Shown: one piece after another, positions 1-61,100 of the stretch
Numbering within the stretch: the first letter of the stretch is position 1
How the letters are laid out: every line of letters begins with the position of its first letter
IMG/VR virus record: IMGVR_UViG_3300021962_000107
Location: 1-61,100 of that record
Length of the DNA stretch: 61,100 bases
From: a virus
Taxonomy: Duplodnaviria; Caudoviricetes
Reading direction: 5' to 3' (one strand)
Translations under genes and position numbers: made by a program
Notes under the pieces: generated by a model
Told to the model about the DNA's origin: nothing
Seen by the model: only the letters and a program-made list of their open reading frames with translations
Database searches by the model: none

Positions 1-2
1 TT

Positions 3-2780
3 GGATATGTAGTAAAGGCTCATGCATCTTCTGGAGAAATCTTTGTTAATATTCAAAATGGTTATGAATTAAATGAACTTCACGGAGTTTTAATAAATGG
101 AGTATCTGATAATCAAGCATTGGTATATAATTCTTCTGCAAGTTTATGGTATAACGAATCAATTGTAAATTCTTTACAAGGTACTGAAAATGAAATTAAT
201 GTTTCCGCATCCACTGGAAATATAACCATTGGCATTCCAGATTCTCCACTTTTTATAACTCCAAACATTGGGGCAGCAACAGCAACATCTATTAATGGAA
301 CCACTATTCCAACATCTGCAAGTTTAGCTACAACAGAAGATTTATATTACTATTTAACTTCTGCGTCTGCTGCTTTATTATATCAACCAATAAGTGTAAG
401 ACTTTTTAATTTAACTGCTTTAGAAAATGTTGAAGGATTTTTAAGAACAGATGGAGGCTTGGGATGGGGTATAGATACTGCAGAATATTTAACAACTGGA
501 AATGCTTCCTCAACCTATTTAACTCAACTAGACGCTTCAGATCTATATCTTACTCAGATTGATGCAGAAAATACTTATTTGACACCAGTAACTAGTGCCT
601 CAATATATCAACCACTAGACGATGACCTAACTGCTATCGCAGCACTTTCTGGATCTTCAGGATTTTTAAAGAAAACACTTACAAACACTTGGACACTTGA
701 TACAAATACATATATAACTACATATGATGCTGGAATAACTTATCAACCAATTGGAAATTATGCAACTATTAGTGGGGCAGAAACTCTAACAAATAAAACC
801 ATGAGCTCTGCATTTGTTAATGATGTTTTAACATTTGATGATGGTGCAAATTCAAGCACTATTGATGTTGCTGGAGATAATCTTACAATTAATGCATATG
901 ATGATCTGTATCTAACTACTACAATTGGAGACATTGTATTACAACCAGATCATTTTGTAAAAATATATGATGAATATGTTGCTACACAAGAATGGGTGGG
1001 TTTTCAAAACTATTTAACACAGTCTAGTGCTTCTACTACATATCAACCAATTGGAAGTTATTCTACAACTTCCCATAATCATACGTTAGACAGTCTTTCA
1101 AATGTTGTAATTACTGGAACTCCTGCAGATGGACAGGCAATTGTTTGGGATACGGCTACTTCAAAGTGGGTAAACGAAACAGTTTCTGGTGGTGGTGGAG
1201 CATCATATCCTGATCAAACTGGAAATGATGGAAAGTTTTTACAAACAAATAGTGGAAGCGTATCTTGGCAAAATGTTGACTTTACAGGATATTTAACAGA
1301 ATCATCTGCGTCTACAACATATTTAACTCAGGCTTCTGCTTCTTCAACATACCAACCTGTTGGAAGCTATTTGACATCAGAATCAGACACCCTTGAAACT
1401 GTTACTGACAGAGGTGCATCTTCTACAAATGCTATTACAATTACAAATGCCACAGCAGCTTCTTCTCCAACAACTGGAGCACTTATTGTTACAGGTGGTG
1501 TAGGAATTGGTGAAGATCTATATGTAAATAATGATGTTCATATTGGTGGAGATATACATATTACAGGATCTATTAGTGGATCTTTAACATATGTAAATGT
1601 AAGTGATTTAGTTGTTACAGATCCTTTAATTTATCTTGCTGAAAGCAATCCTAATGATTCTGTAGACATTGGTATTTTTGGTGCATTAAATCATAGCTCT
1701 TCAGCATATTATCATACTGGACTTATTAGAGATGCCTCAGATTCTGGAAAGTGGAAACTGGCTTCAAATCTTTTAGATCCAATAAACAATATTATTGATT
1801 TTACAGGTGCAACATTTGATACATTAAAAATTGGAGCACTTGAAGTAACAGATGCCTCAACAACAAGAACAAATCTTGGTCTTGCTATTGGAACAGATGT
1901 TCAGGCTTATAATTCTACACTTGCAGCAGTCGCAGGTGGAACATATACTGGTGATGATAGTATCACAACTGTTGGAACTATTACAGTTGGAACATGGAAT
2001 GGTTCAACTATTGGATATGCCTATGGTGGAACTGGATTAACAACTCTTGGAGCTGCTGGTCAAGTTCTCAAGGTTAATTCTGGAGCAACTGCTCTAGAAT
2101 GGGGATCAGCAGGACCATCCTTTACAGACTCTGCAGGTCTTGCATCTATAATTTCAGATGAAACTGGAACTGGATCTCTTGTATTTGCAGATACTCCAAC
2201 TTTAATTACACCAAATATTGGAGTTGCTACAGCAACATCTATCAATGGAACAACCATTCCATCCTCTGTAACACTAACAAAAACTTCTGATAATCTATCA
2301 GTATTTGCCAGTACAACTTCTGCAGAGTTAGCATCTATAATTACAAATGAAACTGGCTCTGGCTCTTTAGTATTTTCAAATTCTCCTACACTAGTAACCC
2401 CAAATATTGGAGCAGCAACTGGAACTTCTTTAACTACAACTGGTAATGTAATTAGTCATACTGATATTTTAACTCCAACATTTGTAACAAACTCTTATAC
2501 CTTGACAATAGGAGACGATGGTGACATATTAATGTTAAATAATTCAACTACTGCTGGAAACCTTTTAATTCCAACAGATGCTTCTGTTAATTTTCCAATT
2601 GGAACACAAATTACTATTGTTCAGCAGGGAACTGGTCTAATCACTGTATCTGCAGTAACTCCAGCAACAACCACATTAAATTCAACTCCTGGAGCTAAAC
2701 TAAGAGCACAATGGTCTTCTGCTTCATTAATAAAGACTGCAGCAAATACTTGGCTGCTAGTGGGAGATCTAACGGTATAA
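3..2780 (+). CDS. Large tail fibre / virion surface protein (5'-truncated by the window edge)
   Basis: The frame is open from nt 3 (GYVVKAHASSGEIFVNIQNGYELNELHGV...), so the ORF-track start at 120 is internal. Thr/Ser/Gly-rich, with 10-aa YLT....STY(QP) repeats, a TTGALIVTGGVGIG motif, three TPNIG.AT.TS blocks and a C-terminal FPIGTQI...LRAQWSSASLIK...WLLVGDL module typical of phage fibres. Confidence 0.75.
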   Translation, partial: GYVVKAHASSGEIFVNIQNGYELNELHGVLINGVSDNQALVYNSSASLWYNESIVNSLQGTENEINVSASTGNITIGIPDSPLFITPNIGAATATSINGTTIPTSASLATTEDLYYYLTSASAALLYQPISVRLFNLTALENVEGFLRTDGGLGWGIDTAEYLTTGNASSTYLTQLDASDLYLTQIDAENTYLTPVTSASIYQPLDDDLTAIAALSGSSGFLKKTLTNTWTLDTNTYITTYDAGITYQPIGNYATISGAETLTNKTMSSAFVNDVLTFDDGANSSTIDVAGDNLTINAYDDLYLTTTIGDIVLQPDHFVKIYDEYVATQEWVGFQNYLTQSSASTTYQPIGSYSTTSHNHTLDSLSNVVITGTPADGQAIVWDTATSKWVNETVSGGGGASYPDQTGNDGKFLQTNSGSVSWQNVDFTGYLTESSASTTYLTQASASSTYQPVGSYLTSESDTLETVTDRGASSTNAITITNATAASSPTTGALIVTGGVGIGEDLYVNNDVHIGGDIHITGSISGSLTYVNVSDLVVTDPLIYLAESNPNDSVDIGIFGALNHSSSAYYHTGLIRDASDSGKWKLASNLLDPINNIIDFTGATFDTLKIGALEVTDASTTRTNLGLAIGTDVQAYNSTLAAVAGGTYTGDDSITTVGTITVGTWNGSTIGYAYGGTGLTTLGAAGQVLKVNSGATALEWGSAGPSFTDSAGLASIISDETGTGSLVFADTPTLITPNIGVATATSINGTTIPSSVTLTKTSDNLSVFASTTSAELASIITNETGSGSLVFSNSPTLVTPNIGAATGTSLTTTGNVISHTDILTPTFVTNSYTLTIGDDGDILMLNNSTTAGNLLIPTDASVNFPIGTQITIVQQGTGLITVSAVTPATTTLNSTPGAKLRAQWSSASLIKTAANTWLLVGDLTV

Positions 2781-2781
2781 T
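2776..2781 (+). promoter_or_regulatory. -10 box (TATAAT) 6 nt upstream of ATG 2788; probable leaderless promoter
   Basis: ggTATAATataattATG; no Shine-Dalgarno. Confidence 0.5.
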
Positions 2782-2787
2782 ATAATT

Positions 2788-3825
2788 ATGAACATTATTG
2801 GGTCAGTTGCATCTGCAACAAGAAAAATATTTAGAGATACTTTTAATAGGGCAAATCAGACTGGAATTGGTACATCATCTGATGGATCAACCTGGAATAT
2901 AATTAGAGGATCTTTTAATATTACTACAAACAAAGCTGATGGTCAAACTCCTTCAAATTATCCAACTGCTACAGTAGATATGCCAAAAGATACAGTAACG
3001 ATTAGTTTAAGCGGTGTTACTCAAGGATCTACCGCAGCCCTATGGGTTACAGATAGTGGAAACTGGTTTGGCGTTGGAATTGATCAAGAAACAATTTCAT
3101 GTAATTGTCAAACCTGTTCAACACCAGGAAATTGTAATGCCACTAACTATGTTTGCAATGTAGCAAATTATCCTTGTAACGCTACGAACTTTTCTTGTAC
3201 AACTTGGAGTCGTGTCTGCAACTCATCAAGTTATTTTTGTGATGTTGTTGGAAATAGATTCTGTAGAGGGTATACAAGTCCTTGTAATGCTATGAGTACC
3301 CCGTTTAGTCCATGTACTGCATGGTCTAGAGTTTGTAGTAGTGGATATAATACTGGAAACTGTAACTCTACAAACTCTATGACAACGTGTAATGCATACA
3401 CTAGTCCATGTAATGCAGGAAACTATCCATGTTCTACATGGTCTACAGTATGTAATTCAGCTTCATATCCATGTGCTGCATATAATGCAACAACTTTCTA
3501 TAGTTGTAATTGTCAAACTTGTTATCCTCAATATATTAGATTTATTAGATCTGCTTCTAATACAGTAACAGAACTGACTAACTGGTTGGTGGCTAGTGTT
3601 GTTCAATCTTTTAAAGTTATTATATCTTCTATAAATCCAGCAAAAACATCAGCAACAGCAACTATAAAGCCATATTCAGACACCAACCTATCTACACAAA
3701 TTGGATCAGATTTAACATATACTCCAACTGGGGTTGCAATTAATGCAAAATATGGTATAATGGTAAAACCTTCAAGTTATTCTCAAGGAACAACTATTGA
3801 TGAAATATCAATAGAAACAAATTAA
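2788..3825 (+). CDS. Putative virion/receptor-binding protein with a 22-Cys insert
   Basis: Beta-rich N- and C-terminal parts (FRDTFNRAN start) with no Cys; the centre has 22 Cys bracketed by two CNCQTC motifs; follows the fibre gene. Confidence 0.6.
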   Translation: MNIIGSVASATRKIFRDTFNRANQTGIGTSSDGSTWNIIRGSFNITTNKADGQTPSNYPTATVDMPKDTVTISLSGVTQGSTAALWVTDSGNWFGVGIDQETISCNCQTCSTPGNCNATNYVCNVANYPCNATNFSCTTWSRVCNSSSYFCDVVGNRFCRGYTSPCNAMSTPFSPCTAWSRVCSSGYNTGNCNSTNSMTTCNAYTSPCNAGNYPCSTWSTVCNSASYPCAAYNATTFYSCNCQTCYPQYIRFIRSASNTVTELTNWLVASVVQSFKVIISSINPAKTSATATIKPYSDTNLSTQIGSDLTYTPTGVAINAKYGIMVKPSSYSQGTTIDEISIETN

Positions 3826-3835
3826 AGGAGATATA

Positions 3836-4090
3836 GTGTCAGACGAGCAAACTCTACCAGAAATTCCAGATTTAGTAGCTCCACAGTTTGAAGTGTCTCC
3901 ACATCCATATGATATTGCATTAATTGTTGATGATACTGTTTTTCAAATAATGAATGTTGATGGACAACAGGCAGCACAATTCATGTCTCAACCAAAATTT
4001 GTAAGAATTCTTCCTGGAGACTATGTTAAAATTGGATGGAAATATATTGACGGAAGCTTTGTTTATCCAAGCGAAGCTGAGGGATACTAG
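3836..4090 (+). CDS. Small fibre-associated protein (possible assembly chaperone), paralogue A
   Basis: AAGGAG SD plus GTG start; IALIVDDTVFQIM...IGWKYIDGSF; paralogous to 4814..5134. Confidence 0.6.
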   Translation: MSDEQTLPEIPDLVAPQFEVSPHPYDIALIVDDTVFQIMNVDGQQAAQFMSQPKFVRILPGDYVKIGWKYIDGSFVYPSEAEGY

Positions 4091-4103
4091 ATAGGGTCTA
4101 GCT

Positions 4104-4814
4104 TTGAAGCTAATACACTTTGTATGTGCGGAATCAATGGATATTGGAAAACCGCAACCAATTAAAAAATTTATTCCAGATTGGTACAAAAAAGCAGAAA
4201 CTCATTATGTTTCTGATGAGGACGACATATCTGTTGAAAATGGAGAGCAAAAAAAGACTGCAGGTTTAAAAACATGTGTTCCATTTTTAGACGCAATGGT
4301 ATCTGGATATGCACTTGTAGTTCCATTTGATATATATGTTGGAAGAACTGAAAATGGAGATCTTGATATAAAATGGAATGCTCCACAAGGATGGGAAAAT
4401 TTTATTGAAGAAAGACCAAAGCAGTCTGGATCTACTATGCCAAGACCAGCAGGACATGCTCCAAATCATCTAGTTTGGTCAGGTAGATGGGGTATAAAAG
4501 TTCCTAGAGGATATAGCGTATTAGTTACTCATCCATTAAATAGACAAGATTTGCCTTTTACAACTTCTTCTGCAATAATGGATAGTGATAAGTTTTTTGG
4601 AAATGGAAATATTCCATTTTTTATCAAAGAAGACTTTGTAGGAGTAATAGAAAAAAATACTCCTTTTGCTCAAATAATTCCAATTAAAAGAAAAAAGTGG
4701 AAAATGGTTCACAATGATGCACTGGTATATGACATATCAAGGCAAAGTCATAGAATTAGAGAAAAAGAAGGAATGTACAAAAAGAAATATTGGACTAGAA
4801 AGGACTACTCTTAA
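4104..4814 (+). CDS. DUF6065-like protein (possible dUTPase-like beta fold), paralogue 1
   Basis: KTCVPFLDAMVSGY...PRGYSVLVTHPLNR.DLPF...IMDSD...GVIEKNTPFAQIIPIKR; paralogous to 5124..5789. Confidence 0.6.
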   Translation: MKLIHFVCAESMDIGKPQPIKKFIPDWYKKAETHYVSDEDDISVENGEQKKTAGLKTCVPFLDAMVSGYALVVPFDIYVGRTENGDLDIKWNAPQGWENFIEERPKQSGSTMPRPAGHAPNHLVWSGRWGIKVPRGYSVLVTHPLNRQDLPFTTSSAIMDSDKFFGNGNIPFFIKEDFVGVIEKNTPFAQIIPIKRKKWKMVHNDALVYDISRQSHRIREKEGMYKKKYWTRKDYS

Positions 4815-5134
4815 TGGCAAAAAATCACAATCATGAAAATGGTATAAGAGTTTTAACAACAAGAGAGATGATTAATGACTTTTTTACTAGAAGAAAAAAG
4901 TATAAAAATAAGATATCCTTAGATTCTAGTGCAATGCCACCACCTCCTCCAAGCTCTAAAATAAATTATTTAGCAATTATTTTAGATGATGAAGTGCAAG
5001 AGATAATGAGAGCACAAAATAGGTTGGCAGCACTATTACTAAGTCAGCCATTGATTGTAGAATTTGATCCAGAAGAAATTCAGCCAAATATTGGTTGGAG
5101 CTACGTTGATGGAAAATTCTATAATGAAGAGTAA
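4814..5134 (+). CDS. Small fibre-associated protein, paralogue B
   Basis: LAIILDDEVQEIM...IGWSYVDGKF aligns with 3836..4090; start overlaps the upstream stop (TAATG). Confidence 0.6.
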   Translation: MAKNHNHENGIRVLTTREMINDFFTRRKKYKNKISLDSSAMPPPPPSSKINYLAIILDDEVQEIMRAQNRLAALLLSQPLIVEFDPEEIQPNIGWSYVDGKFYNEE

Positions 5135-5789
5135 TAAAAAAATTAAATTTATATCTTGTATGCCAGAAATAGATATACCACATCCATATCCAGCAAGTAA
5201 GCTAGTTCCAGAATGGTATAGAAGACTTCCTGGTGCTTCAAATAAGGTTGAGACAGTAAAGAAATGTATTCCAATACTAGACGCACTAACTTCTGGGTAC
5301 ATGATAACTTTGCCAGTAGATGTTCATTTTAATCAAGAAGAAAAAAGTTTTTGGTACGACTCTCCATTTCAGATTAATTCTGACCACTATGTTTCACAAA
5401 CACAGGGAGTTGATATAGGTAAAGAATTTGATGAGCAACCACATAAATGGATTAATCAGTGGTTAATTGAAACTCCAAAAGGGTATAGTTGTTTATTTAT
5501 ACATCCATTAAATAGAATGGACCTTCCATTTAGATCCTTTACTGGAATTGTAGATACAGACAAACATCCAATTGCCATAAACTTTCCTTTTGTTATGAAA
5601 AAAGATTTTTCTGGAGTAATTCCAGCAGGTACTCCAATTATACAGATTATCCCATTTAAAAGAGATGACTGGTCTATGGATGTAATTGATGACAGACCTT
5701 TTAAAGAACATCCAGAGGCACATGAAGTAGAAAATCCACCGTTCAACTGGTATAAAAGAAAATGGTGGACAAGAAAGGTATATTCTTAA
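5124..5789 (+). CDS. DUF6065-like protein, paralogue 2
   Basis: KKCIPILDALTSGY...PKGYSCLFIHPLNR.DLPF...GIVDTD...GTPIIQIIPFKR; start placed at ATG 5124 by alignment with paralogue 1. Confidence 0.6.
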   Translation: MKSNKKIKFISCMPEIDIPHPYPASKLVPEWYRRLPGASNKVETVKKCIPILDALTSGYMITLPVDVHFNQEEKSFWYDSPFQINSDHYVSQTQGVDIGKEFDEQPHKWINQWLIETPKGYSCLFIHPLNRMDLPFRSFTGIVDTDKHPIAINFPFVMKKDFSGVIPAGTPIIQIIPFKRDDWSMDVIDDRPFKEHPEAHEVENPPFNWYKRKWWTRKVYS

Positions 5790-6754
5790 TGGAAACAATC
5801 TATGTTGGAATACCATCAATGGTTGATACCGAAACAGCTGCCACTATTAGGAATGCTATAGAATATGCAGAGTTTCCAGAAAGAGTTTTTATTGGAGTTT
5901 CTTTTAAAGATTTAAATAAAAAAGAATATAAAAAAGTTTTAGATTTAAAAAAAGAATATCCAAACATAACTGTAGAGTTTATAAAACTTAAAAAAAGAGA
6001 TGTATCTCAATATGGAACTGGAGATGGTAGATATAGAGCACAAAAACTATACTCTGGTCAAGATTATATGCTTCAGGTAGATTCTCATACATATTTTGAT
6101 AAAAACTGGGATTCTTATTTAATAAAATCATTTAAAGAATTTAAAAGTGAGACTGGAATAGAAAAATTTGTACTTACATCATACATACCATATTATTCAT
6201 ACGCTCCACATAGAGTTAGACACTCAGGAGATCTATACCTTCCAAGGTATCCACATCTACTTGTAGACCAGTTTTTCCTAGGCTATTTACCTAAATGGGA
6301 TGACACAACAATTCCAAAAGAAAAAAACTTACCTAAATTTTTACCATGTGTAAAATTTAACGGAGCCTTCGCATTTGGAGACAAAAATTTTATCAACAAT
6401 ACTGGAGTTTTTAAGGATGCAATATTTTACGATGAGGAATTAATTCAAAGTATAAATTTAGTTGGAAATGGATTTGCTTTAGTTTTTCTAAATGTTACAG
6501 ATTTTCCAATAGCACATCTATACTCTGCAGACATTAATAAGTTTGGTGGCAAAAGAACATACTTTGGAGATCTTTTAAGCTTAAGAAAACAAAAGGAAGT
6601 GGCAGATAAAGCCGTATCAAATTATTTAAACTTTATATCAAATCCAGAAAATAAAGAACGTGTTAAAAAATATGAAAAATATGCTAAAATGGATTCTAGG
6701 CGTGGAGCCCTTTTTAATAACTATATACCTAAAAAATTTATTGTGGAGGATTAA
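5789..6754 (+). CDS. GT60/GlcNAc-family glycosyltransferase (Skp1 hydroxyproline GlcNAc-transferase-like)
   Basis: TIYVGIPSMVD...AEFPERVFIG...RYRAQKLYSGQDYMLQVDSHTYFDKNWD...FNGAFAF...EE...HLY match the family pattern (QxDSH); start overlaps the upstream stop. Confidence 0.75.
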   Translation: METIYVGIPSMVDTETAATIRNAIEYAEFPERVFIGVSFKDLNKKEYKKVLDLKKEYPNITVEFIKLKKRDVSQYGTGDGRYRAQKLYSGQDYMLQVDSHTYFDKNWDSYLIKSFKEFKSETGIEKFVLTSYIPYYSYAPHRVRHSGDLYLPRYPHLLVDQFFLGYLPKWDDTTIPKEKNLPKFLPCVKFNGAFAFGDKNFINNTGVFKDAIFYDEELIQSINLVGNGFALVFLNVTDFPIAHLYSADINKFGGKRTYFGDLLSLRKQKEVADKAVSNYLNFISNPENKERVKKYEKYAKMDSRRGALFNNYIPKKFIVED

Positions 6755-6755
6755 T

Positions 6756-7067
6756 ATGGACAATGTACCAGATATTCCAGAACTGGTATACCCAAAAGTT
6801 GTAGAGGAAAAAAACTCAGATGCAAAAAGACCCGTCAGACCATGGGATATATTTAATAAAAATGTTGAAAAAGTAGCAGAAAATGTTCAAAAAGAAAGAA
6901 TGTCAACATGCTTGCAATGTCCTAGATTAATTAAGGCTACAAGGCAATGTAAAGAATGTGGATGCTTTATGGATGCAAAGACTAGGCTTTTTGATGCAGA
7001 ATGTCCATTAGGAAAATGGAGTCAGATAAAAGTTAGCAGAGATCAGTTTGATTATAAGAACGGATAA
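6756..7067 (+). CDS. Cys-cluster protein (DUF6171-like)
   Basis: GGAGG SD before ATG 6756; RMSTCLQCP...QCKECGCFM..K......CPLGKW (6 Cys). Confidence 0.65.
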   Translation: MDNVPDIPELVYPKVVEEKNSDAKRPVRPWDIFNKNVEKVAENVQKERMSTCLQCPRLIKATRQCKECGCFMDAKTRLFDAECPLGKWSQIKVSRDQFDYKNG

Positions 7068-7069
7068 TA

Positions 7070-7810
7070 ATGCCTGAAATAAGTATCGTAACTGGTAATG
7101 CAACCAACATGTCTTTTATTAATAGCTCCTCTGTTGATTTAATTATTGCCGCACCCCCATTTATTTATAAAAGTCCAGAAATATATGGAGGAGATCCAAA
7201 AAAACAAATAAACTTTAATCATAATAAAATGTTAAATCTTCTTATTAAAAGTACTAAAGAGATGGAAAGAGTTTTAAAGCTAACAGGAAGTATATGGATT
7301 GAAATATCTCCAGAAGATGACTTAATGCATAGATATATTTCAAAAGTATTAAAAAAAACTAATTTAAAACATGTTGATACAATTATTCATAAAATATCAG
7401 AAGATGAATATAAGTCAAAAAATGATGAATTTATTTATAAAGATTGGTATTTATGGTTTCATCTTGTAAAAGATTCTGATGCATTCTATAAAAATCCATT
7501 TAAAATAAAAAAATTTAGAGACCCATTATGGGAGTTGAAAAATACAAATAAAGATGATATAATTGACAAAACTTTAAGACTAAATTATCCAAATATTCCT
7601 AATTACACTGTTATTAAAGATATACCAGAAAGGCTTATCGAAATGTACACTAAACAAGGTGGTCTAGTTTTAGATCCATTTGGAGGAAGTGGAACGGTTG
7701 CTTCTGTGGCTTATAATTTAAATAGAAATGCCATAAGTGTTGATATATCTGAGGATCAAACAGAGATAGCAAAAAGAAGACTAGAATTAACGAAAAGTAT
7801 TGATAAGTGA
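7070..7810 (+). CDS. N4/N6 DNA methyltransferase family (beta class) with a degenerate catalytic motif
   Basis: SVDLIIAAPPF near the N-terminus where (S/D)PPY is expected; VLDPFGGSGT SAM-binding motif near the C-terminus. Confidence 0.7.
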   Translation: MPEISIVTGNATNMSFINSSSVDLIIAAPPFIYKSPEIYGGDPKKQINFNHNKMLNLLIKSTKEMERVLKLTGSIWIEISPEDDLMHRYISKVLKKTNLKHVDTIIHKISEDEYKSKNDEFIYKDWYLWFHLVKDSDAFYKNPFKIKKFRDPLWELKNTNKDDIIDKTLRLNYPNIPNYTVIKDIPERLIEMYTKQGGLVLDPFGGSGTVASVAYNLNRNAISVDISEDQTEIAKRRLELTKSIDK

Positions 7811-8535
7811 TGTTTAATAAAAAATACATAGAAATTAATAGACTTTCTGAAACTCCAGTATTTGAAGTAATTCCAGGAAAAGTAAAAAGAAAATGGATGG
7901 ATAAAACAGAAGGAAATGCCTATAAGTGTGTTCCAATGAATGTTGCAAATTCTTATGGGTGGACTGTTTTATCTCCTTTAGAATTTTCTGCAACTTGGGA
8001 TGGTGGGAATGCAAAACATTCTCTTCAAGTTGATTTGCCAGCAAATAGTCCATTTAGATTTGCAGCATCTGAGTTTGGTCATGGAATTTTATCTATTGTT
8101 CCAGATTTTATAGTTAGAACATCAAAGAATGTTTCTTTATATGTAAGGGGAGTTCCAAATCAACTTGCTATAGGTCTACAGCCATTTGATGGCATAATTG
8201 AAACAGATTGGCTACCTTTTACTTTTACATTTAATTATAAGTTTATTAAATCTGGAAGGTTAACAATTAAAAAAGATCAACCACTTTTTACATTTTTTCC
8301 AATAGAAAGAGGATATATAGAAAATTTTGAAACTAGAGACATAAATGTTTATGATGATAAAGAGTTTTATGAAGATTATTTAAAATACTCAGACCTAAGA
8401 GAGGATCAAAACTCTGGCAAAGATAGTAAAAATGGTGGTGCATATTTAAAAGGTAAGTTATACGATAAAGAGTTTGAAATAGAAAATCATATAAAAAAGG
8501 TTAGCCTTTCAGAGTTTAAAAAGAAGGAAAAATAG
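7810..8535 (+). CDS. DUF6065 family protein, paralogue 3 (more divergent)
   Basis: RKWMD...AYKCVPMNVANSYGW...FGHGILS...GVPN...GIIETDWLPFTFTFN. Confidence 0.7.
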   Translation: MFNKKYIEINRLSETPVFEVIPGKVKRKWMDKTEGNAYKCVPMNVANSYGWTVLSPLEFSATWDGGNAKHSLQVDLPANSPFRFAASEFGHGILSIVPDFIVRTSKNVSLYVRGVPNQLAIGLQPFDGIIETDWLPFTFTFNYKFIKSGRLTIKKDQPLFTFFPIERGYIENFETRDINVYDDKEFYEDYLKYSDLREDQNSGKDSKNGGAYLKGKLYDKEFEIENHIKKVSLSEFKKKEK

Positions 8536-9443
8536 TGTCAAAATATCTTATAACTGGTGGTCCAGGGTCTCTTGGAAAAGAAATTTGTAAACAACTTTTA
8601 AACTTTTCAGATACTGAAGAAATTACAATGTTTTCTAGAAATGAAACAAAGCAGTTTGAATCCTCTATGGATATAAATGATAGAAGAGTTAAATATATTA
8701 TTGGAGACATTAAAAATTTTAATTCTTTATTTAATGCAATGAATGGAGTTGATTTTGTATTTCATGCTGCAGCATTAAAACACATAGATTTAGCAGAAAA
8801 GTCACCAGATGAAACCATTAATGTAAATGTTGTTGGAACAAATAATGTAGTAAATGCAGCTATTCAAAATAATGTAAAAAAAGTTTTACTAATTTCTACT
8901 GATAAGGCTTGTATACCAACCAGTATATATGGCGTAAGTAAGCTGCTATCTGAAAAAAATATAATATTATCAAATAATATATCTGATACAAAGTTTTCTG
9001 TAGTAAGATTTGGAAATTTAATTGGAAGTAACGGATCTATTTTCCAAAAATGGAAGATAATGAAGGATAGTGGTCAAAGGATATCCGTTACAGATAAAGA
9101 TATGACAAGACTTTTTATTAGAAGCTCAGATGCTGCTTCTTGGGCAATTAAATTTTTGTTAATAATGAATGGTAGCGAAATTTTTGTCCCTAAGATGAAA
9201 AGTGCAAACATTTATGAAATTGCCAAGTCCTTTATTGATGAGTCAAGAATAGATATAGTTGGAACTAGACCTGGAGAAAAGTTAGATGAAGATATTCTAT
9301 CTAGTTTAGAGCTTGGATCTGTTGACGATCTTGGAGATTTTTATATTTTAAATAATGATAATAAAGTTGGAAACTTTTCATATAATAGTAGTACTAATAA
9401 ATACTGGTATTCTGGAAAAGAAATAAAAGATTTTTTTAATTAG
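8535..9443 (+). CDS. UDP-GlcNAc 4,6-dehydratase (PseB/CapD-like SDR)
   Basis: LITGGPGSLG, FHAAALKHI, ISTDKA, YGVSK, VRFGNLIGSNGS, MTRLF, RPGEKL. Confidence 0.85.
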   Translation: MSKYLITGGPGSLGKEICKQLLNFSDTEEITMFSRNETKQFESSMDINDRRVKYIIGDIKNFNSLFNAMNGVDFVFHAAALKHIDLAEKSPDETINVNVVGTNNVVNAAIQNNVKKVLLISTDKACIPTSIYGVSKLLSEKNIILSNNISDTKFSVVRFGNLIGSNGSIFQKWKIMKDSGQRISVTDKDMTRLFIRSSDAASWAIKFLLIMNGSEIFVPKMKSANIYEIAKSFIDESRIDIVGTRPGEKLDEDILSSLELGSVDDLGDFYILNNDNKVGNFSYNSSTNKYWYSGKEIKDFFN

Positions 9444-9452
9444 GAGGTATAA

Positions 9453-9578
9453 GTGATTAATAGAAAAATTTCAATTGTTAATACATGTAATTTATGCTTA
9501 GAGGCTATTTCTAGATTTATAAAAAAGGATTCAAAAAAGAATCAAAATTGTAAATGTAAACAGTGCAAGTGTAGGTAG
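9453..9578 (+). CDS. 41-aa Cys/Lys-rich microprotein (not in the ORF track)
   Basis: AGGAGG SD plus GTG; MINRKISIVNTCNLCLEAISRFIKKDSKKNQNCKCKQCKCR*; fills the gap between its neighbours. Confidence 0.55.
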   Translation: MINRKISIVNTCNLCLEAISRFIKKDSKKNQNCKCKQCKCR

Positions 9579-9584
9579 AGCATT

Positions 9585-9995
9585 GTGAATGAAATAATTT
9601 TAGTTGATATTGATGGAACTGTTGCACATAGATCTAATAGAGGTCCGTATGAATATGATAAAGTTGGATCAGACATTCCAGATAAAAATATTATAGATAT
9701 TCTACAATGTTTTTGGAAGTCTAGTAAGACATTAATTTTTGTTACTGGTCGTGAAGACTCTTGCTATGAAGAAACTTATGAGTGGCTTGTTGACAACTGT
9801 CCGCCATTTTCAAAACTATATATGCGTAAATCTGGAGATTATCGTAGTGATTCAGAAGTTAAAAAAGAAATATATGATCTTTATATAAAAGATAAGTTCA
9901 ACGTTTTATGCGTTATTGATGATCGTCAATCAGTCGTTGATATGTGGAGAAGCATAGGCTTAAAATGTTTACAAGTTGATTATGGAAACTTTTGA
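9585..9995 (+). CDS. HAD phosphatase, T4 PNK (PseT) 3'-phosphatase-like, stand-alone
   Basis: DIDGT, VTGR, MRKSGDYRSD..VK, IDDR..VVDMW. Confidence 0.8.
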   Translation: MNEIILVDIDGTVAHRSNRGPYEYDKVGSDIPDKNIIDILQCFWKSSKTLIFVTGREDSCYEETYEWLVDNCPPFSKLYMRKSGDYRSDSEVKKEIYDLYIKDKFNVLCVIDDRQSVVDMWRSIGLKCLQVDYGNF

Positions 9996-10705
9996 TGAAT
10001 AAGCAAAAGAAAATACATCATTTCTATCATATAGGATCTTCTGGACAATGGCTTCAGCCATTATCAGAACATATTCATGCTTTAAAAAGATATGGTCTTT
10101 TAGATAGATTGGATAGTATAAATTTTGGAATTATTGGTTTAAGTGATAATAGAGAAGAGGTAAAAAAATTTTTGTCTAATGAATTAAATGAATTTAATAT
10201 TGTTGCAGAGGCTGATAGTGGATGGGAGCAGGTAACTCTTAAACCCTTATATGAGTTTTCATTAAAAAATGATGGCTATATATTTTATGCTCATACAAAA
10301 TCTTCCAACAATCATAACGTTTTTGGAGCAAAGCATAGAAGATCTATGACATATTTTAATGTTGTAAAATGGAAAGATTGTGTGGATAAGTTAGATGAAG
10401 GATACACCTTAGCTGGAGTTCATTATTGTCAAATGTATCTAATTAAGGATGCTTATGGAAACGAACTAGATATTCCAGGAGAAACTCAGTGGAAAAATAT
10501 AAAAGATCATGATGGGTTTTATTTAGGTAATTTTTGGTGGGTAACAACTGATGGAATAAAGAGTTTAAAAGAGTGTGCTAATAACTATAGACAGGATGCT
10601 GAGTTTTGGATAGCCCAAATAAAGTTAGATAATAAGATAGCCTATGATTTTTATCCACATCAAGTACTTACAGAGCATGAAGACAAGTTTATAACTAAAT
10701 GGTAA
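9995..10705 (+). CDS. Hypothetical protein, possibly glycosyltransferase-related
   Basis: YIFYAHTKS, GNFWW and R..AEFWI motifs; lies in a sugar-enzyme cluster. Confidence 0.45.
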   Translation: MNKQKKIHHFYHIGSSGQWLQPLSEHIHALKRYGLLDRLDSINFGIIGLSDNREEVKKFLSNELNEFNIVAEADSGWEQVTLKPLYEFSLKNDGYIFYAHTKSSNNHNVFGAKHRRSMTYFNVVKWKDCVDKLDEGYTLAGVHYCQMYLIKDAYGNELDIPGETQWKNIKDHDGFYLGNFWWVTTDGIKSLKECANNYRQDAEFWIAQIKLDNKIAYDFYPHQVLTEHEDKFITKW

Positions 10706-10738
10706 AAGGCTAACTATTTATGGAAAATATACTAAACA

Positions 10739-10747
10739 TGGTATAAT
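10739..10747 (+). promoter_or_regulatory. Extended -10 promoter TGgTATAAT
   Basis: Intergenic; followed by SD AAAGGTGA and ATG 10766. Confidence 0.6.
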
Positions 10748-10765
10748 ATTGAAAGGTGATTAATA

Positions 10766-11146
10766 ATGGCATTTCCAGGCACATATAATTTTAACTACTA
10801 TGCTGGTGACACTTTTGAGTTTTTTGTATATCCAAAGAATTCCTCTGGTGGAGTTTTTGATAATCTTTCCGAATATACTCCACTTTTTGTAATTGCTACA
10901 GCAAGAGGATCTGCTTCTGCGTCTGTAATTTCTTCACTTGAGCCTACTGAATTATTGACTACAGTAGAAGATGGAGACCATGTTTCTTGTACAATTCTTC
11001 CAGATGGTGGTAGACAGTTAACTAATGCTACATATTTTTATGATTTAGAAATTGAAAATACAAGTGCATCATCTTCATCTTTTGGAAAAGTCTTTACTCT
11101 TTTAACTGGAACAATCACAGTTACACAAGATGTGGCGGTAACGTAA
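10766..11146 (+). CDS. Virion structural protein (BppU N-terminal-like Ig fold)
   Basis: YNFNYYAGDTF...YFYDLEI...TLLTGTITVTQDV. Confidence 0.55.
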   Translation: MAFPGTYNFNYYAGDTFEFFVYPKNSSGGVFDNLSEYTPLFVIATARGSASASVISSLEPTELLTTVEDGDHVSCTILPDGGRQLTNATYFYDLEIENTSASSSSFGKVFTLLTGTITVTQDVAVT

Positions 11147-11147
11147 T

Positions 11148-11732
11148 ATGGCAATAGATACTATTATATCTAATGATGAATTAGTTGTAGTTGGACCACC
11201 TGCCTCAGTATCTGTAAGTGTTGACATTGGTCCACAAGGAGAAAGAGGATCACAGTTTTTTACTGGAGTAGGACCTCCATCAGAAAATTCTTCAATTTTA
11301 ACAAGTGCGAAAATAAATGATTTATATATAAATAGAAGACTTGATGGTGGAAAATATGGAGTTGTCTATAAGCTAGATGCAATCCCTGGTGGATCTATTT
11401 GGCAAGAAGTTTTAAAGTTTCAGCCACTGGCTTATAGTGTTCAAAAAATAATTAATTTTTCTGCAGGTTCTGGATCAACTTCAATAGCTTTGGCAGACTT
11501 TTACTCTAGTGCTCCAGAAGGATTAGACCCAAATAGTATCTTAGTTCAGGCAACGGCAGAATTAAATAATCCAGCATTTATATCTATATCAGATAAATCA
11601 ATTACTGAAATATCTTCAACAAAAACATTTATTATACAGCTAAAGGGTGCAGAATTGTCTTCAGGTACAGTATCTCTATTATCTTCTTCTGCAATCCCTG
11701 TAAACCTTTTTATAACAGCAGGAGTTGCATAG
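11148..11732 (+). CDS. Minor tail/fibre-associated protein
   Basis: DIGPQGERGSQFFTGVGPP...INDLYIN fibre-junction-like motif. Confidence 0.5.
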   Translation: MAIDTIISNDELVVVGPPASVSVSVDIGPQGERGSQFFTGVGPPSENSSILTSAKINDLYINRRLDGGKYGVVYKLDAIPGGSIWQEVLKFQPLAYSVQKIINFSAGSGSTSIALADFYSSAPEGLDPNSILVQATAELNNPAFISISDKSITEISSTKTFIIQLKGAELSSGTVSLLSSSAIPVNLFITAGVA

Positions 11733-11735
11733 TTT

Positions 11736-12440
11736 ATGGCACAATTAATTAGTTCTTCTAAAAATTTTTCAGCCCCAGCTTTTAACACCTATGTTCCACA
11801 GCTTTCTGATAATGCAGATATTCAAAATGCTTTTGAATTATTCTACTATGGAAATTTTGAAACTGGAAATACCTATGATACTACTAATAGTATTTATGCA
11901 AATCTTTTAAGTTTTGATACAAGAATTGATAGTGCTGAAAATAATATTTCTGGACATATAGGTGCATCAGAAGCACACGATGCTACTGGTGGCATAGTCG
12001 GTGTTACTAAAGCACAGACATTAACAAATAAAACTTTAACACTTCCTAAGATTAATGAAAATGTTGAACTTACTGCTACAGCAACAGAGCTTAATGTTCT
12101 TGATGGAATTACCTCTAGCACAGCAGAATTAAATATTCTTGACGGAGTTACTTCTAGTGCTGCAGAACTTAATATCCTTGATGGTGTAACTGCGTCTACT
12201 GCAGAATTAAATATCCTTGATGGTGTAACTACGTCTACTGCAGAACTTAATGTTCTTTATGGAGTAACTGCTACTACTTCTGAAATTAATTATTTAAGTG
12301 GAGTTACTTCTGCTATTCAAACTCAAATTAATTTAAAACCAACTTTAAGGTATGAAGGCTCTATTGTAAATAGAAATATTTTTGTTCAAGCAGCACAGCC
12401 TACAGCAGTAAATGTTGGCGATATTTGGTTTGACTTCTAG
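11736..12440 (+). CDS. Short tail fibre protein with 13-aa tandem repeats
   Basis: QTLTNKTLT; six (T/A)AELNILDGVT.S repeats; C-terminal QPTAVNVGDIWFD. Confidence 0.65.
   Translation: MAQLISSSKNFSAPAFNTYVPQLSDNADIQNAFELFYYGNFETGNTYDTTNSIYANLLSFDTRIDSAENNISGHIGASEAHDATGGIVGVTKAQTLTNKTLTLPKINENVELTATATELNVLDGITSSTAELNILDGVTSSAAELNILDGVTASTAELNILDGVTTSTAELNVLYGVTATTSEINYLSGVTSAIQTQINLKPTLRYEGSIVNRNIFVQAAQPTAVNVGDIWFDF
12081..12314 (+). repeat. 39-nt (13-aa) tandem repeat, about 6 copies
   Basis: gcagaattaaatatccttgatggtgtaact-type units with synonymous variation. Confidence 0.85.
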
Positions 12441-12448
12441 GATATAGT

Positions 12449-13264
12449 ATGGCTATTCAATGGGGATCCTGGGTATACGCTGGTGGAAACGGTATGCGTA
12501 TTGGTCTGGATATATCCTGGTCAGCTGTTGATTCAGGATCATCTAGTACAACTGCAACAATAGCTGTTTGGACTCAAAATCAGTATAACTATGCTGATGC
12601 TCAAACAATTACATATGGTGGCTCATTATCTGGAACAACAAACTATACAAATAATGGTGCTACTGGAACTAGCACACAAAGAGCAACAAAAACTTATACT
12701 CACACATATGGCTCAAACCCTGCAACATTTACTTTTTCTGCAACACTTTCTGGTCTATACAATGGTGGAAATCCAAGTGTTTCAGTTTCCAGTACTACTC
12801 CAACTAGACCTGCTCCACCACCTCCACCACCTCCTCCACCTCCTCCGCCTCCTCCACCTCCTCCTCCAATATTTGCTCCATCTGCACCACAGTCATTTGC
12901 TGCAAATACTAACACTTTTGGACAAATAGGTCTTTCATGGTCAGCACCAGCTAGTAATGGCGGTTCTGCTGTAACTAGTTATGTGCTTCGTAATGGCACA
13001 ACTGTGTTACAAAATAGCTTATCCACATCTTATACTCATACAGGTCTATCTCCAGATACGGATTATTCCTATACAGTTACTGCTGCCAATGCTGTTGGTG
13101 AAGGAGCTGCAGCATCTCTAACAGCTAGAACTCTTGGAGGAATTGTAAAAGTATGGAATGGTACACAATATGTAACAGCTATTCCAAAAGTGTGGAATGG
13201 ATCATCATGGGTCAATGCTCAGGCAAGAGTTTGGAATGGAACAGAATGGAAATATGGAATTTAA
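12449..13264 (+). CDS. Virion protein with an 18-Pro linker and a fibronectin type III domain
   Basis: P18 at 12815-12868; APSAP...LSWSAPASNGGSAVTSY...GLSPDTDYSYTVTAANAVGEG is FN3; C-terminal (K/R)VWNG x3. Confidence 0.8.
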   Translation: MAIQWGSWVYAGGNGMRIGLDISWSAVDSGSSSTTATIAVWTQNQYNYADAQTITYGGSLSGTTNYTNNGATGTSTQRATKTYTHTYGSNPATFTFSATLSGLYNGGNPSVSVSSTTPTRPAPPPPPPPPPPPPPPPPPPIFAPSAPQSFAANTNTFGQIGLSWSAPASNGGSAVTSYVLRNGTTVLQNSLSTSYTHTGLSPDTDYSYTVTAANAVGEGAAASLTARTLGGIVKVWNGTQYVTAIPKVWNGSSWVNAQARVWNGTEWKYGI

Positions 13265-13267
13265 TAT

Positions 13268-13296
13268 TTGACAATACAGATTCTATAAGATATAAT
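13268..13296 (+). promoter_or_regulatory. Consensus sigma70/SigA promoter
   Basis: TTGACA-17 nt-TATAAT, followed by GGAG SD and ATG 13328. Confidence 0.85.
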
Positions 13297-13327
13297 TTTA
13301 CAAAGTACTATAGATAGGAGAAAAAAT

Positions 13328-13633
13328 ATGGTACTCAATTTAACAAAATCACAAAAAGAAATGTTGCAATCTTATGGTCGTTCATTTCTAGGTGCAGCTA
13401 TTGCACTATATATGGCAGGTAATACAGATCCTTATACATATATCTATGCCTTAGTAGCTGCATTTGCTCCAGTTGCAATTAGATTCTTTAATAAGAATGA
13501 TATTGCTTTTGGAAAAGTTAATGGAAATTCTTCAGCAGATGAAGTTGCAACAGAAGTTGTTGCAGCAGTAAAGAAAGTTGCTAAAAAGGCTCCAGCTAAG
13601 AAGTCCTCATCAAAAAAAACTGATACAAAGTAA
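13328..13633 (+). CDS. Holin-like membrane protein with a Lys/Ala-rich tail
   Basis: Two hydrophobic segments (SFLGAAIALYMAG; IYALVAAFAPVAIRFF); basic tail KKVAKKAPAKKSSSKK. Confidence 0.5.
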   Translation: MVLNLTKSQKEMLQSYGRSFLGAAIALYMAGNTDPYTYIYALVAAFAPVAIRFFNKNDIAFGKVNGNSSADEVATEVVAAVKKVAKKAPAKKSSSKKTDTK

Positions 13634-13646
13634 GATATACTAAACC

Positions 13647-14738
13647 ATGCCATCTCCAACAATTGCTTTTTTAACCTACGACTGGTCATTCGGTGTAAAA
13701 CCATTACAACCAAATGGCTGTGGTTGGTACAGATGCTATCTACCAATGAAGCAGTTGAAGGAGCATGGCTGGGAAAGTGGAATAGGTCTTCCAGGATTTA
13801 GTCCAGAACATGCCTTTGGAATTTTATTGCCAGAAGAAAAGGCAATTCATGGATGGGACATTATCGTATTAAAGTTAATCATGCTTGAAAGGTTTGTTGA
13901 CCATGTTAAGAGAGCAAAAGAACTTGGTCAAAAAATTGTTGTTGATATTGATGATCATATGGAAGGTCTTGAAGAAACTAACCTTGCCTATAAAACAACT
14001 CATCCAGATTCAAATCCAAAAAATAACAGAGAGCACTATGTTGCTATTATGGATCAGGCAGATGCTTTAATTACTTCTACCCCATTTTTATATGATTTTT
14101 ATAAAGAAAAATATCCAGAAAAACCAATCTTTATGGTAAGAAATGGCATAGACATTGAAAGATGGAATATGAGAAAAGATCATAAAGGATGGCTACCTAC
14201 TTTTGGATGGGTTGGTGCAACACCTTGGAGATCTGGAGATTTAGAAACCCTTAATCCATTCTTTGGTGAATTCTTAAAACAAAAACATTTAAAGTTTCAT
14301 CATGCAGGAAATATTATTAATGCTCCAACTGCTGCTCAGCAAATTGGAATAGATAAAAGACTTTGTACTGTAGAGCCTATGAAGACAATGTTAGGAGTTC
14401 CAGAACTTTATAGAAAAATGGATGTTGGAATTGTTCCTCTAAGAAATGTTCCATTTAATCATGCTAAGTCATATCTAAAAGGTTTAGAAAATGCAGCAGC
14501 AGGAATTCCTTTTATTGCATCTGGAGGACTTCCAGAATATCAGCTATTTGCTGATGAGGGCGTTGGAAGAATAGCAAACACACCTGATGAATGGATTGGT
14601 CATATGACAGAACTTTTAAATCCAAAAGTAAGACTTGAAGAAAGAATGAAAAATCGTGAAATCATATCTGAAAAATTCTCTATGAAGCAAAGAGGGTATG
14701 ATTGGGACGAAGTGTTCAGAAAAATTCTTGCACTATAA
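13647..14738 (+). CDS. GT-B (GT4-like) glycosyltransferase
   Basis: GCGWYRC..P, DIDD, RNGID, FGWVG, DVGIVPL...FNHAKSYLKGLENAAAGIPFIAS. Confidence 0.8.
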   Translation: MPSPTIAFLTYDWSFGVKPLQPNGCGWYRCYLPMKQLKEHGWESGIGLPGFSPEHAFGILLPEEKAIHGWDIIVLKLIMLERFVDHVKRAKELGQKIVVDIDDHMEGLEETNLAYKTTHPDSNPKNNREHYVAIMDQADALITSTPFLYDFYKEKYPEKPIFMVRNGIDIERWNMRKDHKGWLPTFGWVGATPWRSGDLETLNPFFGEFLKQKHLKFHHAGNIINAPTAAQQIGIDKRLCTVEPMKTMLGVPELYRKMDVGIVPLRNVPFNHAKSYLKGLENAAAGIPFIASGGLPEYQLFADEGVGRIANTPDEWIGHMTELLNPKVRLEERMKNREIISEKFSMKQRGYDWDEVFRKILAL

Positions 14739-14739
14739 T
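14734..14739 (+). promoter_or_regulatory. -10 TATAAT 6 nt upstream of ATG 14746 (leaderless)
   Basis: cacTATAATatatgtATG; no SD. Confidence 0.5.
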
Positions 14740-14745
14740 ATATGT

Positions 14746-15276
14746 ATGGCTAAACTATTTATTAAAAGTGACGAATATTCAGAACCAGTTAAAACTTTTT
14801 TAAAAAAATATATTAGGCAAAATACTCCTTATAACTTAGCAGTTCACGAACAGAATGCTGACATATGCATTAGTTTATTTATCCCAGAATATCCAGCAGA
14901 AGAAAGATTTAATGCATATTTTTATAACAATACTGAGGGCATGGAAGATCTTGCAAATAAGATTTACTACCAATGTTCAAAGGCAGATATTAAAACAAGA
15001 CCAGTCTCTAAAAGGTCTCTTCCAAGAGAAGAGTATGAATTAGATTTTAAATGTCCTACTTTAATTATTAATTTAACAAATGATTCAAAAGAAATTGATG
15101 AAGAAGTTTATGCACTTGTTATTGGTCAAGGTATTGTTTCTTATTTAAATCCTGGAACTGTGTTTGATACTTTTTCTGTAAAAGATAAAATTAAAAAGCC
15201 AGGGGATAAAAGTTTTGTCAATAGAAAATATATTCAAGAGCCAACAAGCAATACTAGACTGCTTTTTAAGAAGTAG
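14746..15276 (+). CDS. Hypothetical protein, possibly a degenerate Amidase_3-fold protein
   Basis: NADICISLF...LANKIY...IKTRPV...KCPTLIINL parallels Amidase_3 ADLFISIH...LA..I...NRGV...PAVLVE without the His/Glu. Confidence 0.4.
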   Translation: MAKLFIKSDEYSEPVKTFLKKYIRQNTPYNLAVHEQNADICISLFIPEYPAEERFNAYFYNNTEGMEDLANKIYYQCSKADIKTRPVSKRSLPREEYELDFKCPTLIINLTNDSKEIDEEVYALVIGQGIVSYLNPGTVFDTFSVKDKIKKPGDKSFVNRKYIQEPTSNTRLLFKK

Positions 15277-15487
15277 CTAAAGAAATATATCCTTTAATTT
15301 TTTCTATTAAATTAACTCCTGGGTAAAAAGAAGTATGACATCCTAGACAATAAAAAAATACTTTATCATTGTTGTCAACTTTAGAAATAACAGTATCATC
15401 TGTATCAAACTTGCATTCTATTTTTTTTGCTTTATTAATTTTTACCAATTCGTTATAGTAGTTTACTTCTTGAATAGTCAACTCCAT
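15266..15487 (-). CDS. Small Zn-ribbon-like protein; the only credible reverse-strand gene
   Basis: AAGGAG SD on the - strand; IECK...FYCLGCH; own extended -10. Confidence 0.7.
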   Translation of the reverse strand: MELTIQEVNYYNELVKINKAKKIECKFDTDDTVISKVDNNDKVFFYCLGCHTSFYPGVNLIEKIKGYISLATS

Positions 15488-15516
15488 TTGCTTCTCCTTG
15501 AATAGTCGTGTAGAAT
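15488..15516 (+). promoter_or_regulatory. Promoter for the RNR gene
   Basis: TTGCTT-17 nt-TAGAAT. Confidence 0.55.
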
Positions 15517-15528
15517 ATATCTATTACA

Positions 15529-15537
15529 ATTTTATCA
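15529..15537 (-). promoter_or_regulatory. Extended -10 (TGaTAAAAT) for the reverse-strand gene
   Basis: Reverse complement of attttatca; same motif as 17502-17510. Confidence 0.55.
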
Positions 15538-15554
15538 GAAGGACGTGTTACTAA

Positions 15555-17495
15555 ATGTCATTTATTGACTCCAATGGATCTATAACAGACCCATACCGCA
15601 ACTTTATTCATATTTCAAGGTACGCTCGTTGGATTGAAAGCGAAAACCGTAGAGAAACCTGGCAGGAGACTGTTGATAGATACTGCAATTTCATGAAAGA
15701 TCATTTAGTATTAAATTATGGCTATAGCCCAAATGCAAAAATTTTTGATGAAGTTAGAGAAGCTATTCTAAAGCATCACATCATGCCTTCTATGAGGGCA
15801 CTGATGACCGCAGGACCTGCTTTAGAAAGAGATCATATTGCAGCATATAACTGTTCTTTTATTGCTGTAGACAGCCCTAGAGCCTTTGATGAGGCAATGT
15901 ACATTCTTATGAATGGAACTGGAGTTGGATTTAGTGTTGAGCAAAAGTATATTAACCAATTACCAGTAATTGCTGAGTCATTCTTTCAAACAAATACAAC
16001 TATTGTTGTTGATGATTCAAAACTTGGTTGGGCAAAAGCTTTCAAAGAATTAATTGCACTACTTTATCAAGGTCAAATTCCAAATTGGGATGTGTCTAAA
16101 GTTCGTCCATCAGGAGCAAGACTAAAGGTTTTTGGAGGAAGAGCTTCTGGACCAGACCCCCTTGTTGACTTATTTAAATTTACCATTGAAACATTTAAAC
16201 TTGCTGCAGGAAGAAAATTAAAGTCAATTGAGGCACATGACTTAATGTGTAAAGTAGGAGAAGTTGTTGTTGTTGGTGGTGTTCGCAGAAGTGCTTTAAT
16301 TTCACTTTCTAATCTTGATGATTTTGAAATGGCAAAGGCAAAGAGTGGTCAATGGTGGGAGGGAAATGGTCAAAGAGCTTTAGCTAATAACTCTGCTGTC
16401 TATAATTCAAAGCCAAATACTGCACAATTCCTTCGTGAATGGAGAAACTTGTACGAGTCAAAGTCAGGTGAGCGTGGCATCTATAATATGGATTCTGTTC
16501 GTAAGCATATTGATAAGTTTGGTCGTAGAGATTCTAGTCTAGTTGGTGGAACAAACCCCTGTGGAGAAATTCTTCTTCGTCCAAATGAATTTTGTAATCT
16601 TACAGAAGTTGTTATTGAAGCATCTGATACAAAAGAAACACTTCTTGAAAAAGTACGCCTTGCTACAATTCTTGGAACTTGGCAGTCAACTTTGACAAAC
16701 TTTAAGTACATCAGAAAGACCTGGAAAGACAACTGTGAAGAAGAAAGGCTTCTTGGAGTATCTTTGACAGGTATTTATGGAAATAAAATTACCGCTACAA
16801 ATGGAAAAGCTTTAGAAGCACTTCTTGATGAAATGAGAGATCTATCTGTTTCAGTAAATGATAAAGAGGCTAAATCTTTAAATATTAATCCTTCAGTATC
16901 AATTACTTGTGTAAAGCCTTCAGGAACGGTCTCACAGCTCACAGGAGTATCCTCTGGTATTCATCCATGGTATTCAGAATATTATGTAAGAAGTGTTAGA
17001 GCAGACAATAAAGACCCTCTTACACAGTTCCTAAAAGACTCTGGAATTCCATTTGAACCAGATGTTATGAAGCCAGAAGCTACAACAGTTTTCTACTTTC
17101 CAATTAAGGCTCCAAAGAATGCAGTTCTTACAAAAGATTTAAGTGCAATTGATCATCTTGAAATGTGGAAAACTTATAGAACTCATTGGACAGAGCATAA
17201 TCCAAGTGTTACTATTAATGTTGAAGAAGATGAGTGGATGCGTGTTGGTGCTTGGGTATTTGATAACTTTGATTCAATTGGTGGAGTATCATTTTTACCA
17301 GCAGTTGAGCATTCTTATAAACAGGCTCCATATCAAGAAATTTCTAAAGAAGAATACGAATCTTGGGTTAGCAAGATGCCTGACTCAATTCGTTGGGATA
17401 TGCTTTCTTTATATGAAACAACTGATGGAACAACTGGAAGCCAAGAGCTATCCTGCGTTGCAGGAGCATGTGAAATTGTAGACATTACAAGATAG
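15555..17495 (+). CDS. nrdJ: Class II (adenosylcobalamin-dependent) ribonucleotide reductase
   Basis: PSMRAL, YNCSF, GGVRRSALI, TNPCGEI, TCVKPSGTVSQL, C-terminal CVAGAC pair; 646 aa; no beta-subunit gene nearby. Confidence 0.92.
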   Translation: MSFIDSNGSITDPYRNFIHISRYARWIESENRRETWQETVDRYCNFMKDHLVLNYGYSPNAKIFDEVREAILKHHIMPSMRALMTAGPALERDHIAAYNCSFIAVDSPRAFDEAMYILMNGTGVGFSVEQKYINQLPVIAESFFQTNTTIVVDDSKLGWAKAFKELIALLYQGQIPNWDVSKVRPSGARLKVFGGRASGPDPLVDLFKFTIETFKLAAGRKLKSIEAHDLMCKVGEVVVVGGVRRSALISLSNLDDFEMAKAKSGQWWEGNGQRALANNSAVYNSKPNTAQFLREWRNLYESKSGERGIYNMDSVRKHIDKFGRRDSSLVGGTNPCGEILLRPNEFCNLTEVVIEASDTKETLLEKVRLATILGTWQSTLTNFKYIRKTWKDNCEEERLLGVSLTGIYGNKITATNGKALEALLDEMRDLSVSVNDKEAKSLNINPSVSITCVKPSGTVSQLTGVSSGIHPWYSEYYVRSVRADNKDPLTQFLKDSGIPFEPDVMKPEATTVFYFPIKAPKNAVLTKDLSAIDHLEMWKTYRTHWTEHNPSVTINVEEDEWMRVGAWVFDNFDSIGGVSFLPAVEHSYKQAPYQEISKEEYESWVSKMPDSIRWDMLSLYETTDGTTGSQELSCVAGACEIVDITR

Positions 17496-17501
17496 TCTCT
17501 A

Positions 17502-17510
17502 TGATAAAAT
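17502..17510 (+). promoter_or_regulatory. Extended -10 TGaTAAAAT
   Basis: Intergenic; followed by GAGG SD and ATG 17527. Confidence 0.55.
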
Positions 17511-17526
17511 AGACTAGAGGTAATCT

Positions 17527-20500
17527 ATGTCCTACACACGTTCAAATCTTTATGCTTCAAGAATATATGCTGAGCATCCTATTGCTTTGTGGGCTATGGA
17601 TGAGCCAAATTATTTTGTTTCTTTAATTTCTCAAGAAGAAAAAGGGATTACTACATCAAATTGGAATTTTCTTAACGCAACTAGTTCTTCTGCACCTTTT
17701 ACTTTATCAGGATATCCTTTTGATGACCTAAATGTAAACAAAATATATTTAACCTCAGCATCTAGTTCTCCAGTAGAATATATGGTATCTTTATCTTCTT
17801 CAATATCTTATCTAGAATTTGATGCAAATAAAGGAAGTGTTTCTATTTCTAGCTATGTTTATATACCAGAACAGACTCAAATTTTACATGCAGATATTGG
17901 ATTTATAGTTAATGGTGAAGAGTTATATACTAGACATTCTTACTTAAATTTTAATACTTGGGAAAATATATCTCACACAAGCACAACCTCTTCTAATGGA
18001 TTTACTCCTTTTATAAGAATAATTTTTGATCAAGACATAGCAGCAACTGAATCACAAAGCTCTTTATATTTTAATGGAGTATCTGTAGGACAGTGGTCAG
18101 AACCATATACGTCAGTAAGCACTGGAATCCCTTGGAATGAGCTGGCAACATTGTCAGGAAGCATATCCTCTTTAATAGATTTTAATGGCAGCATACAGTG
18201 TACAACTCTTGATTCTTATGGATATAACGAATCTGACAATGGATATGTACTCTCTCTGAACAATTCTTTACTTGCAGAGCTTAGTGGAACTCCAATGGTT
18301 TATGGTTCAAGTGGAAATATTAAACTTAACAAAAATGTTTTTCAAACAGGAACCTCATCTTCAGCTTATGCAGAGTATGTAACAAATACAGGATCAACTG
18401 TATATCTTACAGAGCAGCAATACAAAAAGTTTCCATCTTTAGTTTTTCCAGGTAAAGGATTTTTAAATCAATTTGGATATAACAAAACTTTAACCACAGA
18501 GTTCTGGCTAAGAATTAGTCCAGAGGAAACTTCTCAAACAAGAATTTTTGGACCTCTATCATCTGATGATGGCATATACATTGATAAAGACTTTATAAAA
18601 TTAAATGTTGGAAAGTATAGTAAGTCATACTTTATTGGAAAATGGTATAGACCAATGCTTGTGCATTTTTGTCAGAGTCCAAATGAAATATTCTTAATGA
18701 TTAATGGAGAAAAGGTTATATCAATTCCAATAGATTCTTTAAGCATTAGTACATTTACGCCAGCAGACGAAGACCTTTTAGGATTTTATACAGATGATAA
18801 AATTTACCTACACGAGATAGATTCGTTTTCGATATTTCCTTATGTTGTTGCAGAACAAGTTGCAAAGAAAAGATATGTTTTTGGTCAAGGAGTCCAGGAA
18901 CAAGAGAACATTGTTGGAGCACTTAATGGAAACCTTTCTTATGTAGATTTTCCATTTTCTGGATATAGCTCTACAATTAAATATCCAGATAGAACAAGAT
19001 GGGAAGATGGATTTTATAATAACATAGTTGCAAATAGTCAAGGTATTTCTTTACCAGAATATGAATTACCAGAAGTAATTTTTAACAACAATACCTCTTT
19101 GTCTAGTGTTGAAAAATCCTTAGTAAGCTCAGGATTCTATGAAGACAACTACTCTGTTCAAAATGAAGATTATCCTTTTATTGTAATGGATCCAACTGGA
19201 TACTATATAGGAAACGGATCTTATGGAACTATTTATTTTTCAAAATTAAACCAGACAAATTATCAAACAAGATCTATTCACTCTATATTAAAGTCTTCAG
19301 GAGATGTTTCAACTAGACAATCTTTACTTTATATAGCAAATAGTACACAAAATAATATTTTTGAGGTAGCAATTGAATCTGGAAGTATTAAATATCTTTA
19401 TAACGATGTTTTACTAGAATCTTCACCTATTTCAGCTAGTTCATATTTTGCAGTGGGCATTGACTTTAATAAAATTGAGCAATCCTACCACTCCACCATT
19501 GGATCATTCTTTTCAAGACCAGAAAGCTTATCTTTAAATTTTGCAGGAAATCAAGAAGATGTATTTTTAGGTAAAATATTTTCTTTAACAATCAATAATG
19601 ATTTCTTTACAGATAAAGATGGTAGTCAAATATTTAATTCTTCAGGGATAGCAATTAAAAACTTTAATAGCGAACTATATGACTATATTGGATCTTATAC
19701 ACTTGTTCCAAAGTCTTCAAATTCTGAGATTATTTTAGATGTTGCCGTATCTGGATACTGGGAAAACTCTATCCCACTGTCTTATTTTGGAAAGTATATA
19801 ACACAGTCTAATGGAGAACTAAAGTATGACCTAGATATTCTTCAGTTTAACATTGATACTCCAAGTTCTATATTCTCAAAGTTCAATCAAGAATCTTCAG
19901 ATTATCAAGAAACTTTATCTACAAAAGTTTTTGTAACACTTCAAAATATTATTGAAATTGGTCAAACAGTTTATACTCAGTTTACAAATACAGAGCTTGT
20001 TGGAATGAATAGGGTGCTAGATTTAGGATCAATAATTTCTTCAGATGATACAAAATATAAAATTAACGATGGGACTATAATCTATCCACCAAAAGACATT
20101 TCTGGGTTTATAAATTACTATATTACTTTACATATTGAAATTTCTTCTAGAGGAACAAGAACAGAAAATGTAAAAATTAAAAACATGTCTTTGTCCTCAC
20201 TATCTTTTGATGAAGGAGAGTTTTTCTCAATCAATACTCCTGCTATAGGAAAATTTTATCCAATAGTAAAAAATGAAGATCAGTATGTATATAAAAGAAA
20301 GATACCTGTAGTAATTGATACAGAATCTTCTCCATACTTATATTTGTCAGGAAATTCTGGAATAGAGGTATTGCCAGAAGTTGATGAAAACCTAGTAAAG
20401 GGTATTTCTGTTCCAATAAATCAAACTTTAAAATCTGATCAAACTATTGTTGGAATGCAAATGTTTTTGATGTATAACGAATCAAACTTATTTTTTGAAA

Positions 20501-21087
20501 GAAAAAAGATAGGAAAGATATTTAACTCAGATATATCTTTTGATATTGTTCTAGTTCCTGAAGAAGATGGAAAAAGAGCTTTCTTTAAAATATTTAATAC
20601 ACAAACTGGTCAGCAGCTAAAAAACACCAAATTCTTTTTAAATGGAGTATTAGTGAGTCAGGTAGTTATACAGCCACTATCTTGGAACTATATAGTTATG
20701 TCATTTGAAATAGAGCCAGGAGAAACTCAACATCCAATCTACCTTAATGGATCTATTGGTCAAATAGAAATTTATTCAGGAGTAAAGGTTGATAATGTTG
20801 CAAGTTTTGCAAAACTGGATGTTCTTGAGCAACCCTTAGTTGTATATGATAGATGGAATGATGTTGATGATTTTAATTGGCAATATTGGTCAGCTTCATC
20901 TTCCTGGCTTAGAGCATTAAATGAAAACCCACTTGGCGTTACTATTCTTTCTTTAGATGGTCAAGAAATATTTAATACATATTCTGGTCTTTCTTCAGGT
21001 ATTGGAAACGATGATAGCATAGTTAATGTTACTTTTGACTCTGTTGTTATATTAAATGACGCAGACTGGGACACTTATTTGGTTTAA
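17527..21087 (+). CDS. Large minor virion/tail protein with a LamG-like segment
   Basis: 1186 aa, Ser/aromatic/beta-rich; HPIALWAMDE and TLTTEFWLRI...RIFGP...LMINGE patterns. Confidence 0.55.
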   Translation: MSYTRSNLYASRIYAEHPIALWAMDEPNYFVSLISQEEKGITTSNWNFLNATSSSAPFTLSGYPFDDLNVNKIYLTSASSSPVEYMVSLSSSISYLEFDANKGSVSISSYVYIPEQTQILHADIGFIVNGEELYTRHSYLNFNTWENISHTSTTSSNGFTPFIRIIFDQDIAATESQSSLYFNGVSVGQWSEPYTSVSTGIPWNELATLSGSISSLIDFNGSIQCTTLDSYGYNESDNGYVLSLNNSLLAELSGTPMVYGSSGNIKLNKNVFQTGTSSSAYAEYVTNTGSTVYLTEQQYKKFPSLVFPGKGFLNQFGYNKTLTTEFWLRISPEETSQTRIFGPLSSDDGIYIDKDFIKLNVGKYSKSYFIGKWYRPMLVHFCQSPNEIFLMINGEKVISIPIDSLSISTFTPADEDLLGFYTDDKIYLHEIDSFSIFPYVVAEQVAKKRYVFGQGVQEQENIVGALNGNLSYVDFPFSGYSSTIKYPDRTRWEDGFYNNIVANSQGISLPEYELPEVIFNNNTSLSSVEKSLVSSGFYEDNYSVQNEDYPFIVMDPTGYYIGNGSYGTIYFSKLNQTNYQTRSIHSILKSSGDVSTRQSLLYIANSTQNNIFEVAIESGSIKYLYNDVLLESSPISASSYFAVGIDFNKIEQSYHSTIGSFFSRPESLSLNFAGNQEDVFLGKIFSLTINNDFFTDKDGSQIFNSSGIAIKNFNSELYDYIGSYTLVPKSSNSEIILDVAVSGYWENSIPLSYFGKYITQSNGELKYDLDILQFNIDTPSSIFSKFNQESSDYQETLSTKVFVTLQNIIEIGQTVYTQFTNTELVGMNRVLDLGSIISSDDTKYKINDGTIIYPPKDISGFINYYITLHIEISSRGTRTENVKIKNMSLSSLSFDEGEFFSINTPAIGKFYPIVKNEDQYVYKRKIPVVIDTESSPYLYLSGNSGIEVLPEVDENLVKGISVPINQTLKSDQTIVGMQMFLMYNESNLFFERKKIGKIFNSDISFDIVLVPEEDGKRAFFKIFNTQTGQQLKNTKFFLNGVLVSQVVIQPLSWNYIVMSFEIEPGETQHPIYLNGSIGQIEIYSGVKVDNVASFAKLDVLEQPLVVYDRWNDVDDFNWQYWSASSSWLRALNENPLGVTILSLDGQEIFNTYSGLSSGIGNDDSIVNVTFDSVVILNDADWDTYLV

Positions 21088-21098
21088 GTGATAATTTA

Positions 21099-21107
21099 TG
21101 GTACAAT
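21099..21107 (+). promoter_or_regulatory. Extended -10 TGgTACAAT 6 nt upstream of ATG 21114 (leaderless)
   Basis: TGgTACAATgatgtcATG. Confidence 0.6.
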
Positions 21108-21113
21108 GATGTC

Positions 21114-21485
21114 ATGGATTATATAGAAGGCTTACAAAAAATGCCAAACAAGCCAAAAGTAAAGGTAGTAGAGAATACTTCTGAATATGGTTTATATGTT
21201 TGGAAAATGGAAACTGGTAAAATATTTGGTGATGGAAATGGAAGTTTTATGAACATTCCTGCCAGAAAATATGATATTGGTGCGATTAATAGAATTACAC
21301 AGGCTGCAGCCCACTACGGTGCTGGTCCTGGAAAGGCAGTATTTATGCCAGGAGTAACAAGAGTTACAGAAGAAGAAAACTCTGTTCAGATTGATAGAAT
21401 GAAGCAGGGATATATTCCAGATGAATTTGATACTGGAGCTTTCATAGATGCTGCAAAGGGGCTGAAAAAGCATGGAGATGACTGA
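21114..21485 (+). CDS. Hypothetical protein upstream of the portal
   Basis: Intact ORF overlapping the portal start. Confidence 0.65.
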   Translation: MDYIEGLQKMPNKPKVKVVENTSEYGLYVWKMETGKIFGDGNGSFMNIPARKYDIGAINRITQAAAHYGAGPGKAVFMPGVTRVTEEENSVQIDRMKQGYIPDEFDTGAFIDAAKGLKKHGDD

Positions 21486-23028
21486 AACTATTGCAAGACT
21501 AGATAACTTAGATAAGAATAAGCCTTCTGCAAATAAAAGTGATGATTTCTTACTTGAAGCAGATATAGTAAAAAGCTTCGATGGAATTGATGCAAACTTT
21601 AAAAGAAGAATAACTAGAATGAGCAAAGCTTACACTGGTCAAGATGGTGCTAAGTCAAAGCAGTTATTTCCAGAACAAGACATTACAACAGCCTACGGTC
21701 TTTTTGACGTAGTTCTTCCACCTTACAACCTTGATGAACTTGCATTCTTCTTTGATAACTCCTTTGCAAACCATGCTGCAATTAATGCCAAGGTTGCAAA
21801 TACAGTAGGTCTTGGATATAACTTTATTATGTCTGATATTGTTAAAGCAAGAATTGAAGAGATTGAAGATGTTAATCAAAGAGTTAGAGCACAAAGAAAA
21901 GTTGAAAGGGCAAAGAGTGAGCTAACTGCTTGGTTAGAAGAATTGAACGATGAAGATACTTTTACCCATGTTCTTGAAAAAGCTATGACAGATTACGAAG
22001 CAACTGGAAATGGCTATATTGAAATTGGTAGAAAAAATACTGGAGAGATTGGTTACATTGGTCATATTCCAGCAACGACTGTTCGTGTAAGAAGACTTCG
22101 TGATGGGTATATTCAAATTGTAAATCAAAGAGTAGTCTATTTTAAAAACTTCCAAGATAAGAAAACAGTAAATCCTGTTACTACAGATCCAAGACCAAAC
22201 GAATTGATTCATATTAAAAAGTACAGTCCAAAGAATACCTATTATGGTGTTCCAGATGTAGTGTCTGCAGCAACTTCTGTTGTTGGAGATCAACTTGCTG
22301 CAAGATACAATATTGATTACTTTGAAAACAAGGCTGTGCCAAGATACATTGTTACTCTAAAAGGTGCAAAGCTTTCCTCTGATGCAGAAGATAAGTTATT
22401 TAGATTCCTACAGTCTGGTCTTCGTGGACAAAATCATAGAACTCTTTATATCCCACTTCCTGGTGATGCTGCAGATAACAAGGTTGAGTTTAAGATGGAG
22501 CCAGTTGAAAATGGTATTCAGGAAGGATCGTTTGATAAGTATAGAACTTCAAATGTTCACGACATCCTTATGGCTCATCAAGTTCCTATTTCTAAAGTTG
22601 GATCAGATCCTGGTAGCTCAATTGCCTCTGCTCTTGTTTCAGACAGAACATTCAAAGAGCAGGTTGCAAGACCATCACAAAAGAATTTGGAAAAAACAAT
22701 TAATAAGCTTATTAAGGAAAAGACAGATATTCTGTTACTAAAGTTTAATGAGCTAACTCTTACAGATGAAAACACTCAGAGTCAGATTGATGAAAGATAT
22801 CTAAGAGCACAAGTTGTTGTTCCAAATGATATTAGACCAAGATTAGGATTACCAGTAATTCCGCAAGGAGATACTCCAGTAGTTATGACCCCTCAACAAC
22901 GTGCAGAGCAAAATGCTCAAATGGCTGGAACAAGACAAAGAGATCAACAAAGAACCAACGAAGCATCTGATTCAACTTCTACCACAACAGGAAGAAATCC
23001 TGGTGGAGAAGGAAGATCAGTGTTATAA
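21472..23028 (+). CDS. Portal protein
   Basis: DYEATGNGYIE, IGHIPATTVR, NELIHIK..SP...YYGVP, YFENKAVP, ILMAHQVP; first gene of the head module. Confidence 0.9.
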   Translation: MEMTETIARLDNLDKNKPSANKSDDFLLEADIVKSFDGIDANFKRRITRMSKAYTGQDGAKSKQLFPEQDITTAYGLFDVVLPPYNLDELAFFFDNSFANHAAINAKVANTVGLGYNFIMSDIVKARIEEIEDVNQRVRAQRKVERAKSELTAWLEELNDEDTFTHVLEKAMTDYEATGNGYIEIGRKNTGEIGYIGHIPATTVRVRRLRDGYIQIVNQRVVYFKNFQDKKTVNPVTTDPRPNELIHIKKYSPKNTYYGVPDVVSAATSVVGDQLAARYNIDYFENKAVPRYIVTLKGAKLSSDAEDKLFRFLQSGLRGQNHRTLYIPLPGDAADNKVEFKMEPVENGIQEGSFDKYRTSNVHDILMAHQVPISKVGSDPGSSIASALVSDRTFKEQVARPSQKNLEKTINKLIKEKTDILLLKFNELTLTDENTQSQIDERYLRAQVVVPNDIRPRLGLPVIPQGDTPVVMTPQQRAEQNAQMAGTRQRDQQRTNEASDSTSTTTGRNPGGEGRSVL

Positions 23029-23076
23029 TATAACAATATTATAAACATATAAAAATACATATATAATAGGAATAAG

Positions 23077-24474
23077 ATGTCTGCTTTAAACAAGGCTTAT
23101 TGGACTTCGGACAACGATGATATCAAGTTGTCTATGCCAATCGCCAAAATAGATGAAGAGCGTAGAACCGTTTCTGGGTTTGCTACGCTTGATAATATTG
23201 ATAAGCAAGCTGATATTGTTCCTACAGATGTCAGCATTAAAGCTTTTGAAACGTTTCGTGGAAATTTAAGAGAGATGCATCAGCCTATTGCAGTTGGCAA
23301 GGTAGTAAATTTTAGACAAGAAAAGTTTTTTGACAAAAGCACAGACAAGATTTATAATGGTGTTTATGTAGATGCATATATTTCTAAAGGTGCACAAGAT
23401 ACTTGGGAAAAAGTTCTTGATGGAACTTTAACAGGATTTTCAATTGGTGGAGTAATCAAGGAAGCAGAAAATTCCTGGGATGAAAATGTTGAAAAGACAA
23501 TTAGAATTGTAAAAGATTATGAACTTCATGAACTATCTTTGGTAGATAATCCAGCAAATCAATTTGCAAATGTTGTGTCTATTCAGAAGATTAACAAAGA
23601 TGATCAAATAGATGGTATAATTACAAAAGCAGATATTGAAAATGTCTACTGGTGTGAGAATGACGGTCTTGTCAGACTCTCAGAAGTTGAAGATTCAAGC
23701 TGCCCTTCATGTGAAGTTAGCATGAAGAATATTGGTTTCGTAGAGACAAAGGATACAGAAAAGGCTATGATGGTTAAATCACTTTTAAACAAGTTCATTG
23801 GTTCTTCAGACTTGTCAAAATCTAATGATGTTTCCGAAACCCCAGAGACTTCAGGCGAAACGTCTGAAACAGCGATTGACAATAATGCGTCAATTGTAAA
23901 AAACAATATAGAGGAGGAGAACAACGTGTCAGAAGAAAATACAGTAGTAGAAGAGACCGTTGAAGAAGTTGCAACTGAAGAAGTTGTTGCTGAAACTCCT
24001 GCCGAAGAAACCGTAGAAAAGTCAGTTGACGCAGTTGACGCTGTTGAGGAAACAGTAGTTAAGTCTGCTGATCCAGAAGAAGCACCTGCAGAAGATGTTG
24101 CAGACGAAGATGCTTCCGATGACGTTGAAGTTGAAAAGTCTGTTGCTGAAGCTAGTGCAACTGATTCTGAGCTTGTAAAAGCTGTTGACGAAATTAAGGT
24201 TTCAGTAACAGAGGCAGTGAGTGAACTTGTTTCAACAATTAAGTCACTAAATGAAGAGATTGCAGACCTTAAGAAAGGTCACGCCACAGTAGCAGAAGAA
24301 GTTGCTGGAGTAAGAGGCAGTCTTGAAGAGTTTGGAAAGCGTGTAGATGGTCTAGAAGACGAAACCGCTGTCCGCAAGTCTGGCGATCTTGGCGGGATCG
24401 TTCAGGGAACAAAAATACAAAAAGGGTCTATGTGGGGTGGACGTTTCCTAAATTCCGCTGACCTATATCATTAA
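23077..24474 (+). CDS. HK97-type prohead protease fused to a scaffold region
   Basis: VSGFA, GNLREMHQ, GFSIGG, ELSLVDNPAN; then a Cys motif, an acidic linker and a coiled-coil C-terminus. Confidence 0.88.
   Translation: MSALNKAYWTSDNDDIKLSMPIAKIDEERRTVSGFATLDNIDKQADIVPTDVSIKAFETFRGNLREMHQPIAVGKVVNFRQEKFFDKSTDKIYNGVYVDAYISKGAQDTWEKVLDGTLTGFSIGGVIKEAENSWDENVEKTIRIVKDYELHELSLVDNPANQFANVVSIQKINKDDQIDGIITKADIENVYWCENDGLVRLSEVEDSSCPSCEVSMKNIGFVETKDTEKAMMVKSLLNKFIGSSDLSKSNDVSETPETSGETSETAIDNNASIVKNNIEEENNVSEENTVVEETVEEVATEEVVAETPAEETVEKSVDAVDAVEETVVKSADPEEAPAEDVADEDASDDVEVEKSVAEASATDSELVKAVDEIKVSVTEAVSELVSTIKSLNEEIADLKKGHATVAEEVAGVRGSLEEFGKRVDGLEDETAVRKSGDLGGIVQGTKIQKGSMWGGRFLNSADLYH
23613..23621 (+). 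promoter_or_regulatory. Intragenic extended -10 TGgTATAAT
   Basis: Exact match to the motif at 10739; lies just after the protease domain. Confidence 0.45.
23926..24474 (+). CDS. Probable nested in-frame scaffold protein
   Basis: GAGGAGG SD at 23911-23917, then an in-frame GTG at 23926. Confidence 0.5.
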   Translation: MSEENTVVEETVEEVATEEVVAETPAEETVEKSVDAVDAVEETVVKSADPEEAPAEDVADEDASDDVEVEKSVAEASATDSELVKAVDEIKVSVTEAVSELVSTIKSLNEEIADLKKGHATVAEEVAGVRGSLEEFGKRVDGLEDETAVRKSGDLGGIVQGTKIQKGSMWGGRFLNSADLYH

Positions 24475-24498
24475 GAGAAACTGGAGGTGAAATAAAAA

Positions 24499-25494
24499 AT
24501 GACAGAAAACAATGAAATTTTAGAAAAGGCTGCTGCTGCTGGAACAATTGCGTCTGGTGGCATTGGTGGAGTATCTACTCCAGCAGCTGGAATTCTTGAC
24601 AATACTAACCCAGTTGGTGATCTAGTGTCTGATGGCGGTATTTTGCAGCCTGAACAGTCACGTCAGTTTATTGAGTATATCTTTGAACAGCAGGTACTAG
24701 CACAAGATGGTCGTAGAGTCACGATGAGAGCTAACACAACTGAGCTTGAAAAGATGAATGTTGGAGAGCGTGTAATCCGTGCAGCAGCCCAGGCTGATGC
24801 AACCTACACAAATGCTGACGTTCAGTTTACCAAGGTATCACTAACCACCAAGAAGATTCGTCTTGACTGGGAAGTATCTAGCGAAGCTCTTGAAGATAAT
24901 ATCGAAGGTGCAGGTCTTGAGGATCACTTGGTCCGTACAATGACCCGTGCATTTGCAAACGATCTTGAAGATCTAGCTATCAATGGTACAGGAACTGGTA
25001 CAAACAGCTTCCTTAACATCCTTGAAGGCTTCGTTTCAATCGAAGCTGATGGTAACTCAGCAGCATATGGTACAACTATTGAAGACTTGCAGGGACTTGT
25101 TCTTGCAATGCCTCGTAAGTACCGTGGCTCTCGTTCGAACATGAAGTTCTATGCAGATACCGAAACCGTTGCTTCAATTATCAATGGTCTTGGTTCTTCA
25201 GGTAACTTGAATTCAGAGCGTATTGTTGAGCGTGTAATTGATGGAGCTGCTCCGCAGACCCTTGGTTCACCAATTCAGTACCGTGTTCTAGGTCTTCCAT
25301 TAGTTGAAGTTCCTTTGATGCCAGCTGGTTATGTATCACTTACATTCCCAGAAAACCGCATTTGGGGCTTCCAGAGAGACGTAACAGTACACCGTGAATT
25401 CAAGCCAAAGAAGGACACTGTAGAATATACAGTATTCCTACGCTTTGGTGTTGCAATCGAAGAAACCGATGCAGTAGCATTCATGCAAGACTAA
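24499..25494 (+). CDS. Major capsid protein (HK97 fold)
   Basis: GGAGGTG SD; GGILQPEQSRQFI, SEALEDNIEG, FANDLEDLAING, RVLGLPLVEVP; follows protease/scaffold. Confidence 0.92.
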   Translation: MTENNEILEKAAAAGTIASGGIGGVSTPAAGILDNTNPVGDLVSDGGILQPEQSRQFIEYIFEQQVLAQDGRRVTMRANTTELEKMNVGERVIRAAAQADATYTNADVQFTKVSLTTKKIRLDWEVSSEALEDNIEGAGLEDHLVRTMTRAFANDLEDLAINGTGTGTNSFLNILEGFVSIEADGNSAAYGTTIEDLQGLVLAMPRKYRGSRSNMKFYADTETVASIINGLGSSGNLNSERIVERVIDGAAPQTLGSPIQYRVLGLPLVEVPLMPAGYVSLTFPENRIWGFQRDVTVHREFKPKKDTVEYTVFLRFGVAIEETDAVAFMQD

Positions 25495-25508
25495 TTATAG
25501 TCAGTATT

Positions 25509-25538
25509 GGAGGGGAGGCATTAATTTGTCTCCCCTTC
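25509..25538 (+). terminator. Stem-loop after the capsid gene
   Basis: GGAGGGGAGGCA-TTAATT-TGTCTCCCCTTC; 12 bp with 2 G.U pairs; weak U-tract. Confidence 0.75.
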
Positions 25539-25551
25539 ATCTATTTATGAA

Positions 25552-25560
25552 TGATATAAT
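25552..25560 (+). promoter_or_regulatory. Extended -10 TGaTATAAT
   Basis: Immediately after the stem-loop. Confidence 0.6.
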
Positions 25561-25574
25561 AATATAGATGTATT

Positions 25575-25766
25575 ATGACAAAAGTTAAAGATAATCTTGT
25601 TTGTTTATTTGTAGAAAATGCAAGTGTCTATGAAAAAACTCTTGGTAAACTTAATAAAGGTTATAACGTTGTAAGTAAAGAAGATGCTGATATATGGGTT
25701 AGTAAGTTCCCCAAAATTAGAGTCACATCTCCAGAGGAGGTAGCCGAAGTTTTCGGTGTTAAATAA
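25575..25766 (+). CDS. Small head-associated hypothetical protein
   Basis: 63 aa; coupled (TAATG) to the next gene. Confidence 0.6.
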   Translation: MTKVKDNLVCLFVENASVYEKTLGKLNKGYNVVSKEDADIWVSKFPKIRVTSPEEVAEVFGVK

Positions 25767-26638
25767 TGGAAGTTTTAAGAATTAATGGGAGCGTCCCAAC
25801 AGTTTCGTTTTCAGACCTTGTTCCAAGTGGAACTTATACAATTGAATACTCTGACCTTTTGACAGATGAAACTTTCTCAGCAAGTGCAACCGCAAATGGC
25901 TCTGGAGATATTAATTTTACACTTGATAGTAAATATATTTCATATGATGCAAATTTAGAAGCAAGAGTTCTTGACACATATGATGAAGAAGTTATTGTTA
26001 CAAATATTGATATTTTAAGACCATACTGTGATATATACAGCTTAGCAACAGAGATGGGAAAAACAGTTGCCCAAGTAAAAGAAATGGAAAGAATTGCAAG
26101 ATATATTGTAGATTCTGAAACATTTGGCGGATTTAAGTTTGTAAGAAAAGAAAAAGAAGTAGTTGGAATGGGATCTGACTATTTAGTTATTGATGAAAAG
26201 ATTTACAAGCTTTATAAGTTATATGAAAACCTTGAGCTTGTTTATGATGCTAATTCACAGAATAATGATCAAGAGTTTGAAATATCTAAAGATAAAACTT
26301 CAATTGTTTTAACCCAGACAGAAACAAATAGGGTTAACTACAATAGAGTTTGGAGAGACAGATATTTAGATGTAGATTTTGCAGACGGATTTGAATACCT
26401 TGTTGATGCAGATTTTGGATGGAAGGTAATTCCTCAAGATATTCAAGAAGCAACAAGATTGCTTATAGGGGATATATCAAGTGATAATATGAGATATATA
26501 AATAAGTACATTGAGTCTTTTGATAATGACGATTTTAAAATTAAGTTTGCAAAAAATTTCAATGCATCTACTGGAAATTTGGTAGTAGACAGAATTCTAC
26601 AAAAGTATAAGAATAACATCCGTCTTGGGGTGTTATAA
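25766..26638 (+). CDS. Head-tail adaptor/connector
   Basis: Position; GWKVIPQDIQEATRLL and TGNLVVDRILQKY adaptor-like motifs. Confidence 0.7.
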   Translation: MEVLRINGSVPTVSFSDLVPSGTYTIEYSDLLTDETFSASATANGSGDINFTLDSKYISYDANLEARVLDTYDEEVIVTNIDILRPYCDIYSLATEMGKTVAQVKEMERIARYIVDSETFGGFKFVRKEKEVVGMGSDYLVIDEKIYKLYKLYENLELVYDANSQNNDQEFEISKDKTSIVLTQTETNRVNYNRVWRDRYLDVDFADGFEYLVDADFGWKVIPQDIQEATRLLIGDISSDNMRYINKYIESFDNDDFKIKFAKNFNASTGNLVVDRILQKYKNNIRLGVL

Positions 26639-27111
26639 TGCTTTTTAATTCATCCCTTGATGATATTCTTTACCCAATGACTGCTGACATTTACTATGCA
26701 GTAGAAACACAGTCTGAATATGGAAACATGACTAGAACTTGGCAATTTGATAGAACTGTAAATTGTTCAGCAATCACTGCTACTTCTGGAGAACTAACTG
26801 CAGAACTTAGGGTAAAAGATAAATTTTTAGACTATAATTCTTCTGTATTCTTTAGAACTAATCAGGACATTAGAAAAAGCTCTTCTGGAAAGTACTATCC
26901 AATAACAGCAACTGCAGTCACAAATATGAGAGATCCAAATGGGGATCCAGTCTGGATTAATACAGAAAATCTTAAAACAAAAGCTGAAACTGTTAAAACA
27001 AAGTATGAAGTTAAAACAATTATTCCAAGATTTGATATGTTCCATAATATTGGCATGTATACTGTATTTCTTAATCGTTCAGCTAACCAAAAGTGGGATA
27101 TACCAGAATGA
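26638..27111 (+). CDS. Head closure/stopper protein
   Basis: Position; Q.EYG...TWQFDRTV.C pattern. Confidence 0.55.
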   Translation: MLFNSSLDDILYPMTADIYYAVETQSEYGNMTRTWQFDRTVNCSAITATSGELTAELRVKDKFLDYNSSVFFRTNQDIRKSSSGKYYPITATAVTNMRDPNGDPVWINTENLKTKAETVKTKYEVKTIIPRFDMFHNIGMYTVFLNRSANQKWDIPE

Positions 27112-27800
27112 TAAGAGCAAGAATTAAAGGTGACAATGTTGTAAAAATGCTTAGAAACTCTGTTGAGTATTCAAGTGCATTCGCTACAGAATTAAAAAGA
27201 AATCAAGATACTTTAAATAAAAAACTTGGAGAAGAGTCAATTGATGCTTTTTATGATTATCTTGATAGTCTTGCGAGATCTCATCCAGGAATGCTTCATC
27301 ACGTCTATGAGTGGGGGGAAGTTGGAAACCCTATGGAAAGACTGTTTGATTTAACAATGTCTGTTAATAAAACATCTGCAGTTATAGATGCTGAGTTTTT
27401 AGAGTCCAGAGTTCCTTCTCCAACATCTACAGAACCATTTTATGACAAGGCAGAAATAATGGAAGATGGAAGAACTGTTACAATTAACCAAGTAGAAGCA
27501 AAAGCACTATTTTTTGAATCAGATGGAGAAGAATTTTTTAGAAGTGGTCCAATAGTTATTGCCAATCCTGGTGGAGAGGCAACAAGAGGATCTTTCTTAA
27601 AAGCATTTGATGAATTTTATGGATCATATTTTACAGAAGTTCATTTAAAAGCAATTAGATTTTATCAGTATTTTCAAAATCCAAAAGTTTTTGAAAAATA
27701 TTTTGCTTCTGCAACAAAGGGTGGGGCTTCTGCAAAAGGTAAAAAAGCTGCACTATCATGGATAATGAATGCACCAGGAGGTAGCTATGGTGGTATATAG
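27108..27800 (+). CDS. Neck protein (HK97 gp10-like position)
   Basis: Synteny; ATGA overlap with the upstream stop. Confidence 0.5.
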   Translation: MIRARIKGDNVVKMLRNSVEYSSAFATELKRNQDTLNKKLGEESIDAFYDYLDSLARSHPGMLHHVYEWGEVGNPMERLFDLTMSVNKTSAVIDAEFLESRVPSPTSTEPFYDKAEIMEDGRTVTINQVEAKALFFESDGEEFFRSGPIVIANPGGEATRGSFLKAFDEFYGSYFTEVHLKAIRFYQYFQNPKVFEKYFASATKGGASAKGKKAALSWIMNAPGGSYGGI

Positions 27801-28368
27801 ACCAGAAAATATTATTAACCTATATGTTTGGGAACAGTTCAAAACTCATGCCCCAGCATTCTATAACCTTTATGGTCCAACTTCTGGTGGTCCAGATATC
27901 GTTCCTTTCTTTCCTGCTCCAGCAAACAATCTTCCAACTGCTGTAATTGATAATGATTTGCCATATGTTATGTTTGATAAGTTTAGTAGAGTCCGTGGAG
28001 GCTATAAATATTTCTACCCTATCAAGACTGACCAAATGAGATATACAATCGTTGGTGGCTCTCTGTACGACATTAATAGGAACCAGCAGGATAGGTATGC
28101 AACTACTATAAACCTTACAAGTCTTATTCAAAGCATTTTAGACAGGGAAGACGATGCTGCAAGAGATATTAATGAATTTACCAAGACTCTTCCAGATTAT
28201 AACAATCCTAACTATCCAGAATTAAGCAAATATTACTTTCACTGTGTAAATGTTTATCAGTCTGGATTCACAGATACTCAGCAAGATGTCTCTGATTTTA
28301 TGGAATATAACCCTACAAGAGACCTTATTATTAAATATGACTATCATTCTAAACAGTTTAATGAGTAA
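27787..28368 (+). CDS. Tail terminator/completion protein
   Basis: GGAGG SD; directly precedes the major tail gene. Confidence 0.5.
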   Translation: MVVYRPENIINLYVWEQFKTHAPAFYNLYGPTSGGPDIVPFFPAPANNLPTAVIDNDLPYVMFDKFSRVRGGYKYFYPIKTDQMRYTIVGGSLYDINRNQQDRYATTINLTSLIQSILDREDDAARDINEFTKTLPDYNNPNYPELSKYYFHCVNVYQSGFTDTQQDVSDFMEYNPTRDLIIKYDYHSKQFNE

Positions 28369-28447
28369 TAAAAACTAGATGTATACTTAGATTAGGAAAC
28401 GCCAATACCCTATAAATTTTAAGACTAAAAGTGAGGTGTAAAAAAAT

Positions 28448-29119
28448 ATGGCTACTCGTGGAAATTCCAATCAAATTATCGTAGGTGCAGCCCAGCTCTT
28501 CGTTTCGAAGCAGGGTCCACTAGAATACAACTCTGTTGTAGACGAATATGTATTCGGCAGTGCTTCAGTATCAGGTATTCCAGCATTCGTTGCAGGAACA
28601 CTTTATGCAGACACAGTTGAAGCAGCTACCACAAACTGGAGAAACGTAGGCTACACCATGAATGGTTTGGAAGTACAATTCCAACCAGATTTTGGTGAAG
28701 TACAGGTTGATCAGCTTCTTGACGTTGCTAAACTTTACAAGCAAGGTATGCAGGTGAACATGGTTACAGCATTTGCTGAAGCTACACTTGAAAATCTTGT
28801 TGTTGCAGTTGCAACTGCGGATTCTAACTTCAATGATGCAGATCCAGATGAAGTAACACTTAACCTCTCAGCAGGTGATCTAGGTGAAGTTCCTTTGGAA
28901 CGTGCACTTATCGCTGTTGGTCCAGGTTCTGGCGATCCTAGTGCAACTGGTGCAGATCAGGTTGAGCGTGTCTATGTTGCACACCGTGCTCTATCTATTG
29001 ATAGTGTAACTGTGTCAGCAAAGCGTGATACTCCTTCTATGTACGAAGTATCATTCCGTTTGCTTCCAACTGCTAATGGCTCATACGGTAAGATTGTTGA
29101 CCGTGTAAAGGGTGCATAA
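28448..29119 (+). CDS. Major tail tube protein
   Basis: GAGGTG SD; IIVGAAQLF, VGYTMNGLE, VDQLLD, AEATLENL; followed by a terminator and the chaperone/tape-measure genes. Confidence 0.85.
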   Translation: MATRGNSNQIIVGAAQLFVSKQGPLEYNSVVDEYVFGSASVSGIPAFVAGTLYADTVEAATTNWRNVGYTMNGLEVQFQPDFGEVQVDQLLDVAKLYKQGMQVNMVTAFAEATLENLVVAVATADSNFNDADPDEVTLNLSAGDLGEVPLERALIAVGPGSGDPSATGADQVERVYVAHRALSIDSVTVSAKRDTPSMYEVSFRLLPTANGSYGKIVDRVKGA

Positions 29120-29144
29120 CCTAATATAATTAAATAATAGAAGC

Positions 29145-29183
29145 TACCCACTCTCATTAATTTGGGGGTGGGTAATTTCTTTT
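29145..29183 (+). terminator. Intrinsic terminator
   Basis: TACCCACTCTCA-TTAATT-TGGGGGTGGGTA followed by ATTTCTTTT. Confidence 0.85.
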
Positions 29184-29197
29184 ATAAAGGGCTTTTA

Positions 29198-29206
29198 TGC
29201 TATAAT
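29198..29206 (+). promoter_or_regulatory. Extended -10 TGcTATAAT
   Basis: After the terminator, before AGGAGG SD and ATG 29232. Confidence 0.65.
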
Positions 29207-29231
29207 TGAATATATTCTACAGGAGGAATAA

Positions 29232-29567
29232 ATGGCAACTAGTGTATATGAAGTTGTAGAAGTAGAGCTATTAGACGGCTCTACTATTTCTATGAAACCA
29301 CTAAAAATCTCTTTACTTAGAGAGTTTATGAAAGAGTTTCAAAAAATTGGTGATCCAAAGATTGCAGAAGATAATATTAAATCTATGGATTTATTGCTAA
29401 GCTGTGCAACTATTGCAATGAAGCAATATAGTCCAGAACTAGCAACTAAGGAACAGTTAGAAGAAATCATGGATCTTCCAACTGTATATAAGGTAATCGA
29501 AGTGGCTGCAGGGATTAAGTTGAACGACCCAAACGCACTGGCAGCGGCTCTAGTTGGGACGAACTAG
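29232..29567 (+). CDS. Tail assembly chaperone (gpG-like)
   Basis: Between the major tail and tape-measure genes; slippery heptamer near the 3' end. Confidence 0.8.
   Translation: MATSVYEVVEVELLDGSTISMKPLKISLLREFMKEFQKIGDPKIAEDNIKSMDLLLSCATIAMKQYSPELATKEQLEEIMDLPTVYKVIEVAAGIKLNDPNALAAALVGTN
29528..29534 (+). other. Programmed -1 frameshift heptamer C CCA AAC
   Basis: X XXY YYZ in the chaperone frame; the -1 frame is open from 29519 to 29899. Confidence 0.8.
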
Positions 29568-29899
29568 ATCTTGCTGAGTTAGAATCAAGAGTATTTCTTC
29601 TGGGATTCTGGAAGAATTATTCTGAAATGGAGGAAAGTATATCAATGCCTGAACTAGTAGCAATACTAGAAGCTAAGAATGAGCAAGACTACGAGCATAA
29701 AAAATTCTTGGCTGCATTACAAGGTGTTAATATAGATTCTTCTTCGTCCGAAAATAAGTGGGAAGAGATAAAGGCTAGAGCTTTTAGCAATGGTGCTACA
29801 TCTAATCCTAACGACATCCTTGCCTTGCAAGGTGCTGCAGCTAAAAGAGCTGGATTTGGCATTGGACAAGGTTTGGATTACGAGGTGATTACTGAATAA
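29534..29899 (+). CDS. Frameshifted extension of the tail chaperone (gpT-like)
   Basis: -1 frame reads RTGSGSSWDELDLAELESRVFLLGFWKNYSE into the MEESIS ORF at 29627, which lacks an SD. Confidence 0.75.
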   Translation, partial: RTGSGSSWDELDLAELESRVFLLGFWKNYSEMEESISMPELVAILEAKNEQDYEHKKFLAALQGVNIDSSSSENKWEEIKARAFSNGATSNPNDILALQGAAAKRAGFGIGQGLDYEVITE

Positions 29900-32800
29900 T
29901 GGCTGAGGTCGCAAAAGGCATTATTGATATTGAGATTAACACAGGTAGTGCTGCGTCTCAACTTCAATCTCTTCAAGCACAGATTAATGCTTTTAACCTT
30001 GCCCTTAATAAAAGTAACAAGGCACAAGGAACTTTTGCTGCTGAATATTCCAAAGAATTGCAAAATGCGATTAATAAAACTGGACTATTTACGGCAGAGA
30101 CCATTAGGCTATCAACTGCTGCTGCCACTTTAGATAAAACTTTGTCCAAGGGTAAAACAACTCTTGGGCAATTTTTTAGTGCAAAATTTAATAAAGATAG
30201 TGCGATTGCAGCAGAAACAATGGCACTTGCTGCAGAACGTGCTAAGAGACTTCAAACACAATTTATAGCAACCTCTGGTGCTGCAAATGGTTTTCAAGAA
30301 GCAATAGCAGTTAGACCACTTGCTGCATTTTCTTCAGAAGCAGCAGTCGCTGCTCAAAGAACTCAAATTCTTTCTAATATGTTTAAGCAAGGAACTACAC
30401 AGCTTGTTAATTTTGGTAAGAACGTTCAGTGGGCTGGTCGTCAGCTTATGGTTGGTTTTACAGTACCTCTTACAATTTTTGGATCAGTTGCTGGAAAAAC
30501 TTTTATGGACCTTGAAAAACAGGCTGTTGCTTTTAAAAAGGTGTATGGTGACATTTTTACAACTCCAGCAGAATTAGATAAAAATTTAGAAGCTGTAAAA
30601 GGTTTAGCTGCTGAATATACAAAATATGGCATTGCTGTAAAAGACACAATTGGACTTGCTGCTCAGGCTGCTGCTGCTGGTAGACAAAATGCTGACTTAA
30701 CAGATGCTGTTTCACAAGCAACAAGACTTGCAACGCTTGGTCAAATGGATCAAAATGCAGCACTTGAAACAACAATATCTTTGCAGTCTGCATTTAGATT
30801 ATCTGGTAAAGATCTTGCAGATACTATTAACTTTTTAAATATGGTTGAAAATCAAACTGTTGTATCTTTGCAAGATATTGCTGCTGCTATTCCTCGTGTA
30901 GCCCCAGTTATTCAAGGTCTTGGTGGTAACGTAAAAGACTTAACAGTATTTCTTGCAGCAATGCAAGAAGGTGGTGTAGATGCTGCTGAAGGTGCTAATG
31001 CTTTAAAGTCTGGTCTTGCATCTTTAATTAATCCAACAAAACAGGCTACAGAAATGTTGTCTGGAATGGGAATAAATCTTCAATCTATTATTGAAGCAAA
31101 TAAGGGAGACCTTATGGGAACTGTTAGATCTTTTGCACAAGCCCTATCCTCACTTGATCAATTTTCAAGACAACAGGCATTAGAACAAGTGTTTGGTAAA
31201 TTCCAGTATGCAAAACTTGGTGCACTATTTGACAATATCTCTAGAAAAGGATCACAAGCACAACAAGTTATTGAAACAATGGGGTACTCTACAGAACAAC
31301 TTGGTGCAACTGCAGATAAAGAATTAAAAACAATTGAAGAATCTTTTGGTGTGCAATTAACTGGAGCAGTAGAAAGATTTAAATTAGCAATTGCTCCTAT
31401 TGGTCAATTATTTGTTCAACTTGCAATTCCAGTTGTTAATTTTATTACAAAAATTGTTGAAGGATTTAATGGTCTTACAGAAGGTCAAAAGAAATTTACT
31501 GCTATTGCTGCAGTAATTGTTGGCGTTGTAGTTCCTGCAGTAACCATGCTTACTGGTTTATTCTTAAACCTTGTTGGAACTCTTGCAAAAATGACACAAG
31601 GAATGGCACTATTTAGCAAAGGATTTATCACTGGTGGTCCAATTGGAGCATTTAAAGCACTAACTCAAAGTTCCAAATATTTAAGTCTTTCTGAAATGGA
31701 TGCAGCTATGGCTGCTCAACAACTTTCAGGTGCAAGTCAAGTTTTAAATGCAACTCTTATTGAACAAGTTGGAACAGCAAATGCAGCAGCAGCAGCTATT
31801 GCTAATTTAACAAAGGCATATAGTGCAATGGCTGCAACACAAGGTGCTGCAGGAGGACTACCATCGTTTGGAGTTGCTAGTGCTGCTGGAACTAATGCTG
31901 CAAAGGGTGTTAAGACTGGTGGAATTAGAATAAGGGGATTAAGAAGAAATACTGGTGGTGGAGTTCCTGGTGTAGGAAACACAGATACAGTTCCAGCAAT
32001 GCTTACTCCTGGTGAGTTTGTTGTAAACAAAAAAGCTACTAGTCAAAACCTTGGACTTTTAAAAGCTATTAATAATGGTGGAATTCAAAAATTTAGTCAG
32101 GGTGGAAATGTTTTAGATGAGATTGCTGCTGTAAGAGCTATAGGATTTGGTGCTACTGGATCTATTCCTTCAATAAGAAGAAATCCTGCTCAAAGAGCCG
32201 TATCTATTGGTGGAATGTTTTCTGAATTTGCTAGATCTCTTATGGTAGCAAGACTTAATCAAAGATCAGGTTTTGGAGGATTTAGAAGGGTTAATCTTAG
32301 AGGAAGGTCTGCAAGTGGAAGAATTTCTGGATCTTCAAATACATCATATTCTGGAACACAGGGAGGATCAGGATATAAGCCATATACTGCTTCAAGAATT
32401 GAAAATATAATTGACTCTTCTTTTGATGAATATGGTGGTGCAGCTGCAAGAAGCCAGCTCGTATCTGGACTAACAAGGCAAGAGGGACAAAGATCTTCGT
32501 CATTAGTTTTTGGACATGCAGTTACTCCAGAATTTTTATCATCAACACAGGGCATTGGTGCACAATTTGGAACTAGAGGAAGTTATCCTAGAGCAAATGT
32601 TTCACAGCTTAGAGGAAGAATTTTTGGAACTAGTGCAAGAGATGTTAGCTCTGATGCACTACTAGATATACTTCCATCAACTGGTGCAGTAATTCCACAA
32701 AGGTTTAATAGTCAATTAGGAAGAGGCTCTGGAGCACCAGCACAAGGATTTGGAAAAGCTGAGTGGTTTCATGAAATTGAATTAATTGAATTTTTAAAAC

Positions 32801-35800
32801 AAAGAGGAGTTCCAGCACAAAATATAGTAAAAGCAGCAAAAAGAGCTGCAGAATTAAAAAATAGATTTTTTAGAAATTATAATGGAAATATTGATGAACA
32901 AACTTGGGGAAGAATTCAAAATGCAGCAGAAAGACAAGCAATTCTACAGTTAAATTCTGGAGGATCTGTTCCAGGAACTGGCAATAGAGATACAGTTCCA
33001 GCCATGCTTACTCCAGGAGAATTTGTTGTAAATAAAAAAGCAGCTAGTCAAAATCAAGGAATTCTTGAAATGATGAATGGTGGAAAAGTTAAAGGATACG
33101 AAGATGGTGGACAGGTCGTAGCAGGAAGAGGTTCAAGAATTTTATCAAGAGCAAAAGGTGTTGCTGGAGGTCTTGGAATTTCCAGTATGGCAGGTTCTGC
33201 ATTAGGTTATGCAGTTGGCGGAAATACAGGAGCTTTAATTGGATCTATTATTGGACCAATGTTGGCAAAGCCAGCAAAACTGGTTGGACTACAACTTTTA
33301 AAACTTGGAGTGCCAGTTCTTTCAGCCACTGCAGGATTTGCCCTTGCAGGATTTGCAATATATAAATTAAATAAAAGTTTAAATGATGCACAAAAGTCTG
33401 GAGCAAAGTTGTCAGACGCTATGTATGGATCTGCGGAAAAAACAAAAGCTATGGGTGAAGCTTTTGGAAGAGAAAGTTATGCACAAGCCTCTAGAAGAAT
33501 GGCTGTTGAAAAAGCTGGTGGTCAAGAAATAACACAGGAAGCACAAGCAGCTTCTAGTGAATTTTTGAAAACAGATGCAGCTACTCAAATGAAAAAAGAT
33601 TTAGAACTTGTTAAAAAATCTGGAGAAGATGTTGCATTAGCTTTAAGAAATCAACTTGCTTCATCAATTATAGCTGGAGTAATTAGTCCAGAAGAGGCAA
33701 AGGCAATTGCTATAGACATGGGCAAGGAGCTAAAGGATCAAAAGTTAGCAGTTAATGTTGCTGGACAACTAAGCTCTTTACTTGGTCCTAATGGAGAAAA
33801 GCTTTTAACAGATCCTACTGGAATTGTAATTGCTATAACTCCTCAGATTGATAAAAACAAAGTTAAAAATGATGCACAAGATGCATACAATGAATTAAAT
33901 CCTTTACAAGCATTTGGTCAATTCTTTAAAGGTGGAAAAGAAGAGTTTATAAGAAATTTCTCAATAGAGACAATATCTTCTCAAAATGCTTCAGCATTAG
34001 CTAAAGAAGCAGAAGCAAGAGCAATGCTTAATGCACAAGTTCAAGAAGGTACAATAACTCTTGAGCAATATATCAAAGCTGTTGGAAGTCTTGGAGAAGC
34101 TTCTAAATCAAGTCAAAAAGCAGTTGCTGATGCAAATGCTCAGGCTTTAGGCTTTGCAGATGTAGCAGCAATGAACTCTGCTGCAAATAGAATGTCTGAT
34201 CGTCAAAAACAGTTGGATACAAATACTGGTGCAAATGGACAGACTTTAACTGTAGAACAAAGAAACCAGCTATTAAATGAAGGATCTCAAGACATTGCAG
34301 GAAAACAAGCACTAGAATCTGCAAACAAAATAAAGGAACAGCTTAGAACAATCTTACTAGAGTCTGGATATGAAGATGCAGCAGCACAGTCAATAATTAA
34401 CGGTGTAGAGCAAGGATTAGCTTCTGGTAGAGTAGGAGATGCTGCTGGACTTTTTGCAAAAGTAATATCTGGAGAGTTAAGAGCTACAGATGTTGAAATG
34501 GTTGCAAGGCTTAAGCTAGAGGGTAATCTTGATCAAGCAGGTCTTGATGATTTAATTGCTAAAATTGATATATTAAGAACTGACCCAGAAGTTGATTTAA
34601 AATTTAATTTTAATAGTACTAATACTTCTAAAGATATTAATGATATATTTGCACTATATGATAAACTTCAAAAAACTCCAGATATTACAAAGAAAATGTT
34701 TGCTGAAGATAAATATACATCTGTATTCAAGCAATTTGGAATTGATTATAATAAAATAGCAGCACTACCTGATTTAGAACAAGCAATTGTAACAACAAAT
34801 CTTCAAAGATATGTAGATTATAGGGCAATAATTGTTAAGGATAGAGCTACAGATCCAGGTGAAGTTGCAAGAGATTTAAGAATTTTAGAGGACACCCTTG
34901 GTAAAAATATTAGAAGTACTTTTGGTACAAATTCTGGAGTAGATAAGCAACAAGATTTTTCAGGTTTTGGATCAGGTTCTGGAGGCGGTAGTGGAAAAGC
35001 TAATGAACTTAAGAAAATGCTTATGGAAAGATTTAGGCTTCAAGAAATGCTTATTGATAAAGAAGCAGAAGGTTTTAATAATAGAGTTAAACAATTAAAT
35101 AGAGAAATTGAGCTAGAAGAAAGACAGGTTTCTTTAAGACAAAAAGCACTTGACGATCTTTCTAAAAAAGAAGAAGAAGTAAATAAGGCTTATGACTTAA
35201 GAGTAGAAGCACTAGACAAGGTTTCAGAATCAAATTCAAGAATATCTGAACAACAAAGAGCAGCGACTGATTTAGCCTCTGCTCTTGCTTCTGGAGATAT
35301 TGCTGGAGCAGCAAATATTACTAGTGAAATGCAGCAACAGTCTGCACAATACCAGATTGAAGATGCTAGAGCAGCACTTGAAGAACAAAGACAAAAAGCT
35401 TTAGAGTCATTAACAATTTCTGTAAATGGTCAATTAATGACAAGAAAAGATATTGAATTCCAAATAGAAACAATTCAAAATAGAATTTATGATAAAGGGT
35501 TATTGGTTCAAGGACTTCAGGATAAACTTCTAGTTTTAGAAGATAAAAAACTAGCAGTTGCAAAAGAACGTGAAAAGGTTGAAACTAGACTATATCTTTT
35601 AGAACAAAGAAAAGCTATATTAGATTTAACAAAGGGTAAGGGCGGAAAACTTAATAAGAGTGAGTTAGCACTTCTTGCAGAATATAAATCAGCATATAAT
35701 CAAATTGCAGATATGTACAATGCATCTAATCCTGGAGCACAGGTAAAAAAGGTAAACTATGGCGGAACAATAAGAAAGATGGCTTTTGGTGGAATTGCAT

Positions 35801-36213
35801 ACAAGGGATCAAATGAACCAGCTCCAGCACTAAGAATGAATTATGGAAGCATCGTTCCAGGAATTGGAATGACGGATAAAGTTCCAGCTTTGTTAACCCC
35901 TGGAGAATTTGTTGTTAGAAAGCGTGTTGCAGATAAGAACAAGCCTCTACTAGAAGCTTTAAATAGTCAAGTATTTCCTGGAATAGGAAAGGGTATGTCT
36001 GCTCCAACATATTCTATTCCACAAAGTTCTGTATCAAATATGCCAATTAACAATACAACTCTTAACTCAACCTCTTCACCAATGTATAATAGTACATATA
36101 ACGTAAATGTAAATGTATCTGGAACTAATGCATCTCCAGATGATATTGCAAATGTAGTTATGGCAAAACTTTCTCAGCAAAATAGAGGGACTTTAAGGAG
36201 TAGTAGATATTAA
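29899..36213 (+). CDS. Tape measure protein
   Basis: 2104 aa, Ala/Gly/Gln-rich helical sequence; hydrophobic segments; coiled coils; follows the chaperone genes. Confidence 0.92.
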   Translation: MAEVAKGIIDIEINTGSAASQLQSLQAQINAFNLALNKSNKAQGTFAAEYSKELQNAINKTGLFTAETIRLSTAAATLDKTLSKGKTTLGQFFSAKFNKDSAIAAETMALAAERAKRLQTQFIATSGAANGFQEAIAVRPLAAFSSEAAVAAQRTQILSNMFKQGTTQLVNFGKNVQWAGRQLMVGFTVPLTIFGSVAGKTFMDLEKQAVAFKKVYGDIFTTPAELDKNLEAVKGLAAEYTKYGIAVKDTIGLAAQAAAAGRQNADLTDAVSQATRLATLGQMDQNAALETTISLQSAFRLSGKDLADTINFLNMVENQTVVSLQDIAAAIPRVAPVIQGLGGNVKDLTVFLAAMQEGGVDAAEGANALKSGLASLINPTKQATEMLSGMGINLQSIIEANKGDLMGTVRSFAQALSSLDQFSRQQALEQVFGKFQYAKLGALFDNISRKGSQAQQVIETMGYSTEQLGATADKELKTIEESFGVQLTGAVERFKLAIAPIGQLFVQLAIPVVNFITKIVEGFNGLTEGQKKFTAIAAVIVGVVVPAVTMLTGLFLNLVGTLAKMTQGMALFSKGFITGGPIGAFKALTQSSKYLSLSEMDAAMAAQQLSGASQVLNATLIEQVGTANAAAAAIANLTKAYSAMAATQGAAGGLPSFGVASAAGTNAAKGVKTGGIRIRGLRRNTGGGVPGVGNTDTVPAMLTPGEFVVNKKATSQNLGLLKAINNGGIQKFSQGGNVLDEIAAVRAIGFGATGSIPSIRRNPAQRAVSIGGMFSEFARSLMVARLNQRSGFGGFRRVNLRGRSASGRISGSSNTSYSGTQGGSGYKPYTASRIENIIDSSFDEYGGAAARSQLVSGLTRQEGQRSSSLVFGHAVTPEFLSSTQGIGAQFGTRGSYPRANVSQLRGRIFGTSARDVSSDALLDILPSTGAVIPQRFNSQLGRGSGAPAQGFGKAEWFHEIELIEFLKQRGVPAQNIVKAAKRAAELKNRFFRNYNGNIDEQTWGRIQNAAERQAILQLNSGGSVPGTGNRDTVPAMLTPGEFVVNKKAASQNQGILEMMNGGKVKGYEDGGQVVAGRGSRILSRAKGVAGGLGISSMAGSALGYAVGGNTGALIGSIIGPMLAKPAKLVGLQLLKLGVPVLSATAGFALAGFAIYKLNKSLNDAQKSGAKLSDAMYGSAEKTKAMGEAFGRESYAQASRRMAVEKAGGQEITQEAQAASSEFLKTDAATQMKKDLELVKKSGEDVALALRNQLASSIIAGVISPEEAKAIAIDMGKELKDQKLAVNVAGQLSSLLGPNGEKLLTDPTGIVIAITPQIDKNKVKNDAQDAYNELNPLQAFGQFFKGGKEEFIRNFSIETISSQNASALAKEAEARAMLNAQVQEGTITLEQYIKAVGSLGEASKSSQKAVADANAQALGFADVAAMNSAANRMSDRQKQLDTNTGANGQTLTVEQRNQLLNEGSQDIAGKQALESANKIKEQLRTILLESGYEDAAAQSIINGVEQGLASGRVGDAAGLFAKVISGELRATDVEMVARLKLEGNLDQAGLDDLIAKIDILRTDPEVDLKFNFNSTNTSKDINDIFALYDKLQKTPDITKKMFAEDKYTSVFKQFGIDYNKIAALPDLEQAIVTTNLQRYVDYRAIIVKDRATDPGEVARDLRILEDTLGKNIRSTFGTNSGVDKQQDFSGFGSGSGGGSGKANELKKMLMERFRLQEMLIDKEAEGFNNRVKQLNREIELEERQVSLRQKALDDLSKKEEEVNKAYDLRVEALDKVSESNSRISEQQRAATDLASALASGDIAGAANITSEMQQQSAQYQIEDARAALEEQRQKALESLTISVNGQLMTRKDIEFQIETIQNRIYDKGLLVQGLQDKLLVLEDKKLAVAKEREKVETRLYLLEQRKAILDLTKGKGGKLNKSELALLAEYKSAYNQIADMYNASNPGAQVKKVNYGGTIRKMAFGGIAYKGSNEPAPALRMNYGSIVPGIGMTDKVPALLTPGEFVVRKRVADKNKPLLEALNSQVFPGIGKGMSAPTYSIPQSSVSNMPINNTTLNSTSSPMYNSTYNVNVNVSGTNASPDDIANVVMAKLSQQNRGTLRSSRY
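31942..35925 (+). repeat. Three dispersed copies of G.VPG.G..D.VPA.LTPGEFVV in the tape measure protein
   Basis: Copies at about 31942-32037, 32950-33042 and 35836-35925. Confidence 0.85.
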
Positions 36214-36800
36214 TGGTTAGTAGTGCATATTTAAGTGCTAGAAAAAAGTGGATAAGACCACAAGCAATTGTTTTCTCTAATAACTCTGGAGGAATTTTGG
36301 ATGGTGTCCCACAAATTTCTGGAACTGAAAGAGAAGACTTTATTATTCTTTCTGATCACAATAGAAGTGAAATTTCATTTAATACTAATAGACTTGAGAA
36401 TAGAAAAAGAATGGTAAATGGTCATATGCGTTCTTATCATATTGCAGATAAAATGAACATATCTTTTTCTTACAATCTACTCCCTTCAAGATCTTTTGAT
36501 GGAGATCCAGAATTTAACAGCAATGGTGTTGCAACAATATCAGGTCTGTCAGAATATACAGCAGATGGTGGTGCTGGTGGTGCAGAATTGTTAGATTGGT
36601 ATAGTTCTAACCCTGGCTCTTTTTATGTATTTTTATCTTATGACAAACCACAAAACTTTTCTGTGGGTATTTATGATAAACTTGACAAATATTCAGATGT
36701 CCTAGAAGTTTTTATCTCAAACTTTAGCTATAATGTTGTAAAAAGAGGTGGAACTAACCACGACCTTTGGGATATTTCTATTTCTCTTGAGGAAGTATAA
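36213..36800 (+). CDS. Distal-tail-like minor tail protein
   Basis: Immediately after the tape measure gene; RMVNGHMRSY...WDISISLEEV. Confidence 0.6.
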   Translation: MVSSAYLSARKKWIRPQAIVFSNNSGGILDGVPQISGTEREDFIILSDHNRSEISFNTNRLENRKRMVNGHMRSYHIADKMNISFSYNLLPSRSFDGDPEFNSNGVATISGLSEYTADGGAGGAELLDWYSSNPGSFYVFLSYDKPQNFSVGIYDKLDKYSDVLEVFISNFSYNVVKRGGTNHDLWDISISLEEV

Positions 36801-39800
36801 TGTTTTCAGATAGTGACCTAATAAATCATCTTCAAACAAAAAATAGTATTGATGTTGATTCTTTAATTATTGCTGAGTGGAATCAAAATGATTTACTTAA
36901 TCTACAGGATTATGGAAATTATAGATATAGACCAGACAGTGCAAGTGTTGTTTTTAGAACTCTTTATCCAGAATATGATTCTCAGGATAGTGCAAACGTT
37001 TACACCAATGCTTTAGAGTCAACAACTATTTCTCAATATAGAACAGATGATCCAAACGATCCATTAACTTTTATTAAAACAGAAACTAGTAGAGAGCTTT
37101 ACTATTCATTAAAAGATTGTATAAAACCATTCAGACCAAGGTCTGGTATAAATAAGATTCTATACTTTGGAGAATCTAATGTTAACAATACAAAGTTTGT
37201 TGACAGTATTAGATCTGGAAAAAGACCAAGATACTACTTTTCTTCAAGATTTGATAAATTTAAGTATTGGAATTCTTATAGAAAAGAATCTGGACAAGAG
37301 TTTGGAATATCAAGTACTGCATCAACAGCCTTTGTTCAGGGGGATGTTTCATATAAAATAGAAGATTGTGCCCCTTTTGTTGTTTACAAAAATGACGTTG
37401 CAGCTAACAGAATAGTTGTAAAAATGCAAACCAATCTAGCAGACCCATCAGCAGTTGGAATAAATGGAGAATTTTTGGTTCCTGGAAGAATCAGAAGTAA
37501 TAATAATTTATTTATAGATCCACTTCAAGATGTAACAAAATCATCTGTTCCAAAAAGATGGAAAATTCAATATCTTGATTCAAATAATAACTGGATAAAT
37601 GCTATATCTTTTAATGAAACTTCAACAAGAAAAGATGGTTCAAGGATTGTCCCTTGGGATGGTCATGTAGAAATTTATTATGGTATAAAAATACCTGAAG
37701 CATTTAAGACAAATTTTCATCTATATGGATATTTAGATACAGTTGATCAGCTACCAGATGCAATTTATATAAATAGAAATATTGTAAGTGGAGACGCATA
37801 TATAGTTGGAAGTTCAACAACACAACCAGGAACTTTATATATTTGGAATGAAGGTGATCAAGAATGGACTACACATGCTGTAGAGTATGGATTTTCACTA
37901 TTAGAAGATGATGATACAAAAAGAGTTGGACTAATTAAAAAAATACTAAATCCAGACTACTTTGTCACTGAAGGTGCTAATACATATAGAGATTTTGTTT
38001 TTATTAAGGGAATTAGGGTTGTTGTAGAAACCATGTATGCTCCAAACAAACCATTTGATTTAATTGAATTATCTCCAAGACTAAAAGTTGATATAACAGA
38101 CTATGTTTTAGACTATGAAATAAATAAAAATCTCATGGCAACAGATTTTGGATTACCAGTTGGTGGGCTAGTAGCTTCTACAGGTGGGATTAATTTATCA
38201 AATCATGATGGTGTATTTACAGAATTAAATACATTTAACACAGCCACTAAGACTGGAAGTATAATTGCAAATAATCTTAAGCCACAAATAAAATTTGATT
38301 TTTACGAATCTGTATTAGATGTAAATGGATATGATAAGTTTATTCCATTAAAAACTTTTTATTCAGAAAATGCTGCAATTGCAACAAGTGGTATGCAAGA
38401 TGTTTCCTTAAATTTAAGAGATGCATATTTTATTTTAGAATCAAATAATGCTGCTCCAATATTTTTACAAAACTGTACCTTGACTATGGCAGTTGCACTT
38501 CTTTTAGACAATATTGGTTTTAGTAATTATGTGTTTAAGAGTATTAATACTGCAAATGATCCAGTAGTTCCATTCTTCTTTATTGAGCCAGACGCTTCAG
38601 TTGCAGAAGTATTACAAAGACTTGCACAGGCAACTCAGACAGCAATGTTCTTTGATGAATATAATAACTTTGTAGTTATGCCAAAAGAATATTTAATGCC
38701 AGACATTTCAGTAAGAGATGATAACTCTGCTATTTCTGAAAGACTTACAACACTCTATGGACAAAAGACTGGAAATATTGTTCCAAATATTGAAGCCGTT
38801 GGAGGATTTGAAACAAAAATTTTAAATGATGGAAAAATTAACTATACAACAAGATATATTCAAAGAGAAGTTTCAAGACTAGAACAGGCAAGTTTAAGTT
38901 TAAATGAAAGAACCTATGGATATAAGAGTGCAATTCTTTGGGAGCTTGGAGATCAAAAAGAGCTAAGAACTATAAATCAACCAACAGCAGACGTAGGGTA
39001 TGCACTTGGAGCAGTCCCACTTGGAACCAGTCTTGGAAGTGTTGTCCCATATGTAGAAAATTATGAGATTAAAAATAATACAATAGATGTTGGAGAAAGT
39101 GCTTTTTGGCTTCCAAGATTCCAGGGATACTTGTATGCAAATGGAGAAATTATCAGATATGATGCACAAGAATATCACGTTACTGCTACTGGAAATGTTT
39201 GGATTTCAAGTAATAATGAATATCAAAAATACTTTTCAAAACTTCCATTTAATGGAAAAATGATTCTTACTGGAAACCTTAGAATTTATACAGAACCATA
39301 TTATGAAAATGCTTCAGGTGCAAACTTTGAAGGTATAGAAGAAAATGTTAGATATAAAAATGGTCCAGTAAAAACTCATGGTAGAGGACAGTTTGGAACA
39401 ACCATAACAAGTCATTCTGCAGGTCTAAATCCATACTGGGAAAATGTTGACAATAGGCAGTCTTTTAGAATGGACTCAAGTAAAATTTTTGATACAAAGC
39501 CATTAGAATTATTGCCAAAGCCTCCAGTATCAGGATCTACACTAGGATCACCGCTTGGAAATGATACAGTTTCTAGAGATCAGTCTTCTATAACTAGCAA
39601 AATTGCTAACTTTATGAAAAAATCTACAAGAACGGAAGGATTTTCTAGCTATAGACAGCAAGATGTTGCAGGAATTCAATCCTCTGCTTTAATTTTTAAT
39701 GGACCATATCCAGTTCCATCATTTACAGGGGGGTCTTCACCAACTGATTTAGTTAACTATGTTTATAAAGATTTAGATACAGACTATAGACATGTTGGAA

Positions 39801-41290
39801 CTAGAATGAGAATTCTTGGAAAGCAAAAAGATGATAAGACTCAATCTGCACTAAACTCTATTGAGTTTTATAAGGTAAATATTCCTGGTGCAAACTCAAA
39901 TATTACAGAGCTTTCTGGAGGCTCTGGAGGAATTGGGTACATGATTGATCCAGCAACAAATTCTGGATACTATCTTGAAATAGCTTCTCTTTCCTCAGAT
40001 GTATTATCTTATTTTGGTTCAGATAGAACTCTGTATACTGTAAGTGGAAGCACTGTTACTGCTTCTACAGTTTCTGCTTCTACCACCTTTACAGATGTTA
40101 TTGAAAATATAATACTTTATAAAGTTGAAAAAACTCCTTACTTATCTCCAGAACCTGGAAAAGAAAACATTGCAGTTCCTAGAAAACTATGGGGATCTCT
40201 TGCAAGAATTCTTGTTGATGAAGGCAAGTTTATTGGATCTGATAGATTAACTTCTCAAGAAATTCCAGTTTATGATTTAGCACTAGATGTAGAAAGATCT
40301 CCAGATGGTTCTAGAATAGATTTCTCAATATATTTAAATAATAAATTAATTGGAAAAGTAAGTGATACAAGTCCTTTAAACATGCCACAGTCTGGACTAA
40401 AGGCAGGACTATTTACAAGAGGTTCAAGTAAGTGTATGTTTGAAAACATATATGCTTTAAAAAATAAAGTAGAAAATGATCCACCAATAAGTGAGAAGCT
40501 TAGCGAGGATATTTCTGCTGAATCTTTGAGAAAATATTCTGTTCCATCTTTTGTTCAAAAAACATTCCTGTCTTCTATTGGAACTGAAACAAGACCAACT
40601 GTAGATTTTTACTTTGAAGAATTTGGAACAATATTAAGAGAATGTGCATATTTTAATATTAAATATGATCAAGCCTATCCAGCCTTAATTGCAAAACTTG
40701 TTCCCCCATTCACTACTGAAAAATCATACCAGATATCTGGATTTTTGCCAGGATCTTATGGTGCTGAGTTTTTAATATTTAATACTACAGACAAGGCTAT
40801 TGATCTTAGTGAAAGTTCTACAAATAGAATTATGATTCAAGGAATTACTTTTACTCAAAATATCTCTAATGTGTTAACAGTAGATGACTACTTTAAAGAA
40901 TTATCAAACTTCTCTGACCCAGTTCTTACAAGTAATAACCTAATTGTTTCTCCAGGAAGGTCCGAAAAGATTTATGATAATATTAAAAATAGCAGGGCTA
41001 TTTATGGGAATAAATCATTTTCTTTAGATTCTGTATATATTCAAAATGAAGATTCTGCAAAAGATATTATGAAGTGGATTTTAGATAAAACAATTAGACC
41101 AAGAAAAGTATTTGAATTAGACACATTTGGAACGCCACATGTACAGCTTGGAGATATTATTAAAATTAACTTTGATTTACCAGAAGGTGTTAAAATGGTA
41201 GATGAAAATAAAAAATTTGTTGTAATATCTGCCCAGTATGGAAGATCTTCTTCAAATGTTAAAAGCCAATTAAGGATTATGGAGGTTTAA
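36800..41290 (+). CDS. Large tail tip/hub protein
   Basis: 1496 aa; VAEVLQRLAQATQTAMFFDE and PHVQLGDIIKI hub-like motifs; synteny. Confidence 0.65.
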   Translation: MFSDSDLINHLQTKNSIDVDSLIIAEWNQNDLLNLQDYGNYRYRPDSASVVFRTLYPEYDSQDSANVYTNALESTTISQYRTDDPNDPLTFIKTETSRELYYSLKDCIKPFRPRSGINKILYFGESNVNNTKFVDSIRSGKRPRYYFSSRFDKFKYWNSYRKESGQEFGISSTASTAFVQGDVSYKIEDCAPFVVYKNDVAANRIVVKMQTNLADPSAVGINGEFLVPGRIRSNNNLFIDPLQDVTKSSVPKRWKIQYLDSNNNWINAISFNETSTRKDGSRIVPWDGHVEIYYGIKIPEAFKTNFHLYGYLDTVDQLPDAIYINRNIVSGDAYIVGSSTTQPGTLYIWNEGDQEWTTHAVEYGFSLLEDDDTKRVGLIKKILNPDYFVTEGANTYRDFVFIKGIRVVVETMYAPNKPFDLIELSPRLKVDITDYVLDYEINKNLMATDFGLPVGGLVASTGGINLSNHDGVFTELNTFNTATKTGSIIANNLKPQIKFDFYESVLDVNGYDKFIPLKTFYSENAAIATSGMQDVSLNLRDAYFILESNNAAPIFLQNCTLTMAVALLLDNIGFSNYVFKSINTANDPVVPFFFIEPDASVAEVLQRLAQATQTAMFFDEYNNFVVMPKEYLMPDISVRDDNSAISERLTTLYGQKTGNIVPNIEAVGGFETKILNDGKINYTTRYIQREVSRLEQASLSLNERTYGYKSAILWELGDQKELRTINQPTADVGYALGAVPLGTSLGSVVPYVENYEIKNNTIDVGESAFWLPRFQGYLYANGEIIRYDAQEYHVTATGNVWISSNNEYQKYFSKLPFNGKMILTGNLRIYTEPYYENASGANFEGIEENVRYKNGPVKTHGRGQFGTTITSHSAGLNPYWENVDNRQSFRMDSSKIFDTKPLELLPKPPVSGSTLGSPLGNDTVSRDQSSITSKIANFMKKSTRTEGFSSYRQQDVAGIQSSALIFNGPYPVPSFTGGSSPTDLVNYVYKDLDTDYRHVGTRMRILGKQKDDKTQSALNSIEFYKVNIPGANSNITELSGGSGGIGYMIDPATNSGYYLEIASLSSDVLSYFGSDRTLYTVSGSTVTASTVSASTTFTDVIENIILYKVEKTPYLSPEPGKENIAVPRKLWGSLARILVDEGKFIGSDRLTSQEIPVYDLALDVERSPDGSRIDFSIYLNNKLIGKVSDTSPLNMPQSGLKAGLFTRGSSKCMFENIYALKNKVENDPPISEKLSEDISAESLRKYSVPSFVQKTFLSSIGTETRPTVDFYFEEFGTILRECAYFNIKYDQAYPALIAKLVPPFTTEKSYQISGFLPGSYGAEFLIFNTTDKAIDLSESSTNRIMIQGITFTQNISNVLTVDDYFKELSNFSDPVLTSNNLIVSPGRSEKIYDNIKNSRAIYGNKSFSLDSVYIQNEDSAKDIMKWILDKTIRPRKVFELDTFGTPHVQLGDIIKINFDLPEGVKMVDENKKFVVISAQYGRSSSNVKSQLRIMEV

Positions 41291-41291
41291 A

Positions 41292-42275
41292 ATGCCAGGC
41301 GAAAATTCAGGTCCAGCAGGAGCGGCAAATACTAGGAGAACTTCTCCTCCACCACCACCTCCACCAAGGAAAAGTCCACCCCCTCCACCTCCTCCTCCAC
41401 CAAGGAAGACACCTCCGCCACCACCGCCACCACCCCCACCGCCTCCACCAAGAAGCGACTCCGTTCAAGCAGCACAAGCTGCTGCAAGACTTGCCTCTCC
41501 ACCACCTCCTCCAAGAAGCGACTCCGTTCAAGCAGCACAAGCTGCTGCAAAGGCTTCTGCACAAGTTACGGCAGAAGCAGCAAAGTATGCTGAAGCTGGA
41601 CCAAACTTTAAAGGAGCTGGAGTAACTCCATATTTAGATAAAAATGGAAATGTAACACCAATAAGTACTAGCTCAGGACCATCAAAAACACCTCCACCAC
41701 CTCCAGCAGTGGATGATTTTGTAGAAGTTCTTAAAATAATGGATCCAACCCCAGAGCCACCAATGACAATTATGCCAGTTCCTGACTCTGTTGTAAAAAT
41801 TGCAACAAGAAATGTTACAGATATTTCTTCATTAGTTCCACAATTTGATCCAGAATATATTAAGAAAATATTGTTTGAAAATCTTTCTGCAATAGAGTTA
41901 TCAATAGTTGAAAGACACGATACAATTGAGGGAATTAATCAAAGGTATTCTATTATTTCTAACCTTTCTGAAATAAGAGAAAAATATGATGTAGCTAAAC
42001 AATTAACTGTTATGGACAAGTTTAAGCCACTAACAAAAATTTTTACTATTAATATTGAAGATAAAATTCCTCAAGAAGACTATCTTGTATTAGAAGGTCT
42101 TGACTCTACCTATCAATACCTTGATCAAAATAATAATATAGTTACTCGTGAAAAGGGGTATTATTATATTGACACTAATGGAGACCTTGTTATAGAGTTA
42201 ATAAACTTAGAAAAAAACCAGGAAGTAGAGATTTTGATAGACACAAATGGTACAATATATAGGATGGAATCATGA
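41292..42275 (+). CDS. Minor tail-region protein with an extensin-like Pro-rich N-terminus
   Basis: SP7-RK-SP9-RK-TP13 tracts; duplicated RSDSVQAAQAAA; globular C-terminal half. Confidence 0.7.
   Translation: MPGENSGPAGAANTRRTSPPPPPPPRKSPPPPPPPPPRKTPPPPPPPPPPPPPRSDSVQAAQAAARLASPPPPPRSDSVQAAQAAAKASAQVTAEAAKYAEAGPNFKGAGVTPYLDKNGNVTPISTSSGPSKTPPPPPAVDDFVEVLKIMDPTPEPPMTIMPVPDSVVKIATRNVTDISSLVPQFDPEYIKKILFENLSAIELSIVERHDTIEGINQRYSIISNLSEIREKYDVAKQLTVMDKFKPLTKIFTINIEDKIPQEDYLVLEGLDSTYQYLDQNNNIVTREKGYYYIDTNGDLVIELINLEKNQEVEILIDTNGTIYRMES
41448..41550 (+). repeat. Identical 40-nt direct repeat, 63 nt apart
   Basis: ccaagaagcgactccgttcaagcagcacaagctgctgcaa at 41448-41487 and 41511-41550. Confidence 0.9.
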
Positions 42276-43426
42276 TTACAACAAATGGAAAAAATATCGT
42301 AGCCAAGTATCTTTTAAACCAGGCTCCAGAATTTGCAAGTCATATTGCAATTGGAGTTGGTGGACAGGCTATATCAACCTCTTCTTCAGTGAGTTTTTCC
42401 AGTGATGCAAGCTCCTTGGGTTTTGAAGTTGCGAGAGTACCAGTTTTATCAAAAGGTCTTTTAAAAGAATTTGATCCACAAACAAATCAATATGTTGAAA
42501 AAATTGTTTTTAAAGCAGAACTTCCAATTGAGCAAAGATTTCAGATTACTGAAATAGGTCTTTATCCAGCAGAAAAAAACATTGTTGCTGGAAATTTTGA
42601 TAGTAGAATTATTTCAACTTTTAGTAACTCAGAGCCTTGGGCATATTCTAATAATTCAAATGACTCTGGAACAGTTTTATACATTGGACCAGTCCCAATT
42701 GATCCAACGAATGTTGGAGATATTGGCATTACAGAACCAGGATGGGATGACTTTATTTTTATAAATAGCAATTCGCCTATTTTTGAATACTCAGATAGAA
42801 TTAATAGAGGGGAGCAGCCAAGATATTTAAACAGGAGCTTGTCTGTTTCTGGTAGCACGTCCGTAGTTTCTGGAGTTTCTGCAAGTTCTTCTTTAATTGA
42901 CGTTTCTAGTAGTGCCTCTTATTATGTTGAAAATAATTCTATTAGTTTAAATTTAGGAAAAAATCTACCAAGTGATGAGGTAAAATTAGCATTTTCATTA
43001 GTTAGTCTTGCTAGAGAAGAAATCAATCCAAGTAATATAAAGATAAGGCTAGAGCTTTTAAATAATTCTGGAGTAAACTCTCCAAAGGCATATGTAAACA
43101 TGTCGCTAACCAATCAAGATATAGCCTCAAAGAGATATCAGATTATTACAAAAACCCTATCTGACTTTACTACCACAGAGAACTTCTCATGGTCCTCAAT
43201 ATCTGGTATAAGAATTTACACATGTATTCATAATAGCTCTAATGTTCCAACTGGAGAACACTTTATATTTTATGATGGAATAAGATTTGAAAATGTATCT
43301 AGTTACAATCCTTTATATTCTTTAGTTGCTGCTGAATATATTAGAACACTAGATGAAAATCCAATTTTAAAGAAAGAAAATTCAACGAGTTATGTAGAGT
43401 ATAGGTTTGGCGTAGGAGTTTCCTAA
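42272..43426 (+). CDS. Minor tail/baseplate protein
   Basis: MITTNGKNIVAKYL...HIAIGVG...ITEIGLY fibre-collar-like N-terminus; TGgTACAAT at 42248-42256 upstream. Confidence 0.6.
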   Translation: MITTNGKNIVAKYLLNQAPEFASHIAIGVGGQAISTSSSVSFSSDASSLGFEVARVPVLSKGLLKEFDPQTNQYVEKIVFKAELPIEQRFQITEIGLYPAEKNIVAGNFDSRIISTFSNSEPWAYSNNSNDSGTVLYIGPVPIDPTNVGDIGITEPGWDDFIFINSNSPIFEYSDRINRGEQPRYLNRSLSVSGSTSVVSGVSASSSLIDVSSSASYYVENNSISLNLGKNLPSDEVKLAFSLVSLAREEINPSNIKIRLELLNNSGVNSPKAYVNMSLTNQDIASKRYQIITKTLSDFTTTENFSWSSISGIRIYTCIHNSSNVPTGEHFIFYDGIRFENVSSYNPLYSLVAAEYIRTLDENPILKKENSTSYVEYRFGVGVS

Positions 43427-44004
43427 TGGCAGAGATTAGAATTCCTGTAGAAAAGTTACCACCACCAGATAAAAATGGAGATCATGCGTTCCAGTTTAGA
43501 ATTATATCTGTGGATAAAAACCAGTGGTCAGCTTGGTCTCAACTTTATATTATAAAAAGTATTGGTCAGTATAGACCTGTTGAGTCAGATGTAACTGCAA
43601 TTATTGCTACTGAAGAAGTTACTATAACATGGGATACTCCAACAATATATAACTATAATTCTGCTTCTATTACAAGTGCATCAATTGCACATAATCATTC
43701 TCAAAACTTTAAACAGCATCCAACAGATATCTTTGTTCAGTGGGGATCAGGCTCTGCCATGGGAAATTTTGAATATCATGAAAGATCAGAAGATGATTCA
43801 ACAAGTATCTTAATGCCAGCATCTTCTGCATCAGTTAGAGTTGTTGGAATTGTAGCATTAAAAGATGTTCCTAGACCGTATACCTTTGAATCAGCATCAG
43901 CTTATCAAATAAGGCTAGACAATTACTTAGGAATTTCTGGGTCCGTTCAAGGAGTCTACGACTTGTTTAAAGTTTTTGATACAGAAGTAGTATCGTTAAC
44001 CTGA
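43426..44004 (+). CDS. Minor tail protein (Ig/FN3-like)
   Basis: FRIISVDKNQWSAWS, VTITWD; four SAS motifs. Confidence 0.5.
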   Translation: MAEIRIPVEKLPPPDKNGDHAFQFRIISVDKNQWSAWSQLYIIKSIGQYRPVESDVTAIIATEEVTITWDTPTIYNYNSASITSASIAHNHSQNFKQHPTDIFVQWGSGSAMGNFEYHERSEDDSTSILMPASSASVRVVGIVALKDVPRPYTFESASAYQIRLDNYLGISGSVQGVYDLFKVFDTEVVSLT

Positions 44005-44010
44005 TATAAT
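44002..44010 (+). promoter_or_regulatory. Extended -10 TGaTATAAT
   Basis: Followed by AGGAG SD and ATG 44026. Confidence 0.6.
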
Positions 44011-44025
44011 TAAGTAGGAGAAAAA

Positions 44026-44460
44026 ATGGCACAAATTGAAACACCAGATAGAGGTCAACCACTTGACATATCGTATATATATAGAGTTGTTAATGAAATT
44101 AATAACATTTCGCAAGTAATTGGAAAAGGTATTTCAAAAATTAAATATAGAGATACCAATACGCCTTCACAGCCTAGAACTGGAGACTTAGCTTTTTATG
44201 CAGAAACTCTAAAAATTGTTGATGCAAACCTTTCCGTACAGCCAAATGCTCCAGCAACATTTGATTTTTCTGGTATTTTTAAGACTGCTCCAGTCGTGGT
44301 TTGCTCAGTAACTGCTGTTACTGGTGTATCAAATCTGTATGCAGTTTTAGAAAAAGTAACGCAGAATGGCTGTAATGTAAACGTATTCTCTTCAGCAACT
44401 TCTGGTGCTTTCTCTGCTGACGTTTCAATTATTGCAATTGGCGAAAGAATTGTATCTTAG
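44026..44460 (+). CDS. Small virion protein with an H-type-lectin-like C-terminus
   Basis: FSGIFKTAPVVVCSV...VTQNGCNV...SIIAIG. Confidence 0.5.
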   Translation: MAQIETPDRGQPLDISYIYRVVNEINNISQVIGKGISKIKYRDTNTPSQPRTGDLAFYAETLKIVDANLSVQPNAPATFDFSGIFKTAPVVVCSVTAVTGVSNLYAVLEKVTQNGCNVNVFSSATSGAFSADVSIIAIGERIVS

Positions 44461-44469
44461 GCAGATAAA

Positions 44470-44982
44470 ATGTCACAGCCACAGGATAAGATAAATCCTT
44501 GTAAAAAGATATTCTTCTTAAACGGGGATCTAATAAAAGTATTTCATATAAATAAAAGTAGCAACATTGTTAACTTTTTTAATGTGACGCAGAATAAAGA
44601 ACAAAGTATGCTGTATTCTGATTTTAAGAAACATAGAAAAAGGGCTTATACAATAGCAAATACTGCAAGACTTTTAAACAGATCAAGGGTTCAGTTTCAA
44701 AGAATTATTGCAAAGGGCTTGATTCCTGAGCCAATAGGTGATAGTATTGGTGGAGAAAGAGGTTTTCAAATTAATGCCTATTATTCTGAAGATCATATTT
44801 TTGAAATTAGGGAAATTATGACAACTATTCATGGTGGTAGACCAAGAAAAGATGGAAGAGTTACCCCAAGAAACGTACTAACAGAGCAAGATTTGCGTTC
44901 CAGAATGGGAGATGCTATAATGCTTTATACGAAGACAAAGGATGGGCGTTTCATCCCAACCTGGCAAGAAGAGACATGGTAG
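44470..44982 (+). CDS. MerR/Xis-like HTH DNA-binding protein
   Basis: YTIANTARLLNRSRVQFQRIIAKGLIPEP...YYSEDHI; AT-hook-like GRPRK. Confidence 0.6.
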   Translation: MSQPQDKINPCKKIFFLNGDLIKVFHINKSSNIVNFFNVTQNKEQSMLYSDFKKHRKRAYTIANTARLLNRSRVQFQRIIAKGLIPEPIGDSIGGERGFQINAYYSEDHIFEIREIMTTIHGGRPRKDGRVTPRNVLTEQDLRSRMGDAIMLYTKTKDGRFIPTWQEETW

Positions 44983-44992
44983 GAGACCAAAT

Positions 44993-45196
44993 ATGTCAGA
45001 AACAACAAATGTTTCAGTAACACTTGGATATACACTTAATTTAGGAAATTTCCAAAGTCTTAGAATTGATTTAGGAATTACAGATTTTGTTCGTAATGGA
45101 GAGAATACAGATCAGGCACTTGATAGGGTATACCAGTTTGTAGAAAATAAAGTAATTGAAAAAGTAGAAGAAGCTAAAAAAGAATTAGAGGACTAG
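44993..45196 (+). CDS. Hypothetical protein
   Basis: AGGAG SD; VTLGYTLNLGNFQSLRID. Confidence 0.65.
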   Translation: MSETTNVSVTLGYTLNLGNFQSLRIDLGITDFVRNGENTDQALDRVYQFVENKVIEKVEEAKKELED

Positions 45197-45504
45197 TGGC
45201 GGATAAGAAAGATCGCTTTGCACTAATATCTAGATATAAGAAGTTAATTAAAGAAAAAACACAAAAAGATGAAAACATTAATATACATGCCCAACAGTGG
45301 GCAGCAGATTCTTTAATTGAATCTTATGGGGTAGAAACTTGCTACGATCTAATTGAGTATTATGTTAGAGTGTCTGCATCTCCAACTTGGAAATGGTTTG
45401 CAAATAATGCAGATAAGGTGTATGATTCTAAAAGGTTAAAAGAAGAAGACGATGCAACAAGAGTGTTGCTAAGAGAACAAGCAAGGGAATGGCTAAATAA
45501 GTAA
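45196..45504 (+). CDS. Hypothetical protein upstream of the helicase
   Basis: GAGG SD; coupled to both neighbours. Confidence 0.6.
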   Translation: MADKKDRFALISRYKKLIKEKTQKDENINIHAQQWAADSLIESYGVETCYDLIEYYVRVSASPTWKWFANNADKVYDSKRLKEEDDATRVLLREQAREWLNK

Positions 45505-46724
45505 TGGTTGATTTGGAAGCAAAAGTACTGTCTGCTGTATTGAACGATAAGCAGATACATGTTCTTTTTCAAGCAAATCCAGATAGTCTATTTAGAACTC
45601 ACAAGGACGTTTGGGATTTTGTAAAAAATTACTATGAGCAAAATTCTAGTGTACCAACACAGTCATTACTTGTAGAAAAGTTTAGAGACTTCCAGCCAGT
45701 TGGAGAAATTGGGTCAACAAAGCATCACTTAGAAGAGCTTAGAACAAAGTATCTTGAAGATAACTTAAGAAATGTTTTAATGTCAAGTGCAAAGCAATTA
45801 AATGATAATCAACCAGTAGAAGCTTTAAACACAATTATTTCTAAGACATCTGATCTTAAAAGAATTAGTGCAGATGTAAGAGACATTGATGCAACAGATA
45901 TTGAAGATGCTGCTGCACACTTCATACATATTAAAGAATTAAGTGAAAGAGGTATTCATGGTGTTAGAACGAATCTTGCAGGTTTTGATAACTACTTACC
46001 TGGTGGTATTACTCCTGGTCAATTTGGCATTCTTCTTGCTTACCCTGCCATTGGTAAGTCTTGGCTCGCTATTTTTATGGCTGTACAAGCGTGGAAAGCT
46101 GGAAAAGTACCGCTAGTAGTATCTCTTGAAATGACAGAAAAAGAAGTTAGAAACCGTGTCTATACAATTATGGCAGAGGGATATTTTTCCCATCGCAAAC
46201 TAAGTGCAGGTACAGTTGATATTGAAGGTTTTGAAAATTGGGCTAAGCAGCATTTAAAAGACAAGCCACCATTTTATATTATTTCTAACGATGGTCTTGG
46301 AGAAGTAACCCCTTCTGTTGTTAGGGGAAAAATAGATCAGTATTCTCCAGATGTAGTATTCATTGACTACATTCAGCTTATGAATTCTAATCAAGGAAAT
46401 GATAATGAAGTTGTTAAGATTAAAAATATCTCAAGAGAATTAAAAGTACTTGCAATTTCTTCACAGGTTCCAGTTATTGCTATTGCTTCTGCAACACCAG
46501 ATGATGCAACAGATATGAATAGCGTTCCATCTCTTGGTCAAGTTGCTTGGTCTAAGCAGTTAGCTTACGATGCTGACTGGGTTTTAGCTCTTGGTCGTGC
46601 AACAGGTAGTACAATTCTTGAATGTATATTTAGAAAAAATAGGCATGGCTTCTGTGGAGAATTTATGGTAGATATTGATTTTGACTCTGGTCGCTTTATT
46701 TATAAGGATTTTGAATCAAGTTAG
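45504..46724 (+). CDS. dnaB: Replicative DnaB-like helicase
   Basis: Walker A YPAIGKS, SLEM, FIDYIQLM, ISRELKVLA, DADWV, KNRHG. Confidence 0.92.
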   Translation: MVDLEAKVLSAVLNDKQIHVLFQANPDSLFRTHKDVWDFVKNYYEQNSSVPTQSLLVEKFRDFQPVGEIGSTKHHLEELRTKYLEDNLRNVLMSSAKQLNDNQPVEALNTIISKTSDLKRISADVRDIDATDIEDAAAHFIHIKELSERGIHGVRTNLAGFDNYLPGGITPGQFGILLAYPAIGKSWLAIFMAVQAWKAGKVPLVVSLEMTEKEVRNRVYTIMAEGYFSHRKLSAGTVDIEGFENWAKQHLKDKPPFYIISNDGLGEVTPSVVRGKIDQYSPDVVFIDYIQLMNSNQGNDNEVVKIKNISRELKVLAISSQVPVIAIASATPDDATDMNSVPSLGQVAWSKQLAYDADWVLALGRATGSTILECIFRKNRHGFCGEFMVDIDFDSGRFIYKDFESS

Positions 46725-46734
46725 TTAATTCCAT

Positions 46735-46743
46735 TGATATAAT
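46735..46743 (+). promoter_or_regulatory. Extended -10 TGaTATAAT 7 nt upstream of ATG 46751 (leaderless)
   Basis: TGaTATAATtgatggtATG. Confidence 0.6.
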
Positions 46744-46750
46744 TGATGGT

Positions 46751-47062
46751 ATGTACGCTCATAAGTCAATAAAAAGATTTAGCCTTGATGGTGAAATTTA
46801 TGACGATGCTCACATCGTAAGACTAAAAGAGCAGTATACCTCTATGATAATTGCTGGAATGAGGTCTGATGGATATGTTCCAAGGTATGATATTGACACA
46901 GACTTTACATTAAGTTATAATGGAAGAACCTTTAATTTTGAAATATCAATTTATGGTGTTTATGTAGGAAAGAGAACGGCAGAGTGTATAGAGGGAATAG
47001 ACAAAAACAAACCAGTGATGGCTTCTTCTACTCAGAAGATCAAGTCAGAAGAAGTTTGTTAG
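46751..47062 (+). CDS. Hypothetical protein
   Basis: Intact 103-aa ORF with its own promoter. Confidence 0.65.
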   Translation: MYAHKSIKRFSLDGEIYDDAHIVRLKEQYTSMIIAGMRSDGYVPRYDIDTDFTLSYNGRTFNFEISIYGVYVGKRTAECIEGIDKNKPVMASSTQKIKSEEVC

Positions 47063-47937
47063 CAGCAGGAATTGATGTCGTCTACGAAGTAGAATCTGAT
47101 TTTATAATCTTCTGCCCTTATCATAATAATTATAGATCACCTGCTGCAGAAATATCAAAAGAAAGCGGATTATTTTATTGCTTTGGATGCCAAGAATCTC
47201 ATTCTTTAATTGAAGTAATAATGCATGTAACAAAGCGTTCGTATTTTGAGTCTGCAAGACTAGTTGACTCTAAATCAGATAATCATAATTTTATAGAGGC
47301 TCTTGAGACAAAGCTTGATAAGAAACCAGAGTTTATAGAATTTGATTCTAGTCTTATTAAAAAGTTAAATCAGGCAGCATTAAACTCACAAAGAGCTGCC
47401 CAATACTATCTTGGTAGAGGAATTACAAAAGACAGTGTTGAGAGGTATCTACTTGGATACTCTGAAAATCAAGATATGGTTACAATCCCAGTACACTCTC
47501 CTGATGGTATGTGCTTGGGGTTTGTAGGTAGATCTGTAGAAGGCAAAGAGTTTAAGAATACTCCAGGACTTCCAAAGGCAAAAACAATGTTTAATTTATT
47601 TAGAGCAAAAAGATTTGACAAGGTATTTGTAGTTGAATCATCCTTTGATGCAATACGTCTAGAACAGGTAGGAGCACATGCTGTAGCCACATTAGGAGCA
47701 TCTGTGTCAGGTAGACAGAGGGAACTCTTAAAACAGTATTTTAATAATGTAATAGTTTTAGGAGACAACGATGATGCAGGAAAAGAAATGGCTAAAAAGC
47801 TATCCAACATTCTTGGATCAAGTGCAATAAACGCAAGTCTTCCAGAATCAGTAAAAGATGTATCAGAACTATCTGATGATGAATTAAAAAAGTTTGTATC
47901 ACAATTTGACGATCTCATAGCAAATGTGTTACAATAG
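46984..47937 (+). CDS. dnaG: DNA primase (Zn finger plus TOPRIM)
   Basis: CPYH...CFGC; VESSFDA, ATLG, GDNDDAG, KDVSE; exact start uncertain. Confidence 0.88.
   Translation: MYRGNRQKQTSDGFFYSEDQVRRSLLAAGIDVVYEVESDFIIFCPYHNNYRSPAAEISKESGLFYCFGCQESHSLIEVIMHVTKRSYFESARLVDSKSDNHNFIEALETKLDKKPEFIEFDSSLIKKLNQAALNSQRAAQYYLGRGITKDSVERYLLGYSENQDMVTIPVHSPDGMCLGFVGRSVEGKEFKNTPGLPKAKTMFNLFRAKRFDKVFVVESSFDAIRLEQVGAHAVATLGASVSGRQRELLKQYFNNVIVLGDNDDAGKEMAKKLSNILGSSAINASLPESVKDVSELSDDELKKFVSQFDDLIANVLQ
47906..47935 (+). promoter_or_regulatory. Promoter for ssb
   Basis: TTGACG-18 nt-TACAAT with extended TG. Confidence 0.6.
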
Positions 47938-47978
47938 TTAAATCGTCCACATATAGGACAAATATTAGGAGAAATATT

Positions 47979-48629
47979 ATGGCAATTGTAAAAGGGCTAA
48001 AGAATATCGAAGCAATGCTAGATAAGCCAAAGTTCGAAAATAATGGTCCACGAGTAACGTGGCTAAAACTAGAAGACAACCAGAGTGTATCCGTTCGTTT
48101 TGTTAACGAACTTGATGGAGACTCCCCAAGCTATGATGAAAAGAATGGTCTAGCTATCGTTGTATCTGAGCACACAAATCCAAAAGACTATAAGCGTAAG
48201 GCAGCATGTTCTGCTGAAAGCGAAGGTCGTTGTTTTGGTTGTGAAATGCATAGAAAAGACATGAAGGCTGGATGGAGATCACGTCTACGATTCTACATTA
48301 ATGTGCTAGTTGACGATGGTGTAAACGATCCATACATCGCTGTATGGAGCATGGGTGTAGCAAAATCTGCAACATTTGACACAATTCGTGAATATGTTCA
48401 AGACTCACAAAGTCTTTCAAACATGACATGGAAATTAAAGCGAAATGGTAAGGGAACTGAGACAACCTATATTCTAATTCCAATTAAGCAGGATGAAGAA
48501 AAGTTTGATTGGTCTAAGCATGAGATTCCAGATCTTGAAGCAGTTGTAAGAGAAGTACCTTACGCTGAACAAGAATCTTTCTATCTTGGTTTTGATAATC
48601 CAGCTGTATCTACTTCTGTAGATTGGTAA
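47979..48629 (+). CDS. Single-stranded DNA-binding protein (gp32-like)
   Basis: WLKLED..SV.VRF, H...C...C..C Zn ligands, LKRNGKGTETTY, aromatic C-terminus; between primase and polymerase. Confidence 0.7.
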   Translation: MAIVKGLKNIEAMLDKPKFENNGPRVTWLKLEDNQSVSVRFVNELDGDSPSYDEKNGLAIVVSEHTNPKDYKRKAACSAESEGRCFGCEMHRKDMKAGWRSRLRFYINVLVDDGVNDPYIAVWSMGVAKSATFDTIREYVQDSQSLSNMTWKLKRNGKGTETTYILIPIKQDEEKFDWSKHEIPDLEAVVREVPYAEQESFYLGFDNPAVSTSVDW

Positions 48630-48633
48630 TTGC

Positions 48634-48658
48634 GGTGGGGGAGAAGTACTCCCCCACC
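48634..48658 (+). terminator. GC-rich stem-loop between ssb and dnaE
   Basis: GGTGGGGGAG-AAGTA-CTCCCCCACC; perfect 10 bp; no U-tract. Confidence 0.65.
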
Positions 48659-48678
48659 CTATACAAAGAAAGGTTAAA

Positions 48679-51600
48679 ATGACTTACGTTCCACTGCACG
48701 TTCACACACACTATTCTTTAATGGACGGTGTTGCTACACCAGAAGAGTATGCAAAACGTGCTTCTGAAATTGGACTACCAGCAATTGCAGTAACTGATCA
48801 TGGCGTTTTGTCTGGTCATAGACCCATGTATAGGGCTGCTAAAAATAATGGTATTAAGCCAATTTTAGGTATTGAAGGATATATAACTGCAGATAGATTT
48901 GATAACAGAGACAAATCTGAAAGAACTGATCCTTTAGATATGGTGTATAACCACATCGTTCTTCTTGCAAAAAATGACAAAGGTTTAGAAAATTTAAATA
49001 AACTTAACGAACTTGCCTGGACTGAAGGCTACTACAAGAAGCCAAGAATTGATTTTGAAATCCTTGGAAAATACAATGAAGGTATCATCGTTTTATCAGC
49101 ATGTATGAGTGGACTTCTTGCAAAGGCAATTGAGCATAAAGAGTATGCTGCTGCTAAAAAGCATATGACTTGGTTTAAAGATAAGTTTGGTGATGATTTT
49201 TATGTAGAAGTTATGCCACATAACTCTGCTGAATTAAATAAAGAACTTCTTGAAATGGCAGACACATATGGCGTGAAGCCAGTTGTAACACCTGACTGCC
49301 ACCACTCTGATAAGAGTCAAAAGGTAATTCAAGAAATGATGTTACTTTTAAACACACATGCAAAGCTTAACAAAGAGGCAACATTTGACAAGGCTTCTAA
49401 GATTGAAGACCCTATGAAACGCCTTGACTATTTGTATGGTGAAGATAGAATGATGAGCTTTAGAACATTTGATATCCATCTTCTTTCATATGAAGAAATT
49501 AAATCTGCTATGCAACAGCAGGGCATTAAGCGTGAAGATATTTATTCAAACTCTATAGAGATTGCAAACAAGGTAGAGGAATATACAATTCATGAAAATC
49601 TAGACCTTCTTCCAATTCAAGTAAATGATCCAGATGCTGAACTACTTGCCCTGTCCTCTGCTGGATTAAAGAAAAAAGGGTTGAATACTGATCAAAGATA
49701 TGTTGCTAGGCTAAACGAAGAGCTAGATATTATTAAAAGTAAAAACTTTTCACCCTATTTTTTAGTTGTTCATAATATGCTTAACTGGGCTAAAGAGCAA
49801 GGTATTATGGTTGGTCCTGGTCGTGGCTCTGCTGCAGGTTCTTTAGTATGCTACGCACTTGGAATTACAGACATTGATCCAATTGAATATGGTCTTCTGT
49901 TTTTCCGTTTTATTAATCCAGATCGTAATGACTTTCCCGATATTGATTCAGATATTGCTGATGATAGAAGAGAAGAAGTTAAGGCATATCTAGAGCGTGA
50001 GTATAAGCATGTTGCTTCCATTGCAACCTTCTTAGAATTTAAAGACAAGGGTGTCGTAAGAGATGTTGCTAGAGCTTTTAATATACCGCTCAATGATGTT
50101 AATAAAGTTTTAAAGGGTGTGGATAGTTGGGACGATTTTACAAAGTCTGCAAACGCTCAATGGTTTAGAATGAAGTATCCTGAAATTGTTAAATATGGCG
50201 AACAGCTTCGTGGTAGAATTCGTGGTACTGGTATTCATGCTGCAGGTGTTGTTACTGCAAAAGATTCAATCTTCAAGTATGCTCCACTTGAAACACGAAT
50301 CGCACCAGGAAGTAAAGAAAGAATTCCAGTAGTTGCAGTTGACATGGAAGAGGCTGCAGAAATTGGTCTAATTAAACTTGATGTGCTTGGTCTTAAAACT
50401 TTAACAGTAATTGATCAAACTATTAAAACAATTAAAGAGCGTCATGGAAAAGATATTGATCTTAAGCAAATACCTCTAAATGATAAAAAAGTGTTTGAGA
50501 TGCTTTCTGAGGGTCGTACAAAGGGTGTTTTCCAGTGTGAAGCAACTCCTTATACAAACTTGCTTGTTAAAATGAGAGTAAGTAATTTTGATGAACTAGT
50601 TGCCTCTAATGCACTTGTTAGACCAGGTGCTATGAATACTATTGGAAAATCATATATCGCTCGTAAGCACGGTAGAGAGATGGTTGAGTACATTCATCCA
50701 TCTATGAATGAATATTTAAAAGATACATATGGATGTGTCTTATATCAGGAACAAGTTATGCAAGCTTGTGTTGTTCTTGGTGGCATGACTATGGTTGAAG
50801 CTGATAAGGTTCGTAAGATTATCGGAAAGAAAAAAGATGCTAAAGAGTTTGACATATTCAAAGATAAGTTTGTCAACAATGCAGAAAAACATATTGGCAT
50901 TAGGGCAAAAGATTTGTGGCATGACTTTGAGGCACATGCAGGATATTCCTTTAATAAGTCTCACGCTGTTGCATATTCAACATTATCTTATTGGACAGCT
51001 TGGCTAAAATATCACTATCCACTTGAGTTTATGTTTTCACTTTTAAAAAGCGAAAAAGACAGTGATACTCGTACAGAGTATTTGATTGAGTCAAAGCGTA
51101 TGGGGCTATCCCTAAAGCTTCCTCATATTAATGAATCTGATTCAGATTTTAAGATTGAAGGTAAGGGAATTAGGTTTGGTCTTGCTGCAATCAAGTGGTT
51201 ATCAGAAGGTGTTGCAAATAAGATAATTGCTGGTAGACCATTTGAATCTAAAGAGCAGTTTAAAAAATTTGCAGGACAAAAAGGTAGTGGAATTAATTCA
51301 AGAGCTGTTGAAGCACTAGACTTGATTGGTGCACTTACATTTGATGATAATCCAAGAGATGAAGTTAAGGTTAGAGAAAATCTTTACGAATACTTAAATC
51401 TTCCTGAATTAAATACAAGTGTTCCACAACACTATTATGCATACATAGATCTTGTAGAAGACTTTGATGAACAAGGAGTGTTTGTGCTGCTTGGTATTGC
51501 AAAAAATATTAAGCGTGGTAAAGGTTGGTCAAGAGTAGAGATCATGGATTCAACTGGCGTTATTGGAATATTTGATGATGAAGAGACAAAAATTGAGCCA

Positions 51601-51948
51601 GGTAGGACTTATTTAATTCTTGCAGGTGCAAATAGAATATCGGAAGCTATTCCTATTGATGAATTAAAAGATCATAAAGATAGTCCTCTTATAAAATTTT
51701 TAAATTATAAGCAGATTCCATTTGCAAATGATGAACACTTTGTGCTATCATTTACTCCAAGAGTTACTAAGGCTGGAAAAAGAATGGCTAATATGATTGT
51801 TGCAGATGCTTCAAGAGAAATGACTGCAGTTATGGTTTTCCCAACAATGTTCTCAACTGGATATATGAAATGCCAGCCTGGAAAAGTAACAAAAATAAAT
51901 TTTGGTGAAACAAAAGAAGGAACAATTACATTGAAGGAAGTATTATAA
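48679..51948 (+). CDS. dnaE: DNA polymerase III alpha subunit (DnaE-type)
   Basis: PHP HVHTHYSLMDG/TDHG; GPGRGSAAGS; FPDIDSD; GIHAAG; KLDVLGL; GYSFNKSH. Confidence 0.95.
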   Translation: MTYVPLHVHTHYSLMDGVATPEEYAKRASEIGLPAIAVTDHGVLSGHRPMYRAAKNNGIKPILGIEGYITADRFDNRDKSERTDPLDMVYNHIVLLAKNDKGLENLNKLNELAWTEGYYKKPRIDFEILGKYNEGIIVLSACMSGLLAKAIEHKEYAAAKKHMTWFKDKFGDDFYVEVMPHNSAELNKELLEMADTYGVKPVVTPDCHHSDKSQKVIQEMMLLLNTHAKLNKEATFDKASKIEDPMKRLDYLYGEDRMMSFRTFDIHLLSYEEIKSAMQQQGIKREDIYSNSIEIANKVEEYTIHENLDLLPIQVNDPDAELLALSSAGLKKKGLNTDQRYVARLNEELDIIKSKNFSPYFLVVHNMLNWAKEQGIMVGPGRGSAAGSLVCYALGITDIDPIEYGLLFFRFINPDRNDFPDIDSDIADDRREEVKAYLEREYKHVASIATFLEFKDKGVVRDVARAFNIPLNDVNKVLKGVDSWDDFTKSANAQWFRMKYPEIVKYGEQLRGRIRGTGIHAAGVVTAKDSIFKYAPLETRIAPGSKERIPVVAVDMEEAAEIGLIKLDVLGLKTLTVIDQTIKTIKERHGKDIDLKQIPLNDKKVFEMLSEGRTKGVFQCEATPYTNLLVKMRVSNFDELVASNALVRPGAMNTIGKSYIARKHGREMVEYIHPSMNEYLKDTYGCVLYQEQVMQACVVLGGMTMVEADKVRKIIGKKKDAKEFDIFKDKFVNNAEKHIGIRAKDLWHDFEAHAGYSFNKSHAVAYSTLSYWTAWLKYHYPLEFMFSLLKSEKDSDTRTEYLIESKRMGLSLKLPHINESDSDFKIEGKGIRFGLAAIKWLSEGVANKIIAGRPFESKEQFKKFAGQKGSGINSRAVEALDLIGALTFDDNPRDEVKVRENLYEYLNLPELNTSVPQHYYAYIDLVEDFDEQGVFVLLGIAKNIKRGKGWSRVEIMDSTGVIGIFDDEETKIEPGRTYLILAGANRISEAIPIDELKDHKDSPLIKFLNYKQIPFANDEHFVLSFTPRVTKAGKRMANMIVADASREMTAVMVFPTMFSTGYMKCQPGKVTKINFGETKEGTITLKEVL

Positions 51949-52275
51949 ATGGCTATAGTTATTGATGAATTTGCAGCAGTATTACATGCAAATGCAAGAG
52001 ATAAAGGTTTTTGGGATGAAAATAATGGAACTATTTTTTATCTAAAGCAGCTTGCAATGGTTCACTCAGAGGTGTCTGAGGTGCTTGAGGCGATACGCAA
52101 GGAGAAGGGGGATGACCAGGTAGTGGAAGAACTAGCTGACATCATTATTAGGGTCTTAGATTTATATGCTGGTTTAGTTAGAGATGGTTATACTAACTTG
52201 TCTCTTGAAGAATCTTTAAAGTCAAAAGCTCAAATAAATACAGAACGTCCTAGAATGCATGGTGTTTTAGCATGA
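51949..52275 (+). CDS. MazG-like NTP pyrophosphohydrolase
   Basis: HSEVSEVLEA...EELADIIIR.LD. Confidence 0.8.
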   Translation: MAIVIDEFAAVLHANARDKGFWDENNGTIFYLKQLAMVHSEVSEVLEAIRKEKGDDQVVEELADIIIRVLDLYAGLVRDGYTNLSLEESLKSKAQINTERPRMHGVLA

Positions 52276-53285
52276 CAAAAATAGATATAGATGATTTCTT
52301 GTCTCAACTAGATCCAAAGTTGCGTAAAAAGATTACAAGTGGAGACACTATTGAAATAAACAAGCAAAAGACACCAAGTATTAGTTTGAATAATGCACTT
52401 AAGGGTGGGTTTGGGTATGGTCGTCAGGTTCTAATTTGGGGAAATAAGTCTGCAGGAAAGTCTTCATTCTGTTTACAGATGATTGCTGATGCTCAAAAAG
52501 ATGGAAAGATTTGTGCGTGGATTGATGCAGAGGCATCCTTTGATCCAGAGTGGGCAAGAAAACTTGGTGTTGACGTTGAGCAGTTAATTTATTCAAATGC
52601 TAGAAGTATGAATGAAATGGTTGACGTTGGTGTTCAGTTAATGAAGGCTGGAGTTGATATCTTAATTGTTGACTCTATCTCTGCATTGCTTCCTGCTATC
52701 TACTTTGAAAAAGATTCAGAAGAGCTTAAGCAATTAGAAAATACTAAGCAAATTGGTGCAGAAGCAAGAGATATGACAAATGCAGTAAAGATGCTTAACT
52801 ATGCAAATAACAATGATAAGCCAACCCTTCTTGTATTGATTTCTCAACAAAGAAATAATATTGGTGCAATGTTTGCTTCTCATCAGCCAACTGGTGGTCA
52901 TGCTGTTAAGTTTTTTAGTAGCACAATTGTTAAACTTTGGTCAAGTGAATCTGACAATCAGGCAATCAAGGGAAAGATCGTTTCAGGAGATAAGATTATT
53001 GAATCCAAGATTGGTCGTGTAGTTAATTGGCACGTTGATTTTAACAAGACTGGTCCAGCTTTTGTCGCAGGGTCTTATGACTTTTACTTTGATGGAGACG
53101 GCTCTATGGGTGTAGATAAGATTGCTGATCTTGTTGATACCGCAGAATTAGTTGGGGCAATTCAAAAGGGTGGTGCTTGGTACACTGTAGGAGAAGAAAG
53201 ACTTCAGGGTAGGGCAAAGGTTATTGAATGGCTTAAAGAAGATCCAAAAAGAGTTTCAGATTTAGAGGCAAAGTTAGATGTATAA
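52272..53285 (+). CDS. recA: RecA-like recombinase
   Basis: GNKSAGKS, WIDAE, IVDSISAL, TGGHAVKF, KGGAWY. Confidence 0.92.
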   Translation: MTKIDIDDFLSQLDPKLRKKITSGDTIEINKQKTPSISLNNALKGGFGYGRQVLIWGNKSAGKSSFCLQMIADAQKDGKICAWIDAEASFDPEWARKLGVDVEQLIYSNARSMNEMVDVGVQLMKAGVDILIVDSISALLPAIYFEKDSEELKQLENTKQIGAEARDMTNAVKMLNYANNNDKPTLLVLISQQRNNIGAMFASHQPTGGHAVKFFSSTIVKLWSSESDNQAIKGKIVSGDKIIESKIGRVVNWHVDFNKTGPAFVAGSYDFYFDGDGSMGVDKIADLVDTAELVGAIQKGGAWYTVGEERLQGRAKVIEWLKEDPKRVSDLEAKLDV

Positions 53286-53439
53286 AGACTTCTCTGAATA
53301 TAGAGGAAAGTTTTTTTGCCACACATGTAAAGAACCTGTGTTGATTGCAAGATTTTATAAAAATACAACAATGGATTTAACGTGGCTATGCTCTAAAAAA
53401 CATTTGTCAAAAGTTAACTTTAATAGCAAGGGGTACTAA
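53278..53439 (+). CDS. 53-aa Zn-ribbon microprotein (not in the ORF track)
   Basis: MYKDFSEYRGKFFCHTCKEP...TWLCSKKHLSKV...KGY*; GAGG SD; coupled to both neighbours. Confidence 0.65.
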   Translation: MYKDFSEYRGKFFCHTCKEPVLIARFYKNTTMDLTWLCSKKHLSKVNFNSKGY

Positions 53440-53738
53440 TGAGTGAGCGTTCTGAACTAAAAAGAGCAGGTCTTAAGGCTCATAAAAACTCTGGAAGAGG
53501 TGCTGTTAAGGCTGATGGCAGTGATGATTACTTTGTTGTTGATGTAAAAGAATATAGTAAATCATTCTCTATTAGTCAAGATAATTGGGCTAAGATAGTT
53601 ACAGATACTTTAAAGGTAGATAGATCAAAAAATCCAGCACTAATGCTGGTTATTGGAGAAGGTAATAAAAAAGTTAGACTTGCCGTTATTGAATGGGAAG
53701 TGTTTGAAGAATTGAGGAACAATGGAGACAACAGTTGA
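53439..53738 (+). CDS. PD-(D/E)xK nuclease, Holliday-junction-resolvase-like
   Basis: SE..E...NSGRG..KADG...VDVKE. Confidence 0.65.
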   Translation: MSERSELKRAGLKAHKNSGRGAVKADGSDDYFVVDVKEYSKSFSISQDNWAKIVTDTLKVDRSKNPALMLVIGEGNKKVRLAVIEWEVFEELRNNGDNS

Positions 53739-54039
53739 TTTATTAAATCAGGTAAATGGATTTAACGAAATATCTGAACACATGCAAGATGAAGAGTTGA
53801 CTCAAACTCTTGCACTTGTTGCAAAACTTATATCTAAGCCAGATGTTCCAGCATCAATTGGAGTTGAACTAATTGTAAAGTTACAAGCATATTCTGCTAA
53901 ATTTGCAATGCTCGCTTCCTGGTATACTAATGTTAAGAAAGATGAAAGAGCAAAGAAGAATATTTATTATTCTGCAAAAGAAGCGACAGATCGCTTAGTA
54001 GACGCATTGAAGTATGCAGTTAGGATTAACAATGGCTAA
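53722..54039 (+). CDS. Hypothetical helical protein
   Basis: GAGG SD; overlaps both neighbours. Confidence 0.6.
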   Translation: METTVDLLNQVNGFNEISEHMQDEELTQTLALVAKLISKPDVPASIGVELIVKLQAYSAKFAMLASWYTNVKKDERAKKNIYYSAKEATDRLVDALKYAVRINNG

Positions 54040-54811
54040 GAGCCTTATTAATAAGTTGGTTGAAAAGCCAAAGAAGAGTGAAGAAAGTTTAATCAATAGT
54101 CAGGAGATTGTTGATAAAATTAAAGAAGGATATGCTTTACAAAGAAAATCTTCATTTAAAAAAAGAGATAGCTTTACCCCTTCAACATTAACTTATGGTG
54201 CAGGAAAGTGTCCAAGATTTTGGTACTTGTGGTTTGAAGGAAATGAATCAGATGTAAAGACTGATTGGTACTCAGTTGCAAATATGGATAGTGGTACTGA
54301 TCGCCATGGGCGTATTGAAAAGGCTATGGAGTCTGCAGGTATTCTTGTTACTAATGAAGAACGTTTATCTTATCAGGATCCACCAATTTCAGGTAGGACT
54401 GATGCCATTATTAAATGGAATGATATGGACATTCTTACTGAAATTAAGACTCTTAATGAGGACTCTTTTCATTATTTAAATGTTAAAGGAGAAGCAAGAA
54501 AATATCATGTTGAGCAACTTCTTATCTATATGAAAATTCTTAAGAAGAGTTTTGCATTTCTTGTTTATGAGTCAAAGAATAGTCATGAACTATCTATGTT
54601 TCCTGTAAAGCTTAATGAGCATTATAAAAACTTTATAAACTATTTCTTTGATTGGATGAGAGAAGTTAAAAAGGCTTTTGATGATGGTCTTCTTCCTGAA
54701 AACCCTTATCGTTCAAACTCTAAGGTATGTAAGAGTTGTGACTTTGAAACAGTATGTCGCACAAAGCCAAAGGGTGATATTAAAATAGCACCTAGGAAAG
54801 ATCTTGAATAA
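54032..54811 (+). CDS. Cas4/RecB-like exonuclease (4Fe-4S type)
   Basis: N-terminal CPR, GRTDA...EIKT, QL.IY, C-terminal CKSCDFETVC. Confidence 0.8.
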   Translation: MAKSLINKLVEKPKKSEESLINSQEIVDKIKEGYALQRKSSFKKRDSFTPSTLTYGAGKCPRFWYLWFEGNESDVKTDWYSVANMDSGTDRHGRIEKAMESAGILVTNEERLSYQDPPISGRTDAIIKWNDMDILTEIKTLNEDSFHYLNVKGEARKYHVEQLLIYMKILKKSFAFLVYESKNSHELSMFPVKLNEHYKNFINYFFDWMREVKKAFDDGLLPENPYRSNSKVCKSCDFETVCRTKPKGDIKIAPRKDLE

Positions 54812-55097
54812 ATTTTGTAAACTATGTGACGAACAGTTTCAGACAAATAATAAGAATCAAATTTATTGTTCTGCTGAATGTAGAAGTTCTGCAACTAAAG
54901 AAAAGATTATGCAAAGATACAAGGTTTCAAAAGCAAGGTCTCGTGCAAGTAAGTCCAGAAGGTGTGCTGGTGGATGTGGTATTGAAATTAGCATTTACAA
55001 CGATGTTGGCTTTTGCAATAATTGCATGATGAGCAAAAGAAAGCTAGACCAAACTCTTAAAGATATTAAAGGATTTTTTGACTATGAGCAAAAATAG
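54804..55097 (+). CDS. Zn-finger protein
   Basis: CKLC...YCSAEC...CAGGC...CNNC. Confidence 0.65.
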   Translation: MNKFCKLCDEQFQTNNKNQIYCSAECRSSATKEKIMQRYKVSKARSRASKSRRCAGGCGIEISIYNDVGFCNNCMMSKRKLDQTLKDIKGFFDYEQK

Positions 55098-55671
55098 TTG
55101 GAAAGATATTGGCAAACCAAGTAGATTCATATCTATTGATGCCTCTTCAACATCAGTTGCTTTTGCAATTTTTGAAAACAACTGTTTAATTAAATTTGGT
55201 AAAGTAAATTTTGTTGGAAAAGATCATTATCAAAAAGCTGGGGATGCTTGTAAAAAACTCACTCCATTAATAAAAGATTTTAATGTAAAAGCAATGGTTA
55301 TTGAAAATACAATTTTTGCAAATTCTCCAAAGACATCTATGCAACTAGCCTTAGCACAGGGGGCAGTTGTTAGTGCTGCATACCTTAATGGAGTAAAAGA
55401 TATATATCCATGTGTCCCAGTTGCTTGGCAAAACTGGATTGGAAACAAGGTTTTGACAAAAGAAGAAAAAATGTCATTAAGAAAAGAAACACCTGGAAAA
55501 TCAGAATCATGGTATAAAAATAAGGAAAGAGAGTTTAGAAAGAATAGGACTATTAGACTTATTAATATAGAATTTATGACAGATGTTAGTGATAATGATG
55601 TTGCTGATGCAATCGCAATTGGCTGGTATTCAACTAATAATTGGAATAAAATAAGCAAACTTGACTTGTAG
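55084..55671 (+). CDS. RuvC-like resolvase
   Basis: ISIDASSTSVAFA, VIE, DNDVADAIAIG. Confidence 0.8.
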   Translation: MSKNSWKDIGKPSRFISIDASSTSVAFAIFENNCLIKFGKVNFVGKDHYQKAGDACKKLTPLIKDFNVKAMVIENTIFANSPKTSMQLALAQGAVVSAAYLNGVKDIYPCVPVAWQNWIGNKVLTKEEKMSLRKETPGKSESWYKNKEREFRKNRTIRLINIEFMTDVSDNDVADAIAIGWYSTNNWNKISKLDL

Positions 55672-55675
55672 AGGA

Positions 55676-55681
55676 TATAAT
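55676..55681 (+). promoter_or_regulatory. -10 TATAAT 6 nt upstream of ATG 55688 (leaderless)
   Basis: gaTATAATgataatATG. Confidence 0.45.
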
Positions 55682-55687
55682 GATAAT

Positions 55688-55840
55688 ATGAAGATGTATG
55701 CTAACGAAAATTGGTTAAGAAAAAGATTTTTAATAGATAAAAAATCACCAGAGGACATTGCAAAAGAGTGTGGAGTTTCTGTAGAAACCATATATGTCTA
55801 TCTTGGAAAATTTGGACTAAGAAAAAGTAGGAGAAAGTAA
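55688..55840 (+). CDS. 50-aa HTH DNA-binding microprotein (not in the ORF track)
   Basis: MKMYANENWLRKRFLIDKKSPEDIAKECGVSVETIYVYLGKFGLRKSRRK*; stop overlaps the next ATG. Confidence 0.75.
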   Translation: MKMYANENWLRKRFLIDKKSPEDIAKECGVSVETIYVYLGKFGLRKSRRK

Positions 55841-56175
55841 TGGCTGAATACCCAGACTATGCATTATTTAGAAATGCAAATGAAGATAAGTTTGAAAAAA
55901 TTCTTGAACTTTCTAAAACTGCTCCAGCTGGATACAACATTCTTGCTGCATGTTTAGATATTACAGAAATGCTGCTTGAAAAAAATGTAGCATATGGAAA
56001 CTCTGCACTTAATCCTATTAGAATTTTTAGTGATGCAGATGACATGGAGCAGTTAAATGTTCGCATTGATGATAAGTTAAATAGAATTAAAAATAAAAAG
56101 CTTTATGCAGGTGACAATGACGAAGATGATTTAATTGGATATCTTTTATTAAAGAAGGCTAAAAAGCGTGGCTAA
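55840..56175 (+). CDS. DUF1599 / nucleotide-modification-associated-like helical protein
   Basis: KNVAYGNS...VRIDDKLNRI...DLIGYL. Confidence 0.6.
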   Translation: MAEYPDYALFRNANEDKFEKILELSKTAPAGYNILAACLDITEMLLEKNVAYGNSALNPIRIFSDADDMEQLNVRIDDKLNRIKNKKLYAGDNDEDDLIGYLLLKKAKKRG

Positions 56176-56455
56176 GAAAAAGATTATTTCTAAAGATAGA
56201 TTTGAAAGAAAGTTTTCAATGATTACTGAAAGTGGTCATGAAGTAAATGAAGGCGATCTTATAAAAATTGCTGGAGAACATGGTGCTACTTTTAAGTTTA
56301 AATGTCTTGTGAAAAATCCTGCAAATGGTGTAGAATGGATAGACTGCTTTCAAATGTTTAAGGACATTTCTGGACCAACAAGGTCTTTTTATCCTGACAG
56401 AGTAAAGGCAGTAAAGAAGAGAGGTAAGCGTGTCAAGCGAAGCAGCACTAGTTAA
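56168..56455 (+). CDS. Hypothetical basic protein (SH3-like beta)
   Basis: GDLIKIAGEHG...WIDC...RSFYPDRVK. Confidence 0.55.
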   Translation: MAKKKIISKDRFERKFSMITESGHEVNEGDLIKIAGEHGATFKFKCLVKNPANGVEWIDCFQMFKDISGPTRSFYPDRVKAVKKRGKRVKRSSTS

Positions 56456-56954
56456 TCATTTAGACCTTGTAAACAAGGTTGCGTCAGAGTATTTAAAAGG
56501 CTCTGATGCTTCAGAAATTTCAAAAACATTAGGAATTCCAAGAGCAAAAGTAACAGAGCTTTTGACTGACTGGAGAGTAATGGCTGCAAATAATCAAGCC
56601 ATTCATGCTCGTGCAAAAGAGGCTCTGGCAGGTGCAGATCAGCACTACTCTGCATTAATTAAAAAAGCTTATGAAGTAATTGACTCTGCAGATCAAACTG
56701 CAAACTTAACTGCAAAGACAACATCTATTAAACTTATTGCTGATATTGAAAGCAAGAGACTTGAGATGCTACAAAAAGCAGGTCTATTAGATAATCAAGA
56801 ATTAGCAGATGAACTTTTAGAAACGGAAAGAAAGCAAGAAATTCTTATTTCAATTCTAAAAGAGGTGACTTCCTCTTGTGACTCTTGTAGACCAAAAGTT
56901 TTAACTAAACTGTCTCAAGTAAATGAGGGTGGGGTTGTTGTAATTGACAATTGA
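56430..56954 (+). CDS. Probable terminase small subunit
   Basis: N-terminal HTH (ASEISKTLGIPRAKV) plus coiled coil; directly upstream of terL. Confidence 0.55.
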   Translation: MSSEAALVNHLDLVNKVASEYLKGSDASEISKTLGIPRAKVTELLTDWRVMAANNQAIHARAKEALAGADQHYSALIKKAYEVIDSADQTANLTAKTTSIKLIADIESKRLEMLQKAGLLDNQELADELLETERKQEILISILKEVTSSCDSCRPKVLTKLSQVNEGGVVVIDN

Positions 56955-58728
56955 TATTAGCGAGTTTATGGAGGCTCTTGATGAATCTCCATTCGCAGAA
57001 ACTCCAGTAGACGTAAAAACATTTGTTGAAGGCGAAAAGTATTTAAATCAACCGCCACTTTCAGAGTATCAATATACTTTAGTTGAGTGCATGAGTCAAA
57101 TCTATAAAGAAAAAGATTTGATTAGATTTATGGGTGAAGAAGCAGGTAAGCAACATTTTAAGAAGTATACAAAGAATGAAGTTATTATGCAGCTTGGAAA
57201 GGGAAGTGGAAAAGACTTTTCTTCAACAGTTGGCTGTGCATATTTAGTTTATAAACTACTGTGCTTAAAAGATCCTTCTCGTTATTTTGGTAAGCCAACA
57301 AATGATGCCATTGATATTATGAATGTTGCCATTAATGCTCAACAGGCAAAGAACGTTTTCTTCAAAGGATTTAAGACAAAGATTACTGGATCACCATGGT
57401 TTGCAGGAAAGTTTGACCCACCAAAGATTGATAGCATAGAGTTTGATAAGTCAATTACAGTTTATTCTGGACACTCTGAAAGAGAGTCTGCTGAAGGTTT
57501 AAACTTAATACTTGCAATTCTTGATGAGATATCTGGTTTTGCAATGGAGTCTGCTAGTGGAAACGATCAAGCTAAGACTGCTGACAATATTTATAAAGCG
57601 TTTCGTGGATCTGTAGACTCACGTTTTCCAGATTATGGAAAAGTTGTATTGCTATCATTCCCTCGTTTTAAGGGTGACTTTATTACAAGTAGGTATGAAG
57701 ATGTTATTGCTGAAAAAGAAACTGTTGTAAGGTCTCATGAGTTTATAATTAATCCTTTACTTTCAGAAGATGATCCAAGTAATAAATTTACTGTTGAATG
57801 GGATGAAGACATTATTAATTCATATAGGATTCCAGGAGTATTTGCTTTAAAGCGTCCAACTTGGGAAATTAATCCAACAAGAAGTATTGAAGATTTTAAA
57901 ATTGCATTTCTTACTGATATGGCTGATGCACAAATGCGTTTTGCTTGTATGCCAACAACCTCATCTGATGCATTCTTTAAGAATAGAGAAAAGCTTTCAA
58001 TGGCATTTAAAAAGACTAACCCAATTGATGTTTCTAAAAGAATTGAAGAATCTTTTACTCCAGATCCAGAAACAACTTACTATGTTCACGCTGATCTTGC
58101 ACAAAAGCATGACAAGTGTGCTGTTTCAATTGCACATGTTGATAAGTGGGTAAGTGTTCAATCTTTTAATAACTATGAACAGATTGTTCCATTTATTGTT
58201 GTAGATGCAATTGTTTATTGGGAGCCTAAAAAAGAAGGTCCAGTAGATTTGTCAGAAGTAAAAAACTGGATTATTAATTTAAGAAGGCTTGGCTTTAATC
58301 TAGGACTTGTTACCTTTGACCGCTGGAATTCTTTTGACATTCAAAGAGATTTGACAAGTGTTGGAATTAAAACAGAAACTCTCTCAGTAGCTAAGAAACA
58401 TTATGAAGACCTTTCTATGCTTATTTATGAAGAAAGAGTTGTTTTACCTCAAATAGATTTATTACTTGAAGAAATGCAAGAATTAAGAATTATGAGTAAT
58501 AATAGAGTAGACCACCCTAGAAAGAAGTCTAAGGACTTGGCTGATGCTATGTGTGGATCTGTTTACAATGCAATCAGTCATACAAGAAGAGAAAAAATTC
58601 AGGAAGTAGAAGTTCATACATACGAGTCTCGTTCAAAGATTGACAAAGAAGACAAAAACGTGATAAACTCTAAACCTGAGATGACAGAAGATATCAAAAG
58701 ATATCTGGAAAATTTTAATTTAATTTAG
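56944..58728 (+). CDS. terL: Terminase large subunit
   Basis: LGKGSGKD Walker A, AILDE Walker B, nuclease HADLA...TFDRW...DHP...SKDLADA. Confidence 0.9.
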   Translation: MTIDISEFMEALDESPFAETPVDVKTFVEGEKYLNQPPLSEYQYTLVECMSQIYKEKDLIRFMGEEAGKQHFKKYTKNEVIMQLGKGSGKDFSSTVGCAYLVYKLLCLKDPSRYFGKPTNDAIDIMNVAINAQQAKNVFFKGFKTKITGSPWFAGKFDPPKIDSIEFDKSITVYSGHSERESAEGLNLILAILDEISGFAMESASGNDQAKTADNIYKAFRGSVDSRFPDYGKVVLLSFPRFKGDFITSRYEDVIAEKETVVRSHEFIINPLLSEDDPSNKFTVEWDEDIINSYRIPGVFALKRPTWEINPTRSIEDFKIAFLTDMADAQMRFACMPTTSSDAFFKNREKLSMAFKKTNPIDVSKRIEESFTPDPETTYYVHADLAQKHDKCAVSIAHVDKWVSVQSFNNYEQIVPFIVVDAIVYWEPKKEGPVDLSEVKNWIINLRRLGFNLGLVTFDRWNSFDIQRDLTSVGIKTETLSVAKKHYEDLSMLIYEERVVLPQIDLLLEEMQELRIMSNNRVDHPRKKSKDLADAMCGSVYNAISHTRREKIQEVEVHTYESRSKIDKEDKNVINSKPEMTEDIKRYLENFNLI

Positions 58729-58743
58729 TAGAAATGGAAAATA

Positions 58744-59757
58744 ATGAGTAAGAGAGTTCTTTTAACAGGTGCAAGTGGTTTTGTTGGAAGCCATGTACTA
58801 AGGCACTTATTAGTAAACACAGACTGGTTTATAGTTTGTCCAACAACATTTACACACAAAGGTCTAACTGATAGAATCAATGTTGCATGTGATGATTTTC
58901 CAGATGCATATAGCAGAATTAAAGTAATTAAGACAGACTTAACTGCACCAATTTCTCCAGTAACAGCACACGCATTTGGAAAAATTGATTACGTTTTAAA
59001 TGTTGCTAGTGAAAGCCATGTTGATAGAAGTATTGAAGAACCAACCCCATTCATTTTGAATAATGTTTCTTTGATCTGTAACTTGCTTGATTGGGCAAGA
59101 ATTGCAAAGCCAGAAAAGTTTTTGCATATCTCAACAGATGAAGTCTATGGTCCTGCACCAAAGGGACATGCTCATAAGGAATGGGTAGATCAATACTTCC
59201 CAAGCAATCCTTATTCTGCATCAAAGGCAGCACAAGAAAGTATCGCATTCTCATACTGGAGAACTTATGGAATTCCAATTGCTATTACTAATACTATGAA
59301 TATTATTGGCGAAACTCAGGATACAGAAAAGTTTATGCCAATGGTAATTAAAAAGGTTTTGAATGGAGACACTATGAAAATTCATGCATCTCCAGAAGGT
59401 GAGATTGGAAGTCGTTTTTATTTACATGCTCGTAATCAAGCAGACGGTCTTCTTCACGTCCTTAAGCAACACTTTCCACTTTATGGAGAGTCAGACGTAC
59501 CAGAAAAGTTTCACATTGTTGGTGAAAGAGAAGTTGATAATTTAGAAATGGCTCAAATGATTGCTTCAGCAGTAGGAAAGCCACTACGTTATGAATTAGA
59601 AGACTTCCATTCTTCACGCCCAGGACATGATTTAAGATATGCATTAGATGGTAAGAAGATATCTGATACAGGTTGGACAGCCCCTATGCCATTAGAAGAA
59701 TCTATTAGAAAGACTGTTGAGTGGACTCTTAAGCATCCAGAATGGCTAAACTTGTGA
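58744..59757 (+). CDS. rmlB: dTDP-glucose 4,6-dehydratase-like SDR
   Basis: TGASGFVG, ASESHVDRSI, STDEVYG, PYSASK, RPGHDLRYALD. Confidence 0.88.
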   Translation: MSKRVLLTGASGFVGSHVLRHLLVNTDWFIVCPTTFTHKGLTDRINVACDDFPDAYSRIKVIKTDLTAPISPVTAHAFGKIDYVLNVASESHVDRSIEEPTPFILNNVSLICNLLDWARIAKPEKFLHISTDEVYGPAPKGHAHKEWVDQYFPSNPYSASKAAQESIAFSYWRTYGIPIAITNTMNIIGETQDTEKFMPMVIKKVLNGDTMKIHASPEGEIGSRFYLHARNQADGLLHVLKQHFPLYGESDVPEKFHIVGEREVDNLEMAQMIASAVGKPLRYELEDFHSSRPGHDLRYALDGKKISDTGWTAPMPLEESIRKTVEWTLKHPEWLNL

Positions 59758-60785
59758 GAGAATATTTAGCACAAAACGATATTTGTTTTGATGACATCCT
59801 AATGGTTCCACAGTATTCAGAAGTTGTTAGTAGAAGCTCTGTTGATTTAAAGATGCCAATTGGTGGATACTCTTGGTTAGATTTTCCAGTCGTTGCATCC
59901 CCAATGGATACAGTATGTGAAAAAGATATGGCTATTGCTTTAGCAGAGTCTGGTGGAATTGGAATTATTCATAGATTCATGTCTGCAAAAAGCCAGATAA
60001 GAATGGTTGAAGAAGTTTTTAACCACAATGACCTTGAGCTTCCTGTAGGAGCAGCACTATCTAGCACTTTTATTGAAGAGCATGTAGAAAATCTTATTAA
60101 TGCAGGAGCCTCTATGCTTTTAATTGATACTGCAAATGGTCATAGTAAAATGGCTATTGATGCAGTTACAAGGTTAAAAAACATTGTTGGAGAATACATT
60201 CATGTTATGGCTGGAAATATTTCCACAGTAGAAGGATATGTAGCTCTTGATGTTGCTGGTGCAGACTCTGTTAGAGTTGGCATTGGTGGTGGTAGCATGT
60301 GCACTACAAGAATAGTTTCTGGACATGGCATTCCAACACTATCTTCAATTATAAATGTCCGAGAAGCAAAAGATAAATTTAACTTAAATGCTGGAATCAT
60401 AGCAGATGGTGGAATTAGAAATACTGGAGATATGGTAAAGGCTTTTGCTGCAGGAGCAGATGCTGTAATGCTAGGATCAATGTTAGCAGGTACTGAAGAA
60501 GCTCCTGGAGATTTATATTTTGAAGGGGATAAGAAATTTAAATCTTTTAGAGGCATGGCTAGTAAAGAAGCTAATAAAGATAGAGATATTGCAGTTGCAG
60601 AAGGAATTTCTACAAGGATACCTTACAAGGGTCCTGTAAGTGATATTATTAAAGATATTAAAGGAGGACTTGGAAGTGGATGTTCATACTCTGGGGTTGA
60701 TTTTTTAATGCACCTTTATGAAAATTCAATGTATACTAAAGTTTCCCCCTTATCAGTAAAGGAGTCTTTACCACATGGAAGATAA
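59742..60785 (+). CDS. IMP dehydrogenase / GMP reductase family, no CBS domains
   Basis: SPMDTV, GGIGIIHR, DTANGH, GIGGGSMCTTR, ADGGI, GMAS, AEG. Confidence 0.88.
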   Translation: MAKLVREYLAQNDICFDDILMVPQYSEVVSRSSVDLKMPIGGYSWLDFPVVASPMDTVCEKDMAIALAESGGIGIIHRFMSAKSQIRMVEEVFNHNDLELPVGAALSSTFIEEHVENLINAGASMLLIDTANGHSKMAIDAVTRLKNIVGEYIHVMAGNISTVEGYVALDVAGADSVRVGIGGGSMCTTRIVSGHGIPTLSSIINVREAKDKFNLNAGIIADGGIRNTGDMVKAFAAGADAVMLGSMLAGTEEAPGDLYFEGDKKFKSFRGMASKEANKDRDIAVAEGISTRIPYKGPVSDIIKDIKGGLGSGCSYSGVDFLMHLYENSMYTKVSPLSVKESLPHGR

Positions 60786-61100
60786 TGACGATATCTCTGA
60801 ACAAGAACTCTCTGAAGTAATAGAATATCTTATTGAAGTAGGAGCTATGGAAATCATGGGGTATGACTCTATCTCTGATCAGTTTACCTATAAAGTTACT
60901 CCAAAATGTAAAGAGATTTATCCAGAACTTTATTATGCACATTACGAGGCTGTTGGGGAAATGGCTAGTCAGTTATGGATGAAAGATGTTATTGACATTG
61001 TTTTTACTGAAGGTCAAACAATTGTTGGCGTAACTCCAGAACAAGTTGACTATATTAGAGAAAATATGCTTACTTTTTCTGATGATGAAAGATTCTTTCT
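60775..61100 (+). CDS. Hypothetical acidic protein, 3'-truncated (not in the ORF track)
   Basis: AAGGAG SD; ATG 60775 MEDNDDISEQELSEVIEYLIEVGAMEIMG... open to the window end. Confidence 0.7.
   Translation, partial: MEDNDDISEQELSEVIEYLIEVGAMEIMGYDSISDQFTYKVTPKCKEIYPELYYAHYEAVGEMASQLWMKDVIDIVFTEGQTIVGVTPEQVDYIRENMLTFSDDERFF

Follow-up and report, generated by a model that had tools for sequence, protein, structure and literature searches.

The gene described here encodes a 345-aa protein and lies near the 5' end of a 61,100-nucleotide stretch of viral DNA (the window; record IMGVR_UViG_3300021962_000107), behind a fibre-like minor tail protein gene (Table 1). All 22 Cys of the protein fall within aa 105-245 (nt 3100-3522), in a block bracketed by two copies of the hexapeptide CNCQTC, at aa 105 and aa 240. 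Of the 141 residues inside this block 22 are Cys, against none of the 204 outside it, a clustering that is far from chance. The other large structural ORFs are nearly free of Cys, with none in the fibre (886 aa), the tape-measure-like protein (2104 aa), the capsid or the portal. The sequence of the 345-aa protein has no signal peptide. It was assigned to 0 families in Pfam-A, PHROGs v4 and NCBIfam 20, its profile had 0 hits at E<=1 among PDB sequences, and no tblastn match was found among 50,697 phage records.

Table 1. Coordinates of the cysteine-block gene, its parts and its neighbours in the window.
Feature	Coordinates	Strand	Details
Upstream fibre-like minor tail protein gene	3..2780	+	Open at the window 5' end; 925 aa in the window; 0 Cys
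Cysteine-block protein gene	2788..3825	+	345 aa; predicted ConA-like β-sandwich with putative Cys-ladder insertion; stop codon 3823-3825
β-sandwich N-terminal half (predicted), aa 1-104	2788..3099	+	AF2 pLDDT 89-96 at aa 11-100
Left bracket CNCQTC	3100..3117	+	C105, C107, C110
Outgoing arm (putative), aa 111-166	3118..3285	+	8 Cys: 116, 123, 130, 137, 144, 151, 159, 166
Tip loop NAMSTPFSP (putative), aa 167-175, C166 to C176	3286..3312	+	Flanked by AF2 strands 166-169 and 176-179
Returning arm (putative), aa 176-239	3313..3504	+	8 Cys: 176, 183, 192, 201, 208, 215, 222, 229
Right bracket CNCQTC	3505..3522	+	C240, C242, C245
β-sandwich C-terminal half (predicted), aa 246-345	3523..3822	+	AF2 pLDDT 86-97
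Conserved downstream cassette	3836..5789	+	84-aa ORF, 236-aa protein, 106-aa ORF, 241-aa paralogue
Glycosyltransferase PF11397	5762..6754	+	E 2.7e-21; follows the cassette; syntenic in many related loci

The C-terminal ~100 aa of the upstream ORF are 43-50% identical to minor tail proteins of Gordonia phages, which account for 221 of the 246 matching records, and also match Actinomycetia phage DSL-LC01 at 43-50% identity. The upstream fibre had 0 hits among PDB sequences. In 57 of 78 related loci a homologue of this fibre C-terminus ends <=150 nt upstream of the family gene, and synteny of the Cys-protein gene with the minor-tail-protein gene is conserved. On the other side, the 236-aa and 241-aa proteins of the cassette are phrog_7084 / DUF6065-like, and a DUF6065-like paralogue lies <=1.5 kb downstream of the family gene in 70 of the 78 loci. 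Three DUF6065-like paralogues, the PF11397 glycosyltransferase and sugar-nucleotide enzymes are encoded within the window. A DUF6065 protein had 0 hits against PDB sequences, six local proteins had 0 hits in NCBIfam, and DUF6065 was not mentioned in the literature searched. DUF6065 homologues are present in haloarchaeal viruses, a collection without a match to the Cys protein. The main head-tail module lies about 17 kb downstream of the family gene (portal at 21472). Pfam scanning of 32 of the 65 window ORFs detected no thiol oxidase, thioredoxin or DsbA family. A search of prokaryote genome contigs with two peptide patterns found no relative, and the family therefore provides no prophage-based host assignment.

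Predicted fold of the scaffold

AF2 predicted the window protein with pLDDT above 85-95 at aa 11-120 and 231-345, while the middle of the arms (aa 121-220) was of low confidence, with pLDDT 33-59. The short homologue P0015 was predicted with a mean pLDDT of 85.8. In both models strands pair in mirrored fashion with constant i+j, at 108-112/236-240, 116-119/229-232 and 166-169/176-179 in the window protein and at 106-111/170-175, 114-117/164-167 and 125-128/151-154 in P0015. In these predicted models, then, the Cys block is a loop insertion in the sandwich with mirrored strands. Conserved residues occur in both halves of the sandwich (W36, Y58, G80, W86 and W93; P247, R251, I305, G323 and Q333). 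A homotrimer prediction with three P0015 copies scored 0.01 and gave no answer.

Structure comparison with VIA-align returned as its top match the mycobacteriophage Douge baseplate chain 8zdo_a (Z 15.8, 2.9 Å, 170 residues aligned), together with CBM66 (4b1m; Z 15.7, 2.8 Å, 153 aligned) and the receptor-binding domain of TM4 gp23 (9n6a; Z 15.7). There were 126 chains with Z>=8, and lectins, carbohydrate-binding modules and GH16/GH43 modules filled the list. By superposition of the two-sheet sandwich, the predicted model belongs to the ConA-like lectin/glucanase superfamily. This assignment rests on VIA-align and not on Foldseek, which gave only weak rows against the PDB (best E 5e-3). The BFVD search returned six uncultured-phage proteins and then 'minor tail protein' entries of Arthrobacter, Rhodococcus, Gordonia, Mycobacterium and Streptomyces phages, and the ESM Atlas returned viral clusters plus a weak lead, an SO2946-like C-terminal domain (score 0.90). 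Membership of the actinophage minor tail and receptor-binding proteins is met by fold and tail-gene neighbourhood; it is not met by sequence homology for the Cys protein, and only the C-terminus of the upstream ORF matches.

Repeats in the block and mirrored cysteines across the family

The full series of Cys spacings in the window protein is 2,3,6,7,7,7,7,7,8,7,10,7,9,9,7,7,7,7,11,2,3, and the recurring heptads are NYPC (twice), SYPC, WSRVC (twice), WSTVC and YTSPC (twice). The block also contains 20 Ser, 19 Thr, 21 Asn, 10 Tyr, 5 Phe and 3 Trp, and no His. A preliminary description, made from the sequence alone, had reported 22 Cys in one block between CNCQTC brackets, the inner spacings 7,7,7,7,7,8,7,[10],7,9,9,7,7,7,7 and the heptad types; the Cys positions were confirmed, the spacings held exactly and the heptads held as well. 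It had also called the spacings nearly palindromic. The mirror mismatch was 8, where shuffling gave a mean of 10.2 (p = 0.20), so that the near-palindrome is not significant in the window protein alone, because 11 of the 15 inner spacings equal 7. Mirror symmetry at the sequence level failed: the block sequence consists of three direct copies of a 4-heptad (28-aa) unit and is not a mirror. Units 1 and 3 have 17 of 28 residues in common, which was reached in 0 of 20,000 composition-matched trials. At the DNA level the only repeat detected in the block was a 2.1-copy 21-nt tandem repeat; there was no palindrome, and no long repeat of the block occurs elsewhere in the window.

The family comprises 735 clusters at 50% identity. 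Cys counts were even in 117 of 120 listed homologues, in 165 of the 170 family proteins with >=8 Cys, and in 110 of the 50%-identity representatives with >=6 Cys, where 3 were odd (n=113). The exceptions with an odd count were P0017, P0024, P0029, P0148, P0198 and P0230. The shortest block has 78 aa (P0015) and the longest 402 aa (L058), and the putative rungs number 3 to 23. Close relatives gain rungs on both arms together; P0003, for example, has two more per arm than the window protein. Among 170 family sequences, whose bracket losses were scored on alignments of the bracket flanks, 92 retain the full bracket on both sides. Bracket Cys were lost as nested pairs: 37 sequences lack C3 and C4 (CC.|.CC), 21 lack C1 and C6 (.CC|CC.), and the parallel combination was found in 0 of the 170. 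These family counts are not phylogenetically independent.

With the arms compared in mirror order, segment lengths correlated more strongly at register 0 (Spearman 0.78, 1129 cells) than in shifted registers (0.12-0.41) or in direct order (0.00-0.21). Of 95 unique patterns of Cys spacing, 47 were significant in the mirror test (p<0.01) and 1 under the direct-repeat model; with 50%-identity representatives the corresponding fractions were 48/107 and 2/107. Cys-free stretches were also matched between the arms, with lengths of 92 and 92 in P0085, 35 and 36 in P0075, and 27 and 32 in P0031. In P0018, where rungs were lost by substitution, a 14-residue cell is left on both arms at mirrored positions, and the left arm of P0173 has 5 additional CNC units, matched by 5 additional CQTC units on its right arm. 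Cells containing W face cells ending in P with an odds ratio of 3.98 at register 0, versus 0.53-0.82 at shifts. The rails are unequal in some members (13-mers facing 12-mers in L067; 6+9 facing 14+1 in P0247). No Cys at all was present in 23 of 138 full-length representatives, and the cross-links are therefore dispensable for the fold.

A cystine ladder consists of two antiparallel strands with parallel, nested cross-strand disulfides (PMC6327110, citing Conibear 2012). The requirement for two antiparallel arms is met, by the mirror register together with the mirrored AF2 strands. The requirement for nested (parallel-rung) Cys partners is met on comparative evidence; no Cys-Cys distances were measured. 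The block does not meet a third feature, a short CxCxC-spaced peptide (cyclic in theta-defensins), since it comprises 141 residues inserted into a 345-aa protein, with spacings of 5-11 residues.

The preliminary description had inferred a length-tunable antiparallel hairpin projecting from a β-sandwich, and had held that unpaired Cys gain or loss among homologues, or a solenoid or sequential knots, would refute it. The sandwich held, as a ConA-like fold with pLDDT >90 in its core. The hairpin is supported by the family-wide mirror register, the disulfide state being only inferred. Paired gain and loss held, in the even counts and the nested bracket losses, and solenoids or sequential knots are disfavoured, as the two arms match in segment length at mirror register 0 alone. 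Variability in length held (78-402 aa), and receptor binding is only inferred. Those of its refutation tests that were feasible all favoured the hairpin.

The block undergoes faster divergence than its flanks (dN 0.13-0.23 versus 0.06-0.10) and mosaic exchange between lineages: L003 and L004 have the block in common (dS 0.036) and differ in the flanks (dS 0.39-0.44). The Asn-rich variable block prompted us to consider a diversity-generating retroelement target, which was rejected as there is no template repeat. No direct repeat >=30 nt involving 3100-3522 was found in the 61.1-kb record (~52% complete, so that a distant element is not fully excluded), and no reverse transcriptase was found in the 32 window ORFs scanned.

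A proposed nested hairpin and its rivals

The reading that we favour, with moderate confidence, is that a tail adhesin carries an antiparallel hairpin of variable length, with its Cys nested in 11 rungs; both the disulfides and the virion location are inferred. In this view the gene product would be an adhesin-like protein associated with the tail fibre of a siphovirus-like, uncultured phage that probably infects actinobacteria. Its predicted scaffold is a concanavalin-A-like lectin β-sandwich, with the 141-residue insertion in one loop. The chain would run out along aa 111-166, turn at the 9-residue tip and return along aa 176-239, and the antiparallel arms would be cross-linked by nested Cys pairs. 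Three base rungs (C105-C245, C107-C242 and C110-C240) would set the left CxC opposite the right CxxC and the reverse. Eight further rungs would follow, C116-C229, C123-C222, C130-C215, C137-C208, C144-C201, C151-C192, C159-C183 and C166-C176. In these proposed pairs i+j is constant at 345 over five consecutive rungs and then 343 and 342. Between the rungs, Trp-type heptads would lie opposite Tyr/Pro-type heptads. Of this picture, the analysis itself supports the sandwich fold, the topology of the insertion, the mirror register and the gain and loss of Cys in pairs, together with the block's faster divergence and mosaic exchange and the synteny with the minor-tail-protein gene. In a canonical two-stranded antiparallel ribbon a 7-residue period makes rungs alternate between non-hydrogen-bonded and hydrogen-bonded sites, and the rails therefore cannot be a regular β-ladder.

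The Cys pairs are inferred to be disulfides that would close after lysis, in oxic water; closure is placed there because synthesis of the protein is cytoplasmic and a signal peptide is lacking. The hairpin of repeats may be able to fold without the disulfides, which may then make it a rigid rod that resists proteases and presents Tyr, Trp and Asn in a periodic strip. This rod may touch a cell-envelope glycan, for which there are no binding data, and its length may be tuned by gain and loss of repeats on both arms. A bolder reading is an undescribed fibrous architecture, a 'two-rail repeat ladder' with complementary short repeats on the outgoing and returning arms. It would also hold that the arms co-expand and co-contract, so that rod length evolves freely, and that up to 23 nested disulfides lock the rod only after the virion leaves the reducing cell. 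Taken jointly with these two parts, this reading remains tentative, and we would narrowly bet against it.

The same out-and-back topology could be used by an oligomer, for example a trimer, in which the hairpins associate as a needle of several strands and inter-chain disulfides make up all or part of the rungs. Mirror-matched arms and even Cys counts would be equally expected, and odd 7-residue periods and rails of unequal length would be easier to accommodate in a bundle. Trimers are common among phage fibres and receptor-binding proteins, and T4 gp37 runs out and back as a needle whose two arms both bear periodic ligands, which also favours this explanation. However, no data require an oligomer, and the W-facing-P preference and the mirrored strands of the monomer AF2 models are explained within one chain; we consider the oligomer unlikely. 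We give similarly little weight to a protein outside the virion, which might help the upstream fibre to assemble, as a chaperone, or act inside the cell as a lectin-like factor. The gene that immediately follows a fibre gene often encodes a fibre chaperone, the family gene is about 17 kb away from the main head-tail module, and there is no proteomic evidence for virion presence. Against this, the fold matches actinophage receptor-binding and minor-tail domains, the block is hypervariable and swapped between lineages like receptor-binding modules, and a ladder with 15% Cys makes little sense in a reducing cytoplasm.

The remaining explanations are very unlikely in our view. Local pairing of Ci with Ci+1, in a β-solenoid or a string of small disulfide modules (antifreeze, EGF/TNFR-type), would make the palindrome a by-product of uniform tandem repeats. 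The three direct 28-aa copies and the p = 0.20 of the window block's own palindrome are in its favour, and even Cys numbers are likewise expected. It is countered by the recurrence of period zones and Cys-free stretches in mirror and not direct order (0.78 versus 0.10), by the rarity of significant direct order (1/95 and 2/107 patterns, against 47/95 and 48/107 for mirror order), by the mirrored 14-residue cells that substituted rungs leave on both arms of P0018, and by the joint loss of Cys from the left and right brackets. Another possibility is that the thiols remain reduced and, in the CxCxxC brackets at the least, coordinate metal (Zn, Fe, Cu or Fe-S); the block would then sense metal or be stabilised by it, and could be assembled in the cytoplasm. 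CxC and CxxC motifs do occur at both block ends, and the lack of a signal peptide, the reducing cytoplasm and the absence of a thiol oxidase in the 32 of 65 ORFs scanned are compatible with this. The inner Cys, however, are single and 5-13 residues apart, providing two ligands per level; the block is aromatic-rich (10 Tyr, 5 Phe, 3 Trp) without His; and Cys are dispensable, in pairs at the brackets (58/170) and altogether in the 23/138 representatives without any. Finally, the Cys, Ser and Thr of the block could be substrates of the neighbouring DUF6065 paralogues and the glycosyltransferase, giving thioethers, hydroxylation or glycosylation. The close DUF6065-like paralogue in 70/78 loci, the glycosyltransferase and sugar-nucleotide enzymes of the window, and the 20 Ser, 19 Thr and 21 Asn among the 141 block residues support such a role. 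But DUF6065 has no known function and no relative among PDB sequences, no lanthipeptide or radical-SAM family was found in the 32 ORFs scanned, DUF6065 homologues occur in haloarchaeal viruses where the Cys protein found no match, and Cys-Cys bonds are the simplest account of paired Cys on opposite arms.

Known systems and significance

The nested cross-strand layout proposed for the block is that of theta-defensins and of two-disulfide β-hairpin antimicrobial peptides. Such peptides have about 18 residues, with 2-3 rungs 2 residues apart, and form in oxidising compartments. The phage block would differ in having 11 rungs (3-23 in the family), 5-13 residues apart and evolving in number, in a cytoplasmically made 345-aa protein with no sequence relation to these peptides. 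Domain I of Chlamydomonas HAP2 contains a loop-inserted, cystine ladder-like module that is lineage-specific and thought to be an interaction site (PMC6327110). It resembles the phage block as a laddered insertion in a loop of a β-rich surface protein, but it has 37 residues and three disulfides with EGF-like connectivity, and is eukaryotic, secreted and of fixed length. Tenebrio-type antifreeze proteins are built of short Cys/Thr/Ser/Asn-rich tandem repeats with one disulfide per repeat, forming a rigid rod with a periodic surface; their pairing is local in direct repeats, whereas the phage family shows mirror order. Metallothionein-like membership, for which clustered Cys ligands are obligatory, was considered separately and is not met, the inner Cys being isolated and the Cys dispensable. 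Our literature search on disulfide and cystine ladders, which did not cover supplementary files, found nothing on phage ladders or on this family.

Among phage proteins, the TM4 gp23 receptor-binding domain (9n6a) and Douge 8zdo_a, together with CBM66, have the scaffold fold in common with the window protein (Z 15.7-15.8, rmsd 2.8-3.1 Å over 153-174 residues). There is no sequence similarity, the titles of these entries report no Cys-rich hairpin insertion, and the actinophage ConA-like domains form the C-terminus of a long fibre, whereas the present family is a separate small protein. The gp38 adhesins of T2 and S16 are small, are encoded directly after the fibre gene, cap the fibre tip, and combine conserved repeats with hypervariable parts. 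The window protein is like them in size, gene position and this combination, and unlike them in that gp38 has a polyglycine-II sandwich instead of a ConA-like fold and no Cys ladder; the glycine-rich domain of S16 gp38 is mentioned in PMC9942802. In the freshwater cyanophage Pam3, virion disulfides are functional and DTT-sensitive, a precedent in oxic fresh water (PMC9942802). Those of Pam3 are a few inter-protein disulfides that anchor fibres to the baseplate, in contrast to the long intra-chain ladder proposed here.

If the nested ladder is real, its 735 clusters at 50% identity would represent a large unannotated family of receptor-binding modules, in phages that appear related to actinophages and whose host recognition is essentially unknown. 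The 3-23 rungs, with arms matched throughout, would offer a simple evolutionary route to tuning fibre length. A question of oxidative maturation would follow, namely how a cytoplasmically assembled virion acquires up to two dozen disulfides, as would a possible role in infection for reduction at the host surface. The ladder could also serve as an engineering scaffold that is modular, disulfide-stapled, available in many lengths and tolerant of hypervariable sequence between rungs. Should the bolder two-rail reading prove true, the rod would be a receptor probe that is armed by redox and adjustable in length, and no longer cystine ladder would be known from nature. The phages that carry the family have genomes of about 100 kb, with contigs of up to 125 kb.

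Composition, family and scaffold of the Cys protein

A script count found exactly 22 Cys in the 345-aa Cys protein, all within one 141-residue block (aa 105–245) and none in the remaining 204 residues. By comparison, 0–1 Cys occur in each of the window's further large structural ORFs: the fibre (886 aa), a tape-measure-like ORF of 2104 aa, the portal and the capsid. The block carries the bracket motif CNCQTC at both ends, has Cys spacings of 2,3,6,7,7,7,7,7,8,7,10,7,9,9,7,7,7,7,11,2,3 and contains 22 C, 21 N, 20 S, 19 T and 10 Y with no His. The Cys count, brackets and spacings given in the preliminary description were all exact. Its claim that the spacing is nearly palindromic was not significant for this protein alone (mirror mismatch 8 vs 10.2 in shuffles, p = 0.20). 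Mirror symmetry also failed at the level of the residues, which consist of a four-heptad unit, [xxYxxPC][NAxNxxC][xxWSxVC][NSxSYxC], present as three direct copies, units 1 and 3 being identical at 17/28 positions. Neither a DNA palindrome in the block nor a second copy of it was found in the record.

The Cys protein matched no Pfam, PHROG or NCBIfam model, no PDB sequence and none of 50,697 phage genome records. No relative was detected in 185,579 prokaryote species (one genome each), with sensitivity limited to two peptide patterns. Despite the absence of curated-model matches, the protein belongs to a large metagenomic family: it gave 230 matches in a 90%-clustered metagenomic database, the family comprises 735 clusters at 50% identity (E≤1e-3), 194 of them at E≤1e-30, and 78 IMG/VR viral loci carry the gene.

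AlphaFold2, run with an 85-sequence alignment, predicted aa 11–120 and 231–345 at pLDDT ~86–97 as a beta-sandwich from which the block leaves between two adjacent strands. Confidence was poor in mid-block (pLDDT 33–59); a short homologue, P0015 (280 aa, 14 Cys), had a mean pLDDT of 85.8. VIA-align matched the model to the baseplate of mycobacteriophage Douge (chain 8zdo_a, Z 15.8), to CBM66 (Z 15.7) and to the TM4 gp23 receptor-binding domain (Z 15.7), identifying the predicted scaffold as a concanavalin-A-like lectin/CBM sandwich. Among named BFVD entries, those that matched best were annotated 'minor tail protein' and came from phages of Arthrobacter, Rhodococcus, Gordonia, Mycobacterium and Streptomyces. 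The beta-sandwich with an insertion, as first proposed, thus held in these predictions.

Proposed arrangement of the cysteines in two arms

Five lines of evidence (parity, mirror order, brackets, partner preference and AlphaFold2 strands) agree that the block is likely a hairpin with nested Cys pairs. Because no coordinates were at hand, the pairing rests without measured S-S distances, and oxidation is inferred. Cys counts were even in 117 of the 120 homologues examined and in 165/170 family proteins with at least 8 Cys. After 12 fragments (<270 aa) were dropped from 150 representatives, the 138 kept comprised 110 with an even count (≥6 Cys), 3 with an odd count, 2 with 1–5 Cys and 23 with none. 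These family counts are not phylogenetically independent.

Mirror and direct-repeat models were compared with the outer spacings removed, two per end in a set of 95 unique patterns and one per end in the 107 representatives that have 10 or more Cys in even number. The mirror model reached p<0.01 in 47 of the 95 patterns and the direct-repeat model in 1; among the representatives the numbers significant were 48 and 2. Segment lengths on the left and right arms correlated at mirror register 0 (Spearman 0.78; 1129 cells, 121 unique patterns), falling to 0.12–0.41 at slides of 1–3 rungs and to 0.00–0.21 in direct order. Period zones and long Cys-free stretches reappear symmetrically across the arms of homologues, as in P0085 (2,3,3,8,92,16,92,8,8,2,3) and P0099 (2,37,5,9,5,8,5,8,16,8,5,9,5,8,5,42,3).

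A survey of the brackets covered 170 unique sequences, each having six or more Cys, and disregarded Cys in the first 60 residues. All six bracket Cys (C1 to C6 in order) were kept in 92; C3 and C4 were jointly absent in 37, C1 and C6 in 21, and 20 patterns were divergent or ambiguous. The combination of losses predicted by parallel pairing occurred in none of the 170. P0173 has five additional CNC units in its outgoing arm and five additional CQTC units in its returning arm, as expected if the left CxC faces the right CxxC. In the nested register Trp cells preferentially lay opposite Pro-ending cells: the odds ratio was 3.98 among the 31 sequences of the close subfamily and 1.98 over the full set of 163. 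Shifts of ±1 and ±2, which preserve sequence relatedness, gave 0.53–0.82 and 0.57–0.74, respectively. In the window protein 3/3 W-heptads lie opposite Y..P heptads. The AlphaFold2 strands of the two arms are mirrored at constant i+j in the window protein and P0015, in agreement with the nested Cys sums (350, 349, 350, then 345 five times, then 343, 342, 342).

The antiparallel hairpin of the preliminary description therefore held, on comparative and model-predicted grounds, through the mirror register and the mirrored strands. Of its roughly eight cross-strand disulfides, nested pairing held comparatively, with 11 pairs now proposed and the disulfide state inferred. Its expectation that homologues gain or lose Cys in pairs was borne out by parity and the joint bracket losses.

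A 7-residue period is incompatible with a regular beta-ladder, and the rails can be unequal (13-mers opposite 12-mers in L067; 6+9 opposite 14+1 in P0247); it is therefore probable that the rails kink or form loops from one rung to the next. The 23 Cys-less representatives among the 138 retain a long Y/T/S/N/G-rich insertion; the fold exists without Cys, and the inferred cross-links are likely a dispensable brace for it. Odd-Cys members exist, among them P0029. This 17-Cys protein joins a Cys-free 27-aa outgoing arm (P0031-like) to a returning arm with five heptad Cys (P0018-like); it resembles a chimera of the two arm types, produced either by natural recombination, with Cys left unpaired, or during sequence assembly.

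Divergence of the block and readings of its role

The shortest block has 78 aa (P0015) and the longest 402 aa (L058, 46 Cys), so the supposed tunable length held as variability across homologues. The block diverges faster than its flanks: identity between the window protein and P0008 is 80% in the N-domain, 40% at non-Cys block positions and 88% in the C-domain, and against the viral-locus homologues L001–L005 dN is 0.13–0.23 in the block and 0.06–0.10 in the flanks, with omega <1 throughout. L003 and L004 (gene ~5986–7029 in each) have near-identical blocks (dS 0.036) and flanks at dS 0.39–0.44; for L002 and L003 the shared part is the C-domain (dS 0.044), with a diverged block (dS 0.70). The block is therefore swapped between lineages, probably by recombination at the bracket motifs. 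A DGR target was considered and rejected, the record, itself an estimated 52% complete, having no template repeat.

Of known motifs the theta-defensin cystine ladder, with three rungs, comes nearest; a ladder-like loop insertion in algal HAP2 also has three (PMC6327110). No phage protein with a ladder of 7–23 rungs and variable length was found in the literature searched, supplementary files excluded. A ConA-like scaffold, here predicted, is already known in phage tail modules; the insertion architecture of the Cys block appears to be new within that literature.

We infer a mechanism in which the Cys protein, whose N-terminus lacks a signal peptide as read without a predictor, would be made in the cytoplasm and join the fibre during assembly. 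Once lysis has released it into oxic water, its 11 nested pairs would oxidise, giving a stiff rod that projects from the lectin-like head, displays Tyr, Trp and Asn in a periodic strip and may reach or bind a cell-envelope glycan. The preliminary description called disulfides unusual for a particle assembled in a reducing cytoplasm; they have precedent in virions of the freshwater phage Pam3 (PMC9942802). The receptor-probe role remains inference without virion or binding data.

Local Cys pairing or a solenoid, named beforehand as refuting the hairpin, can point to the three direct copies in the window block and its non-significant palindrome, but the direct-repeat model was significant in so few patterns (1/95, 2/107) that this reading is very unlikely. 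Metal-thiolate sites are equally hard to credit, as the block has no His, and we give very little weight to enzymatic modification of the block by conserved neighbour enzymes. An oligomeric needle with rungs between chains is unlikely, and we also doubt that the protein is a non-virion chaperone. Nested pairing within one chain remains our preferred reading.

Genomic neighbourhood

The window, which is the entire record, is a linear viral contig of an estimated 52% completeness encoding an HK97-type portal, protease and capsid. Over its last ~100 aa the upstream fibre ORF shares 43–50% identity with minor tail proteins from Gordonia phages and with Actinomycetia phage DSL-LC01. A homologue of this C-terminus ends within 150 nt 5' of the family gene in 57/78 related loci, and a DUF6065-like gene lies within 1.5 kb downstream in 70/78. 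Given the minor-tail-like C-terminus and the kept synteny, a tail-fibre partner is the best reading of the Cys protein, a likely inference made without virion data.

Features of the window (positions in nt)
Feature	Position	Details
Upstream fibre ORF	3..2780	stops 7 nt before Cys-protein gene
Internal 129-nt repeat of fibre gene (x3)	173-301, 2123-2251, 2312-2440	64-74% identity
Cys-protein gene	2788..3825 (+)	345 aa
Cys block	3100-3522	aa 105-245
Duplicated two-gene cassette	3836-5789	small ORF (84 or 106 aa) + DUF6065/phrog_7084 protein (236 or 241 aa)
GlcNAc-type glycosyltransferase	5762-6754	PF11397
Third DUF6065 paralogue	7807-8535	242 aa, E 6e-55
Sugar-nucleotide dehydratase-like	8535-9443	PF02719
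Cys-free ORF group	11148-13264	includes ORF 11736-12440
Six tandem 39-nt (13-aa) repeats	12031-12303	within ORF 11736-12440
Polyproline ORFs	12449-13264, 41292-42275	PPPPPP repeats; families D1, D4, D8; fn3 domain in one of the two
GT1-like	13647-14738	
RNR	15555-17495	only DNA-level match, 76% to Streptomyces phages
Capsid	24499-25494	~40% identical to capsids of ~130-kb Streptomyces siphophages
GDP-mannose-dehydratase/epimerase-like	58744-59757	
IMP dehydrogenase / GMP reductase family	59742-60785	PF00478, E 7e-101; record end

Among haloarchaeal tailed viruses, 46 records (35 Halorubrum, 11 Haloarcula) carry DUF6065 homologues of 31–34% identity; in HF2 the homologue adjoins a tail module that includes the ConA-like minor virion protein VP1. 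With four glycosylation genes, the phage may add sugars to its fibre proteins or modify host glycans, and the Cys-free ORF group may supply further fibre parts. The RNR gene, capsid and fibre C-terminus hint at a possible actinobacterial host; the window's G+C of ~34% is far below that of such hosts. The PF00478 gene is possibly an auxiliary metabolic gene.

What the first reader, a model, noticed from the sequence alone, without database searches (positions are those of the whole stretch)
5789..6754. GT60-like hydroxyproline GlcNAc-transferase in a phage that also encodes polyproline virion proteins
Established: the characterised GT60 enzyme (Dictyostelium Gnt1) adds GlcNAc to hydroxyproline, relatives act on Thr/Ser, and virion glycosylation is known in some mycobacteriophages. 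Seen: QVDSH-type motifs here, plus P18 (12815-12868), SP7/SP9/TP13 (from 41343) and P5 (in 4814..5134). Inference: a eukaryote-style Hyp or Ser/Thr O-glycosylation pathway acting on the virion. Caveat: no 2OG-Fe(II) prolyl hydroxylase is recognisable in this window.
Basis: partly seen in the sequence, partly recalled or inferred. Interest (0 to 1): 0.8.

Follow-up and report, generated by a model that had tools for sequence, protein, structure and literature searches.

The report
Phage protein-glycosylating enzyme beside tail fibres
This phage gene really encodes a relative of the enzymes that attach a first sugar to proteins, it sits in a conserved cassette next to tail-fibre genes, and related phages add proline hydroxylases and proline-rich proteins to the same cassette, pointing to an unstudied way of decorating phage particles.

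Summary
ORF 5789-6754 matches Pfam PF11397 (GT60) at 76.9 bits. Its model is closest to polypeptide GalNAc-transferases (Z 21). All polyproline tracts lie at the stated coordinates.

The proposed link is only partly supported. The GT is kept at 81% identity in a complete relative (G001) that has no P6+ tract and no P4H-type gene. There the polyPro spacer of the tail-module protein is replaced by a charged helix. PolyPro therefore looks like an exchangeable rigid spacer, not the enzyme's conserved acceptor.

What travels with the GT is a cassette. DUF6065-like genes with a dUTPase-like fold (not a hydroxylase) lie directly upstream in 34 of 80 viral loci. The cassette always follows Ser/Thr-rich fibre genes.

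The missing hydroxylase exists in relatives. Both polyPro-bearing relatives carry a prolyl-hydroxylase-like gene beyond where this contig ends. Other phages pack Pro-rich FN3 protein, P4H, DUF6065 and GT60 into one operon. Of 80 phage P4H loci, 67 hold DUF6065 and 37 a Pro-rich ORF.

Best reading: a cytoplasmic virion-protein O-glycosyltransferase acting on Ser/Thr. Hyp remains a live minority option. DNA glycosylation is unlikely.

The parts
5789..6754 (+). GT60-like (PF11397) GT-A glycosyltransferase, 321 aa. The DxH motif LQVDSHT is at 6071-6091, FYDEE at 6425-6439 and the invariant His243 at 6515-6517.
5124..5789 (+). DUF6065-like paralogue b (phrog_7084) with a dUTPase-like fold. Its stop overlaps the GT start (TAATG).
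4104..4814 (+). DUF6065-like paralogue a (phrog_7084)
7807..8535 (+). DUF6065 proper (PF19541, 186.7 bits), paralogue c
3836..4090 (+). Small 84-aa protein that precedes paralogue a. It shares a roughly 50-aa C-terminal domain with the 106-aa protein.
4814..5134 (+). Small 106-aa paralogue that precedes paralogue b. It carries the non-conserved P5 tract (4937-4951).
6756..7067 (+). DUF6171-like Cys-rich small protein (phrog_13558), starting directly after the GT stop
3..2780 (+). Ser/Thr-rich tail-fibre-like protein, truncated at its 5' end by the contig end. The orthologue in G011 is 1079 aa.
2788..3825 (+). Cys-rich, Ser/Thr-rich repeat protein that follows the fibre gene
7070..7810 (+). N6/N4 DNA methyltransferase (PF01555). 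It sits in varying positions within the cassette in relatives.
8535..9443 (+). Polysacc_synt_2 nucleotide-sugar dehydratase/epimerase
12449..13264 (+). N-terminal domain, P18 spacer (12815-12868) and FN3 protein
13647..14738 (+). Second glycosyltransferase (Glyco_trans_1_4-like, phrog_7162). It lies after a holin-like 101-aa ORF (13328-13633).
41292..42275 (+). Tail-module protein with S/T-preceded P7, P9, P13, P5 and P5 tracts (41346-41705). It lies between a minor tail protein and a tail protein.
58744..59757 (+). NAD-dependent sugar epimerase/dehydratase

Best explanation
ORF 5789-6754 encodes a soluble, metal-dependent GT-A glycosyltransferase of the GT60/GT27 type. It works in the infected cell's cytoplasm. 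It probably transfers a first HexNAc from a UDP-sugar onto hydroxyl groups of phage structural proteins.

Its conserved acceptors are most likely Ser/Thr in the Ser/Thr-rich tail-fibre-cluster proteins encoded just upstream. In this phage they may also include the Ser/Thr that flank the polyPro spacers.

The gene is the last of a conserved, translationally coupled cassette: small protein, DUF6065, small protein, DUF6065, GT. The cassette follows the fibre genes. Other sugar enzymes in the window could supply or extend the glycan.

Shown here: family membership, fold, conserved metal-site residues, cassette conservation, position beside fibre genes, and independence from polyPro and P4H in complete relatives. 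Inferred: the donor sugar, the acceptor proteins and residues, and that the product ends up on the virion.
For: Family and fold. PF11397 scores 76.9 bits. The model has pLDDT 94. The 29 best VIA rows are all polypeptide GalNAc-transferases, with Z 21.0-17.2 over about 260 residues. Generic GT-A enzymes score 16.4 or less. Foldseek agrees, best E 7e-11. D98, H100, H243 and Y214-D215-E216 are invariant in 34 homologues. The characterised GT60 members are polypeptide alpha-GlcNAc-transferases acting on Hyp of Skp1 or on T. cruzi polypeptides (passage read in PMC6939170).

Context. A DUF6065-like gene lies within 400 bp upstream on the same strand in 34 of 80 viral GT loci, and within 10 kb in 47 of 80. 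The stop and start overlap in the window. In 37 of 42 cassette loci the next upstream ORF of at least 250 aa has an S+T fraction of 0.19-0.34, median 0.25. The median of 400 other ORFs is 0.13. This holds in sipho-like and sheath-bearing lineages alike. All genes share one strand with the portal, capsid and tail genes.

Independence from Hyp. The GT is present in the complete genomes G001 and G004, which have 0 PF13640, PF13759 or PF03171 hits and 0 P6+ runs. G001 still has an S/T/P/E-rich linker protein.
Against: No acceptor is shown; every acceptor statement is inferred from context. Many of the 80 loci are near-duplicates, so the counts overstate independent events. Bacterial PF11397 genes sit in unrelated contexts, for example a T6SS cluster or between folP and glmM, and 0 of 80 have DUF6065 nearby. 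The family therefore need not always act on virion-like proteins. In the subset of phages with P4H-like genes adjacent to GT60-like genes, Hyp is the more natural acceptor. G004 keeps the GT with no Pro-rich ORF among 97, and its acceptor is unknown.
Confidence: 0.45

Rival explanations
1. One reading: a phage prolyl hydroxylase converts prolines of the polyPro or Pro-rich virion proteins to Hyp, and the GT60-like enzyme then adds GlcNAc to Hyp, as PhyA and Gnt1 do on Skp1.
For: Gnt1, a GT60 member, is Hyp-specific (PMC6939170 passage).

Among records with a GT at least 55% identical, polyPro and a PF13640 gene occur together in G002 and G011. Both are absent from G001 (complete), G012 and G032. 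That is 5 of 5 informative records. In G002 and G011 the order is P4H-like, DUF6065, fibre, at the far end of the fibre cluster and outside this contig. All 5 PDB sequence matches of that oxygenase are prolyl hydroxylases.

G033 and G036 have the order Pro-rich FN3 protein, PF13640, DUF6065, PF11397, PF13640, PF11397. L046 packs DUF6065, GT60, DUF6065, P4H and DUF6065 together. Of 80 phage P4H loci, 67 hold DUF6065 and 37 a Pro-rich ORF: 40 of 869 ORFs, against 5 of 872 in bacterial loci.
Against: No hydroxylase is in the window. The GT is conserved without P4H and without polyPro in two complete genomes. P4H-type genes are no commoner in GT-bearing records (3 of 9) than in GT-lacking ones (4 of 19). 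Only 7 of 80 GT loci and 4 of 80 P4H loci hold the other gene. The GTs next to P4H in G033 are distant paralogues, scoring about 95 bits against the family profile where orthologues score about 500. The polyPro spacers are exchangeable. A note in the reference list of PMC7019647 says no Hyp was found in PBCV-1 particles although that virus has a P4H (reference list only).
Confidence: 0.2
2. The enzyme acts on something other than virion proteins: a host protein (takeover), a host envelope precursor, or a small molecule. Its position next to fibre genes would then reflect a variable accessory island.
For: The region between fibre and head genes is variable. It also holds a DNA methylase, a PNKP-like phosphatase and sugar enzymes. 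The GT is accessory: a complete relative by capsid protein, G024, lacks it. Bacterial family members occur in diverse contexts. PHROGs files the family under 'moron, auxiliary metabolic gene and host takeover'.
Against: The same cassette order follows fibre genes in divergent lineages, with GT identity from 29% to 85%. The ppGalNAc-T-like fold points to a polypeptide acceptor. By inspection of the sequence and model, there is no membrane segment of the kind needed for undecaprenyl-linked O-antigen modification.
Confidence: 0.2
3. The enzyme glycosylates phage DNA at a hydroxylated pyrimidine. The dUTPase-fold DUF6065 proteins would reshape the nucleotide pool and the adjacent methylase would belong to the pathway.
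For: Three dUTPase-fold paralogues and a DNA methylase flank the GT. Phage GT-A enzymes that glycosylate DNA exist (bioRxiv 10.1101/2023.12.21.572611, passages).
Against: There is no thymidylate-synthase homologue in 0 of 5 relatives and no C5-methyltransferase in 0 of 6. Tet/JBP also gave 0 of 6, but that control rang nowhere, so it is uninformative. The methylase is the N6/N4 type. The published DNA GT-A enzymes resemble JGT and TarP and carry R..DDD..EDY/F motifs; this protein has DxH and matches ppGalNAc-Ts. DUF6065 shows no sequence match to dUTPase: PF00692 gave 0 of 5 and hhalign gave probability 0.7%.
Confidence: 0.03

Closest known systems
CAZy GT60 / Pfam PF11397: Gnt1 (Skp1 Hyp alpha-GlcNAc-transferase) and the T. 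cruzi polypeptide alpha-GlcNAc-transferase
   Same: The Pfam match is above the cut-off. The protein is a soluble GT-A enzyme with a DxH motif, and a polypeptide acceptor is expected.
   Different: It is a divergent member: 76.9 bits against 160-246 bits for bacterial members. It is phage-encoded and coupled to DUF6065 genes. There is no Skp1, and no PhyA-type gene in the window or in two complete relatives.
GT27 polypeptide GalNAc-transferases (mucin-type O-glycosylation)
   Same: These are the best structural matches, Z 21 over about 262 residues. They share a DSH metal motif. The residue equivalence is recalled, not aligned here.
   Different: There is no lectin domain; the protein is only 321 aa. 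There is no sequence-level match to any PDB chain. Identity is about 11-15%.
Mycobacteriophage virion glycosylation (Freeman et al. 2023, seen only as cited in PMC12619734)
   Same: Phage-encoded glycosyltransferases near structural genes decorate virion proteins.
   Different: The host group and GT families differ. The known targets there are the C-termini of capsid and tail-tube subunits. Here the context is tail fibres, DUF6065 and, in relatives, P4H-like genes.
Chlorovirus PBCV-1 prolyl 4-hydroxylase with Pro-rich repeat proteins (Eriksson et al. 1999; title seen in the reference list of PMC7019647; substrates recalled)
   Same: A virus-encoded P4H sits together with virus-encoded Pro-rich repeats, as in G033, G011 and 37 of 80 phage P4H loci.
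   Different: That is a eukaryotic virus. No GT60 or DUF6065 partner is known there, as far as I recall.
Phage DNA GT-A glycosyltransferases (Pyle et al., bioRxiv 10.1101/2023.12.21.572611)
   Same: Phage-encoded GT-A fold.
   Different: Those are JGT/TarP-like with DDD motifs and co-occur with 5mYOX or ThyS. None of these features is found here.

Membership tests
GT60 / PF11397 | Match to the family HMM above the curated cut-off | tested here: met
   76.9 bits against 21. All 70 homologue clusters carry PF11397.
GT60 / PF11397 | GT-A fold with a DxH motif and a distal His metal site | tested here: met
   The GT-A model has pLDDT 94. D98-S-H100 and H243 are invariant. That H243 is the third metal ligand is inferred, not aligned residue by residue.
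GT60 / PF11397 | UDP-GlcNAc donor with retaining alpha-transfer | not testable with these tools
   This needs an enzyme assay.
GT60 / PF11397 | Polypeptide acceptor (Hyp or Thr) | not testable with these tools
   Only context is available: fibre genes upstream and P4H with Pro-rich proteins in some relatives.
Skp1-type Hyp glycosylation pathway | A prolyl 4-hydroxylase in the same genome | tested here: inconclusive
   None is in the window, but the contig is about 52% complete. One is present in G002, G011 and G003. It is absent from the complete genomes G001 and G004.
GT27 ppGalNAc-T | Sequence membership and a C-terminal ricin-type lectin domain | tested here: not met
   There is no PDB sequence hit with either the protein or the profile. 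The 321-aa protein aligns only to the catalytic domain.
Phage DNA GT-A (JGT-like) | Co-occurrence with ThyS or 5mYOX plus C5-MT, and DDD/EDY motifs | tested here: not met
   PF00303 gave 0 of 5 and PF00145 gave 0 of 6. The motif is DSH. The Tet_JBP search was uninformative.
DUF6065 / PF19541 (neighbouring genes) | HMM match above the cut-off | tested here: met
   ORF 7807-8535 scores 186.7 bits. ORF 5064-5789 scores 22.3 against a cut-off of 26.6, and ORF 4104-4814 has no Pfam hit; both of these match phrog_7084.
dUTPase / dCTP deaminase (neighbouring genes) | Sequence membership and catalytic motifs | tested here: not met
   Only the fold matches: 20 of the 22 chains with Z of 5 or more are dUTPases or dCTP deaminases, best Z 10.0. 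PF00692 gave 0 of 5. hhalign gave probability 0.7%.
2OG-Fe(II) prolyl hydroxylase (neighbouring genes as hidden P4H) | Double-stranded beta-helix fold with an HxD...H triad | tested here: not met
   Cupin-type chains score Z of 3.0 or less. No invariant His is present in the DUF6065 alignment.

The most novel reading that the evidence does not exclude
The window shows one end of a widespread, undescribed phage system that builds hydroxyproline-rich, extensin-like (glyco)protein appendages. Its parts would be:
- FN3 proteins with polyPro or (S/T)PPPxF, FFPP or VTPP repeats.
- Arrays of prolyl-hydroxylase-like oxygenases.
- DUF6065 proteins, which have a dUTPase-like fold and an unknown role.
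- In some lineages, GT60-like enzymes that glycosylate Hyp or the neighbouring Ser/Thr.

All of these are encoded beside tail-fibre genes. In this phage the P4H-DUF6065 pair would lie just beyond the contig's 5' end, as it does in G011.
Probability: 0.3. Interest if true: 0.85.

Novelty: new variant of a known kind. Interest (0 to 1): 0.62.

Why it matters
Virion glycosylation is experimentally known only in mycobacteriophages (as cited in PMC12619734). My literature searches found nothing on GT60-type enzymes, DUF6065 or hydroxyproline in bacteriophage particles.

If the cassette modifies tail fibres or Pro-rich spacers, it could affect host recognition, particle stability or evasion of host surface defences in abundant aquatic phages. 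It would also give three currently empty annotations a testable function: phage 'GlcNAc transferase', 'prolyl 4-hydroxylase AMG' and DUF6065.

The P4H / DUF6065 / Pro-rich-protein association (67 of 80 and 37 of 80 loci) can be tested directly by co-expression and mass spectrometry.

Tried and rejected
- Complex prediction: complex prediction of the GT with DUF6065 paralogue b returned no verdict, score 0.00. It says nothing either way.
- PDB sequence searches: the GT protein and profile, and DUF6065, gave no usable hit.
- dUTPase motifs: I first read 'GIVDTD', 'HPLNR' and 'GTPxxQ' in DUF6065 as remnants of dUTPase motifs. hhalign against four bacterial dUTPases gave probability 0.7%, so I dropped that claim and keep only the fold match.
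- Hidden hydroxylase: I suspected the DUF6065 genes were the missing 2OG oxygenase. The fold rejects this.
- CCN x6 pattern as a polyPro proxy: in G014, G024, G026, G027 and G025 the hits are the reverse complement of poly-Gly in Gly-rich fibre genes. Only G000, G002 and G011 have real polyPro.
- Annotated phage collection: megablast found nothing, and tblastn found one distant hit in Xanthomonas phage Xoo-sp13.
- Relatives of the G033 GT: a single-protein search for them found only 2 loci.
- Earlier findings: the search of earlier findings returned nothing.
- Papers: Freeman et al. 2023 is not held. Supplements were not consulted; the supplementary tables of Pyle et al. list GT-A families and could bear on the DNA rival.
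- Tools left unused: the search of protein representatives, sequencing-run tools.
Full report
**What the window is.** The window is a whole IMG/VR viral contig of 61.1 kb, estimated to be about 52% complete. Nearly all genes lie on the + strand. They include a portal, a protease and a capsid protein, and a tape-measure protein, DNA polymerase III alpha, DnaB, primase and RecA. There are also minor tail and tail proteins. It is a large tailed phage with low G+C. No record in the annotated phage collection resembles it at DNA level.

**The observation.** ORF 5789-6754 matches PF11397 (GT60 'GlcNAc') at E 2.7e-21 and 76.9 bits, against a cut-off of 21. It also matches a PHROG glycosyltransferase family. 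The start is the ATG at 5789. It overlaps the stop of the upstream gene as TAATG, and homologues begin at the same residue. Every polyPro tract is at the stated coordinates.

**The enzyme.**
- Seventy homologue clusters were found, all metagenomic, all carrying PF11397 and none with an informative name.
- In an alignment of 34 of these sequences, D98, H100 (the DSH motif), H243, and Y214, D215 and E216 of 'FYDEE' are invariant.
- Sequence and profile searches of the PDB find nothing.
- The AlphaFold model is confident, with pLDDT 94.1.
- Its best Foldseek matches are polypeptide GalNAc-transferases, best E 7e-11.
- In the VIA re-alignment, the first 29 entries are all ppGalNAc-Ts, with Z from 21.0 to 17.2 and about 260 aligned residues. 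LARGE1 and generic GT-A enzymes follow at Z of 17.2 or less.
- Among predicted viral structures, the best match is a UniProt entry already auto-named 'Glycosyltransferase, GlcNAc [uncultured Caudovirales phage]', with TM 0.91 and 43% identity.

Such genes are therefore already labelled in databases, but I found no study of them. The characterised GT60 enzymes are polypeptide alpha-GlcNAc-transferases: Gnt1 on Hyp of Skp1, dependent on PhyA, and the T. cruzi enzyme (passage in PMC6939170).

**Distribution.** At least 415 viral contigs encode a relative, as do 146 of 165 candidate stretches in prokaryote genomes. The bacterial members score higher against the Pfam model (160-246 bits). They sit in unrelated contexts, such as a Morganella T6SS cluster beside a fimbrial-like gene, or between folP and glmM in Limnobacter.

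**The neighbourhood.** The window's gene order is:
1. Ser/Thr-rich fibre (3-2780).
2. Cys-rich Ser/Thr-rich protein (2788-3825).
3. An 84-aa protein.
4. DUF6065-like paralogue a.
5. A 106-aa paralogue of the 84-aa protein.
6. DUF6065-like paralogue b.
7. The GT.
8. A DUF6171-like Cys-rich protein.

This order recurs in relatives whose GT is 29-85% identical. A DUF6065-like ORF lies within 400 bp upstream on the same strand in 34 of 80 viral loci, and within 10 kb in 47 of 80. None of the 80 bacterial loci has one.

In 37 of 42 cassette loci, the next upstream ORF of at least 250 aa has an S+T fraction of 0.19-0.34, with median 0.25. The median of 400 other ORFs is 0.13, and only 10% of those reach 0.25. 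The pattern also holds in contigs with a tail-sheath-like gene, where further GT-like and methyltransferase-like ORFs sit among the fibre genes. Those last labels are by eye. Many loci are near-duplicates, so these are not independent counts.

**DUF6065 is not the missing hydroxylase.** The model of paralogue b has pLDDT 84. Of the 22 chains with Z of 5 or more, 20 are dUTPases or dCTP deaminases, best Z 10.0 over 134 residues. The other two are herpesvirus proteins. Cupins score 3.0 or less, and Foldseek agrees. Sequence membership in the dUTPase family is not supported. Its role is unknown.

The sample was 28 records: the window, five GT-bearing contigs, and 22 capsid-protein relatives of at least 37 kb.
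- The GT is in 9 of the 28 records.
- Real polyPro of six or more residues is in 3 of those 9 (G000, G002, G011) and in 0 of the 19 without the GT.
- The apparent hits in five GT-less records are poly-Gly read on the other strand.
- The three positives are close relatives, so this association cannot be separated from descent.
- Six GT-bearing records have no such tract. Among them are G001 (complete, terminal repeats, GT 81% identical, syntenic) and G004 (complete).

In G001, the orthologue of the 327-aa tail-module protein carries an Ala-rich and Glu/Arg/Lys-rich helix where the window has polyPro. G002 has such a helix plus P19. The spacer of the FN3 protein is P17, P16, P13, P11, P5 or absent in orthologues. 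The P5 tract of the 106-aa protein is not conserved. PolyPro therefore behaves as an exchangeable rigid spacer. The GT does not depend on it.

**The hydroxylase.**
- No PF13640, PF13759 or PF03171 gene is in the window. An HMM that I built from 23 phage P4H-like ORFs also finds none there.
- G001 and G004 have none either.
- G002 and G011, the two relatives with polyPro, each have one PF13640 gene. It abuts a DUF6065 gene and then a tail fibre, at the far end of a fibre cluster of about 14 kb.
- The window begins inside the last large fibre gene, so the equivalent place lies off the contig.
- All 5 PDB sequence matches of the G011 protein are prolyl hydroxylases, best E 8.6e-5.
- Among records with a GT at least 55% identical, polyPro and P4H are both present (G002, G011) or both absent (G001, G012, G032). 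That is 5 of 5 informative records, but the sample is small and related.
- Genome-wide, P4H-type genes are not enriched with the GT: 3 of 9 against 4 of 19.

**A wider system.** Close homologues of the G011 oxygenase are flanked by GT60-like genes in 2 of 5 longer contigs. In G033 the order is: a fibre-like protein; a 249-aa FN3 protein with about twenty (S/T)PPPxF repeats (27% Pro); PF13640; DUF6065; PF11397; PF13640; PF11397; DUF6065; an unassigned ORF; a carbamoyltransferase; and a fibre.

I then collected 80 phage loci centred on P4H-like genes.
- 67 hold DUF6065.
- Most hold 2 to 11 P4H-like copies.
- 37 hold a Pro-rich ORF (at least 16 Pro in 40 residues). That is 40 of 869 ORFs, against 14 of 1207 in the GT loci and 5 of 872 in the bacterial loci.
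- Only 4 hold the GT.
- The Pro-rich ORFs include polyPro linkers next to FN3-like segments, and ATPPPII, FFPP and VTPP repeats.
- Conversely, 7 of 80 GT loci hold a P4H-like ORF.

The strong triad is therefore P4H-like, DUF6065 and Pro-rich protein. The GT60-like enzyme is an occasional member.

**DNA as target.** No thymidylate-synthase homologue was found in 5 relatives, and no C5-methyltransferase in 6 records (the window and five relatives). The Tet/JBP search was uninformative. The adjacent methylase is the N6/N4 type. The published phage DNA GT-A enzymes resemble JGT and TarP, carry DDD motifs and co-occur with 5mYOX or ThyS (passages of bioRxiv 10.1101/2023.12.21.572611). DNA is unlikely.

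**Verdict.** The gene is a real, intact, divergent GT60-family enzyme with a polypeptide-glycosyltransferase fold. It is encoded as the last gene of a conserved cassette behind tail-fibre genes.
- Most likely (0.45), it O-glycosylates Ser/Thr of fibre-cluster and other virion proteins, independently of Hyp.
- A Hyp-directed role in this particular phage stays open (0.2), because its nearest polyPro-bearing relatives have the hydroxylase where this contig ends.
- A non-virion target is possible (0.2).
- DNA is improbable (0.03).

The more interesting lead is the undescribed association of P4H, DUF6065 and Pro-rich FN3 proteins in phages.

Noticed in passing
window 4104-4814, 5124-5789, 7807-8535; loci L286-L365: DUF6065-like proteins have a dUTPase-like predicted fold. 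They occur in 67 of 80 phage loci centred on prolyl-hydroxylase-like genes, often interleaved with 2-11 tandem oxygenase copies. Their role is unexplained.
   Followed up: partly
L281 10389-11135 (-); L305 5158-5961; L292 2031-2522; L316 1654-2988; L295 3600-4109: Phage ORFs with FN3-like segments plus long polyPro or (S/T)PPPxF, ATPPPII, FFPP or VTPP repeats lie next to P4H-like genes. They resemble extensin-like repeat proteins.
   Followed up: partly
window 2788-3825: A 345-aa protein has a central run of Cys-spaced repeats rich in N-x-S/T. It is conserved (17-26 Cys) between the fibre gene and the cassette in many relatives. It has no family match.
   Followed up: no
window 3836-3900 and 6756-6800: The 84-aa protein and the unrelated DUF6171-like protein share an N-terminal Pro-containing motif (LPEIPDLVAP / VPDIPELVYP). 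The motif varies in parallel between the two proteins in relatives.
   Followed up: no
L167 1060-1992 (G001) versus window 41292-42275: Orthologous tail-module proteins swap a polyPro spacer for an Ala-rich plus Glu/Arg/Lys-rich helix. This looks like interchangeable rigid rulers.
   Followed up: partly
L254, L255 (G024, G014): Clusters of 325-510-aa fibre-like genes contain 23-32% Gly and poly-Gly runs of 6-9 residues. On the opposite strand they mimic polyPro codon runs.
   Followed up: partly
L088 6117-12281; L098; L089: Alphaproteobacterial MAG contigs hold very long ORFs (about 2054, 1114 and 811 aa) that score strongly against the GT profile (337 bits for L088, against 106-116 bits for single-domain bacterial ORFs of about 330 aa). 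This suggests several GT60-like domains, which I did not check.
   Followed up: no
L090 2914-11605: In Morganella morganii a PF11397 gene (245.6 bits) sits inside a type VI secretion cluster (TssF, TssG, ImpA_N) next to a fimbrial-domain protein and an OmpA-domain protein.
   Followed up: no
window 13328-14738: A holin-like two-helix 101-aa ORF and a second, GT-B-like glycosyltransferase directly follow the P18-FN3 gene. The holin-like ORF also accompanies distant GT60-like genes in about 20 other loci.
   Followed up: no
L281 3169-4578 (-): A carbamoyltransferase (NodU/CmcH type) is encoded in the G033 and G036 P4H/GT60 cassette. This suggests carbamoylated glycans.
   Followed up: no
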